Assembly (NCBI GenBank): GCA_963764625.1 | Contig: CAVXTH010000006.1 | Span: 608,001-672,000, forward strand | DNA: 64,000 nt | Origin: Candidatus Krumholzibacteriota bacterium | GTDB taxonomy: Bacteria > Krumholzibacteriota > Krumholzibacteriia > JAJRXK01 | Reading direction: 5' to 3' | Part shown: positions 1 to 64,000 of the stretch, in pieces | Layout of the letters: every line of letters begins with the position of its first letter | How positions within the stretch are numbered: the stretch's first letter is position 1 | The notes under the pieces: model-generated | Told to the model about the DNA's origin: nothing | Databases searched by the model: none | Seen by the model: only the letters and a program-made list of their open reading frames with translations | Made by a program: the position numbers and the translations under genes

Positions 1-1348
1 ACTCGCGGTCGGAATGGACTTCGATCGCAAGGCGGATGGAAGCTACGAGATGGGTCGCGAGGGGGGGCACAGCCGCCGGCGCGTGGTCCACTCCGGGGAC
101 TTCACCGGCCGGGCGGTGGAGCAGTCCATGCTGGCCGCAGTGCGCGCCCATCCTTCAGTCCAGGTGCTGGAAGATCATTTCGCGATCGATCTTCTCAAAG
201 ATGAGAAGGGCCGCGTGGTGGGCGCGTTGGTCTGGGATGAACGCGGCGGCGAGGCCCTGGCCAATCTCGCGCAGTACACCGTCCTGGCCACCGGCGGGTC
301 GGGAAAGGTCTACCGCTACACCACCAATCCCGACATCGCGACCGGGGACGGCGTGGCCATGGCCTGGCGGGCGGGTGCCACGGTGGGGAATCTCGAATTC
401 GAACAGTTTCATCCTACTTGTCTCTACCACCCATCGGCCAAGAGTTTCCTCATCAGCGAAGCGGTACGGGGAGAGGGGGCGGTCCTGCGCACCCTCGATG
501 GCGAGGCCTTCATGCCTCGCTATCATGAACTTGCGGATCTGGCGCCGCGGGACATTGTGGCTCGTGCAATCGATACCGAGATGAAAGCGCGCGGCGACAA
601 ACACGTCTTGCTCGATGCCACGGTCATCCCCGCCGAATTGGCCTCTCGGCGGTTCCCCAACATTCGCGCCCGGTGCCTGGAGTTCGGAATCGATCTCACG
701 CGCGACATGATTCCGGTGGTGCCAGCGGCGCACTACGCCTGCGGAGGAGTGGTGACGGACCAACGCGGCGCAAGTGACCTCGAGGGTCTCTTCGTGGTGG
801 GGGAGTCAGCCCTCACCGGCATCCATGGAGCCAACCGCCTGGCTTCCAACAGTCTGCTCGAGGCTCTCTACTACGGCGAGAAGGCGGCGGAGGAGATTAC
901 CCTGCGACTGGCGAACGAATCTCGTCCCATCAAGTCGGCCATCATTCCCGATTTGGGCAGTGAGGCGCAGGAGCCCACGCCCTTGCGACACGACTGGGAG
1001 ACCGCTCGTAAGACGATGTGGAACTACGTGGGAATCCAGCGCGATCTGGATCGGCTCGGGGTGGCGCAGCGGCGCATGGACGACATGGCGGCCGAGGCGG
1101 AGCGCTCGTACGGGACGCAACGGCCGAGCGTCGACCTGTTGGAACTGAGAAACGTCACGCTTCTAGGAAGCCTCGTGGTGCGCTGCGCCACCTTTCGCAA
1201 GGAGAGCCGTGGGCTCCACGCTCTGGCGCAGTATCCGGACGTGAACGATGAAGAATTCTTGGGCGACACCTGCATTCGCCTGAACGAAGAAGCCCACCTT
1301 CGACCCTTGAAGGCGGAGAAAGCCAATGCGACTCGCGACCGCGTTTGA
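1..1348 (+). CDS. nadB: L-aspartate oxidase (5'-truncated by window edge)
   Basis: Motifs EGGHS..R..H, LATGG.G, TTNP..ATGDG.AMA, QFHPT, LISEAVRGEG, ELAPRDIVARAI, PAAHY.CGGV, GIHGANRLASNSLLE, R.ESRGLH. The N-terminal FAD motif lies upstream of the window. Confidence 0.93.
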   Translation, partial: LAVGMDFDRKADGSYEMGREGGHSRRRVVHSGDFTGRAVEQSMLAAVRAHPSVQVLEDHFAIDLLKDEKGRVVGALVWDERGGEALANLAQYTVLATGGSGKVYRYTTNPDIATGDGVAMAWRAGATVGNLEFEQFHPTCLYHPSAKSFLISEAVRGEGAVLRTLDGEAFMPRYHELADLAPRDIVARAIDTEMKARGDKHVLLDATVIPAELASRRFPNIRARCLEFGIDLTRDMIPVVPAAHYACGGVVTDQRGASDLEGLFVVGESALTGIHGANRLASNSLLEALYYGEKAAEEITLRLANESRPIKSAIIPDLGSEAQEPTPLRHDWETARKTMWNYVGIQRDLDRLGVAQRRMDDMAAEAERSYGTQRPSVDLLELRNVTLLGSLVVRCATFRKESRGLHALAQYPDVNDEEFLGDTCIRLNEEAHLRPLKAEKANATRDRV

Positions 1349-2144
1349 CGGCACCTTCTATCCCGCCGAGCCTGACGCTCTGGCGGAGGTGGTCGATCAT
1401 TTCCTCGACCGCGCTCCGGCAGCTCCCGAGGGAAAGATCCTGGGAGCGGTCGTCCCGCACGCGGGCTACATCTATTCGGGAATGACCGCGGGAATGGCCT
1501 TCGGCGCCTTCCGCGGGCTAAAGCCCGAAGCAGTGATCCTTCTGGGCCCCAGTCATCGCGTCCGCCTGCGGGGGATTCGGGTGCTTCATGCAGACGGTTT
1601 CGAAAGCCCCCTGGGCACGCTCCCCGTCGATGCAGAACTCAGGGCCGAACTGCTCATCCTGTTGGGGCCCGGCGCGGAAGGTCCCGCGTTTTGTGAGCAC
1701 TCGGTCGAGGTGCAGCTTCCCTTTCTTGCCCGCGCATTGCCCCAGGTCCCGGTGATCGAAATCGTCTTCGGCCCCTGGGAGGAACGAGATATCCAGCGCG
1801 TGGCGAAAGCCCTTCTGGCGCTGCAGCGAAGACACGAGATCTTGGTCGTGGCCAGCAGCGATCTCTCGCACTATTACGATCACCATCGGGCGAAGGTTCT
1901 GGACCAGCGATTCCGCGAACTGCTGCTCCACGAAGACAGCGTTCGCCTGGGGGAGGCTCTGAGAAGGGGAGAGACGGAGGCCTGTGGCGCGGGACCAGTT
2001 CTCACCCTCATGAATCTCACCGAGGCGCTGGGGGGCCGTTTCGAGGCAATTCACCAGTGCGACAGCAGCCAGGCGAGCGGTGACGAGAGCCAGGTCGTCG
2101 GATATATTTCCGCTTTGGCCCTACTTCCCGGGGAGACCGGATGA
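1326..2144 (+). CDS. amrB: AmmeMemoRadiSam system protein B (MEMO1 family)
   Basis: G.FYP, VVPHAGYIYSG, LGPSH, EHSVEVQLPFL, ASSDLSHY, EACG.GP, VVGY. Confidence 0.9.
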   Translation: MRLATAFDGTFYPAEPDALAEVVDHFLDRAPAAPEGKILGAVVPHAGYIYSGMTAGMAFGAFRGLKPEAVILLGPSHRVRLRGIRVLHADGFESPLGTLPVDAELRAELLILLGPGAEGPAFCEHSVEVQLPFLARALPQVPVIEIVFGPWEERDIQRVAKALLALQRRHEILVVASSDLSHYYDHHRAKVLDQRFRELLLHEDSVRLGEALRRGETEACGAGPVLTLMNLTEALGGRFEAIHQCDSSQASGDESQVVGYISALALLPGETG

Positions 2145-2881
2145 AGCCATGGTACGAAACGGCGTTTGGCGACTTCTACCTCGAACTCTACTCCCACCGA
2201 GATCTAGCGGAGGCCGAAAAGGTCCTCGGCCTGGCGTTCGCGCACGATGAGCTGCGAGACAAAACGGTGATCGACGTCGCATGCGGAGCCGGCCGCTACC
2301 TCGAAGAACTGCAGAAGCGAGGGGCGTGGGCGATGGGAGTGGATCTCTCATCTACCTTGCTGCGCGCGGCCAAGGAACACGACTCTCGCCTGCGCCTGGC
2401 GCGTGCCGACATGCGGGTCCTTCCCCTTCTTGATCACGCAATGGACTGGGCGCTGTCTCTGTTTACTTCTTTCGGCTACTTCGAGAGCGTGGAGGAGCAT
2501 CGAGAGCTGGCGGCCGAACTCACTCGCGTGGTCAAGAGAGGAGTGATCGTGGATATTCCCAATCCACGCTTTCTCGAAAGTGCGCTGGCGCCGGAGAGTT
2601 CACGGGTGGTGGCGAATCACCGCATCGAGGAGCGGCGTCGTCTTCTGAATGATCCGCGTCGCGTAGTGAAGCGAGTGCGGATTCATGACCTCAAAGGCGT
2701 ACTCGTCCAAGAATACGAGGAGCGCGTCATGCTCTTCTCGCAGGCGACTTTCGTGGAGTTGTTCGAGGCAGCCGGTCTGTCGGTGACGGGAATGTACGGC
2801 GACTATGAAGGTTCTCCGTTTCGCGAGGAGGAAAGCCCTCGGCAACTGGGACGCTTCGAACGGGTAGGGAGCCGCGTATGA
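2141..2881 (+). CDS. Class I SAM-dependent methyltransferase, candidate bacillithiol N-methyltransferase (NmbA-like)
   Basis: DVACGAGRY motif I, GVDLS, ADMR, FTSFGYF; N-terminal WY...F...YL.LY.HRD; overlaps the bshC start by 4 nt. Confidence 0.8.
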   Translation: MKPWYETAFGDFYLELYSHRDLAEAEKVLGLAFAHDELRDKTVIDVACGAGRYLEELQKRGAWAMGVDLSSTLLRAAKEHDSRLRLARADMRVLPLLDHAMDWALSLFTSFGYFESVEEHRELAAELTRVVKRGVIVDIPNPRFLESALAPESSRVVANHRIEERRRLLNDPRRVVKRVRIHDLKGVLVQEYEERVMLFSQATFVELFEAAGLSVTGMYGDYEGSPFREEESPRQLGRFERVGSRV

Positions 2882-4476
2882 GCGGGGGACTATTCACCGA
2901 TTCCAACCCCCTGGTTGCGTTCGAGGCTTCGCCTGGAATGTCCGAGTACGCGAAGCGTTGGCTGGAGGCAGACGAGTCGCTGCCCGCGCCGGCCAGTCTG
3001 CGTCTCTACGCGGAGGCTCCACGATCTCGATCGGGCTCCGCCTTCCAGGACGCCGCGTTCTCGGCCGAGCTGCGCAACCGTCATCACGCTCTGAAGGCCA
3101 GCGAGGCCTCGCTGGCGAACGTGGGGGCGCTGGCGAAGGGGGCTCCCTGCGTCATCACCGGGCAGCAGCCCAGCTTGCTGGGCGGACCGCTGTACTGTGC
3201 GTGGAAACTCGCGGGAGCGGTCGGGCTGGCGGCTTCGCTCTCGCGCGAGCTCGGCCGCGAAGTCGTCCCCGTGTATTGGTGCGGCGCGGATGACTCGGAT
3301 TTCGAGGAGGCTCGCCGGGCCTGGCTCTGGAATTCCGAGTCCGGAGCGGTGCGGGCGGAACTCGCCAAGGCGCTGGCGCGCCCCGGGGAGATGGTGGGTT
3401 CTATTTCGGGAGCCGAAATCGAAACGGTGGAGCGCAACGCACTCCGAGCGATGGGCGCGAATTCCCACGGCGAACTCGTGAAGTGGTTCGAGACGATGGA
3501 ACCGTCTTGGGATCTGGGCGAGCGCAGTCAGGCGCTCTATCTGAAGCTCTTCGCGCAAGCCGGTTTGGTGGTGGTCGACGCGCGTTCGGGGCGCTTGCGC
3601 GAGCTGGGACGCGAGCTCATGACCCGCTACGCGCAGGTACGCGCCGAAGTGGCTTCGGCGGTGGAGAAGCGAGGAGAAGCGTTGCGGCGCGCGGGTCTGT
3701 CGGTGGCACTCCATCCGGCCGCCATCCACAGTGGACTCTTTCGAGTGCGCGAGGGACGCAGAGAAAAACTTGAACCACAGGAGATCCTGCCCGCGTGCGA
3801 GGCCAACGACGACCTCAGTCCGGCCGTTCTATTGCGTCCGGTGCTCCAGGACGCGTTGTTGGCTCCCATCGCCGCCGTCCTTGGTCCCTCCGAGCTGCAC
3901 TATCACGCGCAGCTCGCGCCGGTCTACGAGATTCTGGCGGTAGAAGCGGCGTCGCCGGCGCTGCGGCCGCAGTTGACTTTCCTGCCACCGGACCTTGCCT
4001 GGCCCGCTTCTATGGCCCGTCAGAGAGCGCTCCTGCAGGGCGGAGACACCGCGCGACAGGTCCTGGGCGTCCTGTCGATTCCCCACGACTGGGAAGAGGC
4101 GAGGCACAAGCTGAGCGACTCGATCGAGGCGGCGCTACGGGAGTTCGAAGCGACTCTCGGAGAGGTGGCGGAACAGTCGAAGATCTCCCGCACCCTGCAG
4201 AAGCTGCGGGAGGCCGGGGAGAGAATCGAGGAGACGCTCGCCGCGCAGTCGTTGAAGACCAGGAGCGAGAAAGATCGCTCCCTTTTGCTCGTGCCCGATC
4301 TCCTCGGCCTTCGCGGAGCCCCCCAGGAGAGGACCTACTCGGCGGTGGTGGCGTGGGAGTGGTTCGGCAGCTCCTTCGTGGACCACCTAAAAGAGCTGGC
4401 AGGCCGCTACGCACTCGACCTGAAAGAAGGCCGGGCACCAATCTACCGGGCGCGCATGCCCAGGGAGAAGACATGA
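2878..4476 (+). CDS. bshC: Bacillithiol biosynthesis cysteine-adding enzyme
   Basis: ITGQQP.LLGGPLY..WK, VPVYW...DD.DFEE, SPAVLLRPVLQD, GPSEL.Y.AQL, C-terminal PQER; adjacent to bshB1 and bshA. Confidence 0.88.
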   Translation: MSGGLFTDSNPLVAFEASPGMSEYAKRWLEADESLPAPASLRLYAEAPRSRSGSAFQDAAFSAELRNRHHALKASEASLANVGALAKGAPCVITGQQPSLLGGPLYCAWKLAGAVGLAASLSRELGREVVPVYWCGADDSDFEEARRAWLWNSESGAVRAELAKALARPGEMVGSISGAEIETVERNALRAMGANSHGELVKWFETMEPSWDLGERSQALYLKLFAQAGLVVVDARSGRLRELGRELMTRYAQVRAEVASAVEKRGEALRRAGLSVALHPAAIHSGLFRVREGRREKLEPQEILPACEANDDLSPAVLLRPVLQDALLAPIAAVLGPSELHYHAQLAPVYEILAVEAASPALRPQLTFLPPDLAWPASMARQRALLQGGDTARQVLGVLSIPHDWEEARHKLSDSIEAALREFEATLGEVAEQSKISRTLQKLREAGERIEETLAAQSLKTRSEKDRSLLLVPDLLGLRGAPQERTYSAVVAWEWFGSSFVDHLKELAGRYALDLKEGRAPIYRARMPREKT

Positions 4477-5216
4477 ACCGCAGACCCCGCGAAGCTCGCG
4501 TCGACGCTCTCTTCCTGTCTCCGCACCCGGACGACGTCGAGTTGTTTTGCGGCGGCACCGTGGCCAGGCTGGTGGAGCTGGGGCACGAGGTCGCTCTCAC
4601 CGACCTGACGCGCGGAGAGATGGCGAGCAATGGCACGGCAGAGGAGCGACGAGAAGCGAGTCTTCGCGCCGCGAGAGCCCTCGGAGTGGCGGGCGAGCGC
4701 CGCGTGCTCGACTTTCCCGACGGGGGGGTAAGCCCGGGCGATCCCCACCAGCTCGAGGTTATGGTCGAGCTGCTGCGCGAACTCCGTCCGCGCGTGCTCT
4801 TTCTACCCCATCGCGTCGATCGACACCCAGACCACGTGGCGGCCGGTCTCCTGGCCCGGCGTGCGAGCTTCTTTGCGGGAGTCCACCGTTTCGAAGCTGA
4901 GGGCGAACCCTACCGCCCCGAGCTCGTGGTCGCCTACCCGTGTCATACTCCGACCCGGGTTTCGTTCACGGTGGACGTGAGCGGTGTGATCGAGAAACGA
5001 CGGCAGGCCATCGCCTGTTACGAGAGTCAGTTCCAGGCCGGTCCGAAGTCCAAAGCGACTCTCATCAATCACCCGGGCTTTCTCGCCGCGCGTGAGGCGC
5101 GCCTGCGTGAGTGGGGATTCGCTTGCGGAGTCGAGTTCGCCGAGGGATTCGTTCTGGAAGAACCGCTTCTTCTCGCCGATCCCCTGGCAATTCTCGGCCG
5201 CGGGAGAGGGCAATGA
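4473..5216 (+). CDS. bshB1: Bacillithiol biosynthesis deacetylase (PIG-L family)
   Basis: PHPDDVE..CGG, DLTRGEM..NGT.E.R..E, DRHPDH, CYESQF, G..CGV.FAEGF. True start is ATG 4473 (ATGA overlap with bshC). Confidence 0.92.
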   Translation: MNRRPREARVDALFLSPHPDDVELFCGGTVARLVELGHEVALTDLTRGEMASNGTAEERREASLRAARALGVAGERRVLDFPDGGVSPGDPHQLEVMVELLRELRPRVLFLPHRVDRHPDHVAAGLLARRASFFAGVHRFEAEGEPYRPELVVAYPCHTPTRVSFTVDVSGVIEKRRQAIACYESQFQAGPKSKATLINHPGFLAAREARLREWGFACGVEFAEGFVLEEPLLLADPLAILGRGRGQ

Positions 5217-6364
5217 ACGCGACGAAATATCGCATCGGGATGACTTCCTTCGCCGCGCAGGGCGGAAGTGGAGTGGTGGCCAGCGAATTGGGATTGGCTC
5301 TGGCCTCCCGTGGTCACGAAGTTCACTTCATTGCCAATGCTCTGCCGGTACGCCTGCGCGAGTTCGAGCCCAAGGTGTTCTTTCACGAGGTGCAGACGGT
5401 TCAATACCCGGCCTTTCCCCACGCGCCGTATACCCTGGCGCTGGCCACCAAGATGACGGAGGTCGCGCGCTACCACGATCTCGAGATTCTGCACGTACAC
5501 TACGCGATTCCCCACGCGGCGAGCGCTTACCTCGCCCAGAAGATGTTGGCTCCTAGCGGAATCAAAGTGGTCACGACGCTTCACGGCACCGACATTACTC
5601 TGGTAGGTCAAGAGCCGAGCTTCTGGCCGCTGACTCAGTTCTTGATCGAGCAGAGCGACGTGGTCACCGCGGTGAGCCACGACCTGGCGCAGCAAACTCG
5701 GCAGATCTTTCGCACCGACCGCGAGATTCGGGTCATCTACAATTTCGTCGACCCGGGACATTTTCGGCCCCGTCCCGACCTGAAGCGAAACAACCCGCTG
5801 GCCCCCGCCGGGGAGAAAGTGTTGCTCCACGCGAGTAATCTCCGGCCGGTGAAGAACGTCGAGACGGTTGTGAGGGTGTTCGCCCGCGTGGTGGCCGAAG
5901 TCAAGTGTCGCCTGGTCATCGTGGGAGACGGGCCGGAAAGGGGACCGGCGGAGCGACTCGCGGAGAAGATGGGAGTTTGCGACAGGGTTACCTTCTTGGG
6001 CGCGCGGGAATCGATGGAGGAGCTCATGGCCATGGCCGACGTGCTGCTGTTGCCGAGCGAGCACGAGTCGTTCGGGCTCGTCGCGCTCGAGGCGATGAGT
6101 GCGCAGACGCCGGTGGTGGCCTCCAAGCGCGGCGGTCTGCCCGAACTCATCGAAGATGGGGAAACCGGCTTTCTCCACGAACCCGAGGACATCGAAGGGC
6201 AGAGCGCCTCGGTCCTCCGGCTGCTCCGCGATGAGGCCCTGGCCAAGAAAATGGGAGAGCGGGCGCGAGAGGTGGCCAAGGAACGCTTTTGCACCGATTG
6301 TATTCTGGACTCGTATCTCGATATGTATCATGAGATTAGAGATGGGTCATCCTCCGTGGGTTGA
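5213..6364 (+). CDS. bshA: N-acetyl-alpha-D-glucosaminyl L-malate synthase
   Basis: GGSGVVASELG, LHVHYAIPHA, TTLHGTDITLVG, SN.RPVK, ESFGLVALEAM; start ATG 5213. Confidence 0.95.
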   Translation: MNATKYRIGMTSFAAQGGSGVVASELGLALASRGHEVHFIANALPVRLREFEPKVFFHEVQTVQYPAFPHAPYTLALATKMTEVARYHDLEILHVHYAIPHAASAYLAQKMLAPSGIKVVTTLHGTDITLVGQEPSFWPLTQFLIEQSDVVTAVSHDLAQQTRQIFRTDREIRVIYNFVDPGHFRPRPDLKRNNPLAPAGEKVLLHASNLRPVKNVETVVRVFARVVAEVKCRLVIVGDGPERGPAERLAEKMGVCDRVTFLGARESMEELMAMADVLLLPSEHESFGLVALEAMSAQTPVVASKRGGLPELIEDGETGFLHEPEDIEGQSASVLRLLRDEALAKKMGERAREVAKERFCTDCILDSYLDMYHEIRDGSSSVG

Positions 6365-6388
6365 CAGAACGCGCCGCTGCTCTAGACT
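6361..6388 (+). promoter_or_regulatory. Putative sigma70 promoter for the Minf_1886-mobA-moaC unit
   Basis: TTGACA-N16-TAGACT overlapping the bshA stop codon. Confidence 0.55.
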
Positions 6389-6416
6389 CTCTTGAAGCCC
6401 ACGGGAATTTTCGAGG

Positions 6417-6824
6417 ATGGTAGAGGTGAGCGAGAAATCAACGAGCAACCGGGATGTGATCTCCCGCCTAGAGAAGCACGCCGAGTCTGGAAAGTACTGT
6501 CTTGCCGCTTACGATTTCGTGTTGCGCGGACTGGACCAGACGATTCGTGCTCTACCAGAGGTTCGTCACGTCAACGGCCAGGAGCTCATGGAGGGGTTGC
6601 AGGCATTCGCCAAGGAACAATTTGGTCCCATGGCCAAGCACGTGCTCAATTCCTGGGAGATCACGCGCACCGAGGATTTTGGTGAAATCGTGTTCGAACT
6701 CGTCGATCAGGGCATTCTGCGCAAGACGGAGGAAGACCGTCCCGAGGATTTTGCCGATCGCTTCGATTTCGACGTGGTTTTCGAACGGGACTACTACAAA
6801 GACCACAAGATCCCGAGCGCTTGA
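6417..6824 (+). CDS. Minf_1886 family conserved protein
   Basis: AY.FV..GL, HV.GQEL..G....A..QFGPMA..VL..W.I..TEDFGEIVF.LV..G.L.K...D..EDF...FDF. Confidence 0.8.
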   Translation: MVEVSEKSTSNRDVISRLEKHAESGKYCLAAYDFVLRGLDQTIRALPEVRHVNGQELMEGLQAFAKEQFGPMAKHVLNSWEITRTEDFGEIVFELVDQGILRKTEEDRPEDFADRFDFDVVFERDYYKDHKIPSA

Positions 6825-7399
6825 TGGTCGAGCACCTGCTTTCCGCTCTCATCCTCGGGGGCGGTCGGTCACGCCGCATGGGCCGCGACAAACGGCTCAT
6901 TTCCCTCCAGCAGAACCATCACCTACTTGCCGCGATCGTGGCCACGCTTCACACCCTGGAGCTGCCGATCTGGTTTGCAGGGCCGGCGCAGGATGGCGCC
7001 CGCCCCGAGCTCGAAGGGGTCGCGGTGTTGTGGGATCTGCATCCTTACCAGGGGCCTTTGACCGCGCTAGTGGACGCGTGGAGCGTAGTGCGAACGGATC
7101 TTGTGGTGGTGGGCGCGGATCTTCCCCGCTTGCGGGGGGAGTTCTTGCTGAGGCTGGTCGACGACGCCAATGCGCATCCCGAGGCCGAGGCGGTGATTCC
7201 CAGCGACGGTGAGTTCTGGCAACCGCTCTGCGCCGTATATCGGACTCGTTGTTTGACGGCGCTGACCGAGTCGGTTCGCTCGGGCGAGGCATCACTCCTG
7301 GCGAGTTTGCAGAGCGGGGATCGTCATGAACTGCGCATCGTCGACGCCGTAGGAGAGCCGAGTCTGACGAACTGGAATCGTCCACCGGACCGTGACTGA
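6824..7399 (+). CDS. mobA: Molybdenum cofactor guanylyltransferase
   Basis: ILGGGRSRRMGRDK, QGPL, DLP, QPLCAVY, NWNRP.D; next to moaC. Confidence 0.85.
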   Translation: MVEHLLSALILGGGRSRRMGRDKRLISLQQNHHLLAAIVATLHTLELPIWFAGPAQDGARPELEGVAVLWDLHPYQGPLTALVDAWSVVRTDLVVVGADLPRLRGEFLLRLVDDANAHPEAEAVIPSDGEFWQPLCAVYRTRCLTALTESVRSGEASLLASLQSGDRHELRIVDAVGEPSLTNWNRPPDRD

Positions 7400-7439
7400 T
7401 CGCAGCGCGGGTTTCGGCCCAAGAGGAGGTGCACACCCG

Positions 7440-7952
7440 ATGGAAAAGACGTCCAAAGGCAAGACACTGTCTCACCTGGATTCCAGCGGTCGGCCGCGGA
7501 TGGTCGACGTTGGCGACAAACCTCCGAGCGATCGCCGCGCGATCGCGAGAGGGCGCATTCGACTCTCGGCGGCGGCCTGGAAGGCGCTTCTCACCCCAGA
7601 GGGCACCGGGAAAGGGGAGACGCTCAGCGTGGCGCAGGTGGCGGCGATCCAGGCGGCCAAGCGAACCGGGGAGTTTATTCCGCTCGCGCACCCCTTGCCC
7701 TTGTGTGGGGTGGAGGTCAGCTGGAAGAAAAGGAGCCAGCGACGCATCCTCGAGGTGAGCGTGCGCGTGCGCACGATCGGACCGACTGGCGTGGAGATGG
7801 AAGCGCTGGCGGCGGTCAGTGCCGCGCTTTTGACGGTGTACGACATGCTCAAAGCGGTGGATCGGGGGATGGTCGTGGGGCCCATTTGGCTCTCGCGGAA
7901 AGAGGGCGGCCGCAGCGGGCTCTGCCGCTTCGACGATCCTCCTCTGAGCTGA
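7440..7952 (+). CDS. moaC: Cyclic pyranopterin monophosphate synthase
   Basis: LSHLD..G..RMVDVG.K, KG....VA..AAIQAAKRT..FIPL.HP, TGVEMEAL, YDMLKAVD, KEGGRSG; RBS GAGGAGG. Confidence 0.95.
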   Translation: MEKTSKGKTLSHLDSSGRPRMVDVGDKPPSDRRAIARGRIRLSAAAWKALLTPEGTGKGETLSVAQVAAIQAAKRTGEFIPLAHPLPLCGVEVSWKKRSQRRILEVSVRVRTIGPTGVEMEALAAVSAALLTVYDMLKAVDRGMVVGPIWLSRKEGGRSGLCRFDDPPLS

Positions 7953-7958
7953 TTCTCC

Positions 7959-7988
7959 TTGACCGCTGCCCTGGACTGCATCTATACA
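7959..7988 (+). promoter_or_regulatory. Putative sigma70 promoter for the tol-pal operon
   Basis: TTGACC-N18-TATACA about 160 nt upstream of tolQ. Confidence 0.35.
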
Positions 7989-8145
7989 ACCAGAACACCC
8001 CTGGGAACCCAATTCGTTCGGGAAACGTACACGGTGGGGGTCGGTAGTCCCGCCAACCGACCTCGTTGCGGGCAGGCAACGCGGACCCTCCTTCAAGCAC
8101 AAAGCAATCGGGCTCAGCCAACGCGAAGAGCCCGTAGGAGCGACG

Positions 8146-8892
8146 ATGCTTCATAGTCTGGCACTCGCGACCATTTTCGGCGATTTCGGCGACATCATCG
8201 CGACTTCATCCCTCTTCGCGAAGTTCATCATTCTCGTTCTTTTCGTGCTCTCGATCGTGTCCTGGGCCGTGATCGCGGACCGCTATCGGCGATTGCGTCG
8301 CGCGGATGCCGAAGATGCCCAATTCTGGGAACGATTCGATCAAATGGAGAGCTACGAGGAGATGGAAGGTCTCACCCAGTGGTGCGAGAAGAACCAGGAT
8401 TCGAGCCTGGGGACGATTTTTCGCTTCTTCCACCGCGAATTCTGGCCCCGCTATCTCTCCCATCGAACGCAAGGCAGTGAGGACACCCTCAGGGGTTTGC
8501 TGCGACGCGGGGCCGATCGTGTTGCCACCAAACGGATCGAAGAACTGGAGAGGGGCGTCACCTGGTTGGCCACCCTCAGTTCGATCGCCCCGTTTCTGGG
8601 GTTGTTGGGTACGGTCTGGGGCATCATGGGCTCGTTCCTCCAAATCGGCCGCCAGGGGACCGCGACCCTCGACGCGGTGGGTCCCGGCATCGCCGAAGCC
8701 CTGGTGACGACGGTCTGCGGACTCTTCGTCGCCATTCCCGCGGTCATCGGCTACAACTGGCTCTTGCGTCGCATTCGCGGGCAGGAGAGCGAGATGCTGC
8801 GGCTGATCAGCATTTTGGAAGATCACGTGGCGACAGAGACCCTCTCGGTGGGTGAGGAGGAGGTGCGTGTCAACGCGGGGGGATTCCACTGA
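8146..8892 (+). CDS. tolQ: MotA/TolQ/ExbB proton channel protein
   Basis: APFLGLLGTVWGIM.SF, VGPGIAEALVTT..GL.VAIPA; first gene of the tol-pal cluster. Confidence 0.92.
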   Translation: MLHSLALATIFGDFGDIIATSSLFAKFIILVLFVLSIVSWAVIADRYRRLRRADAEDAQFWERFDQMESYEEMEGLTQWCEKNQDSSLGTIFRFFHREFWPRYLSHRTQGSEDTLRGLLRRGADRVATKRIEELERGVTWLATLSSIAPFLGLLGTVWGIMGSFLQIGRQGTATLDAVGPGIAEALVTTVCGLFVAIPAVIGYNWLLRRIRGQESEMLRLISILEDHVATETLSVGEEEVRVNAGGFH

Positions 8893-9314
8893 TGCGTACC
8901 AGCGGCTCGCTCCGGGGACGAGCACACTATTCGCAACTCGCGGAAATCAACGTGACCTCTCTGGTCGACGTCACCCTGGTTCTGCTCATCGTCTTCATGC
9001 TCACCGCGCCCTTCATTCAGGGTGGGGTTGAAGTCGATTTGCCTTCCACCCATTCCGTACAGGAAGTAGCGCAGGAGGGCATCGTCATCTCGTTGGACAA
9101 ATCCCGGCGCGTGTACGTGGATGATGACCCGGTTCCCATGAGCCAGTTGGCGGAAATCCTTCGCGCCAGTCATCCTCAGGGTGATTCCCGTCCGGTGTAT
9201 CTCCGCAGCGACCAAGCGGTGCCATATGGCTTCGTGATTCGCGTCATGGGAGAGATCAAGGCGGCGGGAGTCGAAACCCTCAGCCTGGTGGTCGAGCCCG
9301 AGACCGAGAGCTGA
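8892..9314 (+). CDS. tolR: TolR/ExbD biopolymer transport protein
   Basis: EINVT.LVDV.LVLLIVFMLTAP, V.LR.D..VPYG.V. Confidence 0.92.
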   Translation: MRTSGSLRGRAHYSQLAEINVTSLVDVTLVLLIVFMLTAPFIQGGVEVDLPSTHSVQEVAQEGIVISLDKSRRVYVDDDPVPMSQLAEILRASHPQGDSRPVYLRSDQAVPYGFVIRVMGEIKAAGVETLSLVVEPETES

Positions 9315-9327
9315 AGCGCAAGGCCTC

Positions 9328-10086
9328 ATGCGAAACACCCTCTTGGCATCGTTCTTCGCGCACATCGTCGCGACACTGCTCTTCGGAGCGGTGAGCGTAG
9401 CCTTGCGCCGACCTCTCCAACCCGCGGAGTACATCAGCGTGAACTTGGCTTCGCTCCCTCTGGTCGAGCCCAAAGCAAAGCCCGCCGAAGTGGTGAGGGA
9501 GAAACCGGTACCCTTGGCGCCCCAGGAAGTGAAGAGCACCGCGCCCGAACCCGAGATGGACCTGAGCCAGCCGAAACCCGAGGAGCCCACCGAGCAGCTC
9601 GTGCCTCCTCGCCCCGATCTGCCTCCGGCCAGCAAGAAGGAAAAACCCAAGGAGCTGCCAAAAGAGAAGCTTCCAGAACCCGCGCCGCCCACCACCGCCA
9701 AGCAAGAGCCGAAAGTGGAGGCCAAGGAAGCGCCGCCTCAGGAAACGGCCTCGACCCAGTCGAACTCCGGCCCGGCGGTGCAGGTCGAGAAGCACGAGGG
9801 AGTTCCCGACTACTATCTCGCCCTGCTGCAGCGCAAGATCGACCGTCGCTGGGAGCCTTCTGCCGCCACGACCCGAGGGGGCCCGGCGGTCGCCTGTCTC
9901 ATCCGCTTTCGCGTGTCGCCGGCGGGAATCATCGAAGATCCCAGAATCGTCGAGAGCAGCGGCTTTTCCGTGTTCGACCGGGAGGCCCTGCGTGCCGTCA
10001 TCTCCGCTTCTCCCTTGCCGCCGCCGCCCGCGGGTTCGCGCGCCTCGGAGCTTCCCATCAGCGTTCGATTTCACCTGGAGCCATAG
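9328..10086 (+). CDS. tolA: TolA/TonB family energy transducer
   Basis: N-terminal TM helix with S..AH, Pro/Lys/Glu-rich linker, TonB-C domain SSG...FD..AL.AV....PLP. Confidence 0.85.
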   Translation: MRNTLLASFFAHIVATLLFGAVSVALRRPLQPAEYISVNLASLPLVEPKAKPAEVVREKPVPLAPQEVKSTAPEPEMDLSQPKPEEPTEQLVPPRPDLPPASKKEKPKELPKEKLPEPAPPTTAKQEPKVEAKEAPPQETASTQSNSGPAVQVEKHEGVPDYYLALLQRKIDRRWEPSAATTRGGPAVACLIRFRVSPAGIIEDPRIVESSGFSVFDREALRAVISASPLPPPPAGSRASELPISVRFHLEP

Positions 10087-10094
10087 GAGCAACC

Positions 10095-11441
10095 GTGCGC
10101 GGTCCGACCGTCAAAATCCTCTTCTTCTGCGTTTGCCTCTTCCTGCTCACAGGGGAGAGCTTCGCGCAGAAGGACCAAGGTGTTCTCATCGACTTGCATC
10201 GTCAGGGGTCGCGCCGCGTACGCCTCACCCTGCTCTCACTGGAAATCGAGAGCGGGGAAGCCACGGTGGCAAGTCAGGGGGCAGCGTTGGCGTGTCGTCT
10301 GGTGCGCGACTTCGCCTACAGCGGCGTCCTGGAAGTGGTGGGATCTCTTCCTGAGGGAGTGACATTGCCGCCGACGACTCCGGCAGCTTCCACGGAAGAA
10401 GAGCCCAAACCCGACGCCGTCGTTGGGCTCAGCCTGAGCGGTGAGGATCCGACCGGAATGGTTCTGACCGCGCGATTGCTGGCTCCGGGCGCGCAGACTC
10501 TCATCGTGGGGAAGCGATACGTCGTCGATCTCAAAGATCCCGGTCCCGCGGTGCATCACTTCTGCGACGTGGTGGTGAACCGACTGACCGGCGAAGCCGG
10601 AATCGCGCGCACCCGGATTCTCTTCAGTCGAGGGAACCGAGAGAAGCGTGAGATCTTTCTGGTCGACTACGACGGTGAGAACCTGAAACAGGTCACGCGC
10701 AACGGAAGCATCAACCTGGCTCCCTGCTGGTCCCCGGACAGCAACCGGGCCTGCTATACCTCGTACTACCAAGGACGCCAACGACTGCTGATTCTGGACG
10801 GGAAGACCGGGCGAAGCGAGCGCGTGAGCGACTTCCCCGGCCTGAACGTGGGGGCGAGCTGGGATCCGCGTTCGGGTGGACTCGTGGTCACCCTCAGCCG
10901 CGACGGAAACGCTGAGATCTATAGGATTGACGGGAAGGGGGGCATCGTGCAGCGTCTGACGCACGGTCCCTCGATTGAATGCTCCCCGGATTTCGATCCC
11001 ACCGGGCAGCAAGTGGTCTTTACCAGCGATCGCACCGGAAGGCCGCAGATTTATGTCATGGATCGCGAGGGCGCGAACCGCCGTCGCTTGAGTTATGAAG
11101 GTGATTACAACGACAGCGCGGATTGGTCGCCTCGTGGAGACCGCATTGCCTATGTCTGCCGGATCGCCGGACGCTTTCAGGTTTTTACCATCGAACCCGA
11201 CGGAAGCAATCTGCAACAGATCACCTTCAGCCAAGATGGAAACAACGAAGACCCCTCGTGGGCTCCCGATGGACGCCACCTGGTGGTGAGCAGCGATCGC
11301 TCAGGACAAACGAGTCTCTGGGTCTTGGACGTCGAAGGCGGGACTGCTCGCCGACTGACCAGTGGAGCAGAGGACGACACCTGTCCCGATTGGAGCGGAA
11401 CGGACAATCCGGCCGTGCCCTCGGGCAATTCCGATTCGTGA
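10095..11441 (+). CDS. tolB: Tol-Pal beta-propeller protein
   Basis: Signal peptide, DYDG.N..QVT, repeated PD40 motifs (P.WSPD, FTSDR.G.PQIY, P.WAPDG). Confidence 0.92.
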   Translation: MRGPTVKILFFCVCLFLLTGESFAQKDQGVLIDLHRQGSRRVRLTLLSLEIESGEATVASQGAALACRLVRDFAYSGVLEVVGSLPEGVTLPPTTPAASTEEEPKPDAVVGLSLSGEDPTGMVLTARLLAPGAQTLIVGKRYVVDLKDPGPAVHHFCDVVVNRLTGEAGIARTRILFSRGNREKREIFLVDYDGENLKQVTRNGSINLAPCWSPDSNRACYTSYYQGRQRLLILDGKTGRSERVSDFPGLNVGASWDPRSGGLVVTLSRDGNAEIYRIDGKGGIVQRLTHGPSIECSPDFDPTGQQVVFTSDRTGRPQIYVMDREGANRRRLSYEGDYNDSADWSPRGDRIAYVCRIAGRFQVFTIEPDGSNLQQITFSQDGNNEDPSWAPDGRHLVVSSDRSGQTSLWVLDVEGGTARRLTSGAEDDTCPDWSGTDNPAVPSGNSDS

Positions 11442-11454
11442 GGAGGAAACGCGT

Positions 11455-12048
11455 ATGAACCGTCAAACCTTTCATGCCGCGCGCAGTCTCAGCTACACCG
11501 TAGCTCTCATCGCCCTACTGATCCTGGGCTTCACCCTGAACGGATGTGGGAAGAAGAACGAAGAAGTACAGACCAATCCCGAAGACAGCGGGATGAGTGG
11601 TGACAAGGGGGTCGACAACGTCGATCTCAAGGAGGGCTCGTTCGAGGGGAAGGACATGGGGAACGAGGGAGTGGAGAGCTCCGATCTCCAGACCCCCACC
11701 GAAGAGCCCACGCCGGCAGTCGTGCTGCAGGATGTGTTCTTCGACTATGACAAGTCCGATCTCTCGGACGAAGCGCGCACCACTCTCAACCAGGACGGGC
11801 GCTTGCTTCGCGATCAGAAGGACGTTCGCATCCTCATCGAAGGTCATTGCGATGAGAGGGGCACCGTTCAGTACAACCTTGCCCTGGGCGAGAAACGAGC
11901 CAAGGAAGCCAAGGCCTACCTGGTGGATCTCGGCATTGCGTCCACCAGAATCGACGTCGTGAGCTACGGCAAGGAGAAACCGTTCGCGTTGGGTCACGAC
12001 GAGGCGGCCTGGATGCAGAATCGACGAGCCCACCTGTTGGTTCGCTAG
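11455..12048 (+). CDS. pal: Peptidoglycan-associated lipoprotein
   Basis: Lipobox LNGC, VFFDYDKS, EGHCDERGT.QYNLALGEKRA, SYGKEKP, NRRA; RBS AGGAGG. Confidence 0.95.
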   Translation: MNRQTFHAARSLSYTVALIALLILGFTLNGCGKKNEEVQTNPEDSGMSGDKGVDNVDLKEGSFEGKDMGNEGVESSDLQTPTEEPTPAVVLQDVFFDYDKSDLSDEARTTLNQDGRLLRDQKDVRILIEGHCDERGTVQYNLALGEKRAKEAKAYLVDLGIASTRIDVVSYGKEKPFALGHDEAAWMQNRRAHLLVR

Positions 12049-12061
12049 AGAGGAGCCGATC

Positions 12062-12970
12062 ATGAGACGCGAGAGATCGATGTTTGCAGTGGCGCTTGCC
12101 CTCTTGTTTCTGCCGGGATGCGCGCAGCTCACGCGGATCGAAGACAAAGTCGACGACGTCTCCGCGACGAGCCACGGCCTGGAGCGCCAGCAGAGCGCGA
12201 CCGCCGAGCAGGTGGACGGGATCAAGAAGTCGCTCGAGTCGGAGGGAATCACCAGCGACGAGAAACGCGCCGATCTGCTCTCGCGGTTCAAGGACATGGA
12301 GCGTTCCGTGCAGCAACTCGAAGCACGCGTAGAGGACCAGGGAAACCTGCTCACCCACATCCAGGCGAGTCTCGACTTGTTGGTCGCGGGCGAGAATCCG
12401 AATCCTCGAACAAGAGCGGCGCAAGACGAGAGCTACGGCACGGAGCCCGATTCGAGCGCGACGACCGGCGGAGGCACGCCGCCGCCGGCCGATCGCGCTG
12501 CCCCGCCTCCCGCGAGCGACGCGGGGGCGGGCGAGAGCGCGGTGGATTCGATGTCTTCCACCCAGGGGGTCTCCTCGGGCTCGCCCGGGGTCGAGGTGTA
12601 TGACGCAGCCTTTCGTGACTTCACGAAGGGTTCGTACAGCCTGGCGCGCGAAGGCTTCAAGGAGTTCCTGGCGCGCTACCCCGACTCGGATCTCTCGGAC
12701 AACGCGAGCTACTGGATCGGAGAGACCTGGTACGCCCAGGGGAACTACCAGGAGGCGGTGCGTCACTTCGATGCGGTTTTGCGGACTTACCCTGAGGGTG
12801 ATATAATTCCTGGCGCTCTACTCAAGTCGTCGAATTGCCACCTCGAGCTCGGCGAAAAGGATCGCGCGCTCGAGGGCTATCGGCGGCTGGTTCGGGAGTA
12901 TCCCAACAGCGATGAAGCGTTCATCGCCCAACACAAACTCACCGATGCTGGGGTCGCCACCAAACCCTGA
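12062..12970 (+). CDS. cpoB: Tol-Pal system protein YbgF/CpoB (TPR)
   Basis: Lipobox LPGC, coiled coil, TPR motifs FL.RYP.S.LSDNA.YWIGE..Y and YP.S.EA. Confidence 0.88.
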   Translation: MRRERSMFAVALALLFLPGCAQLTRIEDKVDDVSATSHGLERQQSATAEQVDGIKKSLESEGITSDEKRADLLSRFKDMERSVQQLEARVEDQGNLLTHIQASLDLLVAGENPNPRTRAAQDESYGTEPDSSATTGGGTPPPADRAAPPPASDAGAGESAVDSMSSTQGVSSGSPGVEVYDAAFRDFTKGSYSLAREGFKEFLARYPDSDLSDNASYWIGETWYAQGNYQEAVRHFDAVLRTYPEGDIIPGALLKSSNCHLELGEKDRALEGYRRLVREYPNSDEAFIAQHKLTDAGVATKP

Positions 12971-12977
12971 GAGGACC

Positions 12978-13310
12978 ATGCCGAAAATACCTGCCCTACG
13001 CGTTGCACGGAGTCTAGAACAGGCCTTCCGCCCGCACGACCTCTGCTCCGTCGATTCGGACTACCACGTCTTCGTGGTGGCCTACTCGGGCTCGTACGTG
13101 GAACACAGCCATCCGGCCGACGAGTTCATCCTCATCCTGGAGGGCGAGCTCACGATCGAAGTCGCCGGGGGAGCCCAGATCCTGCGCCAGGGTGACGCCT
13201 TCCTCGTACCCACGGGGACCCTCCATCGTCCGCGCAGCGCCCGCCGCACCCTTGCTCTCGTGATGGAGCGCCGCGGCCTCCAAACCAGAGCCCGGGGACC
13301 CCTGCCGTAG
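12978..13310 (+). CDS. Cupin domain protein
   Basis: H.H..DEF..ILEG.L and VP.G.LHRP cupin motifs; RBS GAGG before ATG 12978. Confidence 0.8.
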   Translation: MPKIPALRVARSLEQAFRPHDLCSVDSDYHVFVVAYSGSYVEHSHPADEFILILEGELTIEVAGGAQILRQGDAFLVPTGTLHRPRSARRTLALVMERRGLQTRARGPLP

Positions 13311-13325
13311 GGTTCGTGGAGGCGG

Positions 13326-13354
13326 TTGCCTTTCCTGTTTTCTTCGCCTATCCT
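13326..13354 (+). promoter_or_regulatory. Putative sigma70 promoter of lexA
   Basis: TTGCCT-N17-TATCCT, followed by RBS AGGAGGAG. Confidence 0.5.
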
Positions 13355-13377
13355 AGTGCGCAGGAAGGAGGAGCGAC

Positions 13378-13980
13378 GTGTATCTCACCAAACGGCAGTC
13401 TCAGCTCCTGGACTATCTGCGCTCGAGCATCGCGAGTAACGGCTATGCGCCCAGCCTCGAGGAAATCGCGGCTCACTTCGAACTCTCCTCGGTAGGTACG
13501 GTTCACAAGCACCTCAAGGCGCTCGAGGACAAGGGCGTCATCCAACGGCAGTGGAATCGCAGCCGGGCGATCGAGGTCGTGGGTCTCATGGACGGCAAGG
13601 CGCGCCGCCTGCCGTTGTTGGGAACGGTGGCCGCGGGCCGACCCATCGAAGCGGTTCCGGAGTCGGAGAGCATCGCGGTTCCCGAAGACATGATCGGCCG
13701 GGGACCCGCCTACGTGCTGCGGGTCAAAGGCGATTCGATGCTCGGCGATTCCATTCGGGACGGCGATTACGTGGTGGTGGAGCAACGGGAGCATCCGGAC
13801 AACGGCGACATCGTCATCGCGCTCCTCGAGGGTGAAAACGTCACGCTCAAGCGCTTCTATCGCGAGGGAAACATGGTGCGGCTCGAACCAGCGAGCAGTA
13901 CCCACGATGTGATCTCGGTCCCGGCGGATCGAATGCAAATCCAGGGAATCGTGGTGGGTATTCTGCGCCGCTTTTTCTAG
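13378..13980 (+). CDS. lexA: SOS transcriptional repressor LexA
   Basis: LT.RQ..LL, GYAPS..EI, TVHKHL.ALE.KG, Ala-Gly cleavage site VAAG.P, catalytic GDSM and TLKR. Confidence 0.96.
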   Translation: MYLTKRQSQLLDYLRSSIASNGYAPSLEEIAAHFELSSVGTVHKHLKALEDKGVIQRQWNRSRAIEVVGLMDGKARRLPLLGTVAAGRPIEAVPESESIAVPEDMIGRGPAYVLRVKGDSMLGDSIRDGDYVVVEQREHPDNGDIVIALLEGENVTLKRFYREGNMVRLEPASSTHDVISVPADRMQIQGIVVGILRRFF

Positions 13981-13983
13981 GCC

Positions 13984-15099
13984 ATGGTTCGTCCACGCCT
14001 TCTTCATCTGCGGTTCGAACCGCGCTCCGTCGCCTCGACACATCCCCGAAAGCCGAACCCGGCCGCGCCCCGTCCCGCTTCGACAGACGAGTTTTCCCTG
14101 CGCCGTCTGCGGCCCTGGTCGCCTTCGCCCCGAATCGATGGAAGCGCGGCGGTTGCTTCGCTCGGTGCCTTTGCCACCGAGCCGGGTCTGCCAGGATCCT
14201 TCTTGAAATTCCTCGAGGACACAGCGCCCAAGGTGGAGCCCATCGGGCGTTGGGGAGTGCTGCTGGATCTCAGTGGTTGCGAACGGCTTCATCCCAATCG
14301 GGGAACCCTGCTGACGGAGATCAACCAGCAGCTGCCGCGGAACGGCTCACTCGGCATGGCAGCGGGAGAAGGAGCGACGCGAGTGGTCGCGCGTCTGGCC
14401 GCTGCGGTGGCGCCGCCAGGAAGTTGGTGGAGCGTGGAGCCGGCGGCGAGCGCGAGCTTCCTCGCGCCCTTCCCCCTGCAGTGTCTGAGGGACGAATACC
14501 CGCGCTGGGTCGAGGCTCTGAGCGATCTGGGTCTGTGCACTCTGGGCGATCTGGCCGCGATCCCCACGGACTTGCTCCAGCGGGCGCTGGGCGTGGGCGC
14601 GCGGGCCATTTGGGAGGACGCCAGGGGCGAAGGATCGCACACGGTGCATCGCCGGCTCGAACCACCGCTGCTCCGCGCGCGGCACCGCTTCGTGCTTCCT
14701 GAGAGCGAACCGGGCCTGGTCGCTTCGGCTCTGGGGGTTTTAGCAGATCGTCTAGCGGTCGAGCTCCAATCGCACCAACTGGTCGCAGGCCGGCTCCAGT
14801 TACGGATCGGTTTTCACGGAGGGGGACGGATGCAGCGCAGCATGACGCTGTCTTCGGCCTCTGACCGTCTCCACGACATCCGAGCTGCGGGCTGGACGCT
14901 GTGGAAAGAGGGAGCGCAGCGGCGGACCGCCGTCACCGGTTGCGAGCTTCGCGCCGAGTTGCTTCGCAAGCGCCCGGCCGAGAGCCTTTGCTTCGATTTC
15001 GCGAGAGCACGCGAGGACCTGGCCCCGGCCATCAACTCGATCCGGCAACGCTTCGGGTCGACGGCGATTCAGTGGTCACCCGAGCTCTGGATGGATTAG
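13984..15099 (+). CDS. Catalytically inactive Y-family polymerase (ImuB/DinB-like)
   Basis: P.VE......LDLSG.ERL, VARLAA, FLAP.PL, LG..TLGDLA, little-finger region, I..IR.RFG..AI. Catalytic acidic residues are absent. Confidence 0.75.
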   Translation: MVRPRLLHLRFEPRSVASTHPRKPNPAAPRPASTDEFSLRRLRPWSPSPRIDGSAAVASLGAFATEPGLPGSFLKFLEDTAPKVEPIGRWGVLLDLSGCERLHPNRGTLLTEINQQLPRNGSLGMAAGEGATRVVARLAAAVAPPGSWWSVEPAASASFLAPFPLQCLRDEYPRWVEALSDLGLCTLGDLAAIPTDLLQRALGVGARAIWEDARGEGSHTVHRRLEPPLLRARHRFVLPESEPGLVASALGVLADRLAVELQSHQLVAGRLQLRIGFHGGGRMQRSMTLSSASDRLHDIRAAGWTLWKEGAQRRTAVTGCELRAELLRKRPAESLCFDFARAREDLAPAINSIRQRFGSTAIQWSPELWMD

Positions 15100-15186
15100 T
15101 TCCTGAGCTGCGGGATCGAAGTCCCAAGCTCGTCGTGAGAGGAGTGTGGTATCCTCAAAGCGGATTCGCACAGGAGACACTTCTAC

Positions 15187-16281
15187 ATGGCAACCCGGCG
15201 CCGCATCGTTCGTGCTTTCGCTCTTGGAGGAGCCAGCGTGATCGCGATGGTGATGCTCCTGGAGCTCGTGCTGCGGCTTTTTCTGGCGAGCCCATTCCAC
15301 ATGGTACGCGACGACCACCTCGGTTTGCGGGGACGCCCTGACGCGATCGTCATCCAGAGTCGAGAAGGCTATTCCAGAAATCGGTTGAACCACGAGGGAA
15401 TGGCGGACCACGAGCCCGATCCGAACGCGTCCGAGCGGATCCTCGTGGTCGGTGATTCCTACACCGAAGCTCTGAACGTTCCACTTCAGGAAAATCTCAC
15501 CTCGGTTGCCGAGTTCCTTTTGCCCGGGGCGGAAGTGATCAACGGCGGCGTATCGGGGCGCTCGCCGGTGCAGTCGGTGGCCGCGGCACGCGAATACGCC
15601 AAGCACGCTTCGCTCGATGCCATCGTCTTGCAGGTTTCCGAAGGTGATCCGGAGGAGATGTTTCGTCCTGACCGCCTCTTCCTCCAGCGTGACGAAGACG
15701 GACACTGGGAAGAAGTCATCCCACCAGGACTGACACGACACACGCCCTTGGGTCGACTGAAGTTATGGCTGATCTCGCACTCTTCCTTGGCAAACCTCGT
15801 GGTGCGGCGCATGGAATTGCTTCAAGTGCAGGAGCGACAGAGGCTGGCTCGGAAGTGGGCCCAGGAGGCGCCGGCATCCACTCCACCGCTCGCGGAGGAC
15901 GACGAGGTTCTGCTGAAAGCCGCTTCAGCGATGGACTTTCTGGTCGCCGAGCTACGTAAACTGAGTCCTCGAGTGATCCTTCTGGTGGTGCCCACCCTCG
16001 ACTACGAGACGCCGGGTCTTCCGCTCGTGCGGCCGGACCGGGTGGAGTTCTGGGATCGCTATGCGCGCTCGCGTGGGATTCCCCTCGTCGATCCGTCGGC
16101 GGCTCTGCGCGAGGATTTCTACCACACCGACATTCCGGGGAACGGCTTCCAGAACTCAGTGCTCGGGGAAGGGCACCTTAACCGCCGAGGTCACGCGGTG
16201 GTGGGGCATTGTCTCGCGGCGACCTTGAAGGAGGTCCTGGCGGCGTCCAACGGCAAGAAGAGTCACAGTCCGGCCGGCTGA
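15187..16281 (+). CDS. SGNH/GDSL hydrolase-fold protein (AlgX/AlgJ-like), membrane anchored
   Basis: N-terminal TM helix, GDSYTE, INGGVSG, GHLN..GH. Confidence 0.78.
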   Translation: MATRRRIVRAFALGGASVIAMVMLLELVLRLFLASPFHMVRDDHLGLRGRPDAIVIQSREGYSRNRLNHEGMADHEPDPNASERILVVGDSYTEALNVPLQENLTSVAEFLLPGAEVINGGVSGRSPVQSVAAAREYAKHASLDAIVLQVSEGDPEEMFRPDRLFLQRDEDGHWEEVIPPGLTRHTPLGRLKLWLISHSSLANLVVRRMELLQVQERQRLARKWAQEAPASTPPLAEDDEVLLKAASAMDFLVAELRKLSPRVILLVVPTLDYETPGLPLVRPDRVEFWDRYARSRGIPLVDPSAALREDFYHTDIPGNGFQNSVLGEGHLNRRGHAVVGHCLAATLKEVLAASNGKKSHSPAG

Positions 16282-16313
16282 CGCACTCAACCCGCCTTGT
16301 CCGCGGACCCTTC

Positions 16314-17318
16314 TTAGGAATTGCCCTCACGGAAGAGCTCGCGTTGCAGCGAGGAGGAGCCGGACGACTCCGCCGCGTTGTTCGTCTCTTTATCTTCGAA
16401 GGAAACGGGGCGAGGGTCGGTTGCTCCCGCGCGCTGGAGGTCCTTCTTGATCTCGGGGAATTCCTCCTCGAGCCACGAGGGAAATTCCGGCACGTCTTCA
16501 CCGAGCAGCGCTCGGATCTGCAGGGCGTTCACCACCGCCTGTCCCTGGAAGTGATTGTTGGTGATGATGTAGCTTTCGCGCGTTCGTGCTGACGGCGACT
16601 CGAGCGCTTCGATCCACGGCTTCAGCTCTTCGAGGCGGTAGCGGTAGTCGTAGCGCTGGTCCCGCCCGGCGCCGGACCGGAACCAGCTCTCGCGATTCCG
16701 GCCGTGCAAGCGAAGATAGAGAATCTCCTGGCTAGACTGGAGCACCGGAGGCAGACTGTTGCCGATCACCGGCTGATCGACGCTCACGACCGCGAGCCTG
16801 GAGTCGCCCCGGTGAACCCGTCCCTCCTCATCTCCCCAGCTTCCGTGGCGTAGCTCGAAGACCACCGGCCGCGATGCGAGGCGATCGGCGAGCTTGAGAA
16901 GGTACTCGAAGTGCTCCTCGGTCCGCCGGAAGGACCAGGGGAACTGGGCGAGGATCGGCCCGAGCCGCCCGCTCTCCTCCAGAGGCTTCAGAAAGTCCTC
17001 GAACTCCCGCAGCGCTCGCGGCGAAATCCGGGGGTCATCGTGGGTGAACGAGCGATGGAGTTTCACGCAGAACCTGAAGTCCTCTCGTTCCCGCACGCGA
17101 TGGACCCAGGACTGGGAAGTCCTTGGGCCCGGGATGCGGTAGAAGCTCGAATTGACCTCTAGTGTGGAGAAGAAGCGCGCGATCCACTGCAGGGGGTCGA
17201 AGCGCTTCGGGGGCTTGGGTGGATAGACACGGCCCTCCCAATCGGGGTAGCTCCAGCCGGCGGGGCCGATTCGGGGCCGAAATGGGGCCTTCAAAGCGGG
17301 TGGGGAAGCGTCTTTCAT
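16314..17318 (-). CDS. DUF72 domain protein
   Basis: IGPAGWSY.DW, EVNSSFY, L.QFP.SF, ELRH.SW, YLRLHGRN...W, RYDY.Y..EL..W, NNH..G.AV.NA. Confidence 0.92.
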   Translation of the reverse strand: MKDASPPALKAPFRPRIGPAGWSYPDWEGRVYPPKPPKRFDPLQWIARFFSTLEVNSSFYRIPGPRTSQSWVHRVREREDFRFCVKLHRSFTHDDPRISPRALREFEDFLKPLEESGRLGPILAQFPWSFRRTEEHFEYLLKLADRLASRPVVFELRHGSWGDEEGRVHRGDSRLAVVSVDQPVIGNSLPPVLQSSQEILYLRLHGRNRESWFRSGAGRDQRYDYRYRLEELKPWIEALESPSARTRESYIITNNHFQGQAVVNALQIRALLGEDVPEFPSWLEEEFPEIKKDLQRAGATDPRPVSFEDKETNNAAESSGSSSLQRELFREGNS

Positions 17319-17362
17319 GCTCTCAGTGTAGCGCAGAGCCGGTCCGAGGGCCGCCTGTGGCG

Positions 17363-17391
17363 TTGACGATCGGTGGAGCCGCTCCTACCAT
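17363..17391 (+). promoter_or_regulatory. Putative sigma70 promoter of hsp20-lon
   Basis: TTGACG-N17-TACCAT in the divergent intergenic region. Confidence 0.55.
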
Positions 17392-17464
17392 CCGACGAAA
17401 GGGTCGAATCCGAGTTTCCGGTGCTTTTGGCGCCCAGCGAGGAACAACGCATTCCGGAGGAATC

Positions 17465-17920
17465 ATGCGCCTGACGGACACGCTCTCTTGCCGAGGCGGC
17501 GGTCGAATGGACGACGCCTTCGAGTTCTTTTTCGGCGCCAGCCGGGGACGATCGCACCCCTTCGGGATGCAGTCCGACCTGGGCTGGCATCCGGCCGCCG
17601 ACGTCTATGAAACGAAAGATGAATTCATCATTCAGATGGACCTGGCGGGCATGAAGCGCGACGAAATCGAGGTCCTCATCGAGGACGATTTCGTGCGAGT
17701 GCGTGGAGAGAGAACCAACATTGCTCCCGCGGGGAAGAAGCACTTCCACAAAATGGAAATTCAGATCGGACCCTTCGAGCGACACATCCAAGTCCCCGAC
17801 ACCGTGGACCTTTCAAGCGCGAGCGCATCGTACCGCTCCGGGTTTCTGTTCATTCGCCTGCGGCGAGGAAATCTGACGCCCTCGCCACCGCGTAGCATTC
17901 CCATCGAGCAGAAAGACTGA
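17465..17920 (+). CDS. Hsp20/alpha-crystallin family protein
   Basis: W.PAADVYET, DLAGM, V.GER, EI..GPFER, A.Y..GFL.I.L; RBS GGAGG before ATG 17465. Confidence 0.9.
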   Translation: MRLTDTLSCRGGGRMDDAFEFFFGASRGRSHPFGMQSDLGWHPAADVYETKDEFIIQMDLAGMKRDEIEVLIEDDFVRVRGERTNIAPAGKKHFHKMEIQIGPFERHIQVPDTVDLSSASASYRSGFLFIRLRRGNLTPSPPRSIPIEQKD

Positions 17921-17942
17921 CGACCGCCCCGGCCAAGGAGAC

Positions 17943-20327
17943 ATGGTGTCCACAGAGAAGCAGCAGCACCAACCGGAGATGTCCATGGAGCTCGGTCGAA
18001 TTCCGACGAGCATGGCCATACTGCCCATCAGTGAGGCCGTGGTGTTTCCGTACATGATGGTGCCCTTGGTTCTGTCCGATCCCAATCTCATTCGTCTCGC
18101 CGACGACGCGCTTGCCGACGCGAAAGTCCTGGGCACCTTCGCGCAGCTTCCGGCCAGGAACGAAGAAGAGGAGGAACCGCCGTTCGGCGAGGACATCTAC
18201 GAGGTCGGCACCGCGGTGGCGATCCAGAAGATGCTGCGCTTTCCCGACGGGAGCATGCGTCTCTTGGGGCAGGGCGTCGCGAGAATCCGCCGCAAACGCT
18301 ACAAATCGACCGAGCCGTATCTGGTCGCCGATGTCGAGGTGCTCGAGGAGCTTCCCGCCACCGATACGCGAACCATCGCCCTGATGCGGGGGGTTGCGAA
18401 CAACTTCATCAAGATCGTCGAATCGAGCGAAGCGCTGAGCGATGAGCTGAGAGTGGTCGCGATGAACATCGACGATCCGGGACGTCTCGCGGACATGGTT
18501 GCGACGAACCTGGAGATTTCCGTCGAAGAGAAGCAGGAGGCGCTGGAGATTCTTCATCCGCGGAAGCGGCTGGAGATGCTGAGCAAGGTCGTGCTGCGCG
18601 AGTTGGAGGTGGTGGAGCTCGGGGAACGCATCCAGAGCCGCGTGCGCAAGGCGATGGACAAGGACCAACGGGAGTACTACCTGAGGCAGCAGCTCAAGGC
18701 GATCCAACGTGAGCTGGGTGACGTCGATCAGAGTACGGTCGAACTGGACGAGTTGAGAGAGGCGATCGAGGAGGCCGCGCTGCCCGACTCCGTGCGGGAG
18801 GTCACGGTCAAGGAATTCGGACGGCTCGCGCGCATGAGTCCAGGTGCGAGCGAATACACAGTCTCGATGACCTACATCGATTGGATCCTCGATCTGCCGT
18901 GGCTGAAGTCCACCGAGGACAACCTGAATCTCAAGCGGGCGGAGAACATTCTCGAACGCGATCACTACGGGCTCCACGACGTGAAGGAACGCATCCTGGA
19001 GTTCCTCGCGGTCAAGAAGCTCAAGAGCGACATGCGCGGACCCATCCTCTGTCTCGTCGGCCCTCCGGGCGTTGGCAAGACGAGTCTGGGCAAGTCGATC
19101 GGCGAGGCGATCGGGAGGAATTTCTATCGCCTGAGCCTGGGAGGAATGCGAGACGAAGCCGAGATCCGCGGCCACCGGCGCACGTACGTGGGCGCAATGC
19201 CCGGTCGAATTCTGCACGGCATCAAGACCGCAGGATCGAGGAATCCTCTCATCATGCTCGACGAGATCGACAAGCTGGGCAGTGATTTTCGGGGCGATCC
19301 GGCCAGCGCGCTTCTCGAAGTGCTGGATCCAGCCCAGAACAACACCTTCACCGATCACTACCTCAATATGCCCTTCGATCTCTCTGACGTGCTTTTCATT
19401 TGCACCGCGAACATGTTGGACACCATCCCCAGGCCGCTTCTCGACCGTATGGAGATCATTCACATCGCGGGATACACGCGCCTCGAAAAGTTGGAGATCG
19501 CCAAGCGTTACTTAGTGCCGCGCCAGGTGACCGAGAACGGTCTCACGCGGGGCAAGATTCGCTTCACCGACGCGTCGATCACCCACATGATCACCGAGTA
19601 CACGGCCGAGGCGGGAGTTCGAAACTTGGAGAGGACGATCGGGAGCATTTGCCGCAAAGCCGCACGCGGTTTCGCGACGGGCAAACGCAAGCCGGTGAAC
19701 ATCTCGGTGAAGAACCTCGAAACCTATCTCGGAGTTGCCCACTTCGCCGAGGACGAGAGAAAGAGCCATCCGATGATCGGAGTCACGGCTGGCCTCGCCT
19801 GGACCTCGGTGGGAGGGCGGATTCTTTTCGTCGAGGCGGTGGAGATGCCGGGTAATGGAAATCTGCGGCTGACCGGACAACTGGGAAGCGTGATGCAGGA
19901 ATCGGCGCAGGCCGCATTGAGCTACATCCGCTCGCGCTACTCGAAGACCGAAGAGCAAGCGAAGTGGTTCAGCACTCATGACATCCACATCCATCTTCCT
20001 GCCGGGGCCGTTCCCAAGGACGGACCCAGCGCGGGGGTGGCAATCGCGACCTCGCTGATGAGCCTCTTCCGCAAGATCCCGGTTCACCACCGGGTTGCCA
20101 TGACGGGCGAAATCTCACTGACGGGGGAGGTGATGCCTATCGGTGGTCTCAGCGCCAAGATCCTCGCCGCCCATCGAGTGGGCATGCGGGAGGTCATCAT
20201 CCCGGCCGCGAACGAGAAGGACCTCGAGGACCTCCCTGAGGAGGTGACCGGGGCGATCGATTTCCACCCGGTCTCCTGGGTGGAAGAGGCTTGGAAAGTT
20301 GCCCTCACCCGAGACTTTCAGGAGTAG
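17943..20327 (+). CDS. lon: ATP-dependent protease La
   Basis: LON N-domain, QREYYLRQQLKAIQ.ELG, Walker A GPPGVGKTS, LDEIDK, PKDGPSAG, GGL..K. Confidence 0.97.
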   Translation: MVSTEKQQHQPEMSMELGRIPTSMAILPISEAVVFPYMMVPLVLSDPNLIRLADDALADAKVLGTFAQLPARNEEEEEPPFGEDIYEVGTAVAIQKMLRFPDGSMRLLGQGVARIRRKRYKSTEPYLVADVEVLEELPATDTRTIALMRGVANNFIKIVESSEALSDELRVVAMNIDDPGRLADMVATNLEISVEEKQEALEILHPRKRLEMLSKVVLRELEVVELGERIQSRVRKAMDKDQREYYLRQQLKAIQRELGDVDQSTVELDELREAIEEAALPDSVREVTVKEFGRLARMSPGASEYTVSMTYIDWILDLPWLKSTEDNLNLKRAENILERDHYGLHDVKERILEFLAVKKLKSDMRGPILCLVGPPGVGKTSLGKSIGEAIGRNFYRLSLGGMRDEAEIRGHRRTYVGAMPGRILHGIKTAGSRNPLIMLDEIDKLGSDFRGDPASALLEVLDPAQNNTFTDHYLNMPFDLSDVLFICTANMLDTIPRPLLDRMEIIHIAGYTRLEKLEIAKRYLVPRQVTENGLTRGKIRFTDASITHMITEYTAEAGVRNLERTIGSICRKAARGFATGKRKPVNISVKNLETYLGVAHFAEDERKSHPMIGVTAGLAWTSVGGRILFVEAVEMPGNGNLRLTGQLGSVMQESAQAALSYIRSRYSKTEEQAKWFSTHDIHIHLPAGAVPKDGPSAGVAIATSLMSLFRKIPVHHRVAMTGEISLTGEVMPIGGLSAKILAAHRVGMREVIIPAANEKDLEDLPEEVTGAIDFHPVSWVEEAWKVALTRDFQE

Positions 20328-20329
20328 AC

Positions 20330-21391
20330 GTGCCGCCTTCGTTTCTTTCGCGGGTTCTGGGGCGCCCCACCAACGGGGCGGTCGCTAGCAAAGACGCCTT
20401 CCGTCTGCCGGGCGCTCTGTTCGACGGCGTACGTGTGCTCCTCATCGACTCGGGCGATTACACCGATCTGCTCTTCGCCATGCCTCTGATCGAGGAGATC
20501 CACGACCGCTTTCCCAATTCGAAGGTGGGGCTCGTCAGCGACGACCGGGCCCATTATCTCGCCCTTTCGAGCGGTGCATTTCACGAATTGGTTGTGTATT
20601 CCCCCGAACAGTTGAACTTGAACTCGAAGGGCTTCGAAAACCTGGCCGAGGCGGTGCATGCCGAGCCCTGGGACGTGGCGATCCTCCTGGGCCGGGGACC
20701 CGATCAGGCGCGGGAGGAGTTGGCTCTGGCCAGCGGGGCCCAGCTCCGGGTAGGGGCGGCGCACGCGAAGAGCTACCCGCGGATCAACTGCGCGGTGCGC
20801 GCCACTCGCGAGGCCCACTACCCGTATCGGCGCACCGCGACCTGGGGCAAGCTCTTCGGCCTTCCCCTCGACCACGCGCCCCTGCACTGGCCGTTGCCGG
20901 ATTCCAAGGTACGCCAGGTCGCTCAACTGGTGCACTTCAACAAACCGCGCAAGGACGAGCTCCTCATCGGAGTCGATCCGGGGCAGGGCAAGGTAGGCAC
21001 TCTGTTGGGGGCGGAGAACCTGGCCTTTTTGGCCAACCATTTGGGGAAGCGAATTCGCTCCAAGACATTGGTGCTCTCGGCGGACGAGAACACCGAAAGA
21101 GTGGCCGAATTCAGCGCACTCCTCACTCTGGAGAAACTGGAGCTGCCCCGTCCCACGCTGCTGGAAACAGTACTCCTCTTGAGCCAGTGCGAGGTCCTGG
21201 TGGCCGGAAACACCGATCTATTCCATTTTGCCGTCGCCCTGGGAGTGCCCGCGCTTGGCCTCTTCACCTCGCGCGATGGAAAGCGTTGGCGTCCCGACGA
21301 GGGAGAGCGCGTGGAGATTCTCGAACTCGAAGATGGCGGAAATCTCGAACTCTCCACCGTGTCGACTTGCTTCGATCGTCTTATCGGATGA
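20330..21391 (+). CDS. Glycosyltransferase family 9 protein (divergent)
   Basis: GT9-like N-terminus (D.LFAMPLI..I...FP) and C-terminus (GNT...H.A.ALGVP..GLF..RW.P). Confidence 0.65.
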   Translation: MPPSFLSRVLGRPTNGAVASKDAFRLPGALFDGVRVLLIDSGDYTDLLFAMPLIEEIHDRFPNSKVGLVSDDRAHYLALSSGAFHELVVYSPEQLNLNSKGFENLAEAVHAEPWDVAILLGRGPDQAREELALASGAQLRVGAAHAKSYPRINCAVRATREAHYPYRRTATWGKLFGLPLDHAPLHWPLPDSKVRQVAQLVHFNKPRKDELLIGVDPGQGKVGTLLGAENLAFLANHLGKRIRSKTLVLSADENTERVAEFSALLTLEKLELPRPTLLETVLLLSQCEVLVAGNTDLFHFAVALGVPALGLFTSRDGKRWRPDEGERVEILELEDGGNLELSTVSTCFDRLIG

Positions 21392-21445
21392 TCGACCGAG
21401 TCGAAATCCTTCCGCCCGACTCTCAACGAAAGAATCGCCGCGAGT

Positions 21446-23389
21446 ATGCGTGACTGGCTCCGACTGCTGGGAATGTTGCGTTCCTATCGACGCCAGAGCG
21501 CCATGCTGGTCGTAAGCATTTTCTTGGCCTCGGTGCTTTCCACCGTCGGGATCACCTTCATCTCACCGCTCTTGCGAATCCTCTTCCTCGACCAACCGGC
21601 AACGCCTGCGGTGGAGATGGTCCACAGCGCCGGTCAAGAGGCAAACCCCAACGGTGCGGCGGTGCGGGAGGAGACGGCCAAGCCGAACCCGTCGAACGCG
21701 ATTCCGGTTCCCGAGAAACTCTCGCGTGCGCGGCACGGAATCCAGACCTGGGTCGAGAGTCATCTGTACAAAGGCGATCGGGGCGCGATGCTCTTGCGCG
21801 TCTCGGTGTTGCTCTTCTTGCTCTACCTGGCCAAGAATCTCTTCGCCTTCGCCCAGGGAGGTCTTACCGCCATCCTCGAGCAGAAAGTCATCTACGACAT
21901 TCGGCAGAACCTGTTCCAGGCCATCCAGAGCATGCCGTTGCGATACTTCTCCCAGGAGAGAACCGGCTATCTGATGAGTCGGGTGATCATCGACGTCGAT
22001 ATGATGCGCGGAGGGCTTGTGGGCTGCGCCTCGCAGATCCTGTCCAACACGATCATGGTCACTTTCGCCCTGGTGCTGGTGCTGTGGTGGAGCTGGCAAC
22101 TCTCCTTGGCCACTTTGATCATTGTTCCGCCCAACATCCTGCTCATGGGCTATCTCAGCAAGAAGATGCGCAAGGGAAGCCATCGGACGCAGGAATCGAT
22201 GGGAGCGCTCGCCACGGTCTTGCAGGAAACCATCGCGGGAATTCGCATCGTGAAAGCATTCACCATGGAAGCGGCGGAGAAGTTGCGCTACGGAAAGGAG
22301 AATCAGCGCTACTACAAGGCCTACACCAAGATGAAAGTGCTCGAGGCCCTCTCCTCGCCAGTGAGCGAGGTGTTGGGAATCGCCACCGCGGTCGTGATCC
22401 TCGCTTTCGGCGGTCACCTCGTTCTCGCCGGAAGGCTGCGCCCCGATCTTTTGGTGGCGTTTCTCGGCGTCATGCTCTGGGTCATCGGTCCCATCAAGAA
22501 CCTCATCAAGGTGAACAGCACCCTGCAGCAGAGCCTGGCTGCGGCCCGACGGGTGTTTCTCATTCTCGACTCGGAGAAAGAAGAGCTCAACGAGAACGGA
22601 CTTCGAGAGTTCGACGGCCCCCGCCAGGCGATCGTGTTCGACCAGGTCTCGTTCGACTATCGCAACGACGTGGCGGTGTTACGCGACATTTCGCTTACGA
22701 TTCCCGCGGGGAGCACGCTGGGAATCGTGGGACCCTCAGGAGCGGGCAAGTCGACCCTGGTCGATCTCATCCCACGCTTCTACCATCCCAGCGCGGGCCG
22801 GATCACTCTTGACGGCGTTAATCTGGAAGACATCTACCTTCCCACGCTGCGGTCGCTGGTGGGGGTGGTGACGCAAGAGGTCATCCTCTTCAACGATACC
22901 ATCTCTTCGAACATCTCCTACGGTTCCTCGAATGCCACCCGCGAGGCCATCATCGCGGCCGCGAAGGCCGCGAACGCGCATGATTTCATCAGCGAGTTTC
23001 CCGAGGGCTACGAGACGACCGTGGGGGAGAGAGGAACGCAGCTCTCCGGAGGCCAGAGGCAGCGGATCGCGATCGCGCGGGCGATCCTCCGCGACCCACC
23101 AATTCTCATCTTCGACGAAGCAACCAGTTCCCTGGACACCGAGAGCGAAAAGCTGGTGCAGGAAGCGATCGAGAGGTTGGTGGAGGGACGCACCACGATC
23201 GTGATCGCGCACCGTCTTTCGACCCTGGTGCGCGCCGACAGTATCGTGGTGCTGGAGGACGGCCGCATCGTGGAGGAGGGTGTGCACGAGAGTCTGCTCG
23301 AGCATCAGGGCGTCTACCGGAGGTTGTATGAGCTCCAGGACAGCGGGCGACCGACCAAGCCTGGCCCTTCTCCCGAACTGGCTGGGTGA
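21446..23389 (+). CDS. msbA: MsbA-type ABC exporter (TMD + NBD)
   Basis: Six-TM domain, GPSGAGKST, LSGGQRQR, DEATSSLD.ESE..VQ.A, IAHRLST; located in the LPS locus. Confidence 0.8.
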   Translation: MRDWLRLLGMLRSYRRQSAMLVVSIFLASVLSTVGITFISPLLRILFLDQPATPAVEMVHSAGQEANPNGAAVREETAKPNPSNAIPVPEKLSRARHGIQTWVESHLYKGDRGAMLLRVSVLLFLLYLAKNLFAFAQGGLTAILEQKVIYDIRQNLFQAIQSMPLRYFSQERTGYLMSRVIIDVDMMRGGLVGCASQILSNTIMVTFALVLVLWWSWQLSLATLIIVPPNILLMGYLSKKMRKGSHRTQESMGALATVLQETIAGIRIVKAFTMEAAEKLRYGKENQRYYKAYTKMKVLEALSSPVSEVLGIATAVVILAFGGHLVLAGRLRPDLLVAFLGVMLWVIGPIKNLIKVNSTLQQSLAAARRVFLILDSEKEELNENGLREFDGPRQAIVFDQVSFDYRNDVAVLRDISLTIPAGSTLGIVGPSGAGKSTLVDLIPRFYHPSAGRITLDGVNLEDIYLPTLRSLVGVVTQEVILFNDTISSNISYGSSNATREAIIAAAKAANAHDFISEFPEGYETTVGERGTQLSGGQRQRIAIARAILRDPPILIFDEATSSLDTESEKLVQEAIERLVEGRTTIVIAHRLSTLVRADSIVVLEDGRIVEEGVHESLLEHQGVYRRLYELQDSGRPTKPGPSPELAG

Positions 23390-24386
23390 TTTGGTGATGG
23401 CCTTGCCGGCTCTACGGTGTCTCCAGGAGGAGGGACCGGTAGTGGGCGTGGGCGCGCCGGCCCTGCTGGAGCTACTCGAGGATCTCGGCGCGGTCGATGC
23501 GAGCGTGCGTTACGAGCGCCGCGGCGCCGACCGGGGCCCGCGGGGTCTGTGGCGCACCGCGCGGCGGTGCGCGCGCTTCCATCCGCGCAGGGCCTTGATC
23601 TTTCCGCCCTCCTTTCGCGCGGCTCTGTTGGCCTTTCTCAGCTCGTGCCCTCATCGACGCGGTCATCCGGTCGACGGACGGCGGTTCCTGTTGAGCGATC
23701 CCTATCCGCAGCCGAGCCCGCCGCGCAGCCGGCATCAAGCCGAAGTCTGGTGGGCCATGGCGAAGGGGGTGGAGCTGGACGAGACGCCTCCGCAAGCAGC
23801 GCCCCTCGTTCCAGGAAAGGGCTCGCGAAGAGCTCTTGGCGCCCTGCGCGCGCGGATGAAGCGGCTGGCCGCACCCGGGCGCTACGCGGTGCTTGCGCCC
23901 GCGGTCCGCTATGGGCCAGCTAAGCAATGGCCAGCCAATAACTTCGCTGTATTATCTCAGAAGCTAGTTGAAGAGATGAATCTGCAGGTGGTGGTGGTCG
24001 CCGGGGCCGGAAGCGAGGAAGCGGGGGTGGCGGAGGCGGTGGAGCACGCGGCCGCGGTGGTGAATCTGGCCGGACAGACCGATTTGTTGGCCCTGAGTGG
24101 ATTGCTCCATGAGGCCGCGCTCTTCGTGGGGAACGACAGTGGTCCGGCGCACCTGGCGGCCGCGCTGGGGACGCCCACGGTGACGATTTTTGGTTCGACG
24201 AACCCGATCTGGACCGCGCCGCGGGGAGAACGGGTGAGAATCGTGGGTCCCCATCCGGTGCCGTGCAGCCCGTGTTACTTGAAGAGCTGCCCCATCGGTC
24301 TGCCCTGCCTCGAGGAGTTGGGGGTGGAGCAGGTGTTTCAGGAAGTTCTCGAACTCGTGCGCGGAGAGAGTGCAAGCGATGTCTGA
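23328..24386 (+). CDS. waaF: Lipopolysaccharide heptosyltransferase II
   Basis: PNWLGD.VMALPAL, P...YGPAK.WP, NLAGQT.L, NDSGPAHLAAALG.P.V.IFGST, C.PC....CP. Confidence 0.85.
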   Translation: MSSRTAGDRPSLALLPNWLGDLVMALPALRCLQEEGPVVGVGAPALLELLEDLGAVDASVRYERRGADRGPRGLWRTARRCARFHPRRALIFPPSFRAALLAFLSSCPHRRGHPVDGRRFLLSDPYPQPSPPRSRHQAEVWWAMAKGVELDETPPQAAPLVPGKGSRRALGALRARMKRLAAPGRYAVLAPAVRYGPAKQWPANNFAVLSQKLVEEMNLQVVVVAGAGSEEAGVAEAVEHAAAVVNLAGQTDLLALSGLLHEAALFVGNDSGPAHLAAALGTPTVTIFGSTNPIWTAPRGERVRIVGPHPVPCSPCYLKSCPIGLPCLEELGVEQVFQEVLELVRGESASDV

Positions 24387-24981
24387 GAACCAGCAAAGGA
24401 AATGGCGCGCCGTGGTCTGGCTCGACCGGGACGGAACGCTCGTCGACGACCCGGGCTATCTCGACGACCCGGTGCAGCTTCGTCTCCTTCCGAACACGGC
24501 GCGCGCGGTGGCGCGACTCAACGCGGCCGGGTTTTGCGTGGTGCTCATCACCAATCAGAGCGGCATTGCGCGTGGTTTGATGAGTCGCGAGACGGTCGAG
24601 GGCATTCACGCCGCGCTCCGCGAGATCTTGGCACGCGAATCGGCCCATCTGGACGGCATCTATTTCTGCCCGCACCTTCCGGCCGAGGAGACGAAGCGGG
24701 GGGAAGAGCCCTGCGCGTGCCGCAAGCCAAAAAAGGGTCTGGTGGTTCGTGCCACGCAGGAGCTCGGTCTTGGAGGCCTTCCCTCGGTCGTGGTGGGAGA
24801 CAAGGCGAGCGATCTCGAACTGGCGCGACGGATTGGCAGTCGCAGCGTACTCGTGCGGACGGGCGAGGGCCGAAGCACCGAGGGTTCTCTCGAGCGCTCT
24901 TCCGTCACCGCGGACCACGTGAGCGATGACCTCGCAGGGGCGGCCGAGTGGATCGTGAGCACCCTGGGGCGGGCTCGATGA
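24379..24981 (+). CDS. gmhB: D-glycero-D-manno-heptose 1,7-bisphosphate phosphatase
   Basis: LDRDGTL, TNQSGIARG, YFCPH.P, C.CRKP..G, VGDK.SD, VRTG.G. Confidence 0.92.
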   Translation: MSENQQRKWRAVVWLDRDGTLVDDPGYLDDPVQLRLLPNTARAVARLNAAGFCVVLITNQSGIARGLMSRETVEGIHAALREILARESAHLDGIYFCPHLPAEETKRGEEPCACRKPKKGLVVRATQELGLGGLPSVVVGDKASDLELARRIGSRSVLVRTGEGRSTEGSLERSSVTADHVSDDLAGAAEWIVSTLGRAR

Positions 24982-26039
24982 GTTCGGAACAGACGAAACC
25001 GGTGCGGAGGATCGTGGTGACACGGCTGCGTTACTTGGGCGATGTCGTGTTGAGCACTCCTCTTCTCGCAGCGTTACGCGAAGCCCATCCCGAGGCCACG
25101 ATCGAATATCTGACTTTGGCGAACTACGCCGAGGTTCTCTTGCACCACCCCTGCGTGGATCGAATCCACGCCTTACCCAACAAAGCCGGTCCGCTCGCGA
25201 GCCTCAAGATGGCGGCGACGCTCGCGTGGCCGCGCGTCGATTGGTGGTTCGATCTCTTCGGAAATCCGCGAAGCGCTCTGCTGTGTGCCCTGGCGCGACC
25301 TCGGCATTCCGTGGGACCAGCCCGAGGGATTCGCTCGCGGGTTTTCCAGCACCGTCGCGGTGGGCCGGAACATCCGGTCTCCGCCATCGACCATCACCTC
25401 GACAAGGCAGAGCCCTTGCTCGGCCACGTGGAAGGGCGCCGCGTGCGCTTGGAACTGAGCCCCGAAGAACTCGACGCGATTCAAACCAGGTTTCCGGCGC
25501 TGGGCGAGAAGTCGCCCATTCTGCTGCATCCGGGAGCTACCTGGCCCAGCAAGGCCTGGCCCGCGGCCAAATGGTCGGCTCTCGTCGAAGCGCTGGAACG
25601 TGCCCACCTGGGGCCGGTTTGGATCCTGTGCGCGAGTGGGGAGGAGGAACTCAGCCACGCCATCGCGGCGCGCGCGAATGCGCAGTGCCGCGTCCTCGCA
25701 CCGCTGAGTCTGAGACCGCTTATGGCGCTCATCGCGAGGGCACGAGCGTACGTGGGAAACGATGGTGGCGTGTTGCACTGCGCGGTGGGGCTCTCCACGC
25801 CCACCGTCGGTCTCTTCGGCCCCACCGAGCGCGAGATCTGGTTCCCCCACGAGCGCTTCGGTGGTTGTCGTCTGATCCAGGAGGAAGTCCCCTGCCGGCC
25901 CTGTCATCGGCATGAATGCGATCATCTTTCGTGCCTGCGCGCGCTTCCGGTGTTTCGCGTGGTGGAGAGTCTGCGCGAGCTTCTGCAAGAAGTCGAAGGA
26001 CCGTCCTTCAGGCGGGGAGGACTGGTGGCCCATGGCTGA
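24978..26039 (+). CDS. Glycosyltransferase family 9 (heptosyltransferase-like)
   Basis: LRYLGDVVLSTP, HPGATWPSK.WP, NDGG.LH.A, LFGPT, C.PC....C. Confidence 0.88.
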   Translation: MSSEQTKPVRRIVVTRLRYLGDVVLSTPLLAALREAHPEATIEYLTLANYAEVLLHHPCVDRIHALPNKAGPLASLKMAATLAWPRVDWWFDLFGNPRSALLCALARPRHSVGPARGIRSRVFQHRRGGPEHPVSAIDHHLDKAEPLLGHVEGRRVRLELSPEELDAIQTRFPALGEKSPILLHPGATWPSKAWPAAKWSALVEALERAHLGPVWILCASGEEELSHAIAARANAQCRVLAPLSLRPLMALIARARAYVGNDGGVLHCAVGLSTPTVGLFGPTEREIWFPHERFGGCRLIQEEVPCRPCHRHECDHLSCLRALPVFRVVESLRELLQEVEGPSFRRGGLVAHG

Positions 26040-27060
26040 TCCGCGTCACGTACTGATTCTGCGCCGGCGGGCCGTGGGGGATATCATCGTCTCACTTTCC
26101 CTGGTGCGCGCTCTTCGCCGCCTTTGGCCTCAGGCGCGCCTCTCTATGGTGGTGGACCGCATCGCGTCCGAGTTGATCGAGCATTCCGGCGCCGTGGACG
26201 AAGTCCTCGTCTATGCACCGCCCTTGGGAACAGCCGCGCGTCTCGCGCACGACCTGAAGTGGATCGCCAAACTCCGGGCCCAGGACTACGATGTCACGCT
26301 CGATCTTCTGGGAACCCCGCAGACGGCTCAGTGGACGCGGCTCATTGCCTCCCGCGTGCGGGTGGGACGAAGAAGACGGTGGAGGAGTTGGGCCTACAAC
26401 TACCTGCTCGAGCCATGCCACAGCGGGGTCCGCTTCGCGGGTGACGAGGTCCTGGATTTCGCGCGGGCTCTGGGGGCTCGGGTGAAGGACTGGGAACCGG
26501 CCGCGGTCCTGCCCCCGGACGATGCCGGGCCGTCGGGAGCTCTCCCGGTCGGAAAGGGCCCTTGGGTGGTGTTGCACGCCCCCGCGAACTGGGAGGCGAA
26601 GGCCTGGCCTACGCGGCATTGGGTCGAGCTGGTGCGAGGGCTCTCCGCCGCCGGGATCGAGCGCATGGAGCTGTCGTGGGGCCCGGGGGAAGAAAAGTGG
26701 CGCGATGAGATCATGCGGGAAACCGAAGGGTTGGTTCAGGCCATGCCACCCACTACTCTGCTGGAACTCGCGCGCCGGCTCTCGCGATGCGATCTACTCG
26801 TCTCGATCGATAGCGGTCCGGTTCACCTGGCGGTAGCGGAAGGAACTCCAACTCTGACCCTCTTCGGCAGCACCGACGAACGAGGATGGCACCATTCCTC
26901 ATCCATCCATCGTGCGCTCGTGCACGAGGTGGAATGCCGGCCGTGCGATCTGACGACCTGCCCGGTGCAGGGACATCCCTGCCTCGATTCTCTGCCGCCG
27001 GCGCAAGTGTGCACGGCGGCACTCAAACTCCTGGCGGAACGGGCGGAGGTTCGGGGATGA
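26032..27060 (+). CDS. Glycosyltransferase family 9 (heptosyltransferase-like)
   Basis: VGDII, W.AK.WP, WGPGE, DSGPVHLA, LFGST, C.PC....CP. Confidence 0.88.
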   Translation: MADPRHVLILRRRAVGDIIVSLSLVRALRRLWPQARLSMVVDRIASELIEHSGAVDEVLVYAPPLGTAARLAHDLKWIAKLRAQDYDVTLDLLGTPQTAQWTRLIASRVRVGRRRRWRSWAYNYLLEPCHSGVRFAGDEVLDFARALGARVKDWEPAAVLPPDDAGPSGALPVGKGPWVVLHAPANWEAKAWPTRHWVELVRGLSAAGIERMELSWGPGEEKWRDEIMRETEGLVQAMPPTTLLELARRLSRCDLLVSIDSGPVHLAVAEGTPTLTLFGSTDERGWHHSSSIHRALVHEVECRPCDLTTCPVQGHPCLDSLPPAQVCTAALKLLAERAEVRG

Positions 27061-27888
27061 GCTCGATCGGGGCGATCGTGATCACGCGAAACGAGGCACG
27101 CAATATCGAGGCGTGCATGCAAGGGCTTGCCTTTTGTGCGCAACGGGTGATCGTGGATTCGTTCAGTGATGACGAAACGGTGGAGCTCGCCCGCCCCCTC
27201 GCTGACAAGATTTATCGACGCACATTCACCAGCTGGGGAGAGCAGAAGAACTGGGCGCTCGAGCAACTCGACACCGAGTGGGCGCTCATCGTCGACGCTG
27301 ACGAGCGCGTGGGAGAAGCGCTGTCCCGGGAGATCCAGGGGGCCGTAACTTCCGGCGCGAAGGATGCATATTGGATAAGGCGGAAGAATTACTTCTTCGG
27401 CCGTTGCATCCGCGGAGCGGGCTGGAATCGGGATAGAGTACTGCGGCTCATGCGCTTGCAGGCGGGGCGCTACGACGAACGACGGGTGCACGAGGAAATC
27501 CGGCTGCACCCGGGGCGGCGTGCGGGGGAACTCGAACACCGGCTGGATCATTTCTCCTATGAGGACTGGTCTTCCACTTTCGCCCGGATGTCGGCCTACA
27601 GTAGCCGCGGAGCGGCGGACGCACTGGCGGCGGGACAGCGCGCCACGATCTGGCGCCTGATCTCTCGCGCCCAGTGTGCGGTTCTGGAGGCAGTATCTCC
27701 TGCAGGGAGGCTTTCGGGACGGAGTGCACGGTCTGGTTCTCTGCGGGCTTGGCGCCTCTCAGCTTTTCTTGAAGCTGGCCAAGATGCGTTTGGGCGAGCT
27801 TCCCATGACCGCCGAGGACAATGGCGCGGGAGAAGTGGAAATCGTGCAAGGTCCCGCCCCGCGAGAGAGCGAGAAGGAGAACGAGTGA
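27057..27888 (+). pseudogene. GT2 LPS glycosyltransferase (WaaE/KdtX-like) split by a +1 frameshift near 27669 (real lesion or sequencing error)
   Basis: IT.NE..NI, VDS.S.D.T, QKNWAL, DADE, VHE in one frame. The family C-terminus RFWRQYLLQGGFRDG..GL lies in the +1 frame and ends at TGA 27888. Confidence 0.85.
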
Positions 27889-28667
27889 GGCTCAGGTTCA
27901 TGGCACGACGCACCTTCGTGGTGGCTCCCCTTCTCCTTGTGGCACTGAGCTTCGGTGCCCCCGGAAGATCGTACGCCTCGCCCGGTTTCGGAGCGGGAGA
28001 GGAAGCTGAGTTCAAGATCAGTTACGGAGTCATCAGCGCGGGAGAGGGGACTCTCTCCGTCCTGCCGTTTCTGGACTACGACGGATCGCACTGTTATCAC
28101 TTTCGGTCGCGCGCCCGCAGCAATCGCTTCTTCAGCGCCATCTTTCGCGTCCGGGACCAGGCCGACTCGTTCATGGATGCCGACTCTCTCGTCACGCGCT
28201 ACTTCAACAAGCATCTACGCGAGGGCAGTTTTCGGCGCGACGTGGAGATTCATTTCGATCAGAAGGCGAGGAAGGCGTATTTCCCGGACGGAACGGTCGA
28301 CGAGATCCGCCCGAATACCCAGGACGTTCTCTCGGCCTTCTTCAAAGTGCGCGCGATGAAGCTCGAAGTTGGAATGGAGTTCGACGTGCCCACTCACGGC
28401 GACAAGGAGATGTATCCGCTGAAAGTGAAAGTGCTTCGCCGCGAATCAGTGGAGAACGAAGCTCTGGGGGCTGTGGATTGCATCGTGGTGCAACCGTTCC
28501 TGGATGACGACGGCCTCTTCAAACACGAGGGTGATCTCTTGTTGTGGATGAGCGATGATGAGAGGCACATTCCAGTGAAGATGCGGGCCAACGTTCCGGT
28601 GGGAGCGATCGAAGCGGACCTGATTCGGTACACGCCTCCGGACGCCCCGCCGTCGAGTGGGAACTAA
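27885..28667 (+). CDS. DUF3108 domain protein (exported)
   Basis: Signal peptide, F..GE...F.ISYG...AG, F.VRD...S, QDVLSAFF, W.SDD.RHIPVK; GTG start overlaps the GT2 stop (alternative ATG 27900). Confidence 0.8.
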   Translation: MRLRFMARRTFVVAPLLLVALSFGAPGRSYASPGFGAGEEAEFKISYGVISAGEGTLSVLPFLDYDGSHCYHFRSRARSNRFFSAIFRVRDQADSFMDADSLVTRYFNKHLREGSFRRDVEIHFDQKARKAYFPDGTVDEIRPNTQDVLSAFFKVRAMKLEVGMEFDVPTHGDKEMYPLKVKVLRRESVENEALGAVDCIVVQPFLDDDGLFKHEGDLLLWMSDDERHIPVKMRANVPVGAIEADLIRYTPPDAPPSSGN

Positions 28668-28668
28668 C

Positions 28669-29952
28669 GTGCGCGAGCGATCCTGTGAGGTCCTCATTTT
28701 CGGTGGTGGGTGCGCGGGCCTCTGGATTCTGGAGAGGCTCGTGCAAGCGGGGTACGATGCCCTTTTGCTCGAGTCAACCGCTCTGGGCGCGGGGCAGAGT
28801 ATCCAGGCGCAGGGCATCATTCACGGCGGGGGCAAGTACGCCCTACGCGGGGTGCATGACTTCGAAGCGGTCAAGGCGATCCGCGAGATGCCGGAATGCT
28901 GGCGACGTCATTTGCGCGGCGAGGAAGAACCCGATCTCTCGGCCGCCCGCGTTCTCTCCGAATCCTGTCTCCTCTGGGTCCCCAGGGCCGGCTGGTGGTC
29001 GCGTTTGAGCGCCTACGCGTTCCTCCCGGTGGTCAAGAAGGCGGGCCTTCTCCATGCCGGCCCCATGAAGCTGGAGAGTAAAGAATGGCCACAGGCACTC
29101 CGCGGGTCGGCTCGGGTGGTCTATTCGATGGCGGAACCGGTGCTTGCCACCGGTTCGCTCCTGGCCGCCCTGGCGGCCCGCCATCCCCAGCGATTGCTCC
29201 GCTATGCGCCGGGGGCGGAGCTCAGACACTTGAGAATTGATCTGAAGGCAAATTGCCAACACATTATCACAATTGAAGATCCAGAGATAGAGGAACCCCT
29301 GCGGCTGCGGACGCGCGCCGTCGTCTACGCGGCGGGTGCTGGCAATGAGGCCCTCGTGAGACGATCGGCGGCGGGGGACGTACCCATGCAGAGACGCCCG
29401 CTGCGTATGATGATGCTGCGCGGGCCGCTTCCCACGCTGTACGGACACATGATTTCAGGGGGCAAGACGGCGATGACCGTGACCACCCATCCACTGGCGA
29501 AGGTGGACCGGCCAGGTGAGAGCGCAGAGCAGGTCTGGCAGGTGGGGGGGGAACTGGCGGAGCGGTTCGCCGAGCGGGGCGAGAGCGAGGAGCTGAGGGT
29601 CGAGTTCCGGCGTCACCTGTCCCGGTTCTTGCCAGGGTTGGACTTCTCGCGGGTGTCCATGGCGAGCTATTCCGCAGTCCGAGCGGAATCGAGGTCCCGC
29701 GATTTGCGGCGACCCAGCGGGGTTCAGGTGAAGAGGCTGGGGCCGCGCGCGCTGGTGACCTGGCCTACCAAGATGGCTCTGGCTCCGGTCCTCGCGCGCG
29801 AAGTCACCGCTGAAGTGAACCGGGACCTCGGCCCGCCGGCGCGGGAAGAACACGCAGCGCCGCAGCGGGGCCCGGAGGTCCCGTGGCCTCGACCCGAACT
29901 GGCCAAGTATCCCTGGGAAGAGGGAGAGCTGACGTGGCGCCCCGTGCTCTAG
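28669..29952 (+). CDS. FAD-dependent oxidoreductase (Pseudomonas PA4991-like)
   Basis: GGGCAGLW Rossmann motif, LG.GQS..AQGIIHGG.KYAL, AG.GNE, MQRRPL.M, VWQVGG.LAE, RAE, WPTK..LAP. Confidence 0.8.
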   Translation: MRERSCEVLIFGGGCAGLWILERLVQAGYDALLLESTALGAGQSIQAQGIIHGGGKYALRGVHDFEAVKAIREMPECWRRHLRGEEEPDLSAARVLSESCLLWVPRAGWWSRLSAYAFLPVVKKAGLLHAGPMKLESKEWPQALRGSARVVYSMAEPVLATGSLLAALAARHPQRLLRYAPGAELRHLRIDLKANCQHIITIEDPEIEEPLRLRTRAVVYAAGAGNEALVRRSAAGDVPMQRRPLRMMMLRGPLPTLYGHMISGGKTAMTVTTHPLAKVDRPGESAEQVWQVGGELAERFAERGESEELRVEFRRHLSRFLPGLDFSRVSMASYSAVRAESRSRDLRRPSGVQVKRLGPRALVTWPTKMALAPVLAREVTAEVNRDLGPPAREEHAAPQRGPEVPWPRPELAKYPWEEGELTWRPVL

Positions 29953-30725
29953 GAAGCACCGGAATGAGTGTCGGCAGAGTGGGCCTGGGCACGGTCAAAC
30001 TCGGTCGCAACTCCGGGGTGAAGTACCCCGAGGCCTTCGAGCTTCCGAGCGAGACTGAGGTGCGAGAATTCCTCGAGACATCGTGGGGGCTGGGGGTCCG
30101 TCTCTACGACACCGCCCCCGCCTACGGAAGCAGCGAAGAGCGCCTGGCGCCCTTCGTGGCGCGACACCGGAAGGAGATGATTCTCTGCACGAAGTGCGGA
30201 GAGGAGTTCGGGGCAGGCGGCTCGCGCTACGACTACTCAGGTCATTTCTTGCGCGCTTCGGTGGAAGCGAGTCTTCGCCGGCTGGGCACCGAGTATCTCG
30301 ATATTCTCCTCATTCACTCCAACGGGGATGATCGGCACATCCTGAACGAAACGGACGCAGTCGAGACGCTGTCGCAGTTGAAACGAGAGGGGAAGACCCG
30401 CGCCATCGGGATCTCGGCGAAGACTCCCGAGGGGATTCGCGGAGCCGCGGGTTCTCTAGATGTAGTCATGGCGCCCTATAGTCTCGCAAGGCCGCACTTG
30501 GCCGAGCCGCTGGAAGAAGTCCATGCCCAGGGCGTGGGCGTTCTTTCGATCAAGGGACTGCAGAGCGGTCATCTCGCCGTCGAGAGTGCGGATTTGGCGG
30601 AAGAAGCTCTGCGACACGTCTTTTCGCGGAGCTTTCTCGATGTGCTGATCCTCGGTACAATCAAGAGTGATCACCTGGCGCAGGCGGTGACGCTGGCCCG
30701 CGCTCTCGACGATTCCGGTCGGTGA
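29934..30725 (+). CDS. Aldo/keto reductase (PA4992-like)
   Basis: LGSTG..V..VGLGTVKLGR..GVKYP..F.LP, DTAPAYG.SEERL, TK.GE.F, HS.G.D. Confidence 0.85.
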   Translation: MAPRALGSTGMSVGRVGLGTVKLGRNSGVKYPEAFELPSETEVREFLETSWGLGVRLYDTAPAYGSSEERLAPFVARHRKEMILCTKCGEEFGAGGSRYDYSGHFLRASVEASLRRLGTEYLDILLIHSNGDDRHILNETDAVETLSQLKREGKTRAIGISAKTPEGIRGAAGSLDVVMAPYSLARPHLAEPLEEVHAQGVGVLSIKGLQSGHLAVESADLAEEALRHVFSRSFLDVLILGTIKSDHLAQAVTLARALDDSGR

Positions 30726-30726
30726 G

Positions 30727-32283
30727 ATGAACCACGAGATGAACCTCTTTCCCAATGCCCCAGCTCGCCCGAGCCTGAGCGAGGAGCGCCTTGCCATGGC
30801 CCTCTTCCTCATCTTTCTGTTGGGCCTGCTGCTGAGGCTCTTTGGACTCTCGCATCAAAGCCTCTGGATCGACGAGATGATCACGCTGCGCCAGGGCCTG
30901 ATTCCGGGGCACGGACTCTGGGAACAGTTCCTGGATGACTATCACAATCCCCTTCCCATGCTGGTCATCACCCAGCTCGCCCACCTGAGCCACTCGGAAA
31001 CGGTGCTGCGTTTTCCCGGCGCGGTATTGGGAGCCTTGAGCGTGCCGCTGATCTTCTTGCTCGGACGGCGTCTCGCGGGCGCGCGAACCGGGCTCTTCGC
31101 CGCACTCCTCTTGGCGGTGAGTCCGTTCCATCTCTTCCACTCGCAGGAGCTTCGCGGGTATGCGTGGATGATCTTCTTCGGACTGGCCACCACCCTGGTT
31201 GCGGTGAACGTTCGGAGGCGTTTGAGCTGGCCGCGCGCGCTTCTTCTCGCGCTCCTGGGCATCGCCACCACTCTGTGCAATCTCGAGGGTCTGTTCTGGA
31301 TGGGCAGTCTGGCGTTGGCCTGTCTTGCCGCCGGCCTGGTGAAACGCCGCGATCTGAAGACCTGGGGGGTGGCCTTCGGACTCATCGTCTTGGTCACTGC
31401 ACCGTGGTGGACCGGAACCCTGCACACGCATCACGAGGAGAGACTTCTGCCGGGGGAACAGACGGGAGTTCCCATGCGCGGGAGCACCACTCTGGGGAAA
31501 TGGGCGATTCCCTACACCGGCTTCGTACTCGCGATGGGAAATACCTTGGGCCCGACACCGCTCGAGCTTCACGCCGAGAGCGAGAGCACGATCGAAGGAA
31601 AGCTCGGTCTCGCGCGGAGGCATTGGCCCGCGGTGGCGGGTGTGGCCGGACTCGTTCTCGTGCTCGGTCTCAGCGGGATTCTCGCTCTGCGTTCGCGCGC
31701 CGGCCTTCTTCTGTTGTGGGTGATCGTGCCGGTCACAATCGCAATTTGGCTGGCGGCGAGAAACGTGAAGCCTCTGAACCCTCGCTACTGCATCGCTGCG
31801 CTGCCGGCCCTCATGCTGCTGTTCGCGGCGGGTCTGGATGCCCTGCCGAGAAAGACCGCCCTCATGGTGCTCATTGCGTGGCTCGCATTCTGCGGGGTGG
31901 CAGACTACCGCTACCACTTCATGCCCGAATACCAGCGGGAAGACGTACGGGGAGCCGTGCGATTGGTGGAAGAACGTGAAGGGCCCGACGACTTCATCAT
32001 CGCCCCGACTGTTTTCGGGGTGTTTCAGTGGTATTATCGAGGGAGGAATCCAGTCGAATCCTACTGGTGGTCCAAAGTGGATACCTCTCTCGCCGATGTT
32101 ACGCGCCGCCTGGATCTCCTGGATCCCGGACGCAAGTTCGCCTGGTACGTTCGCTGCCGCCCCTGGCACGATGACCCCAACGGTTGGCTGCTCGGGGCGT
32201 TCGAGGAAAACTGGCGCTACCGCGCCCTGTTTCAATTGCCCGGGGTCGAGGTCTATCTCTTCGAGCGCAGAGGAGCGCACTGA
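30727..32283 (+). CDS. GT-C family 39/83 membrane glycosyltransferase (ArnT/PMT-like)
   Basis: LR...L..QSLW.DE, E..LR.P, SPFH..HSQE.R.YA, PRY, about 11 TM helices. Confidence 0.8.
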   Translation: MNHEMNLFPNAPARPSLSEERLAMALFLIFLLGLLLRLFGLSHQSLWIDEMITLRQGLIPGHGLWEQFLDDYHNPLPMLVITQLAHLSHSETVLRFPGAVLGALSVPLIFLLGRRLAGARTGLFAALLLAVSPFHLFHSQELRGYAWMIFFGLATTLVAVNVRRRLSWPRALLLALLGIATTLCNLEGLFWMGSLALACLAAGLVKRRDLKTWGVAFGLIVLVTAPWWTGTLHTHHEERLLPGEQTGVPMRGSTTLGKWAIPYTGFVLAMGNTLGPTPLELHAESESTIEGKLGLARRHWPAVAGVAGLVLVLGLSGILALRSRAGLLLLWVIVPVTIAIWLAARNVKPLNPRYCIAALPALMLLFAAGLDALPRKTALMVLIAWLAFCGVADYRYHFMPEYQREDVRGAVRLVEEREGPDDFIIAPTVFGVFQWYYRGRNPVESYWWSKVDTSLADVTRRLDLLDPGRKFAWYVRCRPWHDDPNGWLLGAFEENWRYRALFQLPGVEVYLFERRGAH

Positions 32284-32927
32284 TGGTGGCCCGCGCTCTC
32301 GGCGCCGAGTTGGCCAAGACGCACTGGTTCTATGAACCGGTCAAACGGCTCTTCGACCTCGTTGCCGCCACCCTGGGCCTGATCTTTTTCCTGCCCCAAG
32401 TTCCTTTCCTCGCTCTACTGGTGAAACTGGAATCACCGGGTCCCTTTCTGTTCCGGCAGGAGCGGGTGGGCAAGGGCGGCCGGCATTTCTTCTGCTTCAA
32501 GATCCGTTCGATGGTGGTCAACGCCGAGGCGCTCAAGCAGAGTTTGTCGCATCTCAACGAGGCCGACGGGGCCGCATTCAAGATCCGTCAAGATCCGCGC
32601 ATCACTCGCGTGGGACAGTTCGTACGGCGTTCGTCGCTCGACGAATTCCCCCAGCTTCTCAATGTCCTGCGCGGGGAGATGTCCATCGTGGGCCCGCGCC
32701 CTCAGGTTCCCGAGGAAGTGGCCCAGTACCGCCCGGAGCATCGAGCGCGTCTGGAAGTAAAACCGGGCCTCACCTGTCTCTGGCAGGTCAGCGGACGCAA
32801 CGATCTCGATTTTGAGGAGTGGATGCGCATGGACCGCGAATACGTGCGGAGGCGGGGACTGAAACTGGATCTGTGGATCCTCCTGCACACCCTTCCCGCC
32901 GTGATCGCGCGCAAGGGCGCGTATTGA
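32283..32927 (+). CDS. Polyprenyl-phosphate sugar phosphotransferase (Bac_transf family)
   Basis: KRLFDL, F.QERVG, KIRSM, DPRIT.VG.F.R.SSLDEFPQL.NVL.GEMS.VGPRP, KPGLT.LWQVSGR. Confidence 0.93.
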   Translation: MVARALGAELAKTHWFYEPVKRLFDLVAATLGLIFFLPQVPFLALLVKLESPGPFLFRQERVGKGGRHFFCFKIRSMVVNAEALKQSLSHLNEADGAAFKIRQDPRITRVGQFVRRSSLDEFPQLLNVLRGEMSIVGPRPQVPEEVAQYRPEHRARLEVKPGLTCLWQVSGRNDLDFEEWMRMDREYVRRRGLKLDLWILLHTLPAVIARKGAY

Positions 32928-32975
32928 GATGGTTCGAGGGCAAGTTCTGAACTCACCACCAAGGCCGTCTCCCTC

Positions 32976-33893
32976 ATGAGCGATGCCACTTTCGCTTCCG
33001 GACGTCTCTCGACCTGGCTGCGCTTCACGCGGCCCTTCACCCTTTGGCCCCCGGGCCTGGGAATGATCAGCGGTGGATTGACCGCCATGGGCGCCTATCC
33101 GCGCGAGAGCTTCAGCGGGGACATTCTGGTCAAGCTCGTCCTGGGCGCCGTGATGGCCGCGGTCCTCAACGCGGCCAGCAACGGGATCAATCAGATCTAC
33201 GACCTCAAAGTCGACCGGGTGAACAAGCCGGAGAGAGCGCTGGTGACCGGAGCGATGAGCGTAGGGGAGGCCAAGATCCTCTCGGCCGTTCTGTACCTCG
33301 TGGCAATGATCCTGGCGGCGCTGATCAACATCGAGTGCTTGCTCTTGGCCGCGGTCGCGGCGGTGTTGACCTGGGTGTATTCCGCGCCTCCCTTGCGCAG
33401 CAAGCGACACGGCTGGTGGGCCAACCTGACCATCGCGGTTCCCCGTGGGCTCTTGCTCAAGGTGTGCGGTTGGGCCTCGGTGAAAACCTTCATGGCCTTC
33501 GAACCGTGGTACATAGGGTCTATCTTCTTTCTCTTTCTGCTGGGAGCCTCCAGTACAAAGGATTTCGCGGATATGGAAGGAGATCGCCTGGGCGGGTGCG
33601 AAACGCTTCCTCTTCGCTACGGAGTTCATCGCGCGGCCTGGATGATCGCACCTTCCTTCGTGCTTCCGTTCATCATGCTCCCGCTGGGCACCGAGCTTGG
33701 AATTCTTACCGGCAATCCCCTTCTGCTGAATCTGTTGGGACTGGGTCTGGCGGCCTGGGGCTGTTATACGGTGTATCTTCTAGTACGGCGTCCCGATGAG
33801 CTCGCGACCACCGAGAATCATCCTTCCTGGACCCACATGTACCTCATGATGATGGCGCTGCAGGTGGGCTTCGCCATCTCGTACCTGTTCTGA
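32976..33893 (+). CDS. UbiA superfamily prenyltransferase (HPT/ChlG/DGGGPS-like clade)
   Basis: RP.TL, NQIYD...D..NKP.R, YS.PPLR.K, KDF.D.EGD..GG..TLP; 8-9 TM helices. Confidence 0.9.
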   Translation: MSDATFASGRLSTWLRFTRPFTLWPPGLGMISGGLTAMGAYPRESFSGDILVKLVLGAVMAAVLNAASNGINQIYDLKVDRVNKPERALVTGAMSVGEAKILSAVLYLVAMILAALINIECLLLAAVAAVLTWVYSAPPLRSKRHGWWANLTIAVPRGLLLKVCGWASVKTFMAFEPWYIGSIFFLFLLGASSTKDFADMEGDRLGGCETLPLRYGVHRAAWMIAPSFVLPFIMLPLGTELGILTGNPLLLNLLGLGLAAWGCYTVYLLVRRPDELATTENHPSWTHMYLMMMALQVGFAISYLF

Positions 33894-33907
33894 ACGAGGG
33901 GAGAGTC

Positions 33908-34291
33908 GTGATCGTCGGCCTGGGAATCGACCTCTGCGAAGTGAGACGCCTGCGCGATCTGGAAGAACGCTATGGCGAGCGATTCCTGCGCCGCATCTTC
34001 ACGGACAAAGAGCGGGACCGCTGCGCGGGACGGCGCCACCACGAATGCCTCGCCGGACGGTTCGCGGCCAAAGAAGCGGCGCTGAAGGCCCTGGGCACCG
34101 GACTCTCGCAGGGCATCGCCTGGCGTGACGTCGAGTTGACGCGGGGGGAATACCAAGCTCCCACCATCCTCTTTCATCGGCGGGCCCGCGAGATCTTCGA
34201 GCGTCTGGGGGGGAAGCGGGTGCAGGTTTCGATCACGCACGACGGAGGCAACGCGGCCGCAGTCGTGATTCTCGAAGGAGAGAGCTCATGA
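33908..34291 (+). CDS. acpS: Holo-[acyl-carrier-protein] synthase
   Basis: MI.GLGIDL, RF..RIFT..E, LAGRFAAKEA.LKALGTG, VSITHD...A.AVVI. Confidence 0.95.
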   Translation: MIVGLGIDLCEVRRLRDLEERYGERFLRRIFTDKERDRCAGRRHHECLAGRFAAKEAALKALGTGLSQGIAWRDVELTRGEYQAPTILFHRRAREIFERLGGKRVQVSITHDGGNAAAVVILEGESS

Positions 34292-34959
34292 ATCGAGACT
34301 CTCTGGCTCTCCTGGTCTCGGGGGCCTGGCTGCTGGTGGTCCTGGTCATCGCCGAGCTCGCGCGGCGGAGAGGCATGGCGCGGGTGGACACGCGGCGCCT
34401 GGTTCACGTGGCCATCGCGAGCTGGATCGTTCCCACCTTCTTGCTCTACGAGAGCTGGCCGTGGGCCGCTGCGCCGGCCTTCGCCTTCGTGATCGTCAAC
34501 GCCCTGAGTCTCCGCTTCGATCTCATCAAGAGCGTGGAAATCCGCGAGCGGAGCCTGGGGACGGTATTCTTTCCCCTCAGCGTGGGCATCCTGACCATCT
34601 TGGGCTGGCACGATCCCTGGCGGCCAGTGGCCGCGGCCGGAGTGTTGAGCATGGGGTGGGGAGACGCTTCGGCCTCGTTCGTGGGCCGCCGTTGGGGTCG
34701 TCGTCTCTACCATGTCGCCGGTCACCAAAGGAGCGTGGAGGGTTCTCTGACCATGCTCGTGATCAGTTGGCTGGCTGTGCTCGTGGCGGGCGCTCTCTTG
34801 GGGAGGGGAGTCGATCCCGGTTGGGCCGAGGCGGGCCTGCTCGCGGCCCTGGTGGCCACCGTGCTCGAAGGAATCTCGTTGTTCGGCGCGGACAATCTTC
34901 TGGTGCCCCTGTCCACCTCCGCCATGCTGGCCCTCATGCACGGGAGGCTGTGGGTGTGA
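34288..34959 (+). CDS. CTP-dependent prenol/phytol/farnesol kinase (VTE5/FOLK/dolichol kinase family)
   Basis: TRRLVH, LGTV.FP, GWGDA.AS.VG..WG, RS.EGS, DNL.VP. Confidence 0.85.
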   Translation: MNRDSLALLVSGAWLLVVLVIAELARRRGMARVDTRRLVHVAIASWIVPTFLLYESWPWAAAPAFAFVIVNALSLRFDLIKSVEIRERSLGTVFFPLSVGILTILGWHDPWRPVAAAGVLSMGWGDASASFVGRRWGRRLYHVAGHQRSVEGSLTMLVISWLAVLVAGALLGRGVDPGWAEAGLLAALVATVLEGISLFGADNLLVPLSTSAMLALMHGRLWV

Positions 34960-36005
34960 TGGAGACCTCGAATTTCGCTCCGGTGGACCGGGTGTTTCTC
35001 ACCGGGGGCACGGGCTATTTGGGCAAGCACTTGGTGCGCGAGTTTCTCGAAGCCGGCTACGAACTGCTGTTACTCACGCGCGAGAATTCCGATCGCAGCG
35101 GCCTGCCGCTAAAGGGTGTCCGCTACGTGGAAGGTGACTTGCTCGATCCTGCTAGCTACGCGCACGTGCTGGGCGAAGTGGGAGCGGTGGTGCATTCGGC
35201 CGGCCTGGTCAGCCGCTGGGAGAAGGACAAAGACCGTTTCGATCGGGTGAATGTCGAAGGCCTCGACGGATTGCTACGCGCCTGTACCCAGGCCCAGGTG
35301 GCGCGCGTGGTGTACACCTCTTCGTTCTTCGTGCTGGGTCCGGGAGAGGACGCCGCGCCGCGCGACGAGACGCAGCGCATGCCGGTCGCTGGCTTCAACG
35401 ATTACGACCGAACCAAGATTCTGGCGGAAAAATGCGTGGGCGCGCACCGACGCCAAGGACTCGACGTCATCAGTGTGCTGCCCACCGTGATCTACGGTCC
35501 CGGTGCGAGAACCCAGGGGAACCACGTGGCGGAGATTCTGGAAGATCTGCTTGCGGGAAAGCTCCCGGGCGTGATCGGAAGTGGTGCGCAGGTCTGGAAC
35601 TACGTCTTCGTGCGCGACGCCGCGCGCGGACATCGGCTGGCTCTGGAGAAGGGGGAAGCCTGCGGCGACTATCTTCTGGGAGGAGAGAACGCGAGCATGC
35701 TGGAGTTTCTGGACCTCGCAGCCGAGATCGGTGAAGTCTCTGCCCCCAAGAGAAAGGTCCCCTTCAGGGTTCTGATGGCGGTGGCGCGTCTGCAGATGTT
35801 GAGAGCTCGTCTCACCGGCAAGGCTCCCGAACTCACCAGTGGCATGGTGCGAAGTTATCAGTACGATTGGGCGTTCAATGACGCGAAGGCGCGCCGCGAG
35901 CTGGGCTACGAGGGTAGAGACCTCCACGATGGTCTCAGTGAGACCATCGGATGGTTGCGCGCGGGCGGAGTCTCTCCGTTTCGCGAACGGTGGGAATTCC
36001 AGTGA
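34959..36005 (+). CDS. Extended SDR, farnesol dehydrogenase (FLDH)/HpnA-like
   Basis: TGGTGYLG, H.A.LV..W..D..RF..VNV.GL, YTSSFF.LG, Y..TK, YGPG..T.GN.V, G.LPG.IG.G, YLLGGENAS, KA..ELGY..R.L..GL. Confidence 0.8.
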   Translation: METSNFAPVDRVFLTGGTGYLGKHLVREFLEAGYELLLLTRENSDRSGLPLKGVRYVEGDLLDPASYAHVLGEVGAVVHSAGLVSRWEKDKDRFDRVNVEGLDGLLRACTQAQVARVVYTSSFFVLGPGEDAAPRDETQRMPVAGFNDYDRTKILAEKCVGAHRRQGLDVISVLPTVIYGPGARTQGNHVAEILEDLLAGKLPGVIGSGAQVWNYVFVRDAARGHRLALEKGEACGDYLLGGENASMLEFLDLAAEIGEVSAPKRKVPFRVLMAVARLQMLRARLTGKAPELTSGMVRSYQYDWAFNDAKARRELGYEGRDLHDGLSETIGWLRAGGVSPFRERWEFQ

Positions 36006-36748
36006 ATGCCCTCCCCGCCTTCAGCTATGGCTTCGATTGGCACGCGCTCGCTCTCCCTCTGCTGGGGAACCTGCTGCTGGCGGTCGTGGCCTGGCGCCGA
36101 TCGCTGGTCAGCCGCAGTGGCTTTTGGGGCGGAGCGCTGTTGGGAAGCTGGATCCTGATCCTGGGCGGCGGGGGAGCCTACCTGCTCCTGTGCGCATTCT
36201 TTGTCCTGGGGACCTCCGCGACTCGGCTGGGCTATCGGCGGAAGGCGGAGCGAGGACTGGCCCAGGAGGAGCAGGGACGCCGGGGGGCCCGTCACGTGCT
36301 CGCGAATTGCGGCGTCGGGTTGCTTCTGGTCACGCTCTATCCCCGTCATTTCTCGTTCGCCCTCGGCGCGGCGTATGTTGCCTCCTTCGCCACCGCGACC
36401 GCGGACACCCTGGGCAGCGAGGTCGGTCAGTTGTGGGGCCGGCGGACCTTCGACCTCTTGCGCTTCCGCCCAGTCCCGCGCGGCAGCGAGGGCGGAGTCT
36501 CGCTGGAGGGAACCCTCGCGGGGGCGCTGGGGGCCGTGATTCTGGCGCTGCTGGGCTCCTTTCTGCGATTCTATCCACTTTCGCTGTGCTGGATTCCCGC
36601 CCTGGCCGGGGTTCTCGGAAGCGCCCTGGAGAGCCTCCTGGGGAGTTCAGCGAGGCTGCGCGCGGGACTGGACAACGAGCTGCTGAACTTTCTGAACACG
36701 GTGTTTGGCGCCATTCTGGCCTGGACCGCGCTCCAGATGCTGTATTGA
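36002..36748 (+). CDS. DUF92 membrane protein (VTE6 phytyl-phosphate kinase-like)
   Basis: FF..G...T..G..RK...G.AQ...G.RG..HV.AN, ADT..SE.G, VPRG.EGGVSLEGT.AG, ES.LG, NE..NF.NT. Confidence 0.88.
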   Translation: MNALPAFSYGFDWHALALPLLGNLLLAVVAWRRSLVSRSGFWGGALLGSWILILGGGGAYLLLCAFFVLGTSATRLGYRRKAERGLAQEEQGRRGARHVLANCGVGLLLVTLYPRHFSFALGAAYVASFATATADTLGSEVGQLWGRRTFDLLRFRPVPRGSEGGVSLEGTLAGALGAVILALLGSFLRFYPLSLCWIPALAGVLGSALESLLGSSARLRAGLDNELLNFLNTVFGAILAWTALQMLY

Positions 36749-36770
36749 GGCATCCCGGCCGGCGGTTTGC

Positions 36771-36799
36771 TTGAGTTTTCCCCAAGGGAATGCTAGACT
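36771..36799 (+). promoter_or_regulatory. Putative extended -10 sigma70 promoter of the EPS locus
   Basis: TTGAGT-N17-TAGACT with TG at 36791-36792. Confidence 0.45.
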
Positions 36800-37145
36800 T
36801 GAACTTCGATCAAAGAGGGATCCGCGGCCGGTCCTACGCCAGACCCGCGTCGACTTCCGATCTCTCACATAGGAACGCAACTTTGCTTCCGCACCAAAGG
36901 AGTGCCCGTAGAGCTTGGTTAACGCGGTTCCCTCGTCGTGGGGAACGTTGACATCCGGGGGGGACGTAGCTAGCTACCGAAGGCAGGAATCCGTGAGGAG
37001 AATCTGCGCGGTCTGGTAGAACCCTTGGTGAGAGCTCCAGGTGCACGGTCTCAACGATCGTAAACCCGCTGTCATCTCGCTGAACTTTTGCCTCTTCAAG
37101 GCGAACCCTCGTGCCATGGTTGGGGCGGGGGAGGAGTGTAGTGTC

Positions 37146-37961
37146 ATGTCCCTCGAGGTTTACTCCGCGAAACGCTCGCTTCTCAGGCTCTGGCCGGTAC
37201 TCTTGCTATTCGGTTTGGGCGCCTGCGGTTCGAGTGCCTACACCGACGTCGATCTCCAGAAGGATCTCGACGTTCCCAGTGCGAGTCATCTGAGTCCGGA
37301 GGCTCAGACCTTCGCGGCCGCGCCGGATACCATGCAAGTGCCGCCGGTCTACCGCATCGGCAGCGGCGATGTGCTCGAAGTGGTCTTCTTCACCCATCCG
37401 GACCAGAACCGCTTCGTGACGGTACGGCCGGACGGGCGGATCACGCTGCCCTACGTGGGCGATTTGATGGCGCGGGGGAAGGAGCCCACGAAGCTTGCGA
37501 GCGAGATCCAGAACGACTACTCGAGAGTGCTGGTCGATCCCAAAGTCGATATCCTGGTGAACAAGATCGGCGGGAAGTACTACGTGCTGGGGGAAGTGAA
37601 GAACGCGAACGAGTTCAGTTACGAGCGGCCTCTCACTCTTCTACAGGCTATTGCCGGTGCTGGTGGGTACAGTAACGACGCACGGCTCTCCAATTTCGTT
37701 CTGATTCGGGTCGACGGGAAAGGCGGACGTTTCGCTGCTGTCTTCAACATGCGCGAGTACATGAGCCAACGAAAAAAACGAGGGGACATCTACATCCAGC
37801 CGGATGACATCGTCTGGGTGCCCAAGGACAACATCAGCCGCTGGGACAATGCAGCCCGAAAGTTGTTTGGCACCGTCGTGCACGCAGAGGATATGGTCTA
37901 CAAGGGGCTGCAGATAGTCAAATTCGACGAGGTCTACCCGGGCAGATATTACGCTCCTTGA
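37146..37961 (+). CDS. wza: Polysaccharide export lipoprotein (Wza/OPX family)
   Basis: Lipobox LGAC, YRIG.GD.L.V, VRPDG.ITLP.VG, P.V.I.V, SLBB domain TLLQAIA.AGG, P.DIV.VP. Confidence 0.88.
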   Translation: MSLEVYSAKRSLLRLWPVLLLFGLGACGSSAYTDVDLQKDLDVPSASHLSPEAQTFAAAPDTMQVPPVYRIGSGDVLEVVFFTHPDQNRFVTVRPDGRITLPYVGDLMARGKEPTKLASEIQNDYSRVLVDPKVDILVNKIGGKYYVLGEVKNANEFSYERPLTLLQAIAGAGGYSNDARLSNFVLIRVDGKGGRFAAVFNMREYMSQRKKRGDIYIQPDDIVWVPKDNISRWDNAARKLFGTVVHAEDMVYKGLQIVKFDEVYPGRYYAP

Positions 37962-37991
37962 GATCGCAACGCCGATTGGGAGAAGGAAGCC

Positions 37992-39437
37992 ATGTCAGGA
38001 CTCTACAGCCAAGGACCGGTACAGGGGGAGCGCGATACCACGATGCGCGACCTTCTGTCGGTCGTGTTCAAGCGCAAGTGGCTCATCATCATCTTTTTCC
38101 TGGGAACCTCGGTCCTGGTGGCCCTGAAGGTGGTCACCACTCCGGAGACCTGGTCGGCCGACGCCACCCTCATGTTACAGCGGCAGGGACGAACTAGTGT
38201 GATGGAGAACAGTTCCAGGGCCTTGCCTTGGGTGGAGGTGATGGAGTCGGAGGTCGAAATCGCCCGCAGTGTCCCGGTGCTGCAATTGGCGCGCGCCAAA
38301 CTCAAGGAACCCACGAAGGACTTTCCCGAGGGTATCGATCTGAGCATGGGCGCTCTGGGCGCACAAATCAAATCGGGAGGCGTCGGAGAGTCAAACGTGG
38401 TGTACATCACAAGCATCGGCGATCAGCCCAAGAGAGCCATCCGCATAGCCAACAAGGTTGCTGAAGCCTATGTCGAATACCATAAGAAGATGTTCGCGCT
38501 TCCCGATGCGGCAAGCGCAGTCAAGGCGCAGACGGATTCGACTCTCAAGGCTCTATCGGACTTGCAGAATGAGCGGCAGCGAATCTTGAATGAGGCGGGG
38601 TTCACCGATCTCAAAGCCGAAGAGACGAATCTCCACTCGTTGCGGCGCGAACAGCGCAGCAACCTCAGTCAGGCGGAACTGGAGATAAGTACTCTTCGTG
38701 AACAGGTAGCGGCCATACCAAAGGATGTTAATGGAATTGGCAGCGATCTTCCTTTCAATATACCGAGAGGATACGCGCAGCAGGAACTCATGATGAATGC
38801 GGTAGAAAGATACCGTAGGAGTCAACATGATCTTGAGGAACTGAAATCTCAGTATACGGAAGAGCATCCCAAGGTCAAATCCGCGGAACTCGAACTCCAA
38901 GAGCGTCGCAAGGCTCTGGAGAGTTCTATCCAGCAATTAGTTTCGCTCAAGACTGAGGAACTCAAGATCGCGGAGGCCAAGCGCGATGGAATTATGCACC
39001 AGATTCAGAAGATCGACGCGCAGCTGGCCAGGATGCCCGATTTTAATCGCAAGGTGAGCTTCCTCGATACCCAAATCGACAGCGCCGAGAAGCAGTACGC
39101 CAAGCTGAACTCGAAGTACGTGGACACCCAGCTGAGCCAGGTGAGCTACCAGGACTACGGCGTTTCGCTGCTCTCTCCGGCGGTGTCCGCCTACAAGAAC
39201 ACCCGCGGCGATCTGGTCCGCATGGCCCTGGCGCCCCTCCTGAGTCTGTTGGCCGGCATCGGTCTGGCCTTCTATCTGGAAAATCTGGATCACTCGATGA
39301 AGACGCGCGAGGACGTGGAGCATCATCTCGAGATTCCCGTCCTGGCCAGTTTCCCCGACGTGGACGAGGGGGAATCGGATCTCGAGCCCCGGACGAGGCG
39401 AACCCCCTTCTGGAAAGGCCGCCGGGGCGGCCGCTGA
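37992..39437 (+). CDS. Polysaccharide co-polymerase (Wzz/GumC, Wzc membrane part)
   Basis: RD.L.V.FKRKW.II, E.EI.RS, long coiled coil with YT.EHP.V, second TM helix then E.LDHS.KT.EDVE..L.IPVLAS.P. Confidence 0.88.
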   Translation: MSGLYSQGPVQGERDTTMRDLLSVVFKRKWLIIIFFLGTSVLVALKVVTTPETWSADATLMLQRQGRTSVMENSSRALPWVEVMESEVEIARSVPVLQLARAKLKEPTKDFPEGIDLSMGALGAQIKSGGVGESNVVYITSIGDQPKRAIRIANKVAEAYVEYHKKMFALPDAASAVKAQTDSTLKALSDLQNERQRILNEAGFTDLKAEETNLHSLRREQRSNLSQAELEISTLREQVAAIPKDVNGIGSDLPFNIPRGYAQQELMMNAVERYRRSQHDLEELKSQYTEEHPKVKSAELELQERRKALESSIQQLVSLKTEELKIAEAKRDGIMHQIQKIDAQLARMPDFNRKVSFLDTQIDSAEKQYAKLNSKYVDTQLSQVSYQDYGVSLLSPAVSAYKNTRGDLVRMALAPLLSLLAGIGLAFYLENLDHSMKTREDVEHHLEIPVLASFPDVDEGESDLEPRTRRTPFWKGRRGGR

Positions 39438-39487
39438 ACCGAGCACGCGATTTGGCCGGGGAAGTACCGGCCCGGGAACGGTAGACG

Positions 39488-41008
39488 ATGTATCGGCACC
39501 ATTTCGGCCTGCGGGAGAAGCCCTTTCAGATCGCTCCCAGTCCGAGGTTCCTTTTTCCCTCCGAGACGCACGACGAAAGTCGCGCGCGCATTCTCTATGG
39601 GATCGAGGACAACCGCGGGTTCGTCGTGGTCTACGGCAGGGTCGGCCTGGGAAAGACCACGGTGTTGCTCTCGGTGCTCGAGGAACTCGACGCCAAGACC
39701 CGAACTGCACTTCTCTATCAGCCCATTTCCAGCTTTCACGATCTGCTGCGCATGACTGCTCATGAGTTCGGTCTGGGCAGCGAGAACCGGGATGAGGTGA
39801 ATCTCATCTGGGATCTGAACGAGTTTTTCATCCAGAGGCTGTCCGAGAGTGAGAAATGCGTGCTCATCGTCGACGAGGCGCAGAATCTCAGCCTCGAGAT
39901 CCTGGAGAAGCTTCGGACGCTCAGCAATCTGCAAACCGAGAGCGCCTCGCTCCTGCAAATCGTTCTGGTGGGTCAACCCGAGCTGTACGACAAGCTCTCC
40001 GATCCCCGGTTATTGCAGCTGCGGCAGCGGGTGGGCGTGTGGCACGAAATCGAGTCCCTCAATCGCGAGGAAACCACGGACTATATCTTGCATCGCCTGC
40101 AGCGGGCCGGTGCGCGCCGCCCCAAGGAAATCTTCTCGGTGAGAGTGTGCGAGCGCGTTCATGAGTTGACCGGAGGCGTCCCCAGAGTCATCAACCAGGT
40201 ATGCGATACAGCGCTGATGATCGCTTACGGCAAGGAATCGCCGCAAGTCGAGGTGGAGGATGTGGTGGAGGCGGCCCACGAGTTACACCTGGTGGAGGAA
40301 GAGCCCAAGCCTCGCGAGACGCAGCTAGCGAAGGAACGTCCCACTGAGGAACTCAAGAAGAGTCCGGTGTGGGCTCGACTCAGCTTCGCCGCGGTCATCT
40401 TGCTCGTCGTTCTGGGAGCGATTTGGATATTCTTCGGGGGAAATTTGCGGCTCGCGCTCCGGGGCGACCGCATGGCTACCGGGAGCGGCATCGTGGACGC
40501 GGTGGCCGCTTCACCCGCGACCGATTCCACCGCCGCGGCGCAGAATCTCCCCGCGGTCCAGAAGGAGGAGATGCGGGTTCCGAAGGAGTCGGGCAAGGAG
40601 ACTCCGGCCACGAGTCCCGGCGACGAAATCTCTCCGGAGAGAATGGAGCGCATGAAGGCCCACCTGGAGAACGTTCGCAGTTTGCGCGCGGCCGGGAAAC
40701 CCGTCTATACGGTGCATTTGAATTCGTTCAAAGAGGTGGCGCGCGCGCAGGAATTCGCTAGTGATATCGCGAGGGAACAAAACTGGGAGCAGCCGGTATT
40801 CATGGAGCGGAGCGGGCGTAATCCGGTCTGGTACCGGGTGTTCGCCGGAGAGTTCGGGCGGAGCCGCGATGCCCTGGCCTGGATCGAACAACTCAAAGTT
40901 GAACGAAGAGTGGTCTACGCCAATCTCCAGCAGCTGAGCCGTGATGTCGAGGTGCTCGTGCCGACCGAACCGGATTCGCGCGTGTCCCTGAATGGAGTGG
41001 ACGGATGA
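39488..41008 (+). CDS. ExeA/GspA-type AAA ATPase with TM helix and C-terminal SPOR-like domain
   Basis: MY..HFGL.EKPF, G.VG.GKTT, DEAQNL, LQIVLVGQPEL, QL.QR, GVPR.IN..CD; C-terminal YTVH..SF and WYRV..G.F. Confidence 0.88.
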   Translation: MYRHHFGLREKPFQIAPSPRFLFPSETHDESRARILYGIEDNRGFVVVYGRVGLGKTTVLLSVLEELDAKTRTALLYQPISSFHDLLRMTAHEFGLGSENRDEVNLIWDLNEFFIQRLSESEKCVLIVDEAQNLSLEILEKLRTLSNLQTESASLLQIVLVGQPELYDKLSDPRLLQLRQRVGVWHEIESLNREETTDYILHRLQRAGARRPKEIFSVRVCERVHELTGGVPRVINQVCDTALMIAYGKESPQVEVEDVVEAAHELHLVEEEPKPRETQLAKERPTEELKKSPVWARLSFAAVILLVVLGAIWIFFGGNLRLALRGDRMATGSGIVDAVAASPATDSTAAAQNLPAVQKEEMRVPKESGKETPATSPGDEISPERMERMKAHLENVRSLRAAGKPVYTVHLNSFKEVARAQEFASDIAREQNWEQPVFMERSGRNPVWYRVFAGEFGRSRDALAWIEQLKVERRVVYANLQQLSRDVEVLVPTEPDSRVSLNGVDG

Positions 41009-41835
41009 GCAGCATTCGTGATGCCCTCAAGCGTGCCGAGCGGGAACGACTGCGGCGGCAGGAAGAGGCGAAAACATTGAGTGAAGCGCGTACCTCGCAG
41101 GAGGAGTCCGGGGCCTTGTCCACCGAGGCGGATGGCCAGCGCAGCGCTACCGACCCGCGCCGCGAGCTCAAGGTGGTCGACAGTCAGCGGATCTTCACGG
41201 TCGAAGTGCCGATGGGTTTCACGGAAGAATTGGCGCTGTTCCGTCAGGGAGTGGAAGCGGCGGTCCCCAAGCCCAGGCGTTCGTTTATCCTCAGCGGCGC
41301 CACCGCCGGCGAAGGAGTCACCACGCTGACCACCTTCCTGGGGACGAGTCTCGCGGTGCGCGACGGCAAGAAGACGGTAATCATCGACGCCAGTTTCAAG
41401 TCACCGCGATTCTCGCGCATCTTCGGCCTTCTCGGTCGTCCGGGCCTCTCCGACTACTGCAGCGGTTCAGCCGAGTTGGCGGAGGTCCTCGCCAAGACCG
41501 ATTGCGATCAACTCTTCCTCATGGGAGTGGGAACCGAGCTCTATAACCCTTCCCTCATTCTCAGTTCCGATCGTGCTCGCAGCCTCGCTTCAGAGCTCAC
41601 GCAACGCTTCGACTACGTGCTGTTCGACACCGGCGCCGTGCTGAACCACGCCGAGACCTCCATGCTCTCCTCCAGCGTCGACGGAGTGGTGTTGATCGTC
41701 CGCTCGGGCAAAACGAAACGCGAGGTTCTCCTCAAGGCGGAAAAACTCATTCGCTTCAGCGGTGGCCGGGTGATCGGCTCGGTCCTGAACCGTCGTCAGT
41801 ATCCCATACCCGATTCGATCTACAAGCGACTCTAG
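41005..41835 (+). CDS. CpsD/CapB family BY-kinase-like protein
   Basis: MS.I.DAL..A, GEG.TT, IIDA, P.GLSD, FDYV.FD, DGV.LIVR..KT, G.VLNRR.YPIP..IY. Confidence 0.85.
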   Translation: MSSIRDALKRAERERLRRQEEAKTLSEARTSQEESGALSTEADGQRSATDPRRELKVVDSQRIFTVEVPMGFTEELALFRQGVEAAVPKPRRSFILSGATAGEGVTTLTTFLGTSLAVRDGKKTVIIDASFKSPRFSRIFGLLGRPGLSDYCSGSAELAEVLAKTDCDQLFLMGVGTELYNPSLILSSDRARSLASELTQRFDYVLFDTGAVLNHAETSMLSSSVDGVVLIVRSGKTKREVLLKAEKLIRFSGGRVIGSVLNRRQYPIPDSIYKRL

Positions 41836-41851
41836 GCCGGCGAAAGAAGCG

Positions 41852-43063
41852 ATGTCCCTCGCCCTCGACGCCCCACTGCTGCCATCCGGTTGTCACGCCC
41901 AAGAGCATCGCGTCAGAGAATTCCTCGAGCGCCTGGTCGAGCAAGCCCACAAGGCGCTAGGTACACGACTGCGGGCCGTGGTGTTGGGGGGAAGTCTGGC
42001 ACGGGGAGAGGGAGTGGTCCTTTCCCGCGGCGGCGAGGGCAGATTGCTCTCCGACATCGATCTCTATTTGGTGGTGAACGATCCGGGGACGGAAGAGTGC
42101 CAGGCCCTAAAGGGCGCACTTCGAGCGCAGATGAGCGACTCGTTCTTCGCGGCGCCGTTAGACCTGGGGCTCGTGGACGAATCCTGGTTCGTTAGCCTGC
42201 GATCCACCATTCCCGCGCATCAACTGGCCCACGCAAACCGGGTGATCTACGCGCAATCTCGCGGGTTCGAAGTGAAGATTCCCGCCACCCAGAGCGCGGG
42301 CTTCCCTTGCATCGATCGAGACGATGCACTTCGCCTCTTGATGAACCGCTACGCGGAGCAGATTCTCCTGGACGCGAGGGATCCCGAGTCAGACTTCGCG
42401 CGGTACCACCGTTGGAAGCTCCTGCTGGACGCGCCCTTGGCATGGCTGGCCATGCAGGGCCGGTACCATCCGAAGCGCGAACGGCAGCGAGACCTTCTGG
42501 GTGAGCTGGCGGGCCGGGGTGAAGCGGAGTTCGAGGAGTGGCTGGGAGCCGGCATGGCACGCCTGGAGCAGATTCAGAGGGCGATCGAAGGAGGGCCCAT
42601 TCCAGAGGCGGCGTTCCTAGAATTTCAGGGCAGTGAACTCGCGTGGTCCTGGCCCTTCTTTCGAGCCGGGCTGAGAGTCGCGGCCAAAGAAGACCCAAGC
42701 AGGGGAGAGGAGTTCTTGCGCGAGGCAGTGGCTCTGGGGGCGCCGCGCGAGGAAGACCTGGAGCTCGGGATCCGGTGGCTGAAGCGACGCCCGGTTCTCT
42801 CCCGTTTGCGTGAAGCGAGACGATGGTCGCACGAGAGGCCGTCGGGCGGAAGCTCGTGGATGTCTCACGCCCGGGGAGGAGCAGGAAGGGACAGAGTTCA
42901 ACTCGCGTGCTCGCTCTTCTTCGCGGGCCTTTCCGATTGGGTGGAGGCGTTGCGCAATCTGGTGAAGGAGGACGAACTGACACGCAGAAGCCGGAGTACC
43001 GACTGTGGAGTGTGGCTCGGTGAGCTGTGGTCCGAGTGGGTGATGGGAGGGAGTCGCACGTGA
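41852..43063 (+). CDS. Pol-beta superfamily nucleotidyltransferase-domain protein
   Basis: LGGSLARGEG-x10-LSDIDL (hG[GS]-DxD), third Asp in LDLG, helical C-terminal part with L.NR..E. Confidence 0.65.
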   Translation: MSLALDAPLLPSGCHAQEHRVREFLERLVEQAHKALGTRLRAVVLGGSLARGEGVVLSRGGEGRLLSDIDLYLVVNDPGTEECQALKGALRAQMSDSFFAAPLDLGLVDESWFVSLRSTIPAHQLAHANRVIYAQSRGFEVKIPATQSAGFPCIDRDDALRLLMNRYAEQILLDARDPESDFARYHRWKLLLDAPLAWLAMQGRYHPKRERQRDLLGELAGRGEAEFEEWLGAGMARLEQIQRAIEGGPIPEAAFLEFQGSELAWSWPFFRAGLRVAAKEDPSRGEEFLREAVALGAPREEDLELGIRWLKRRPVLSRLREARRWSHERPSGGSSWMSHARGGAGRDRVQLACSLFFAGLSDWVEALRNLVKEDELTRRSRSTDCGVWLGELWSEWVMGGSRT

Positions 43064-44214
43064 AACGCCGTAAGATCGCACTCATGGTCATGGTCGACGC
43101 GCTGGGGGGACGCTTCCTACGGGGACACAATTTTCTGCCCGAGATGCAATACCGCGCCTCGTTGCGAACCGTCCTGGGCTTTTCCTGCGCCTGTCAACCC
43201 ACTCTTCTCAGCGGCAAGCTGCCGGCGGAAAACGGGCACGGCGCCATGTACATCAGACGGGCTGAGGAGTCGGTTCTCGACGCGGCCCGGCCCTTCGACA
43301 GGCTTCCTACCTTCCTGGCGGAAAATCACCGGGTGCGGGCGAAGATCTACGGGCGAGTGGCCTCGCGCATCAACGGCTACTTCAGTCTCTACGACGTTCC
43401 CACGCGCCTGCTCCCGCATTTCGATCTCTCCGAGCAACGGCGGATTTTTTGGCCGGGTGGACTCAATCGCGCGATGAGCATCTTCGACCGGCTCGTCGAA
43501 TTGGGATTGGAGTTTCGCAGCTACGATTGGAGTACGCCGGAACTGGAGAATCTACAGGCCTGCGAACGGGATATCCGTAGCCAGCGGGTCGATTACATCT
43601 TCCTCTATCTTCCCGGTCTCGATGGACTCCTTCACGCCCACGGCCCCGGCGGCTCCGAAGTCCTGAAGCATCTCTCCTGGTACGAGTCGCGGCTCCGACG
43701 GCTTCTGCATCTGGCCGACGAATACGCCGATCACTGCGAGTTCTTCCTGTTCAGTGACCATGGGATGAGTCCCGTTCACGGAGGCATCGATCTCATCTCC
43801 AAGATCGAGCCCTCGATGGGACGCAACGGCAAGCGCTATCTGGCCTTCTACGACTCGACCATGGCGCGCTTCTGGTACGAGGACGAACGAGTGGGCAGCG
43901 AGTTGGTCTCGCTGCTCTCGCAAGTAGAAGGCGGACGCCTGATCCCAGAAGACGAACGCGCCGAACTCGGAGTACGATTCTCCGACCGAAGCCAGGGCGA
44001 CCTTCTCTTCGTGGTGCAAGAGGGCCTTTTGATTTTGCCCAGCTACATGGGAAAGCAAATGCTGGCGGGCATGCACGGCTACCATCCGGACGCACAGCAT
44101 GCCGACGCTTGCCTCCTGGGCTCTTACGCGCCGGATCTCGGCGTGAGTCACATCCGCGATCTTTACCGGCTCATGGATTCCATCGCGGTCAGCGTGAAGG
44201 ACTCGAAAGAATGA
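43060..44214 (+). CDS. Alkaline phosphatase superfamily protein (type I phosphodiesterase/nucleotide pyrophosphatase-like)
   Basis: Metal ligands VDALG, LDGLLH.HG, FSDHGM, GMHGY.P; GFS..CQPT.LSG around the predicted nucleophile. Confidence 0.85.
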   Translation: MKRRKIALMVMVDALGGRFLRGHNFLPEMQYRASLRTVLGFSCACQPTLLSGKLPAENGHGAMYIRRAEESVLDAARPFDRLPTFLAENHRVRAKIYGRVASRINGYFSLYDVPTRLLPHFDLSEQRRIFWPGGLNRAMSIFDRLVELGLEFRSYDWSTPELENLQACERDIRSQRVDYIFLYLPGLDGLLHAHGPGGSEVLKHLSWYESRLRRLLHLADEYADHCEFFLFSDHGMSPVHGGIDLISKIEPSMGRNGKRYLAFYDSTMARFWYEDERVGSELVSLLSQVEGGRLIPEDERAELGVRFSDRSQGDLLFVVQEGLLILPSYMGKQMLAGMHGYHPDAQHADACLLGSYAPDLGVSHIRDLYRLMDSIAVSVKDSKE

Positions 44215-45761
44215 GCCGGGATCTCGCGCGCTATGCCCGCTCCGGGGCCTGGTCCACCCTGGCCTATGCGATTCAGGTGGTGGGGGCCCTGGCGGTGAGC
44301 ATCGTGGTGGTGCGCGCGTTGGGGGAGACGCAGTGGGGCGTACTGAGCGAGATTCGGCAGCTGGTTCAGCTTTGCACCATCCTGGGCGGTATGGCGCTCG
44401 AGCGCAGCATCCTGCGCTTTCTCCCCCAACTGATCAGCGAGAAGAACGAGAGCGGCGCGCGGTCTCTGTTCTGGAAGACCATGGCGGTGCGGACCTTGCT
44501 CTGGCTTCCCCTGTTTGCTCTGGCGCTTCTCTTCGGGGGGCAGCTCGACCATTTCTTCCACATTCCGGTCTACGAGCTGGTGCTGATCGGCGTCGCCAGT
44601 TCCTTGGTGTTCTCCGTCTCCAATCACGTTCGTGCCGGAGCTTCCGCGCGCTTTCAAACCCGTAGCGTGGCGGTGGGAACCGCGGTGGGGAGTTTAGCCA
44701 CGCTGGGGGCCACCGTCTGGGCACTGTGGAGCGGCAAGGGAGTGGCCGGCGTACTCATTGCCGCGGCGATCGGCATCGCAATCGCAACTGCCGTGCAGTT
44801 GCCGGCCGCGCTCGGCCCGGGGGCAAGCCGCAAAGCAGGGTCGACGGGATCGAGCGGTTTCTCGTTGCGCGACCGGAAGTTCATGTCCTATGCCTTCCCT
44901 TTCGCGGGGATCGCGGTCTTGAACTACGTAGTCCATTCGGCGACCGAGGTCTTTTTCCTGGGTCATTTCCACGGTCCCGCGCTCGCTGGTTTCTATGTCT
45001 TGGGTTTCAGTTTCGCCCAAAGGCTCATCGACTTCCTGCCTCTGGCGCTCTGGGAGGTTTCCATGGCGGGCTTCGCTGAAGTCGCGGTGCGCGACGCGGA
45101 GCGTCTCCCCGCCGCCCTTCTGAGCTACGTAAAGCTGCTCTATATCGTCCTTCTTCCTCTGGCCTGTGTGGGAGTGGCGTTCTCTCCCGCGCTGATTCGC
45201 GTGTTCTACGGAGAGGCGATGGTGCGCTCGGCCGTGGTGAGCCAGGGCTACTTCGCCATCGCGAGTGTCGCCGCGATGGGAGCTCCCATCGGAATGGTCG
45301 TGTACGCCCGCGATCGCACCGCTTCGGCTTTGAAAGCATACACCGTCTTCGCGGTGGCAAACGTCGGGCTCGACCTGGCCTTGATTCCCGCTCTCGGTCT
45401 GTGGGGCGCCATTCTGGGATTGGGACTCGCGAAGATTCTCTCGGTCCTTTTGATGTCGCGGATCGCCTGGCAGGAGAGTCCTCGACTTCAGATTCCCTGG
45501 ACCTTTCTCATCAAAGCACTGGTGGCCAGTGCTCCCGTCTTTCTGTGGTGGCTGGTGCCGTCCTCGCAGCATGCGGTGCTTCCGGTCCTACTCGGCTTGG
45601 TGGGATCGTTTCTCCTGTTGGTTCTCTCATTCAGGCTGGTGGGGGTCATTGGGAATGCAGAGGCTGCTCTCATTCGTGGCACCCAACTGCCGCTGCGTGA
45701 CGTTCTGTTGCGTTTACTCGGAGCTCCGGCCGAAGCGGTAGAGCCGCCGGCCGCGGCCTAG
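44211..45761 (+). CDS. wzx: Wzx oligosaccharide flippase
   Basis: About 12-14 TM helices, R.LG..QWG, G.Y...F, NV.LDL.LIP..G.WGA; EPS context. Confidence 0.85.
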   Translation: MSRDLARYARSGAWSTLAYAIQVVGALAVSIVVVRALGETQWGVLSEIRQLVQLCTILGGMALERSILRFLPQLISEKNESGARSLFWKTMAVRTLLWLPLFALALLFGGQLDHFFHIPVYELVLIGVASSLVFSVSNHVRAGASARFQTRSVAVGTAVGSLATLGATVWALWSGKGVAGVLIAAAIGIAIATAVQLPAALGPGASRKAGSTGSSGFSLRDRKFMSYAFPFAGIAVLNYVVHSATEVFFLGHFHGPALAGFYVLGFSFAQRLIDFLPLALWEVSMAGFAEVAVRDAERLPAALLSYVKLLYIVLLPLACVGVAFSPALIRVFYGEAMVRSAVVSQGYFAIASVAAMGAPIGMVVYARDRTASALKAYTVFAVANVGLDLALIPALGLWGAILGLGLAKILSVLLMSRIAWQESPRLQIPWTFLIKALVASAPVFLWWLVPSSQHAVLPVLLGLVGSFLLLVLSFRLVGVIGNAEAALIRGTQLPLRDVLLRLLGAPAEAVEPPAAA

Positions 45762-45773
45762 GAGGTTGATTCC

Positions 45774-46145
45774 ATGAGGAATGTCGTGGTCCTGCTAGCG
45801 TGCTTAGGGCTCATGGTGACCGCCCAGGTCTTCTGGAAGACCGCACTGGGAAGAGTGGGAGTGGTGGACGTCATGTCCAGCAGCCTTCCCGGAAGGGTGT
45901 TGTTGTTGGCAAAGTCGTGGCGGATCGTGGTGGGTTTGGTCATGTTCGGCCTGGCGACCCTCTTGTGGTTCGATCTGCTCAGCCGCATGGAACTCTCACT
46001 CCTGTATCCCTTCATGAGTCTGAGTTACGTCATCGCGTTCTTTGCCGGCTGGATGTTTCTCGGCGAGCATCCTCAGCCGCTACGGCTGGTGGGAATCGTC
46101 GTCATCATGGTGGGCATCGCTCTCGTCGCGCGGAGTAGTCCTTGA
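45774..46145 (+). CDS. EamA/SMR small membrane protein (ArnE/ArnF-like Und-P-sugar flippase)
   Basis: 123 aa, four TM helices, AQ..WK, W...LSR.ELS..YP..SLSYV, FLGE, GI..I..G. Confidence 0.82.
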   Translation: MRNVVVLLACLGLMVTAQVFWKTALGRVGVVDVMSSSLPGRVLLLAKSWRIVVGLVMFGLATLLWFDLLSRMELSLLYPFMSLSYVIAFFAGWMFLGEHPQPLRLVGIVVIMVGIALVARSSP

Positions 46146-46164
46146 GGTGAGTCTGGAAGCTCTC

Positions 46165-48618
46165 ATGAACGCGGGCCGAACCCGGCGCCTTCTCTTCGGA
46201 GCCGCATGTACTCTGCTGTTCCGGGGTCTCGTAGGTGCCAGCTTTCTTTCCCTGGCACTCCGTGTCTGGGGGGTATGGCTCATTCTGTTGTTCGCACCGG
46301 GAGTGACCGCGCGAGCTGACACGTGGTGGAAAGCGGGTGATCTTCCAGCGCGACTCGGGTCGCTGGTGCTGGTCTCCAGCGCCTGGGATCTCTCGTGTCT
46401 CTTCTTGATTCATCTGGCTGGAGGCGGGTTGCGCACGGGACTCGTACTCCTCAGCCTCACGTTTCCTCTGCTCACCCTGAGTCCCTGGCCAAGGCGGGTG
46501 TCATCGCCCGCTGCCGCAAAACGAGTGCTCATCCTGCTCGGCGTGGGCGCGATCGTACTTTTCATCCATCTTGGTAGGCAAACGCCGCAACTTCGTATAG
46601 ATAGTGATGTTCCAGCTCATTTGGGTGCGATTCACGATGCCTTGACGCAGAATCGCCTCCTCCCGCTCGACGGATCCTTTCCGGGGGCACCGACGGCGCG
46701 CGACCCACGCATGGGCATCCTCCACGGGGTGCACGCCGCCCTGGCGGAAGTTCTGACCGCCGATCCAGCACGCGTATGGGGACTGAGTGGGGGGATTCTG
46801 AGCCTCATGTTCTTGGTGTGCTTCACCTGGCTCTTCACCGAGTGGGGGCTCACGAATGGGGTGGCGATCCTCGCTTCCCTCTTTCTGGCACTTGGAGCCG
46901 GGGGAGGTTCACCCCTGGGAGTGTGGGGGGCCGTGTATCCGGCGCAATTCGCATTGGCACTTGCCGCTGCTTCGGGAGCCTGGTTGCTGCGTGGACGACG
47001 TGACCACGGTGGAGCAGGTCAGTGGTGGATAGGAGCCGCGGGGCTGGGGCTCTCCGTGTTGATTCATCCATTCGCCTGGTGGGGGATGTGCATCGTGCTG
47101 GGCCACCTCGTGATCCTGTCGTGGATCATGCGGCGACCCAGAGAGGAGAGCCTGGCGGTCCTGCGTTTTCTCGTCTTGAGTGGGGCGCTGGGAATCGTCC
47201 TCGTGCTTCCGCTAATGCTGCACGAACCAAAGCAATCCGGTCAATGGGAGCTTGCGGGGATTCTTCGATTCGGAGACATCGGCTTCACCATGGATCCGCT
47301 CCTTGTGTTGCGATGGAGCGGCGTTCTCGCACCCCTGGCGATCGTACTCGTGGTGTGGCGGTGGCGCCGCTGGAAGAACTCATTGCCCGGACTCTTCATG
47401 ATTGCCAGCGCCCTTCCGATTTGGACGATCACGTTTGATCCCTTCTTGCAACCCTTCGTATTCAAACACTGCGGGTACCTTTCCGAACGGCTTGGGCTCC
47501 TTGCAGGAGGCCCAGCCATCGTGCTGCTCGCTCTTCAGCCGCTGGGGAGCTCGGCATGGGGACCCGTCCGCCGAGGCGTGTTCGGGCTGGTGCTCCTGGG
47601 ATTGGGAGTGGGGGGCTGGATCCATCTCAAGAGTTCGCCGTACAGGCAATCCGACTCGGGTGAGTCGACGCTTGCCAAACTCAGCGCGACACTCAGTCAG
47701 ATGGGGGGCGTCGTTGTGGCCGACCCACTGACCTCCTACGCGCTCAGGGGTACGATGGGGGGGACTTTCGCGCTCTTGCCGGTATCGCATGCGAGCCCGT
47801 TGGATGGAAACATTGAAACAAGGATGGTCTGGTACCGGACGATGTTGGCGGAGGATGCGCCGCCTTCGGAGTTTCAGCAAGCTCTCCGAGCCCTGAGCCC
47901 TTCGCTTCTCGTTCTGAGGAACCAGGTGGAGGAAGAGTACGACGACTCGAAGGTGTACGGCTTCGTTGCATCGGATTCGAGACAGGCAGCGCTGCGGAAG
48001 AGGCTCGAGAGGTCGGGTACCCTACCGCTGGCGGAAGATCATGGGTGGGCACTCTACGATGCGGAGAAATTGAAGCCGGTTGCACAAAGGACCCATCCGT
48101 CTCCTGATAGTCACGCGAACGCCCTGAGCCTGGTCGAAACTGGAAAGTTGGAGCTTTTGAACTTTGATGTCTTGGAGAGCCGGACGAGTCCAGGAGACAG
48201 TGTGACGCTACGAGCCCGCTATCGCGAGATACTTGACTCGACGCAAACCCGGCAGTGGAAGAAACTGACAGTAAGATTCCTTGGTCCCCATGAACCTGTG
48301 CCAGAGCCTCTTCGCGGCGTGAGTAAAGTGTATCGAAAGCTCATCCAAGAGAAATCACTCAATTCAAAGGCTCGGTTTACGGTTTCCCTCGTTCCCAACG
48401 ATGGGTACCCTCGATTTGAGGCAGTGTGGGTAGAGCAGACAAGAGTGGCCGTTCCCGGCTGGCTTCAAGCCGGGAACTACCGTGTGTCCGCAAAGCTGGA
48501 GAACGATGTGTGGAGGCCAGTCCGGAGCGTCGCTGATTACCTTGACGATCGCAGTCGCTGGACCGGAGTTGCAATGGATACGCTCAAGATTGACCCCAAA
48601 GGCAGGACGGCGAGATGA
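46165..48618 (+). CDS. Large polytopic membrane protein with periplasmic C-terminal domain (GT-C-like)
   Basis: About 13 TM helices, loop motif DSD...H after the early TMs, IHP, then a soluble domain (ADP.TSY, Ig-like tail). Confidence 0.55.
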   Translation: MNAGRTRRLLFGAACTLLFRGLVGASFLSLALRVWGVWLILLFAPGVTARADTWWKAGDLPARLGSLVLVSSAWDLSCLFLIHLAGGGLRTGLVLLSLTFPLLTLSPWPRRVSSPAAAKRVLILLGVGAIVLFIHLGRQTPQLRIDSDVPAHLGAIHDALTQNRLLPLDGSFPGAPTARDPRMGILHGVHAALAEVLTADPARVWGLSGGILSLMFLVCFTWLFTEWGLTNGVAILASLFLALGAGGGSPLGVWGAVYPAQFALALAAASGAWLLRGRRDHGGAGQWWIGAAGLGLSVLIHPFAWWGMCIVLGHLVILSWIMRRPREESLAVLRFLVLSGALGIVLVLPLMLHEPKQSGQWELAGILRFGDIGFTMDPLLVLRWSGVLAPLAIVLVVWRWRRWKNSLPGLFMIASALPIWTITFDPFLQPFVFKHCGYLSERLGLLAGGPAIVLLALQPLGSSAWGPVRRGVFGLVLLGLGVGGWIHLKSSPYRQSDSGESTLAKLSATLSQMGGVVVADPLTSYALRGTMGGTFALLPVSHASPLDGNIETRMVWYRTMLAEDAPPSEFQQALRALSPSLLVLRNQVEEEYDDSKVYGFVASDSRQAALRKRLERSGTLPLAEDHGWALYDAEKLKPVAQRTHPSPDSHANALSLVETGKLELLNFDVLESRTSPGDSVTLRARYREILDSTQTRQWKKLTVRFLGPHEPVPEPLRGVSKVYRKLIQEKSLNSKARFTVSLVPNDGYPRFEAVWVEQTRVAVPGWLQAGNYRVSAKLENDVWRPVRSVADYLDDRSRWTGVAMDTLKIDPKGRTAR

Positions 48619-50078
48619 GGCTACCCGAGATTCGCCATGCGGCATCCAAGTTGGGTTTGGACATGGACCGTTCCTGGCAAATACTAGTCACACTCGTCTT
48701 GGGAGTGATTGGGGCATACTTGGTCACCAGCGTAGTGATCGATACTTCCAAGCGGAATGTCGAAATCTTGGCCGGCCTCATCTTCTTGGGCTTCGTCTTG
48801 GTGGCGCACCCTTATAAGGCTCTGCTTTTCACAGTAGTTGTTTTGTTCTTTCCGGCTTCGACCACGGTAGGTACGACGAGTACCCTTCTCATATTTGCAG
48901 TGGGTGGCTTGGTGATGATGAAGTCACGCCTATTGCACATTCCCACTCCATTCGTGAACAAGAATGCAGACATGGCCATCGTGGCCTTTCTCGTCACGAT
49001 GCTGCTCAGTCTGTACGCTCAGAATTTCTCAGATCCGAAAGCGGTTGCAAGGCCACTGACCGGTTTCGTTTCGGCAATCATCCTGTATTACATAGTGATT
49101 CAACTGGTTGTCACGAAGGAGAAGTTCTTCAGGATCGTTTCATTGTTTCAGACCATGGCAATCATCATGGGCCTCCTCGCGATCCTCCAGTATCTCTTTC
49201 CGCAAAAGCACTTTCTCCCCCAGTTCTTCGCATTCTCCAAAGAAATTGCCACGGCTGAAGAAATCCGTATGGGAGAAGTGAGAGCCTCTGCGACGTTCAG
49301 CGGTTTCGAGATTTTCGCAGAGTTTTGTGTGATTTCGATTTTCCTTCAGTACTTTCTTTTTCGGCGGACGCGAAGCATCAACAGTAAACTTTTCTGGCTC
49401 ACCGGCATCGCAATCATGCTCTTCGCGCTATTCGGAACTGGAACGCGAGCTGGTATCATCGTCCTGGGTTTTGGGGTCATGTATGCCATCATCACTTCAG
49501 GCTTGGCTCTGCCTCGGAAAGACTTACTGAGAGTCGTGTTCTTCGGAATGGTGGTGTTTTATCTCATTCTTCCCTTCGTGGGCAGCTACACCAGCATGAT
49601 GTTCTCACGGCTGTCTACACTTGGCACGAACGACAGTAGCGTTCACAGCCGCGAAATCGTTATGAAACAGGCCCTGGAGGCCATACCGGGCAGTCCGCTC
49701 ATTGGGCATGGTATCTACACACCGGAAGGCACTTTTCGAGGGGGAGCGAGCCAGAACATCCACTCTCTCTACGTATCTCTGGCCTACAAGATGGGCATTC
49801 CGAACCTGCTGGCGTTTCTGTGGCTAGCATCAATTCTCGTGCGGACTAGCTGGAAGCGTAGTCAAGACCGAACGGTGCCAAGAGAGTTGAGAGAATTCAT
49901 GTTCGTTCTTCACGTCATACTCGTGATGTTTCTGTTGGATGAGGTAAAGATCGAGTTCTTGCGTTCGGCACAGAGCTCTCACGTAGTATTCCTATACTTC
50001 GCCTTCATCATGAGTCTGAACCAGATCATTCAGCGCAGCCGCTACAGCGATCTACCGAGTTCCAACCGAGTTTACTAG
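48615..50078 (+). CDS. O-antigen ligase/Wzy polymerase family protein
   Basis: RA..TF, TGTRAG, S...R......AL......PLIGHG, HSLY...A...G. Confidence 0.85.
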   Translation: MRLPEIRHAASKLGLDMDRSWQILVTLVLGVIGAYLVTSVVIDTSKRNVEILAGLIFLGFVLVAHPYKALLFTVVVLFFPASTTVGTTSTLLIFAVGGLVMMKSRLLHIPTPFVNKNADMAIVAFLVTMLLSLYAQNFSDPKAVARPLTGFVSAIILYYIVIQLVVTKEKFFRIVSLFQTMAIIMGLLAILQYLFPQKHFLPQFFAFSKEIATAEEIRMGEVRASATFSGFEIFAEFCVISIFLQYFLFRRTRSINSKLFWLTGIAIMLFALFGTGTRAGIIVLGFGVMYAIITSGLALPRKDLLRVVFFGMVVFYLILPFVGSYTSMMFSRLSTLGTNDSSVHSREIVMKQALEAIPGSPLIGHGIYTPEGTFRGGASQNIHSLYVSLAYKMGIPNLLAFLWLASILVRTSWKRSQDRTVPRELREFMFVLHVILVMFLLDEVKIEFLRSAQSSHVVFLYFAFIMSLNQIIQRSRYSDLPSSNRVY

Positions 50079-50614
50079 TGCTTGGATTTCTCTCGAATTG
50101 GCCGCAAGTTCTTGAAGAATTCGAAGACAGGGGTGCTTCGCCCCAGGACCACTCCGCACTTGGCAACCGGGTGAGCGGGGTTGCCCGAGGCCATCGTCAT
50201 GGGTGGAATGGATCGAGAGACCACGCTGCCAGCGGTAATCACTGCTCCTCTTCCGATCCTGACGTTTGGTAGGATCAGCGCCCCGGCTCCGATGACGACA
50301 TCATCTTCGATACGAACGGAGAAGTCGGTGGGCCGATATTCCTTGCGGTCCGCTTTGATTTGCCCTCTATAGTGCGCCAGGATTGTCGATCGAACTCCAA
50401 TGTCGACGCCATTGCCGATCGAAACGAGATACGGACGCGAGGTCTCTATCAAAGCTCCCGAGCTGATGAAACAGTTGCTGCCGATTCTCACACCACGGCT
50501 CCGATGGATCCAGACGCGGATAGTCTCGGCGCCGGGAGCCACTTGCAGGAAAATTTGCATGAGGTGGTTGTGGATGCCCCAAAGAAGGCCCCGCCTTCCG
50601 AAGATCCCTGCCAT
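50075..50614 (-). CDS. Hexapeptide-repeat (LbH) acyltransferase
   Basis: RGV.IG..CFI, V.IG.GV.IG, ILAH, V.IEDDV.IGAGA.ILP.V.IG.GAVI.AGSVV...IP, GNPA. Confidence 0.9.
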   Translation of the reverse strand: MAGIFGRRGLLWGIHNHLMQIFLQVAPGAETIRVWIHRSRGVRIGSNCFISSGALIETSRPYLVSIGNGVDIGVRSTILAHYRGQIKADRKEYRPTDFSVRIEDDVVIGAGALILPNVRIGRGAVITAGSVVSRSIPPMTMASGNPAHPVAKCGVVLGRSTPVFEFFKNLRPIREKSKH

Positions 50615-50637
50615 CTTCTTCTCCTAGGTGTGTCGAA

Positions 50638-50913
50638 TCATTCCGACCTGTCACCGTGCTTGGCGACAAAATCGGCGAAGGGTCCTATCCGCGTGAGGTC
50701 CTCCGGATCGATCGAATCCAGGTCGAGGTTGATCTGGAACTTCTCTTCCACCGCGGTAACCAATTCCAGAACTCCGAGAGAGTCGATGATTCCTTCAAGC
50801 ATGAGGTCGAAGGAATCGGGAACCTGCTCCTCGGTCATACCGATCGCTTCGAAGGAATCGGAGTAGAGTTCCATGAGGAAGATCTTGACCTCGCGGGGAT
50901 CGATCGTAGTCAT
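50638..50913 (-). CDS. Acyl/aminoacyl carrier protein (DltC-like)
   Basis: 91-aa acidic protein, DL...GIIDSLG..ELV..VE..F with the phosphopantetheine Ser; true start ATG 50913 overlaps the upstream stop. Confidence 0.88.
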   Translation of the reverse strand: MTTIDPREVKIFLMELYSDSFEAIGMTEEQVPDSFDLMLEGIIDSLGVLELVTAVEEKFQINLDLDSIDPEDLTRIGPFADFVAKHGDRSE

Positions 50914-52550
50914 TGGGGCTTCTCCAAGAGGTTTAGGATCGCGGATCGATCGAGCTTCCCGTGTGTGCTTCTGGGCAAGCGTGGGATGAAATGCACGTTG
51001 CGGGGAATCATATACTCCGGAAGACGTCGAGCAATACCAGAAAGAACGTCGCGGGAATCGAGGGTCGTACCCTCGATAAACAACTCGATTCCGTCCGCTG
51101 TGCCGTCGTCCCTCTGCGGCCAAGCGAGGGCCACGATGGCATCGGTGCCACAGATCTCACGAGCCGCCGCTTCCACCTCTCCCAATTCGACTCGATGCCC
51201 GCGGATTTGAACTTGATAGTCGACGCGGCCAAAGTAAGTCATGGGGGTGGTGGGGTCTAGCGGTCTGCGGACCCTGTCTCCGGTTCGAAAGTGTATCCTA
51301 TCTTTTCCGGGTGGTGTGAAGAAAGACGCTCGAGTCCTTTCCGGGTCCTGCCAGTATCCACCCGCCAGCTGATCACCCGCGATGTACAAATCCCCGAGCG
51401 AGCCAGGGGACACTTCCTCCATGGAGGAATCGAGAACTGCATATTCCATTCCCGGATTGATGAAGCCCAGCGGAGTGATACCCTGTTCGCATTCACTGGG
51501 AGATCGATTTTGGTCCCAGCGGTAATGGAAGCACTCGACGGTGGCTTCGGTTGGGCCGTAGAGATTGTCGACACTCGAATTCGGCGCTGCGTACGTCCAC
51601 GCGGCCGCTAGCTCGCCGTGGAGAGCCTCCCCTCCGAACAAGCTCCAGCGCAAGGATGGAAAGACCCCAGGTTTCAGGACTCCGAAGCGCTTCATGAAGG
51701 AGGCGATCGAAGGAACCGAAAACCAGAAACTGAGCTCATGTTCGCGGATGAAACGGCTTGGCTGCATCAGCATCTTCTTGGTCGGAACGATGACGCTCGC
51801 ACCACGAGCCCACGGAAGAAACAGGTCGATCACGGATCCGTCGAAAGTAAGTTCATAACACTGCGAGCAACGATCACGGTCGTTCAGAGGATAGATCGTC
51901 TCCAGACAACTGAGGAGCGAGTGAGCGTTACGATGTTTGATTGCCACTCCTTTGGGGCTTCCAGTGCTGCCTGAAGTGAACAGCAGATAGGCATAGTCTT
52001 CGGAACGTGGGTGAGGGTCTTTCCATGACTCGGGAGAAGCCAGCCGGCTGGTTGCCGGATAGCGAGGATCGAGCTTGGAAGAGAGTTGAGCAGTTTCTGA
52101 TTCGAAACCTGCGACGATGATGTACGGCGGTTCGCTCATCTCCGCCAAGAGGTCGGGAAGGGCATTCAGTGCTCGAACGTCCACGATGAGGATCCTGGCC
52201 TTCGCGCGTTCGAGCAGAGCCCGGTTGCGGCCCGAAGGGAAATGGGGATTGAGGGGCAGGTAGCACTTTCCCGCGAGGAGCGTCCCGAGAATGCCTTGAT
52301 AGGCGCCAAGTTCTCGATAGCCGAGGATTCCGACCACGGTCGTGGCGCTCGTCTCAGACACAGCCTGAATTGTGCCCGCTAACGCCAAAGAACTCTCGAG
52401 CAGTTCCTCATAGGTCAGAGTCAGCCCACTCACCACGAGAGCTGGAGATTTCGCATAGCGTTGCGCCGCGCGCATGAAGTCCGTCGCCAGTCCCAAGGGC
52501 TTGCTCGAGTCATGATCGTCAAAGTGCGGTCCCGGACTACCGGTTGGCAT
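50910..52550 (-). CDS. Stand-alone amino acid adenylation enzyme (DltA-like)
   Basis: A3 YLLFTSGSTG.PKGV, A4 FDGSV.D, WFSVPS, A5 NLYGPTEATV, A7 FRTGD, A8 GR.D.QV.IRGHRVELGEVE, A10 GKLDR. Confidence 0.9.
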   Translation of the reverse strand: MPTGSPGPHFDDHDSSKPLGLATDFMRAAQRYAKSPALVVSGLTLTYEELLESSLALAGTIQAVSETSATTVVGILGYRELGAYQGILGTLLAGKCYLPLNPHFPSGRNRALLERAKARILIVDVRALNALPDLLAEMSEPPYIIVAGFESETAQLSSKLDPRYPATSRLASPESWKDPHPRSEDYAYLLFTSGSTGSPKGVAIKHRNAHSLLSCLETIYPLNDRDRCSQCYELTFDGSVIDLFLPWARGASVIVPTKKMLMQPSRFIREHELSFWFSVPSIASFMKRFGVLKPGVFPSLRWSLFGGEALHGELAAAWTYAAPNSSVDNLYGPTEATVECFHYRWDQNRSPSECEQGITPLGFINPGMEYAVLDSSMEEVSPGSLGDLYIAGDQLAGGYWQDPERTRASFFTPPGKDRIHFRTGDRVRRPLDPTTPMTYFGRVDYQVQIRGHRVELGEVEAAAREICGTDAIVALAWPQRDDGTADGIELFIEGTTLDSRDVLSGIARRLPEYMIPRNVHFIPRLPRSTHGKLDRSAILNLLEKPQ

Positions 52551-53817
52551 AGTCTTGCCCCTTTTTCATCCGTGCGGCCGTGAGGAAGTATTGAGGAACA
52601 AAAGCGAGAATTCGCATCGAATTCACGGGATGTTTCAGGTAATTCCACACGCCGAAGTAGAGAGGATGCATGACGGGCACGAATACCCCACCAACTCGAC
52701 TCGCCGCATCGAAGTGGGCGATGTATTCTGTGCTCAGATGGTCGGTGAAGTTACCCTCTTGGGGCACGGAAATGTCCGCGAAATGCTGCCCGATACTCAG
52801 AGTGCCGCGAGTCCGTTCGTCGAGGGGGATGTACAAGGGCAAGTAGTAGCGATTCCTGAAGAGGGTATCATATCGGAACCCGGCCGATTCGACGATATGG
52901 CGCGTTTCACTCGTGGTGTTACTTCTCAGCTCGCCTCCGTGCATGCAAACGCCTAGGACTTCTTGTCCAATCAGTTGCTCGAGACAGTTCTTTTCGTGCT
53001 TTGCTGCCTCCAGCTCGTCGCATCCCAGCCGTTCACTGGTCGATACGAATTCACCATGCAGGGCTAGTTCATGTCCAGTGTTGAGCGCCCTGAGCTGCTT
53101 GATTTCGGATTTGCCATAGAACATTCCGAGCGGCCTTAGGTACCAGGTACTACGAAGCGAAAAATTCTCCTCCAGAGCGCGAATGGCCGGGAGATTGACG
53201 ATCGCTTTGTCAACGTCGTACCGAACGGACAGTGCCATGCGATAGGGACGATCCCCACGCGCCGGCCAGTGCCACAGTCTGAGCTCTGGAAGGCCCTGGT
53301 CGTGGTGCGCCTGTGTGACGAACTCACGGAACGTTCTCAACAGATCTGGCTCGTAGCGCTGGTGCTGGAGCGCGTGCACATGGAGTGACTCGACACAGCG
53401 GACGAGATCTGGCGGAGGGGAGGCGGTGTCCGCGAGTCGCAAATGGGATGTTCCCAGATGCGCAAGTAGCTCACGAACGAAAGAGCCGAGTCGGTGCGCC
53501 GAAGGGAAAGGGAAGCTGAAATCGAGGCGGAAGTCAGAAGGGCACGAGATGGAGGTCGGAAGGACACGAAGGGTTCCACGATCGAGTTCGAGTACACTGT
53601 CTGAGAGAGAACAAGAGATGGAGAGCGATGAGTTTCCATCCGAGTTGAACTGCAGAGTCTTGGCATTGCGAGCGGTCCACCAAGCGGCGATTTCTCCTTG
53701 CGGGACGAGCCAGACATCCCCATGCGATGTTGCATGTTCCAAGAGCACGCGATACGCGATGCCGTCTTGCATGTGTCGATGACGATTCAAGGTCCGCCGA
53801 ATTGTTGCCAGATTCAT
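52537..53817 (-). CDS. Polysaccharide deacetylase-like (CE4/NodB fold) protein
   Basis: RYDVD, STWY, HELALHG, G..MH, GFRYDT, MHP motifs. Confidence 0.7.
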   Translation of the reverse strand: MNLATIRRTLNRHRHMQDGIAYRVLLEHATSHGDVWLVPQGEIAAWWTARNAKTLQFNSDGNSSLSISCSLSDSVLELDRGTLRVLPTSISCPSDFRLDFSFPFPSAHRLGSFVRELLAHLGTSHLRLADTASPPPDLVRCVESLHVHALQHQRYEPDLLRTFREFVTQAHHDQGLPELRLWHWPARGDRPYRMALSVRYDVDKAIVNLPAIRALEENFSLRSTWYLRPLGMFYGKSEIKQLRALNTGHELALHGEFVSTSERLGCDELEAAKHEKNCLEQLIGQEVLGVCMHGGELRSNTTSETRHIVESAGFRYDTLFRNRYYLPLYIPLDERTRGTLSIGQHFADISVPQEGNFTDHLSTEYIAHFDAASRVGGVFVPVMHPLYFGVWNYLKHPVNSMRILAFVPQYFLTAARMKKGQDYANR

Positions 53818-54226
53818 GGCGAGAGGCTCTTTCTGTCGTGTCGTCCCGTCACGCTGGAAACACGCTCGCCGGCCGTCTTTTCGACTGTCCGTGGCGTCTA
53901 GGATAGAATCTTTAGAATAGCAGTAAAGACGCGTTGTTTCAAGTAGTTAGGAGTCAGGCAAGCTCGCTGCCGACACGCCCTTCGGGGCCAGCGGGCAGAG
54001 CCTGGAAGTTCGAGGCGTCTGCCTCGAGATGCCGGGTACCAGCGGAGTGAAGACGCGAAGGACCTGGGGCGTTGGGACCGTGCTTGGCGCGATTTCTGAG
54101 TTACCACCATCGTTCATCAAGAGCGGCTGCGCGCTCGGGTTGGCGGGGAAAGTACGGGTGCATGACGAAGGCGAGTAAACCGTGGTCTGAGCTGGTTACG
54201 TCCTTTCGATAACCAAGAGTAAGCAC

Positions 54227-54256
54227 TTGACACGAGTCCAGAGTGATCACTAGTCT
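54227..54256 (+). promoter_or_regulatory. Putative sigma70 promoter upstream of the giant secreted protein gene
   Basis: TTGACA-N18-TAGTCT. Confidence 0.4.
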
Positions 54257-54610
54257 AGCCAACGTACCAGGGATTGGCGACACACCGGTTCTTGGAAGTG
54301 CTCCCAGCACAACGTATCGACAGTTCGATCCGCCTGTTGACGCGTCAGCGTTGGAAGTGTGCTATGGTCGCTCCCAAGGTGCAATATTACGCCTGCTCTT
54401 TCCCGCAGCCGCACTCGAGAGTCGTTTCCTCTAGTAGAGTTTCAACGCGTTCCAAGCCAATACCGGGCACGGTATCAAGCTCCAAATCTGGACTTGGTAC
54501 TGCGCCAAGGTATGTATGGTTCCATCAGCACGTGGTGCCATAGATGAGGTTGAACAGGACAAGAAAGAAGTGGTGTGAAGGTCATATTCAGTCTTGGAGG
54601 AGGCATCTCA

Positions 54611-57600
54611 ATGTCGAGGATATTCAGGTTCCTGGTCTTCATCGGTCTAGTCATAGTTACCAGCCTCGGAGGACCGAAAGTCGCCGCGGCCAATCCGGGT
54701 ATTTCGAGCATCAGCTATGGACGGTTCGCAGGTTGGCCGTTGCAGAAGGTCAATTGCGAGAGAGACACGCTCTTCTACGAAGGGGATCTGACAAAGCGTA
54801 TTGGACTCGATTACATCGAGCGCGACGGAAAGGACGTGCACGGCGTGCCCTGGAGGGTGTACTTCGGCTGGACCAGCGATAGCGTTACACCGGAAGCGTT
54901 TCCGAAAACTACAGGAGATGGGCATCGTGCACCGAATATGTCGGTCGAGACCACGGAAGCCTCGTGGATCCACAAGCGGTTCACGGTAACCAGAGATTTC
55001 AGCGGCGAATCCTACGTCGACACCGTCCGAGTAACGTCAGCGACTCTCGGGACTTGGATATCCAGTGACTTGAACCGCTTCTATCTAGACTACGCCGCCG
55101 CCGCTCCGACTCCTCTATCGATGACTCGCTTTACGCAGTATGCTGCCTTTGACAGCACGGGAACGATCGGCGCACATCCCATTCCAGCCTCTGGAACGAG
55201 AATTCCCATCACACCCCAGGTCGGCAGTGACAAGAATTGGATTCTCTTTTGGGGAAATCATAACGATGGACAGGGACCAATCATCCCGTTGATGGTCAGC
55301 TTCTCTGCCGGGTGTGATTCGATTGCGTTCACTGCATACTACTCAAGAGCCAACGAGAGATTCATCGAATTTCAGTTCGATGGGAATCAAGGCGGTTCCG
55401 TGAATCGGGTAGCTCTTAGCTTTCCATTCGGACTCTATGCCTTTTCGTACCCCTTGATTGCGGAAACCATATTTGGTGATGGCTCTTCGTTACCTTCGGC
55501 ATGTACGCAGGCACATCAGCTCGCGTGCAGTCCACCGAGAGTGCTGACGGAGGACTACGTGGATGATGGTACGACTGTTACGATCACCAATACGGTGACG
55601 AGTCGCGAGAAACTCGATCCGGCAACCCCGTCTCAATTCAGGTATGTTCCACTGCCTCCACTCGTCACCTATGCGGCCAGCCGGTCCGCCAATCTGGCGA
55701 CTGTACCAGCCGGCTTGCAGGGATTCGCTCGGACGAAGTACGGCACTCTAAAGTTTCTGGATGGGACGGATCAGGTCTCGTACTCGATCGCTTCCGCGCC
55801 ACCCCACGACATCCACTTCGTGCCCAATGATCGGCTGGGAAGAACCATCGATCAGGACATGGCGGATCGGATGATTAACACTTGGATCGATGGATCGCGG
55901 AGAACCAGAGATGACTTCTTCAGTCAGATGAACAATCGCGGCGCGCAGGCGGCGCTCATGCTTGCAACGCCGGAAACACAGAGGCGCTATCGGGATCGCG
56001 TCAATGACATCGTGGAGGACATGTTCGATCCCAATCTTGTGCCCGCCTCGGGATTGTGTTCCAATTTAGGAGGGATGAAACCGTTCACAGTGGATGAGCC
56101 TGCTGAAACCCTGGAGTTCACGAATTTGGTCTGGAGGGGCACTGCGTCTGGAAACGGAGAATATCCCTACGACCTCGATGCCAGCGCTGGCACTGCACTG
56201 GAGTTCCTCTACGAGTACCTACTCTGGGATTCTGATCGTGCTCATACTTTCATCGCAAACCACTTCGGCGGAAACGGTGATTACTCCAATACGATCTATG
56301 GTCTCTATCGTTCTCTAGAGATCTTTCAGGACTGGAGCTACATGTCCGCCAGCCATGACCTCTGGGGAGGAACTGGTGGGATCATGGACATGTTCGCCGC
56401 CGAATACGCAGCCTATCATTCGTTCGCGGAGATCGCCGATGACCTTGGGTATACCGAGGAGGCGAATCGTGCTCGGTATCTCCAGGCCAAAGCCCAAATT
56501 CCTTTCATGATGCGATGGGTCATGAAAGATTCATATCTATTGGACTACTACAAGTTCCTACCGTCGAGTTATGGAACCGCGGTTCTGTCCGGTTTCGGAG
56601 AGGATGAACCGTCCGGACCGTTGGGGCCAACAACCGTCTTTACGCAAGAAGACTGGGCAGATTGGACGATATCGGGAGAACGACTCCACCTGCTGGGAGA
56701 AGATGTCTATCAAGACCTCCTCGAACCGAATCTTCCCGGAAATTACTCCAGCTTCGTATCTCTCCAAGTGGGTACACCCTTGACCTACGGAGCAAAGGGC
56801 GCTCCGAGAGCGGGATTTCCCGAAGCAAAGGTGTGGGCAGCTCTGAAAAATGGAGATTTCGGAGTCGGGTCAGGCAGGGATCGGCAAAGCGCACTCGATC
56901 TCATCGATGCCGTGACTCGCCCCTTGGATGGAGAGGCGACGGACGTGCTGTTGAACGTAAAACCCATTTATCGCTCCTGGAAACCCGAGGGAGGAACGTG
57001 GTACGGATGGGACAACAGCGTCTTCAGCACGACTGAATCGGACACCTTGGGTTGGTTTGGACAAGCTCCCGAGCCATCTCCAGTCTACGCGGGTATTCTC
57101 GAGAGTTTTGCCTCTCCCGTCTTCGTCGGGGGCTGGACGGGAATGAACATCACGGGATTCAGCTACGATGAGCAGCTTCACCAGTTGACAGTGAATGTCG
57201 CTCCAACCAGTGCTTCGGGAACGGTGTACGTGAGCTCTCTCGATGGTCTGGGCGTACAGAATCGCTGGAACGTATTGCCCGTTACCTGCACTCCAGGGAC
57301 GAACGTCATCGATCTTCCCACGGTAGGCGGCTCCCTCTCGTCCGCTTTGATCAGCTCTCCGGGAGAACCGGGAGTGCTATGCACCGAAAACTTCGAGAAC
57401 ATGGGTGGCGGACGAAGCAACATCGAGAAAGGGTGGACGGGTGATCACGTCTCGGTGCGAGCCGATCCGCTGGATTCGTCGAATCGCGGCCTCTTCATGA
57501 AGAGCGAGTCGGGAAAACAGAGCTATGCGCTCACTTATGAGCCAAGTGATTCCACTGATGTGATGGTGAAGCTGAGTTTCCGTTATCGCGTTCCCACTGA

Positions 57601-60376
57601 CAACACCACGTTGAGGTACGGGATATCTGTTCGTGGCGACAACCACTGCTTCCAAGCGGGAACCGTCCAGGGGACGCAGAATAACTGCCCAGAGAACGGC
57701 TCTTCTGTAGCTGGCTCGGATTTTGTCAACAGCTACCCAGTACTGGGCAGCGGAAATTACATCTCCCAGGAACCTGGGGTCGTCGATGATTGGACTTACT
57801 TCGAGTGCCGTGGCCCCGTACCCGACGTGGGCGGATCAAGGGTGACTCTGCTACGTCTCCAAGCAACGCTCGACGCAGACGCCGGGGGCGCAACACGCGA
57901 GGCGTGGATCGACGACGTTCAGGTAGCCAGAGGCGCGAGTGTTGGCTATTCATCCGTTTACGAGCCTACTCAGGGCCAGGTCTTCCAGCGGGATGATGAC
58001 ATTCCGTTCGCTTGGTATCCGGACGCCCGTGTCGAAGGTATCGTGGATCAGCTCCACCCTCAAACCGCGAGCCCCGGCTCGCTCACCCTCAGCTTCTGGT
58101 GGGTGACACCCACCGACAGCGCCGAGATCACGATCTACCACATACCGGGCTACGCCGACGGTGCCAGCCTGCGGGCAGGCCGCAACATCTGGCAACCGGT
58201 GGTAAACCCTCCGAAGCCTGGTGATCTTACAGAAGATGGCGCGATGCGACTGAAGGCAGTCTATACGGATCACAACGGCAGTACTCACGCCGAGTATTCA
58301 CCGGAGTTCGTCGTGTTGTCCGCTCCACCCAGCTTCGAGACGAGAGCGGTGGGAGGTGGCACGGGCTCCTACAGCCTGGATGATCTGGTAGCAAAAGACG
58401 TCTACTCGACAATCACCGCGGACTACAATGACGACGATAAGGACGATCTCATCGTCAGCATCGTGGGTACCGATGAGGAGGTACTGGTTTACGAGAACGT
58501 AACTCTACCGGGCTCCAACTGGGCCACATTCCAGAGAGTATCGTCCCCGTTTGCGGCCGGGTCTGCACCCAGTAATGCTCGCGGGATGTCGTTTCATGAT
58601 TTCGATGCAGACGGAGTGGCAAACTTATTCGTAGGGATTCCCGGTACCACGGCCCAGATGCTGGAGTATACGGGAAGCTCACCGATCTTTGCCGAAATGT
58701 CGGGTCTCTTTCCCTCTGGAGTCACCCAGAACGTCTGGGCAGGGGACTTCGGCAACGTTGGCGCGGGTACGGAAGCTTCCGGTCTCTATCTTGCACGAGC
58801 GGGGGCCACAGATACGATCACCCCCGCTGCCTTCGACAACCTCGGGGTGCCCGACGTTCTGCTTCGTTGGAACAAAAAGTCTTCACAATTTGAGGACATC
58901 ACGGCGACTGCTCTCGGAGCAACCATCGCGACGACTGCAACTCCGACGATTGCAGTAGCGTGGAAAGATGTCAATGGCGACCGACTCCAAGATCTCTACG
59001 TCGCGTATTTCGGAAACTACAACGCTAGCTCTGCACTCGGTTGGTCGCCTCTGTTTATCCAACAAGCGGATAGCACGTTCGTAGATGCTGCAACCGCCAG
59101 CACCAGGGAAATGCTCGACCCCGCAGATACGCAATTCTCGGGACAGCCGGATGGAAGTGGGAGCACGCCGGAAATCCCACAAATTGCGACCGTTTCGGGC
59201 ATCCACTGGGTGGATATCGACAATCAATACGGACCCGACCTGTTGGTTACTCGCGAACACGACCAAACGGCTGGGCAAGAGTGGAACGCACTTCTGATCC
59301 TGAACAATGGTGGTGGTGAGTTCGCGTACCGCTACAGTGCTGGTATCGAGGGATTGAATCCCTCCGAGACCGTGGCAATCGGAGATCTTGACGGAAATCA
59401 CCTCACCGACTTCGTGGTGATTCCAACCAGCGCGAGCGGCAACCCGGATCTCGACATCTACATGGGTTACCCATCTTCCTCGGCGATTGGCCAGTTCTAC
59501 GCAAATCTGGGGCCATCGACTGGTATTCCGGCCCTTGATGCCAAGACGGCGGCGATAGCCGAGTTCAATCCGTCTAGCTCGGGAGACGGGATGGAGGACC
59601 TCTTCGTAGGGCAGACTACCTCCGCGCAGAGCGACTCGGGCCTGGTATACATGAACCGGTGCACCAGTCCTTCCGGGCAGGGGACATTCCAGGTCGTACT
59701 GTCAGATTCTTCGAGCGGCAACCCGGCGAATGGCCGGGATGCAGTTGTGCAGACCACGGTGGTCGCAAATGGTACGAGCCTTAGCCAAAGCCGCGCCGTG
59801 GGTGGAAGCTCGGGTCGCGGATCACAAAGCAACTTCAGTCCGATCTTCGCGAAAGGCGACGATGGAACGGCCACTGTAACCGTCACCTGGCCTGACGGGT
59901 ACGTTCAAAACCAGAGCGTATCAGCAGGAACCTCGGTGGTCGCCTTTGTCGACGATCATTACCCCACCGTCATTGACAGCACCGTGACTTATACCCGGTA
60001 CCTCGGCCCGAGTTCTGATGATTGGGAGTTCACCTGGGAGACCGAGCTCTCTTCCAGCCGGCACGAAGTCATCATCTGGGACGGAGCCAATTCGCCCCCG
60101 CCCTGTAGAGTGACAGAGGAGCCGGATCCTGAACCTGAACATCTAGGAGAGTACCGCACGGTACTCGATTCGAGCCGCTCCGATGTGGATTTCACCAGCG
60201 TGCTTCTGACAGGGGGAACCGGCGTCGGTCATTACCGTCAGACGTTCATCTGGCATAGCGTCTCCTGCAAGAAGAACTGTGAGTACAGCTACCAAATTCG
60301 TAGCCACAGTGGCGATCGAATCAGTTACTCAGGTGTCAAGACCTTCGATCTCCAATCCTGCGGTCAGGTCCACTAG
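54611..60376 (+). CDS. ~1920-aa secreted multidomain protein: unassigned N-terminal region, CBM-like domain, FG-GAP/VCBS repeats, ASPIC/UnbV domain, Cys-rich tail
   Basis: RBS GGAGG, signal peptide (MSRIFRFLVFIGLVIV...AAA), repeats DYNDDDKDDL, DFDADG..NL, DVNGDRLQDL, DIDNQYGPDL, DLDGNHLTDF, DGMEDL; ASPIC-like GGSSGRGSQ...VTVTWPDG. Confidence 0.8.
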   Translation: MSRIFRFLVFIGLVIVTSLGGPKVAAANPGISSISYGRFAGWPLQKVNCERDTLFYEGDLTKRIGLDYIERDGKDVHGVPWRVYFGWTSDSVTPEAFPKTTGDGHRAPNMSVETTEASWIHKRFTVTRDFSGESYVDTVRVTSATLGTWISSDLNRFYLDYAAAAPTPLSMTRFTQYAAFDSTGTIGAHPIPASGTRIPITPQVGSDKNWILFWGNHNDGQGPIIPLMVSFSAGCDSIAFTAYYSRANERFIEFQFDGNQGGSVNRVALSFPFGLYAFSYPLIAETIFGDGSSLPSACTQAHQLACSPPRVLTEDYVDDGTTVTITNTVTSREKLDPATPSQFRYVPLPPLVTYAASRSANLATVPAGLQGFARTKYGTLKFLDGTDQVSYSIASAPPHDIHFVPNDRLGRTIDQDMADRMINTWIDGSRRTRDDFFSQMNNRGAQAALMLATPETQRRYRDRVNDIVEDMFDPNLVPASGLCSNLGGMKPFTVDEPAETLEFTNLVWRGTASGNGEYPYDLDASAGTALEFLYEYLLWDSDRAHTFIANHFGGNGDYSNTIYGLYRSLEIFQDWSYMSASHDLWGGTGGIMDMFAAEYAAYHSFAEIADDLGYTEEANRARYLQAKAQIPFMMRWVMKDSYLLDYYKFLPSSYGTAVLSGFGEDEPSGPLGPTTVFTQEDWADWTISGERLHLLGEDVYQDLLEPNLPGNYSSFVSLQVGTPLTYGAKGAPRAGFPEAKVWAALKNGDFGVGSGRDRQSALDLIDAVTRPLDGEATDVLLNVKPIYRSWKPEGGTWYGWDNSVFSTTESDTLGWFGQAPEPSPVYAGILESFASPVFVGGWTGMNITGFSYDEQLHQLTVNVAPTSASGTVYVSSLDGLGVQNRWNVLPVTCTPGTNVIDLPTVGGSLSSALISSPGEPGVLCTENFENMGGGRSNIEKGWTGDHVSVRADPLDSSNRGLFMKSESGKQSYALTYEPSDSTDVMVKLSFRYRVPTDNTTLRYGISVRGDNHCFQAGTVQGTQNNCPENGSSVAGSDFVNSYPVLGSGNYISQEPGVVDDWTYFECRGPVPDVGGSRVTLLRLQATLDADAGGATREAWIDDVQVARGASVGYSSVYEPTQGQVFQRDDDIPFAWYPDARVEGIVDQLHPQTASPGSLTLSFWWVTPTDSAEITIYHIPGYADGASLRAGRNIWQPVVNPPKPGDLTEDGAMRLKAVYTDHNGSTHAEYSPEFVVLSAPPSFETRAVGGGTGSYSLDDLVAKDVYSTITADYNDDDKDDLIVSIVGTDEEVLVYENVTLPGSNWATFQRVSSPFAAGSAPSNARGMSFHDFDADGVANLFVGIPGTTAQMLEYTGSSPIFAEMSGLFPSGVTQNVWAGDFGNVGAGTEASGLYLARAGATDTITPAAFDNLGVPDVLLRWNKKSSQFEDITATALGATIATTATPTIAVAWKDVNGDRLQDLYVAYFGNYNASSALGWSPLFIQQADSTFVDAATASTREMLDPADTQFSGQPDGSGSTPEIPQIATVSGIHWVDIDNQYGPDLLVTREHDQTAGQEWNALLILNNGGGEFAYRYSAGIEGLNPSETVAIGDLDGNHLTDFVVIPTSASGNPDLDIYMGYPSSSAIGQFYANLGPSTGIPALDAKTAAIAEFNPSSSGDGMEDLFVGQTTSAQSDSGLVYMNRCTSPSGQGTFQVVLSDSSSGNPANGRDAVVQTTVVANGTSLSQSRAVGGSSGRGSQSNFSPIFAKGDDGTATVTVTWPDGYVQNQSVSAGTSVVAFVDDHYPTVIDSTVTYTRYLGPSSDDWEFTWETELSSSRHEVIIWDGANSPPPCRVTEEPDPEPEHLGEYRTVLDSSRSDVDFTSVLLTGGTGVGHYRQTFIWHSVSCKKNCEYSYQIRSHSGDRISYSGVKTFDLQSCGQVH

Positions 60377-60381
60377 GAGGA

Positions 60382-61284
60382 ATGACTATGAAAATCACTC
60401 GCGTTCTAGGGTTGAGCTTTCTTCTTCTCTTACTGTGTAGCATCGCCATGGCCGAGAACTCTCCGAGCGGAATTCTGAGCATTGATCCTCCTGGAGTTGA
60501 TAGCTGTGTCGCGTTCACTTTCGATTGTCCGGAGGGCCAGGCGCTCTCTGGTCTACGTTGGTTCAACAACGACCAGATGGCACCTTTCGATCACGTCGTG
60601 CTGATGGAGGCCACAAAGGGCAAGCTTCCCGATTTGCAGAACAGCGCATTGGTACTGAGACAGATTCCCGGTTCTTCCCTTTCGTGGGATCATTTGGACC
60701 TGGAGTTTCCAGTAGTCTCCTCTACCGGTAGGATCTGCGCTGTTTTCTTCTTCCCTTCCGGTATTCCCACGACGGATCGGGGGATTGGAGGCGGACCCGG
60801 AATGGGATACTACGAGCATGCTTCGAGAGCAGAGTCCTATCTGAGTCCGGACGGCGCAAAGTGGTTCCGGTGCAAGAAAGGAATCACACTGGCAATCGAG
60901 CCGATTCTGCAGGTACCGGAAAGTAGCAAACTGGGGACGGTGGCACTTTCCTCCTTGGTGAAGAATCATGGCATGCAGAAAGCGGAATCGACCAGTTCCG
61001 TGATTACACGAACGATGCTGTATCCCGCTGCACCAAATCCCTTCAATCCACGGACTTTGATTCAGTATGACCTGGCAGCGCCGGCTGAGGTGAGTCTCAG
61101 AATCTACAACGTTCGGGGGCGTCTCATGAACACGCTGGAGAAGGGGCCGCAAGTACGGGGGCGGCACGTAGTGATTTGGCTGGGAATCGACGACAGAGGG
61201 GCGAAGGTTGCCAGCGGAGTGTATTTCGTGAAATTCAAAGCCGCTGGTCAAGAATTCCGGCAGAAGGTAACTCTCGTGAGATGA
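60382..61284 (+). CDS. Secreted protein with C-terminal FlgD-Ig/T9SS-like sorting domain
   Basis: Signal peptide; C-terminal PNPFNP.T.I.Y.L.....V.L.IYNVRGR...TL......G.H...W.G.D..G..VASGVYF...K..LVR. Confidence 0.85.
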   Translation: MTMKITRVLGLSFLLLLLCSIAMAENSPSGILSIDPPGVDSCVAFTFDCPEGQALSGLRWFNNDQMAPFDHVVLMEATKGKLPDLQNSALVLRQIPGSSLSWDHLDLEFPVVSSTGRICAVFFFPSGIPTTDRGIGGGPGMGYYEHASRAESYLSPDGAKWFRCKKGITLAIEPILQVPESSKLGTVALSSLVKNHGMQKAESTSSVITRTMLYPAAPNPFNPRTLIQYDLAAPAEVSLRIYNVRGRLMNTLEKGPQVRGRHVVIWLGIDDRGAKVASGVYFVKFKAAGQEFRQKVTLVR

Positions 61285-61294
61285 TTCACGTGGC

Positions 61295-62455
61295 ATGAAG
61301 AAATTCGCCGCAGTAATCCTCCTAATTCTCTCCCTGGCTCTGCTGAGTCTGGGAGAGAGCCGTTCTGCAACTTGGGTTGTGGCAAGGAACGGGAGTGGAG
61401 ACTACTCCAGAATCCAGAACGCCCTGGATGTATGCGCAGCTGGAGATACCATCCAGATTAGGCCTGGGCGATACGACGAATTCCAGGTTCACGCCTTCGG
61501 GCTGGGTGGAAGCGCGGCCGTCGTCATGATTCCGAAAGTTGCACCTCTCACCATCCAAGGCGCCGGAAGGGATAGTGTCTTCATCGGCCCTGAAGTGATG
61601 TCGGCCAGCTACCATGGACAACAAACGGCAATCATGACAGCAGACGGCGTGAAGAGTGGTCGGATCAGCGTTTCCGGCGTGACGATGGCAAACGGAGAAT
61701 GGCTCGCTACGCTGCGATCGCCCTTCACTTTTCTGGACTGCAGATTTGGGACAGCTCGTCAGGCTGAGATTGCCCTGGATACGGCTCGAGATGTATTGCT
61801 ACAGAATTGCGTGTTTGAGGGGAGTGGGTCGACGGATGGAATCGTGAGTTTCACGGGCGGTGAGAACCCGCGACTGAGAGTGGCGAATTGTACCTTTGAG
61901 AATCTGGCTAACGCCATTGTCTTGAGAGGTTCAGAGGGTTTCGAACTCTCCCGGTTGAACTTCAGCGATGTGGGAACGGCGATCGGCATTCAATACGGCT
62001 CCACGGGAGACGTTTCGGAGTGTGATATTGGGAAGAGTCCACTACCTGTGGGCCGGATCGTACTCAGCGGTGGCTGCCGGGTAACGATGAGCCGGGTAGA
62101 TGTTGCCGCGTCCTCGCTGGCACTCAAGATGGTTGATGCGGAGACCATTCTTGACGCATCGCATCTCCGATTGGCTGGCGGATCGTACTTCACGGTTTAC
62201 GTTGCGACTGGCGCCTCCCTGATTCTGCATGATTCCGATATTTTGAACGGGGGAGGTGTCTCCGTCATGGCCCGCGATCTCCTAGACAGCAGCGGGCGCG
62301 TGGACCTGAGGCACTGCTACTGGGGAACCACGAATTCACTTCAAGTGGAGAAATGGCTCTTCGACGGCAAAGACGATCCAAGGTACAAACACGCATTGGT
62401 CCAGCCAATCGAGAGCGTGCCACTTGCCAGGGATCCGAAACGTGTAGCCGATTGA
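61295..62455 (+). CDS. Secreted right-handed beta-helix (pectin lyase-like) protein
   Basis: Signal peptide, V...GSGDY..IQ.ALD....GDTI.I.PG.Y, repeated NC.F turns, D....YWGT. Confidence 0.8.
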   Translation: MKKFAAVILLILSLALLSLGESRSATWVVARNGSGDYSRIQNALDVCAAGDTIQIRPGRYDEFQVHAFGLGGSAAVVMIPKVAPLTIQGAGRDSVFIGPEVMSASYHGQQTAIMTADGVKSGRISVSGVTMANGEWLATLRSPFTFLDCRFGTARQAEIALDTARDVLLQNCVFEGSGSTDGIVSFTGGENPRLRVANCTFENLANAIVLRGSEGFELSRLNFSDVGTAIGIQYGSTGDVSECDIGKSPLPVGRIVLSGGCRVTMSRVDVAASSLALKMVDAETILDASHLRLAGGSYFTVYVATGASLILHDSDILNGGGVSVMARDLLDSSGRVDLRHCYWGTTNSLQVEKWLFDGKDDPRYKHALVQPIESVPLARDPKRVAD

Positions 62456-62691
62456 TTGGACATCCCGTTATTCATATTCCCGCCGTGTCGGCCCACCTGC
62501 AGATGCGAGAAGAGTCGATCCTCAGAGGAACCGGAAGCTTCATTTCTGGTAGCTACCCGACCACAGAACCGGCATAATATCTGAACGCGACAAACGACGC
62601 GTCAGCAGACGACTCACCGGAGTGAGTGCTGGCGGCGTTTTGGATATGGCCAGTCGTTCTTCACAAGCGAATCGAATCGCCGGCGGGGACC

Positions 62692-63864
62692 ATGAAAGCT
62701 GCTCAGGAAGAAAGAGCTCGGATTGGACTCTTTCTGTGGTGGTTCGAGATCGGCGGGACTGAGCGACACGCCTTGCGGCTCCTCGAGAGAATCGATCGAA
62801 CGCGCTTCGAGGTGGAAATAATCTGCTTCAAGGCCCAGGGACAACTTGCGGAAGCATTCGCGGCAACCGGATGGCCGATTCACACTCTTCGTGGAACAAA
62901 TCGATACTCGTCTCTTCTCTTTCCGCTCAGACTTTGGCGGCTTCTTCGGGCGCTTCATCTCGATGTATTGCACAGTCTGATCGCCCATACGCTGCTCATC
63001 GGTCCCATAACCGGACGATTTGCAGGGGTTCGCTCCATAGTCACCAGCGAGAGAAACCGGTTCGACTGGAAATTGGGCTGGCCGTCGAAAGTCCTGGCGC
63101 GCTGGGTGAATCGGCATCTGGTGGACGCGATTATCGTGAATAGCAGGGAAATAGGGAACGAGTTGGCGCTTCGAGAAGACTTGCCTGAAGGCCTCATACA
63201 CACGATTCACAACGGGGTGAGCAGGGATGGCTTGCCAAGTTCGATGGCGGATTTGCGGTCATGGCGGTCGCGCTGTCGCGTGGCTTTGTGCTCAGAACTG
63301 GACTTGCCCTCTGCGTCTGTACCTCTTTGTGGAATGGTGGCATCCCTCTCTTCCCTGAAGGACCACGTAACGGGCCTGCGCGCCTGCGCCCTCTTGCAAA
63401 GACGCATTCCTGATCTGCAGGTCGTTCTTGCGGGTGATGGTCCAGAGCGCGAGAACCTGCAAAAGCTCGCGATCACGCTGGGGATTTCCGAGAGACTTCA
63501 CTGGCTCGGACGACGCACGGACGTATCGGAAATCATGGCGTCGATCGACTTGCTCCTGCTCTCCAGCAAGACGGAGGGATTCCCCAACGTGGCACTCGAA
63601 GCTCTCGTAGTGGGAACGCCCGTCGTGAGTTCACGGCTTCCCTACCTCGCAGACCTCGGAGAATTTCGGAACACGATCGGAGAGTTCCCCATAGGGGACT
63701 TCGAATCCGGTGCCGAATGTATGTTGGGAGTTCTCATGGACCCCAGTTTGCGGGAGCACGTTCTCGAGTGGGCGCCACGGTTTGTCCAGGAGAACTTCTC
63801 GCTGGAAGTGGAATGTGAGAAGCACGAAAGACTGTATCAAGGACTGCTCACTCAGCGATCATGA
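62692..63864 (+). CDS. Glycosyltransferase family 4
   Basis: GGTERH, NS, IHNGV, K.H, GDGPER, LG.R.DV, S.TEGFPNV.LEA. Confidence 0.9.
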   Translation: MKAAQEERARIGLFLWWFEIGGTERHALRLLERIDRTRFEVEIICFKAQGQLAEAFAATGWPIHTLRGTNRYSSLLFPLRLWRLLRALHLDVLHSLIAHTLLIGPITGRFAGVRSIVTSERNRFDWKLGWPSKVLARWVNRHLVDAIIVNSREIGNELALREDLPEGLIHTIHNGVSRDGLPSSMADLRSWRSRCRVALCSELDLPSASVPLCGMVASLSSLKDHVTGLRACALLQRRIPDLQVVLAGDGPERENLQKLAITLGISERLHWLGRRTDVSEIMASIDLLLLSSKTEGFPNVALEALVVGTPVVSSRLPYLADLGEFRNTIGEFPIGDFESGAECMLGVLMDPSLREHVLEWAPRFVQENFSLEVECEKHERLYQGLLTQRS

Positions 63865-64000
63865 CCGGTCGCATAGTACTTGCACCATTCGCTAAACATG
63901 AGAATCGCCCATAGGCGCCTGCCGAAATCACGGGATCCCGTGCGATGGGCATGCAGGATGTCCAGGACTCGGGCCGGATCGACGAACTCCCGGGCCTGCC
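63852..64000 (-). CDS. asnB: Asparagine synthase (glutamine-hydrolysing)-like amidotransferase, C-terminal fragment running off the window
   Basis: Not in the ORF track. Manual reverse-strand translation gives QAREFVDPARVLDILHAHRTGSRDFGRRLWAILMFSEWCKYYATGHDR*, matching the AsnB C-terminal H..G..D....LW..L.F..W pattern. Confidence 0.75.
   Translation of the reverse strand, partial: QAREFVDPARVLDILHAHRTGSRDFGRRLWAILMFSEWCKYYATGHDR

Follow-up and report, generated by a model that had tools for sequence, protein, structure and literature searches.

A candidate isoprenoid-alcohol activation and prenyl-transfer module among glycan genes of a Krumholzibacteriota bacterium

Plants and cyanobacteria salvage phytol with CTP-transferase-fold kinases (VTE5/FOLK), the DUF92 phytyl-phosphate kinase VTE6 and the UbiA-family prenyltransferases VTE2/HPT and ChlG; in the accessible parts of the literature, plant VTE5, VTE6 and FOLK set the precedent for the prenol and prenyl-phosphate kinase steps (PMC9782597, PMC10849223, PMC13022625). 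For archaea, the link and fusion of COG0170 with COG1836, in that order (e.g. Mbar_A3310), is already in print, and the available portion of that paper also assigns the pair an inferred kinase step in isoprenoid metabolism and places arCOG02245 next to uppS (Makarova et al., 2015, PMC5898192). The eukaryotic dolichol route (DHRSX, SRD5A3, dolichol kinase), as given in the accessible text of PMC11250103, pairs an SDR acting on polyprenol/polyprenal with a CTP-dependent kinase of the superfamily considered here, in glycan assembly. UbiA enzymes are represented by archaeal DGGGPS (6m31) and the DGGGPS-like genes of the FCB group, and by the mycobacterial decaprenyl-phosphoribose pathway (Rv3806c, DprE1/DprE2), where a UbiA protein occurs with oxidoreductases and GT-C arabinosyltransferases in a glycan locus.

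We analysed a window (the whole stretch of DNA, 64,000 nucleotides) from a salt-marsh bacterium of the candidate phylum Krumholzibacteriota. The three families of phytol salvage, in the same logical order of steps, are represented in an operon of five genes:

32976..33893, + strand: orphan UbiA-family prenyltransferase (305 aa; PF01040)
33908..34291, + strand: AcpS, holo-ACP synthase (127 aa; TIGR00516)
34288..34959, + strand: COG0170-type CTP-transferase-fold membrane enzyme, phytol/dolichol-kinase-like (223 aa)
34956..36005, + strand: extended SDR, HpnA-like (349 aa; PF01370)
36002..36748, + strand: DUF92/COG1836 membrane enzyme, VTE6-like (248 aa; PF01940)

Open reading frames and junction sequences bear out the predicted set of co-oriented genes with overlapping stop and start codons. 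The UbiA stop is spaced 14 nt from the GTG start of acpS, which is preceded by a GAGGGGAG stretch; acpS and the kinase-like gene overlap by ATGA (34288-34291), and the kinase-like/SDR and SDR/DUF92 junctions both read GTGA (34956-34959 and 36002-36005), with alternative ATG starts at 34959 and at 35951, the latter yielding a DUF92 protein of 265 aa. Gene order is identical in 7/7 syntenic loci, drawn from five further genera or species of the family, and other phyla have the core as well, which argues that the arrangement is non-random. The core conserved unit is three of the five genes, namely those for the kinase-like protein, DUF92 and the orphan UbiA.

The sole Pfam match of the kinase-like protein is PF01148 (E 0.002; 18.5 bits, under the cut-off of 24), which 6/19 members of its family match. 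Its homologues carry the JGI names ‘phytol kinase’ or ‘dolichol kinase’, and its nearest ESM Atlas clusters are named ‘diacylglycerol/polyprenol kinase family’ (0.97). The only whole-domain fold matches of its AF2 model (pLDDT 92.8) are the cytidylyltransferases CdsA (4q2e; VIA-align rank 1, Z 8.2, 171 aa aligned) and CarS (5guf; rank 3, Z 7.2). Because of these matches and the score under the Pfam cut-off, the choice between kinase and cytidylyltransferase is made by analogy, and we propose a prenol kinase. Invariant residues include H40, N71, G125-D126, G133, E194 and D202-N203. The DUF92 protein, encoded once in the genome, matches PF01940 (170.2 bits; cut-off 27.5) and scores 159.4 against TIGR00297, under the cut-off of 205.85; D135, T136, S139, E140, G142, E210, N229 and N232 are invariant in 17 sequences from three phyla. 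By analogy with VTE6, it is proposed to be a prenyl-phosphate kinase.

UbiA matches PF01040 at 137.6 bits (cut-off 34.2; E 5.7e-40). Its best NCBIfam rows, PRK12884 (121 bits), ChlG (115), BchG (99.5), DGGGPS (97.8; cut-off 296) and HPT (97.1), are all under their own cut-offs, including those of the HPT, ChlG and BchG enzymes; it shares a broad branch with HPT and ChlG. Sequence matches in the PDB include DGGGPS (6m31, 3.6e-22) and chlorophyll synthase (9sau, 8.4e-17); with the AF2 model (pLDDT 91.2), Foldseek ranks 6m31 first (E 2.1e-12, 26% identity) and DPPR synthase 8j8j 15th (15% identity). Sequence and predicted fold thus agree that archaeal DGGGPS and chlorophyll synthase are the nearest relatives of the protein, which sits in the C20-using DGGGPS/ChlG/HPT group and not with DPPR synthase. 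Its translation holds the motifs NQIYD..D..NKP and KDFADMEGD, presumed in the original prediction to be HPT-like. The Asp-rich motifs (N72, Q73, D76, D80; K195, D196, D199, D203) are invariant across 22 orthologues.

Members of Krumholzibacteriota, Eisenbacteria and Acidobacteriota share the unit, many soil Acidobacteria among them. UbiA orthologues occur in 9/10 genomes of the family and in 0/31 from the remaining families of its class; DUF92 is above cut-off in 8/41 class genomes, all eight with a UbiA orthologue. Genome G007, whose UbiA lies at the end of a contig, gives no DUF92 match, and G003 has neither. Among the best 80 of 560 confirmed UbiA loci, for which the DNA was examined, 74 contain DUF92, in 68 cases directly upstream of UbiA on the same strand (gap -21 to +153 nt). 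Outside Krumholzibacteria, the kinase-like domain and DUF92 form a single open frame in 65/70 loci, a fused protein in Acidobacteriota; 11 of these 65 sequences belonged to the training alignment. The kinase-like protein of the window aligns to the N-terminal half of the fusion (29% identity, E 8e-4). In contrast to the archaeal fusions, the pair described here is bacterial and coupled to a specific orphan UbiA and an HpnA-like SDR, and the window encodes the two domains as separate genes on either side of the SDR gene.

Throughout, related genomes do not count as independent. In the acidobacterial sample, UbiA is present in 77/251 genomes and DUF92 in 107/251; every UbiA genome has DUF92 (77/77), adjacent in 50/77. 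Leaving out G069 and G197, both unpublished, changes these values to 75/249, 105/249, 75/75 and 48/75. DUF92 occurs without a UbiA of the present type in 30/251 genomes, and the kinases can therefore have other roles. In 27/77 acidobacterial genomes UbiA and the kinases are unlinked, in one locus (L135) with UbiA directly following a polyprenyl-diphosphate synthase; they are also unlinked in the 3/3 Eisenbacteria genomes checked, where a separate kinase-SDR-DUF92 cluster lies elsewhere.

The SDR matches PF01370 (E 7.7e-40), and its best NCBIfam row is HpnA (TIGR03466; 212.4 bits, under the cut-off of 367.65), ahead of SdmB (136.5) and GalE (60.9); the best PDB match is 3wj7, a ‘putative oxidoreductase’ (8.5e-41). 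The translation has TGGTGYLG, the Ser in YTSSFF and YDRTK (YxxxK), and holds YTSSFF.LG, GKLPGVIGSG, GENAS and LVSRW..D..RF..VNVEGL, presumed in the original prediction to be FLDH signatures. It is an extended SDR, unlike DHRSX, which is a classical one. The gene is absent from the G008 and G009 loci, both of which keep kinase, DUF92 and UbiA; an orthologue was not found in one Krumholzibacteria genus, nor genome-wide at E<=1e-20 in G003, G007, G008 and G009. In long acidobacterial loci an HpnA-like SDR lies upstream in 33/56. The SDR is an HpnA-like accessory member only.

The operon is flanked by genes, identified with Pfam and NCBIfam models, that we treat as context and not as core:

26886-28667, + strand: GT2 plus DUF3108
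28657-29952, + strand: FAD oxidoreductase
29883-30725, + strand: aldo-keto reductase
30727-32283, + strand: GT-C/PMT_2 glycosyltransferase
32184-32927, + strand: polyprenyl-phosphate sugar-phosphate transferase (real start probably later)
37041-37961, + strand: polysaccharide export (PF02563)
37992-39437, + strand: chain-length determinant (PF02706)
39488-41008, + strand: PEP-CTERM-type ATPase (TIGR03015, 272.8 bits, under 324.5)
41005-41835, + strand: tyrosine autokinase (TIGR01007, 101.9, under 108)

The co-oriented upstream block (26886..32927) is retained 5' of UbiA in 7/7 family loci and was not found beside UbiA in non-Krumholzibacteria loci among the best 80 of 560; the downstream block (37041..41835) is syntenic in the family, with partial exceptions. 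Nucleotide-sugar and glycan genes accompany the kinase genes in every lineage examined. Long acidobacterial loci have an epimerase/reductase-type SDR upstream in 56/56, LptD in 52/56 and dTDP-glucose 4,6-dehydratase in 39/56, and where UbiA is unlinked, the kinase fusion, and not UbiA, keeps the nucleotide-sugar genes and HpnA-like SDR as neighbours in 4/5 genomes examined. Downstream of the Eisenbacteria cluster come either a nucleotide-sugar dehydrogenase and epimerases or an acetyltransferase and aminotransferase. Such company favours an envelope glycolipid or carrier lipid over plain salvage. This neighbourhood was absent from the original prediction's reading.

We give roughly even odds (about 0.5), by analogy with phytol salvage, to the kinase-like protein, DUF92 and UbiA forming an ‘activate-and-transfer’ module; since it always lies among glycan or nucleotide-sugar genes, its product would probably serve envelope glycoconjugates. 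The COG0170-type enzyme would phosphorylate a free isoprenoid alcohol with CTP, DUF92 would add the second phosphate as plant VTE6 does, and UbiA, judging from its family's chemistry, would alkylate an acceptor with the resulting prenyl diphosphate. Judged by its nearest relatives, DGGGPS and chlorophyll synthase, UbiA most likely has an oxygen nucleophile as acceptor. The module would probably supply a minor lipid, a lipid anchor or a carrier for building envelope glycoconjugates, and the SDR may be an optional helper that acts either on this lipid, at the aldehyde/alcohol stage, or on the acceptor. If this is true, a doubly phosphorylated isoprenoid alcohol is passed to a membrane prenyltransferase to yield an envelope lipid. 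The module differs from phytol salvage in that its genes are clustered or fused among envelope glycan genes and its hosts are non-phototrophs: neither HPPD nor Mg-chelatase nor geranylgeranyl reductase was found above cut-off. GGGPS, too, was not found above cut-off in the genome. The basis of the module lies in the presence, conservation, fusion and co-occurrence of the genes, in the folds and in catalytic motifs that are intact. Against it stand the unlinked UbiA genes of Acidobacteriota and Eisenbacteria, the sugar genes and SDR that stay with the kinase fusion, the cytidylyltransferase-like predicted fold and sub-cut-off Pfam score of the kinase-like protein, and a genome that makes its own prenyl diphosphates (MEP-pathway marker, three prenyl-diphosphate synthases), which leaves the need for a kinase route unexplained.

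As a tentative alternative, the kinase-like protein, DUF92 and SDR may produce or regenerate a phosphate carrier of the polyprenyl or dolichyl type for the neighbouring glycan machinery, with UbiA only loosely connected, on the model of the eukaryotic polyprenol-polyprenal-dolichal-dolichol-DOLK route, which has neither the second kinase-like enzyme nor the UbiA present here. The sugar-phosphate transferase, GT-C, GT2 and export genes flanking the Krumholzibacteria operon, and the sugar genes of the acidobacterial, unlinked and Eisenbacteria loci, are consistent with this, as are, in the accessible parts of the sources, the position of archaeal DUF92 beside uppS (PMC5898192) and a dolichol-pathway SDR with polyprenol and dolichal as substrates (PMC11250103). 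However, one phosphate suffices for a carrier, so that the fused second enzyme and the strict presence of DUF92 with UbiA (77/77; 8/8 complete cases in the class) are left unexplained. Moreover, the acidobacterial operon contains no glycosyltransferase or flippase, and LptD, ClpB, GrpE and M48 neighbours suggest that the context is partly housekeeping synteny.

Doubtful, and somewhat behind that alternative, is the four-step salvage of the original prediction, in which the SDR reduces a scavenged prenal, the two kinases form the diphosphate and UbiA consumes it, with environmental phytol or farnesol as the source. The kinase-SDR-DUF92 order is kept in Krumholzibacteria and Eisenbacteria, the SDR resembles HpnA and aldehyde reductases rather than GalE and has its catalytic residues in place, and any phytol would come from outside, since geranylgeranyl reductase above cut-off and Mg-chelatase were not found. 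The three-gene unit of that prediction holds up, through fusion, adjacency and genome-level co-presence and co-absence, and so do the affinity of UbiA and the lack of photosynthesis genes, no chlorophyll-pathway marker being found genome-wide. The SDR as a fixed step does not, given its patchy occurrence (none found at E<=1e-20 in G007-G009; 33/56 long acidobacterial loci), nor does a need for salvage in a genome with its own isoprenoid supply.

We consider very unlikely an archaeal-type ether lipid branch in which UbiA serves as DGGGPS and both CTP-fold proteins are CarS/CdsA-like cytidylyltransferases yielding a CDP-activated isoprenoid lipid. UbiA matches DGGGPS best in both sequence and fold, CdsA and CarS are the sole whole-domain fold matches of the kinase-like protein, and DGGGPS-like genes of unclear role are, in the available part of one report, widespread in the bacterial FCB group (PMC6431249). 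The partner GGGPS (PF01884) is above cut-off in 0/6 module-bearing genomes, however; UbiA is far under the DGGGPS cut-off, neither the kinase-like protein nor DUF92 has a CarS family match at E<=0.01, and the fusion partners match the VTE5/VTE6 pair. Krumholzibacteriota and Eisenbacteria are presumably members of the FCB group. UbiA-family genes in glycan contexts are typically DPPR-synthase-like and the Krumholzibacteria block has FAD oxidoreductase, AKR, SDR and GT-C genes, but we give hardly any credence to a UbiA that moves a sugar phosphate (e.g. from PRPP) to a kinase-made polyprenyl phosphate for epimerisation by the oxidoreductases and use by GT-C, since likeness to the phosphoribosyltransferase is weak (8j8j at rank 15, 13-15% identity, against 26% for DGGGPS; no match among the 5 PDB sequence hits or the best 25 of 32 NCBIfam rows), the oxidoreductases are from other families than the mycobacterial ones, and among the best 80 of 560 loci only those of Krumholzibacteria have the FAD, AKR and GT-C genes next to the module.

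The remaining operon gene, acpS, scores 99.4 bits against TIGR00516 (cut-off 59.8) and is found in 7/7 family loci. No other protein of the 96.4%-complete genome matches PF01648, which makes AcpS the sole PPTase, and among the best 80 of 560 UbiA loci only those of Krumholzibacteria (L023, L024, L026 and L028) have acpS beside UbiA. For these two reasons we read acpS as a housekeeping passenger, unrelated to the module.

The five genes named in the original prediction lie co-oriented at 32976-36748, and both the open reading frames and the family matches bear this out:

32976-33893, + strand: UbiA prenyltransferase (PF01040, 137.6 bits against a gathering cut-off of 34.2)
33908-34291, + strand: acpS (TIGR00516, 99.4 bits against a cut-off of 59.8)
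34288-34959, + strand: kinase-like membrane protein of 223 aa (PF01148 alone, E 0.002, 18.5 bits, under the cut-off of 24)
34956-36005, + strand: extended SDR (PF01370; top NCBIfam family HpnA, TIGR03466, hopanoid-associated extended SDR, 212.4 bits, under the cut-off of 367.65)
36002 or 35951 to 36748, + strand: DUF92 protein (PF01940, 170.2 bits against a cut-off of 27.5)

Direct reading of the sequence also confirmed the overlapping stop and start codons (ATGA at 34288-34291, GTGA at 34956-34959 and GTGA at 36002-36005). Consensus scans of 26500-37300 were uninformative on the limits of the operon, with 0 promoter-like sites against a mean of 1.1 in shuffled sequence, and 7 terminator-like sites against 8.0. 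Pfam and NCBIfam matches on the window place the five genes within a long co-oriented glycan locus. On the 5' side are genes for a GT2 protein with DUF3108, an FAD oxidoreductase, an aldo-keto reductase, a GT-C glycosyltransferase and a polyprenyl-phosphate sugar-phosphate transferase; on the 3' side are polysaccharide export, chain-length, PEP-CTERM-type ATPase and tyrosine-kinase genes.

The kinase-like, DUF92 and UbiA genes recur together in other phyla. A genome scan yielded 560 confirmed UbiA loci, the best 80 of which were examined; these come mainly from Acidobacteriota (Vicinamibacterales and others), with some from Krumholzibacteriota and Eisenbacteria. A DUF92 gene lies within the available sequence of 74 of the 80, and the six loci that lack it comprise two with nearly no flank and four of the Eisenbacteria type. 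Four of the 74 are from Krumholzibacteria and keep the order of the window. In 68 DUF92 lies directly upstream of UbiA on the same strand, with a gap of -21 to +153 nt; in the remaining placements it is 2.8 kb upstream in one locus and convergent in another. A profile of the window's kinase detects the kinase-like domain at the N-terminus of the DUF92 open frame in 65 of the 70 loci from outside Krumholzibacteria, 11 of these 65 fusions having been in the profile's training alignment. The other five comprise three cut by contig ends and two that are unfused. Aligned directly with one fusion, the window's kinase is 29% identical over 131 residues (E 8e-4), and both carry a GD..A...G motif. Among these 80 loci, acpS and the window's glycan genes accompany UbiA in Krumholzibacteria only.

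Whole-genome counts in Acidobacteriota follow the same pattern; since the genomes are related, the counts illustrate the pattern rather than test it. A UbiA orthologue (E<=1e-60) is present in 77 of 251 genomes and DUF92 in 107 (75 and 105 of 249 without two unpublished genomes, G069 and G197). Every UbiA-bearing genome also has DUF92 (77/77; 75/75 without the unpublished two), and the two genes are adjacent in 50 of the 77 (48/75). Of all 251 genomes, 30 carry DUF92 alone and 144 carry neither gene. Three Eisenbacteria genomes have a lone UbiA gene, and in each of them the kinase, SDR and DUF92 genes form a cluster of their own that keeps the order of the window. Some open frames of 790-897 aa resembled SDR-kinase-DUF92 triple fusions, a reading that was rejected because the SDR match lies in another frame; the long frame of one such locus (L033) matches only DUF92 in Pfam.

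Within the class, UbiA orthologues of 65-89% identity occur in nine of the ten genomes of the host's family, and the top match among 31 genomes from the other families has about 33% identity. The order from GT2+DUF3108 through DUF92 is kept in all seven syntenic family loci, with the SDR absent from two (genomes G008 and G009). Eight of the 41 class genomes have a DUF92 match above the cut-off, and each of these eight has the UbiA orthologue. In G007, from the same comparison set, UbiA lies at a contig end and DUF92 has no match; G003 is without UbiA, DUF92 and the GT-C gene alike.

PF01148 matches 6 of 19 relatives of the kinase-like protein (best E 3.6e-05), its JGI homologues are named 'phytol kinase' or 'dolichol kinase', and the nearest ESM Atlas clusters are labelled 'diacylglycerol/polyprenol kinase family'. 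Searched by sequence against the PDB, as a single protein or as a 19-sequence profile, it gave no match at E<=10. Its structure model (pLDDT 92.8) adopts the intramembrane CTP-binding fold of CdsA: in VIA-align, CDP-DAG synthase CdsA ranks first (Z 8.2 over 171 aa) and CarS scores Z 7.2, values that are modest for a helical protein, these two being the sole whole-domain fold matches. Foldseek gave CdsA a probability of 0.75-0.97 but an E-value of about 0.1, with no match at E<=0.001. We propose that the gene encodes a putative CTP-dependent prenol kinase. The DUF92 protein falls below the TIGR00297 cut-off (159.4 against 205.85 bits) and carries a D-T-x-x-S-E-x-G motif and further invariant polar residues that are kept across three phyla; we propose it as a putative prenyl-phosphate kinase. 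A cytidylyltransferase-like fold and a kinase step were predicted for DUF92/COG1836 in an earlier study, which also describes its fusion to a Sec59-like domain in Methanosarcina and its position next to uppS (PMC5898192). A role for VTE6 was first suggested by prokaryotic gene clustering, according to a review (PMC9782597).

The UbiA protein keeps the Asp-rich Mg-diphosphate motifs, with N72, Q73, D76, D80, D196, D199 and D203 invariant in 22 orthologues. Among the best 25 of 32 NCBIfam matches it is under every subfamily cut-off; the top families are PRK12884, ChlG, BchG, DGGGPS and HPT. Its own subfamily is large: of 8000 proteins scored, 5399 reach E<=1e-10, and the best 120 are all at least 58% identical.

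Conservation, fusion, co-occurrence, fold and intact motifs are what we observe for this module. In our preferred reading, for which we infer every catalytic step and which we give a probability of roughly one half, the two CTP-fold enzymes would convert a free isoprenoid alcohol to its diphosphate, and UbiA would move the prenyl group from the diphosphate onto an acceptor, a step that would contribute to the biogenesis of envelope glycoconjugates or lipids.

The glycan context, which the original prediction missed, is a constant feature: in every place examined, nucleotide-sugar or glycan genes accompany the kinase genes. Sequence of 14 kb or more was available for 56 acidobacterial loci. An epimerase- or reductase-type SDR is upstream in all 56, LptD in 52, dTDP-glucose 4,6-dehydratase in 39 (in locus L036 it scores 448 bits, with a cut-off of 365), an HpnA-like SDR in 33 and an RmlA-like thymidylyltransferase in 11 (478 against 320 bits in locus L076). 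In Eisenbacteria two kinds of gene group come after the kinase-SDR-DUF92 cluster: a nucleotide-sugar dehydrogenase with epimerases in one, and acetyltransferase, aminotransferase and dehydratase-like SDR genes in the other. The strongest rival takes up this context: the kinases and the SDR would supply a polyprenyl-phosphate carrier to the neighbouring sugar genes, with UbiA loosely attached. In four of five genomes in which UbiA is unlinked, the sugar genes and the HpnA-like SDR indeed remain beside the kinase fusion and not beside UbiA, and this rival has to be set against the presence of DUF92 in every UbiA-bearing acidobacterial genome; we regard it as a credible minority explanation. Among 25 unlinked UbiA loci a telling neighbour was found in one, a polyprenyl-diphosphate synthase; since it occurs in 1/25, it forms no pattern, and we rejected it as a regular neighbour. 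At that acidobacterial locus (L135:3681-7423) UbiA comes last, after GT2, the lipid A deacylase PagL and the polyprenyl-diphosphate synthase in that order; this is a hint, for this one locus of the 25, of a connection with the remodelling of lipid A or the outer membrane.

The original prediction, which likened motifs of the SDR to those of plant farnesol dehydrogenase FLDH, read the operon as a complete route from prenal through prenol, prenyl phosphate and prenyl diphosphate to prenylation by UbiA. That interpretation is partly supported: conservation, fusion and co-occurrence uphold the kinase-like, DUF92 and UbiA genes as one unit, and the four-step salvage would be a special case of our reading in which the SDR acts as a prenal reductase. 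HpnA is by far the best NCBIfam family of the SDR, though under its cut-off. Both loci of genus g4 (G008 and G009) lack the SDR between kinase and DUF92, and no SDR orthologue at E<=1e-20 occurs anywhere in genomes G003, G007, G008 and G009. This patchy presence argues against the SDR as a fixed step, and we consider the full salvage route rather unlikely. The acpS gene encodes the sole PF01648 phosphopantetheinyl transferase of the genome and is therefore a housekeeping gene. In the host genome (96.4% complete, the basis of our inventory) there is one DUF92 gene, and the MEP-pathway marker IspH, three trans-prenyl diphosphate synthases and two UppS-like genes are present; with IspH and the prenyl diphosphate synthases, isoprenoid supply is independent of salvage.

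The structures nearest to UbiA by sequence are DGGGPS (3.6e-22) and chlorophyll synthase (8.4e-17), and the first fold match of its model (pLDDT 91.2) is again DGGGPS (Foldseek, E 2.1e-12, 26% identity). DGGGPS-like genes are widespread in bacteria, and one paper calls their role without G1PDH unclear (PMC6431249). An archaeal-type ether-lipid branch could be imagined on this likeness; with scores under the DGGGPS equivalog cut-offs (PRK12882, 97.8 against 296 bits; PRK12883, 80.1 against 353), and with no GGGPS in the host genome or above the PF01884 cut-off in any of six module-bearing genomes, we think it very improbable. UbiA is also under the equivalog cut-offs for ChlG/BchG (PRK07566, 115.1 against 313 bits; TIGR02056, 71.5 against 436; TIGR01476, 99.5 against 212) and under that for HPT/VTE2 (PRK12887, 97.1 against 226). 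The host inventory gave no HPPD, the homogentisate source, above cut-off (TIGR01263, best 34 against 277 bits), no match to the Mg-chelatase subunit BchH of the tetrapyrrole pathway, and no geranylgeranyl reductase above cut-off. Given this inventory, GGGP, homogentisate and chlorophyllide, the textbook acceptors of the nearest UbiA families, are unsupported as acceptors here. We give a very low probability to a route like that of DPPR synthase. Phosphoribosyltransferases of this type appear at Foldseek ranks 15-16 with 13-15% identity (8j8j at rank 15, 15%), and DPPR synthase is absent from the PDB sequence matches of UbiA and from the best 25 of its 32 NCBIfam matches.

The module is thus a putative plant-type prenol kinase pair that occurs in non-phototrophs and is linked there with glycan genes and an orphan UbiA. 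As characterised enzymes, the available portions of three papers give the plant proteins FOLK, VTE5 and VTE6 and the Plasmodium protein PolK, and no others (PMC9782597, PMC10849223, PMC13022625); the 2026 review among them places all known prenol kinases in photosynthetic organisms or a related parasite (PMC13022625). Our literature search did not turn up any account of a kinase-DUF92-UbiA cluster in bacteria. Here the pair, often as a fusion, is linked to an orphan prenyltransferase in bacteria that are abundant in soil and sediment and are not phototrophic, including 77 of the 251 sampled Acidobacteriota. If our preferred reading is true, re-activation of prenols would be a widespread bacterial process, these bacteria would make an unrecognised prenylated envelope lipid or carrier, and the fused enzyme could serve as a compact tool for converting added prenols to prenyl diphosphates in engineered hosts. 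More speculatively, and in our view improbably, the product may be a new class of bacterial envelope lipid, in which the DGGGPS-like UbiA would O-link a C15-C20 isoprenoid chain to a small head group, either phosphorylated or derived from a sugar, as in a moenomycin-like or archaeol-like anchor. Such a lipid would anchor a glycan containing 6-deoxy sugars in the membrane or prime it. Its prenyl donor would come from free prenol by re-activation, and phytol or geranylgeraniol that reaches the environment from plant litter is a possible source of that prenol; the lipid would then be found in about one third of Acidobacteriota, judging by this sample, and in several FCB-group phyla.

Some further observations concern individual loci. 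In Eisenbacteria (L030:9965-11675, L034:9500-11682 and L029:5042-6668), a conserved ORF of some 250 aa comes after UbiA, and a large gene for a C25 (gingipain-like) peptidase precedes UbiA on the opposite strand. The ORF (~250-255 aa; L030:10908-11675) was considered as a kinase or DUF92 gene and rejected, as it matches no Pfam family and resembles neither. In an acidobacterial locus with unfused DUF92 (L040:10124-12386), genes for a CitMHS-type transporter and a PepSY protein separate DUF92 from UbiA, and a second UbiA-family gene (PF01040, 5.4e-56) lies just downstream.

Near-identical DNA to 32100-37100 of the window is present in public salt-marsh metagenome runs, three of which contain at least half of the sampled words; the runs are not independent, as one of them may be the source sample. 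No RNA run turned up for this stretch in the same search. The co-oriented block at 26886-32927, kept in 7/7 family loci, includes a DAO-type oxidoreductase and a GT-C protein of the PMT_2 type; its first ORF (593 aa) may be two genes, since relatives align as two pieces, a GT2 part and a DUF3108 part. With an oxidase and a reductase beside GT2 and GT-C, the block looks like a system in which a lipid-linked sugar is epimerised before periplasmic transfer. At 37041-43063 are exopolysaccharide genes of the PEP-CTERM/XrtA type, all under their NCBIfam equivalog cut-offs, for an export protein, a chain-length determinant, an ATPase with a SPOR domain and a tyrosine autokinase. The composition shifts across 44001-64000, with an AT skew of -0.28 and -0.23 at 44001-48000 and a drop in G+C from about 0.62 to 0.52-0.58 from 48001 onward, and this region may be foreign or differently expressed.
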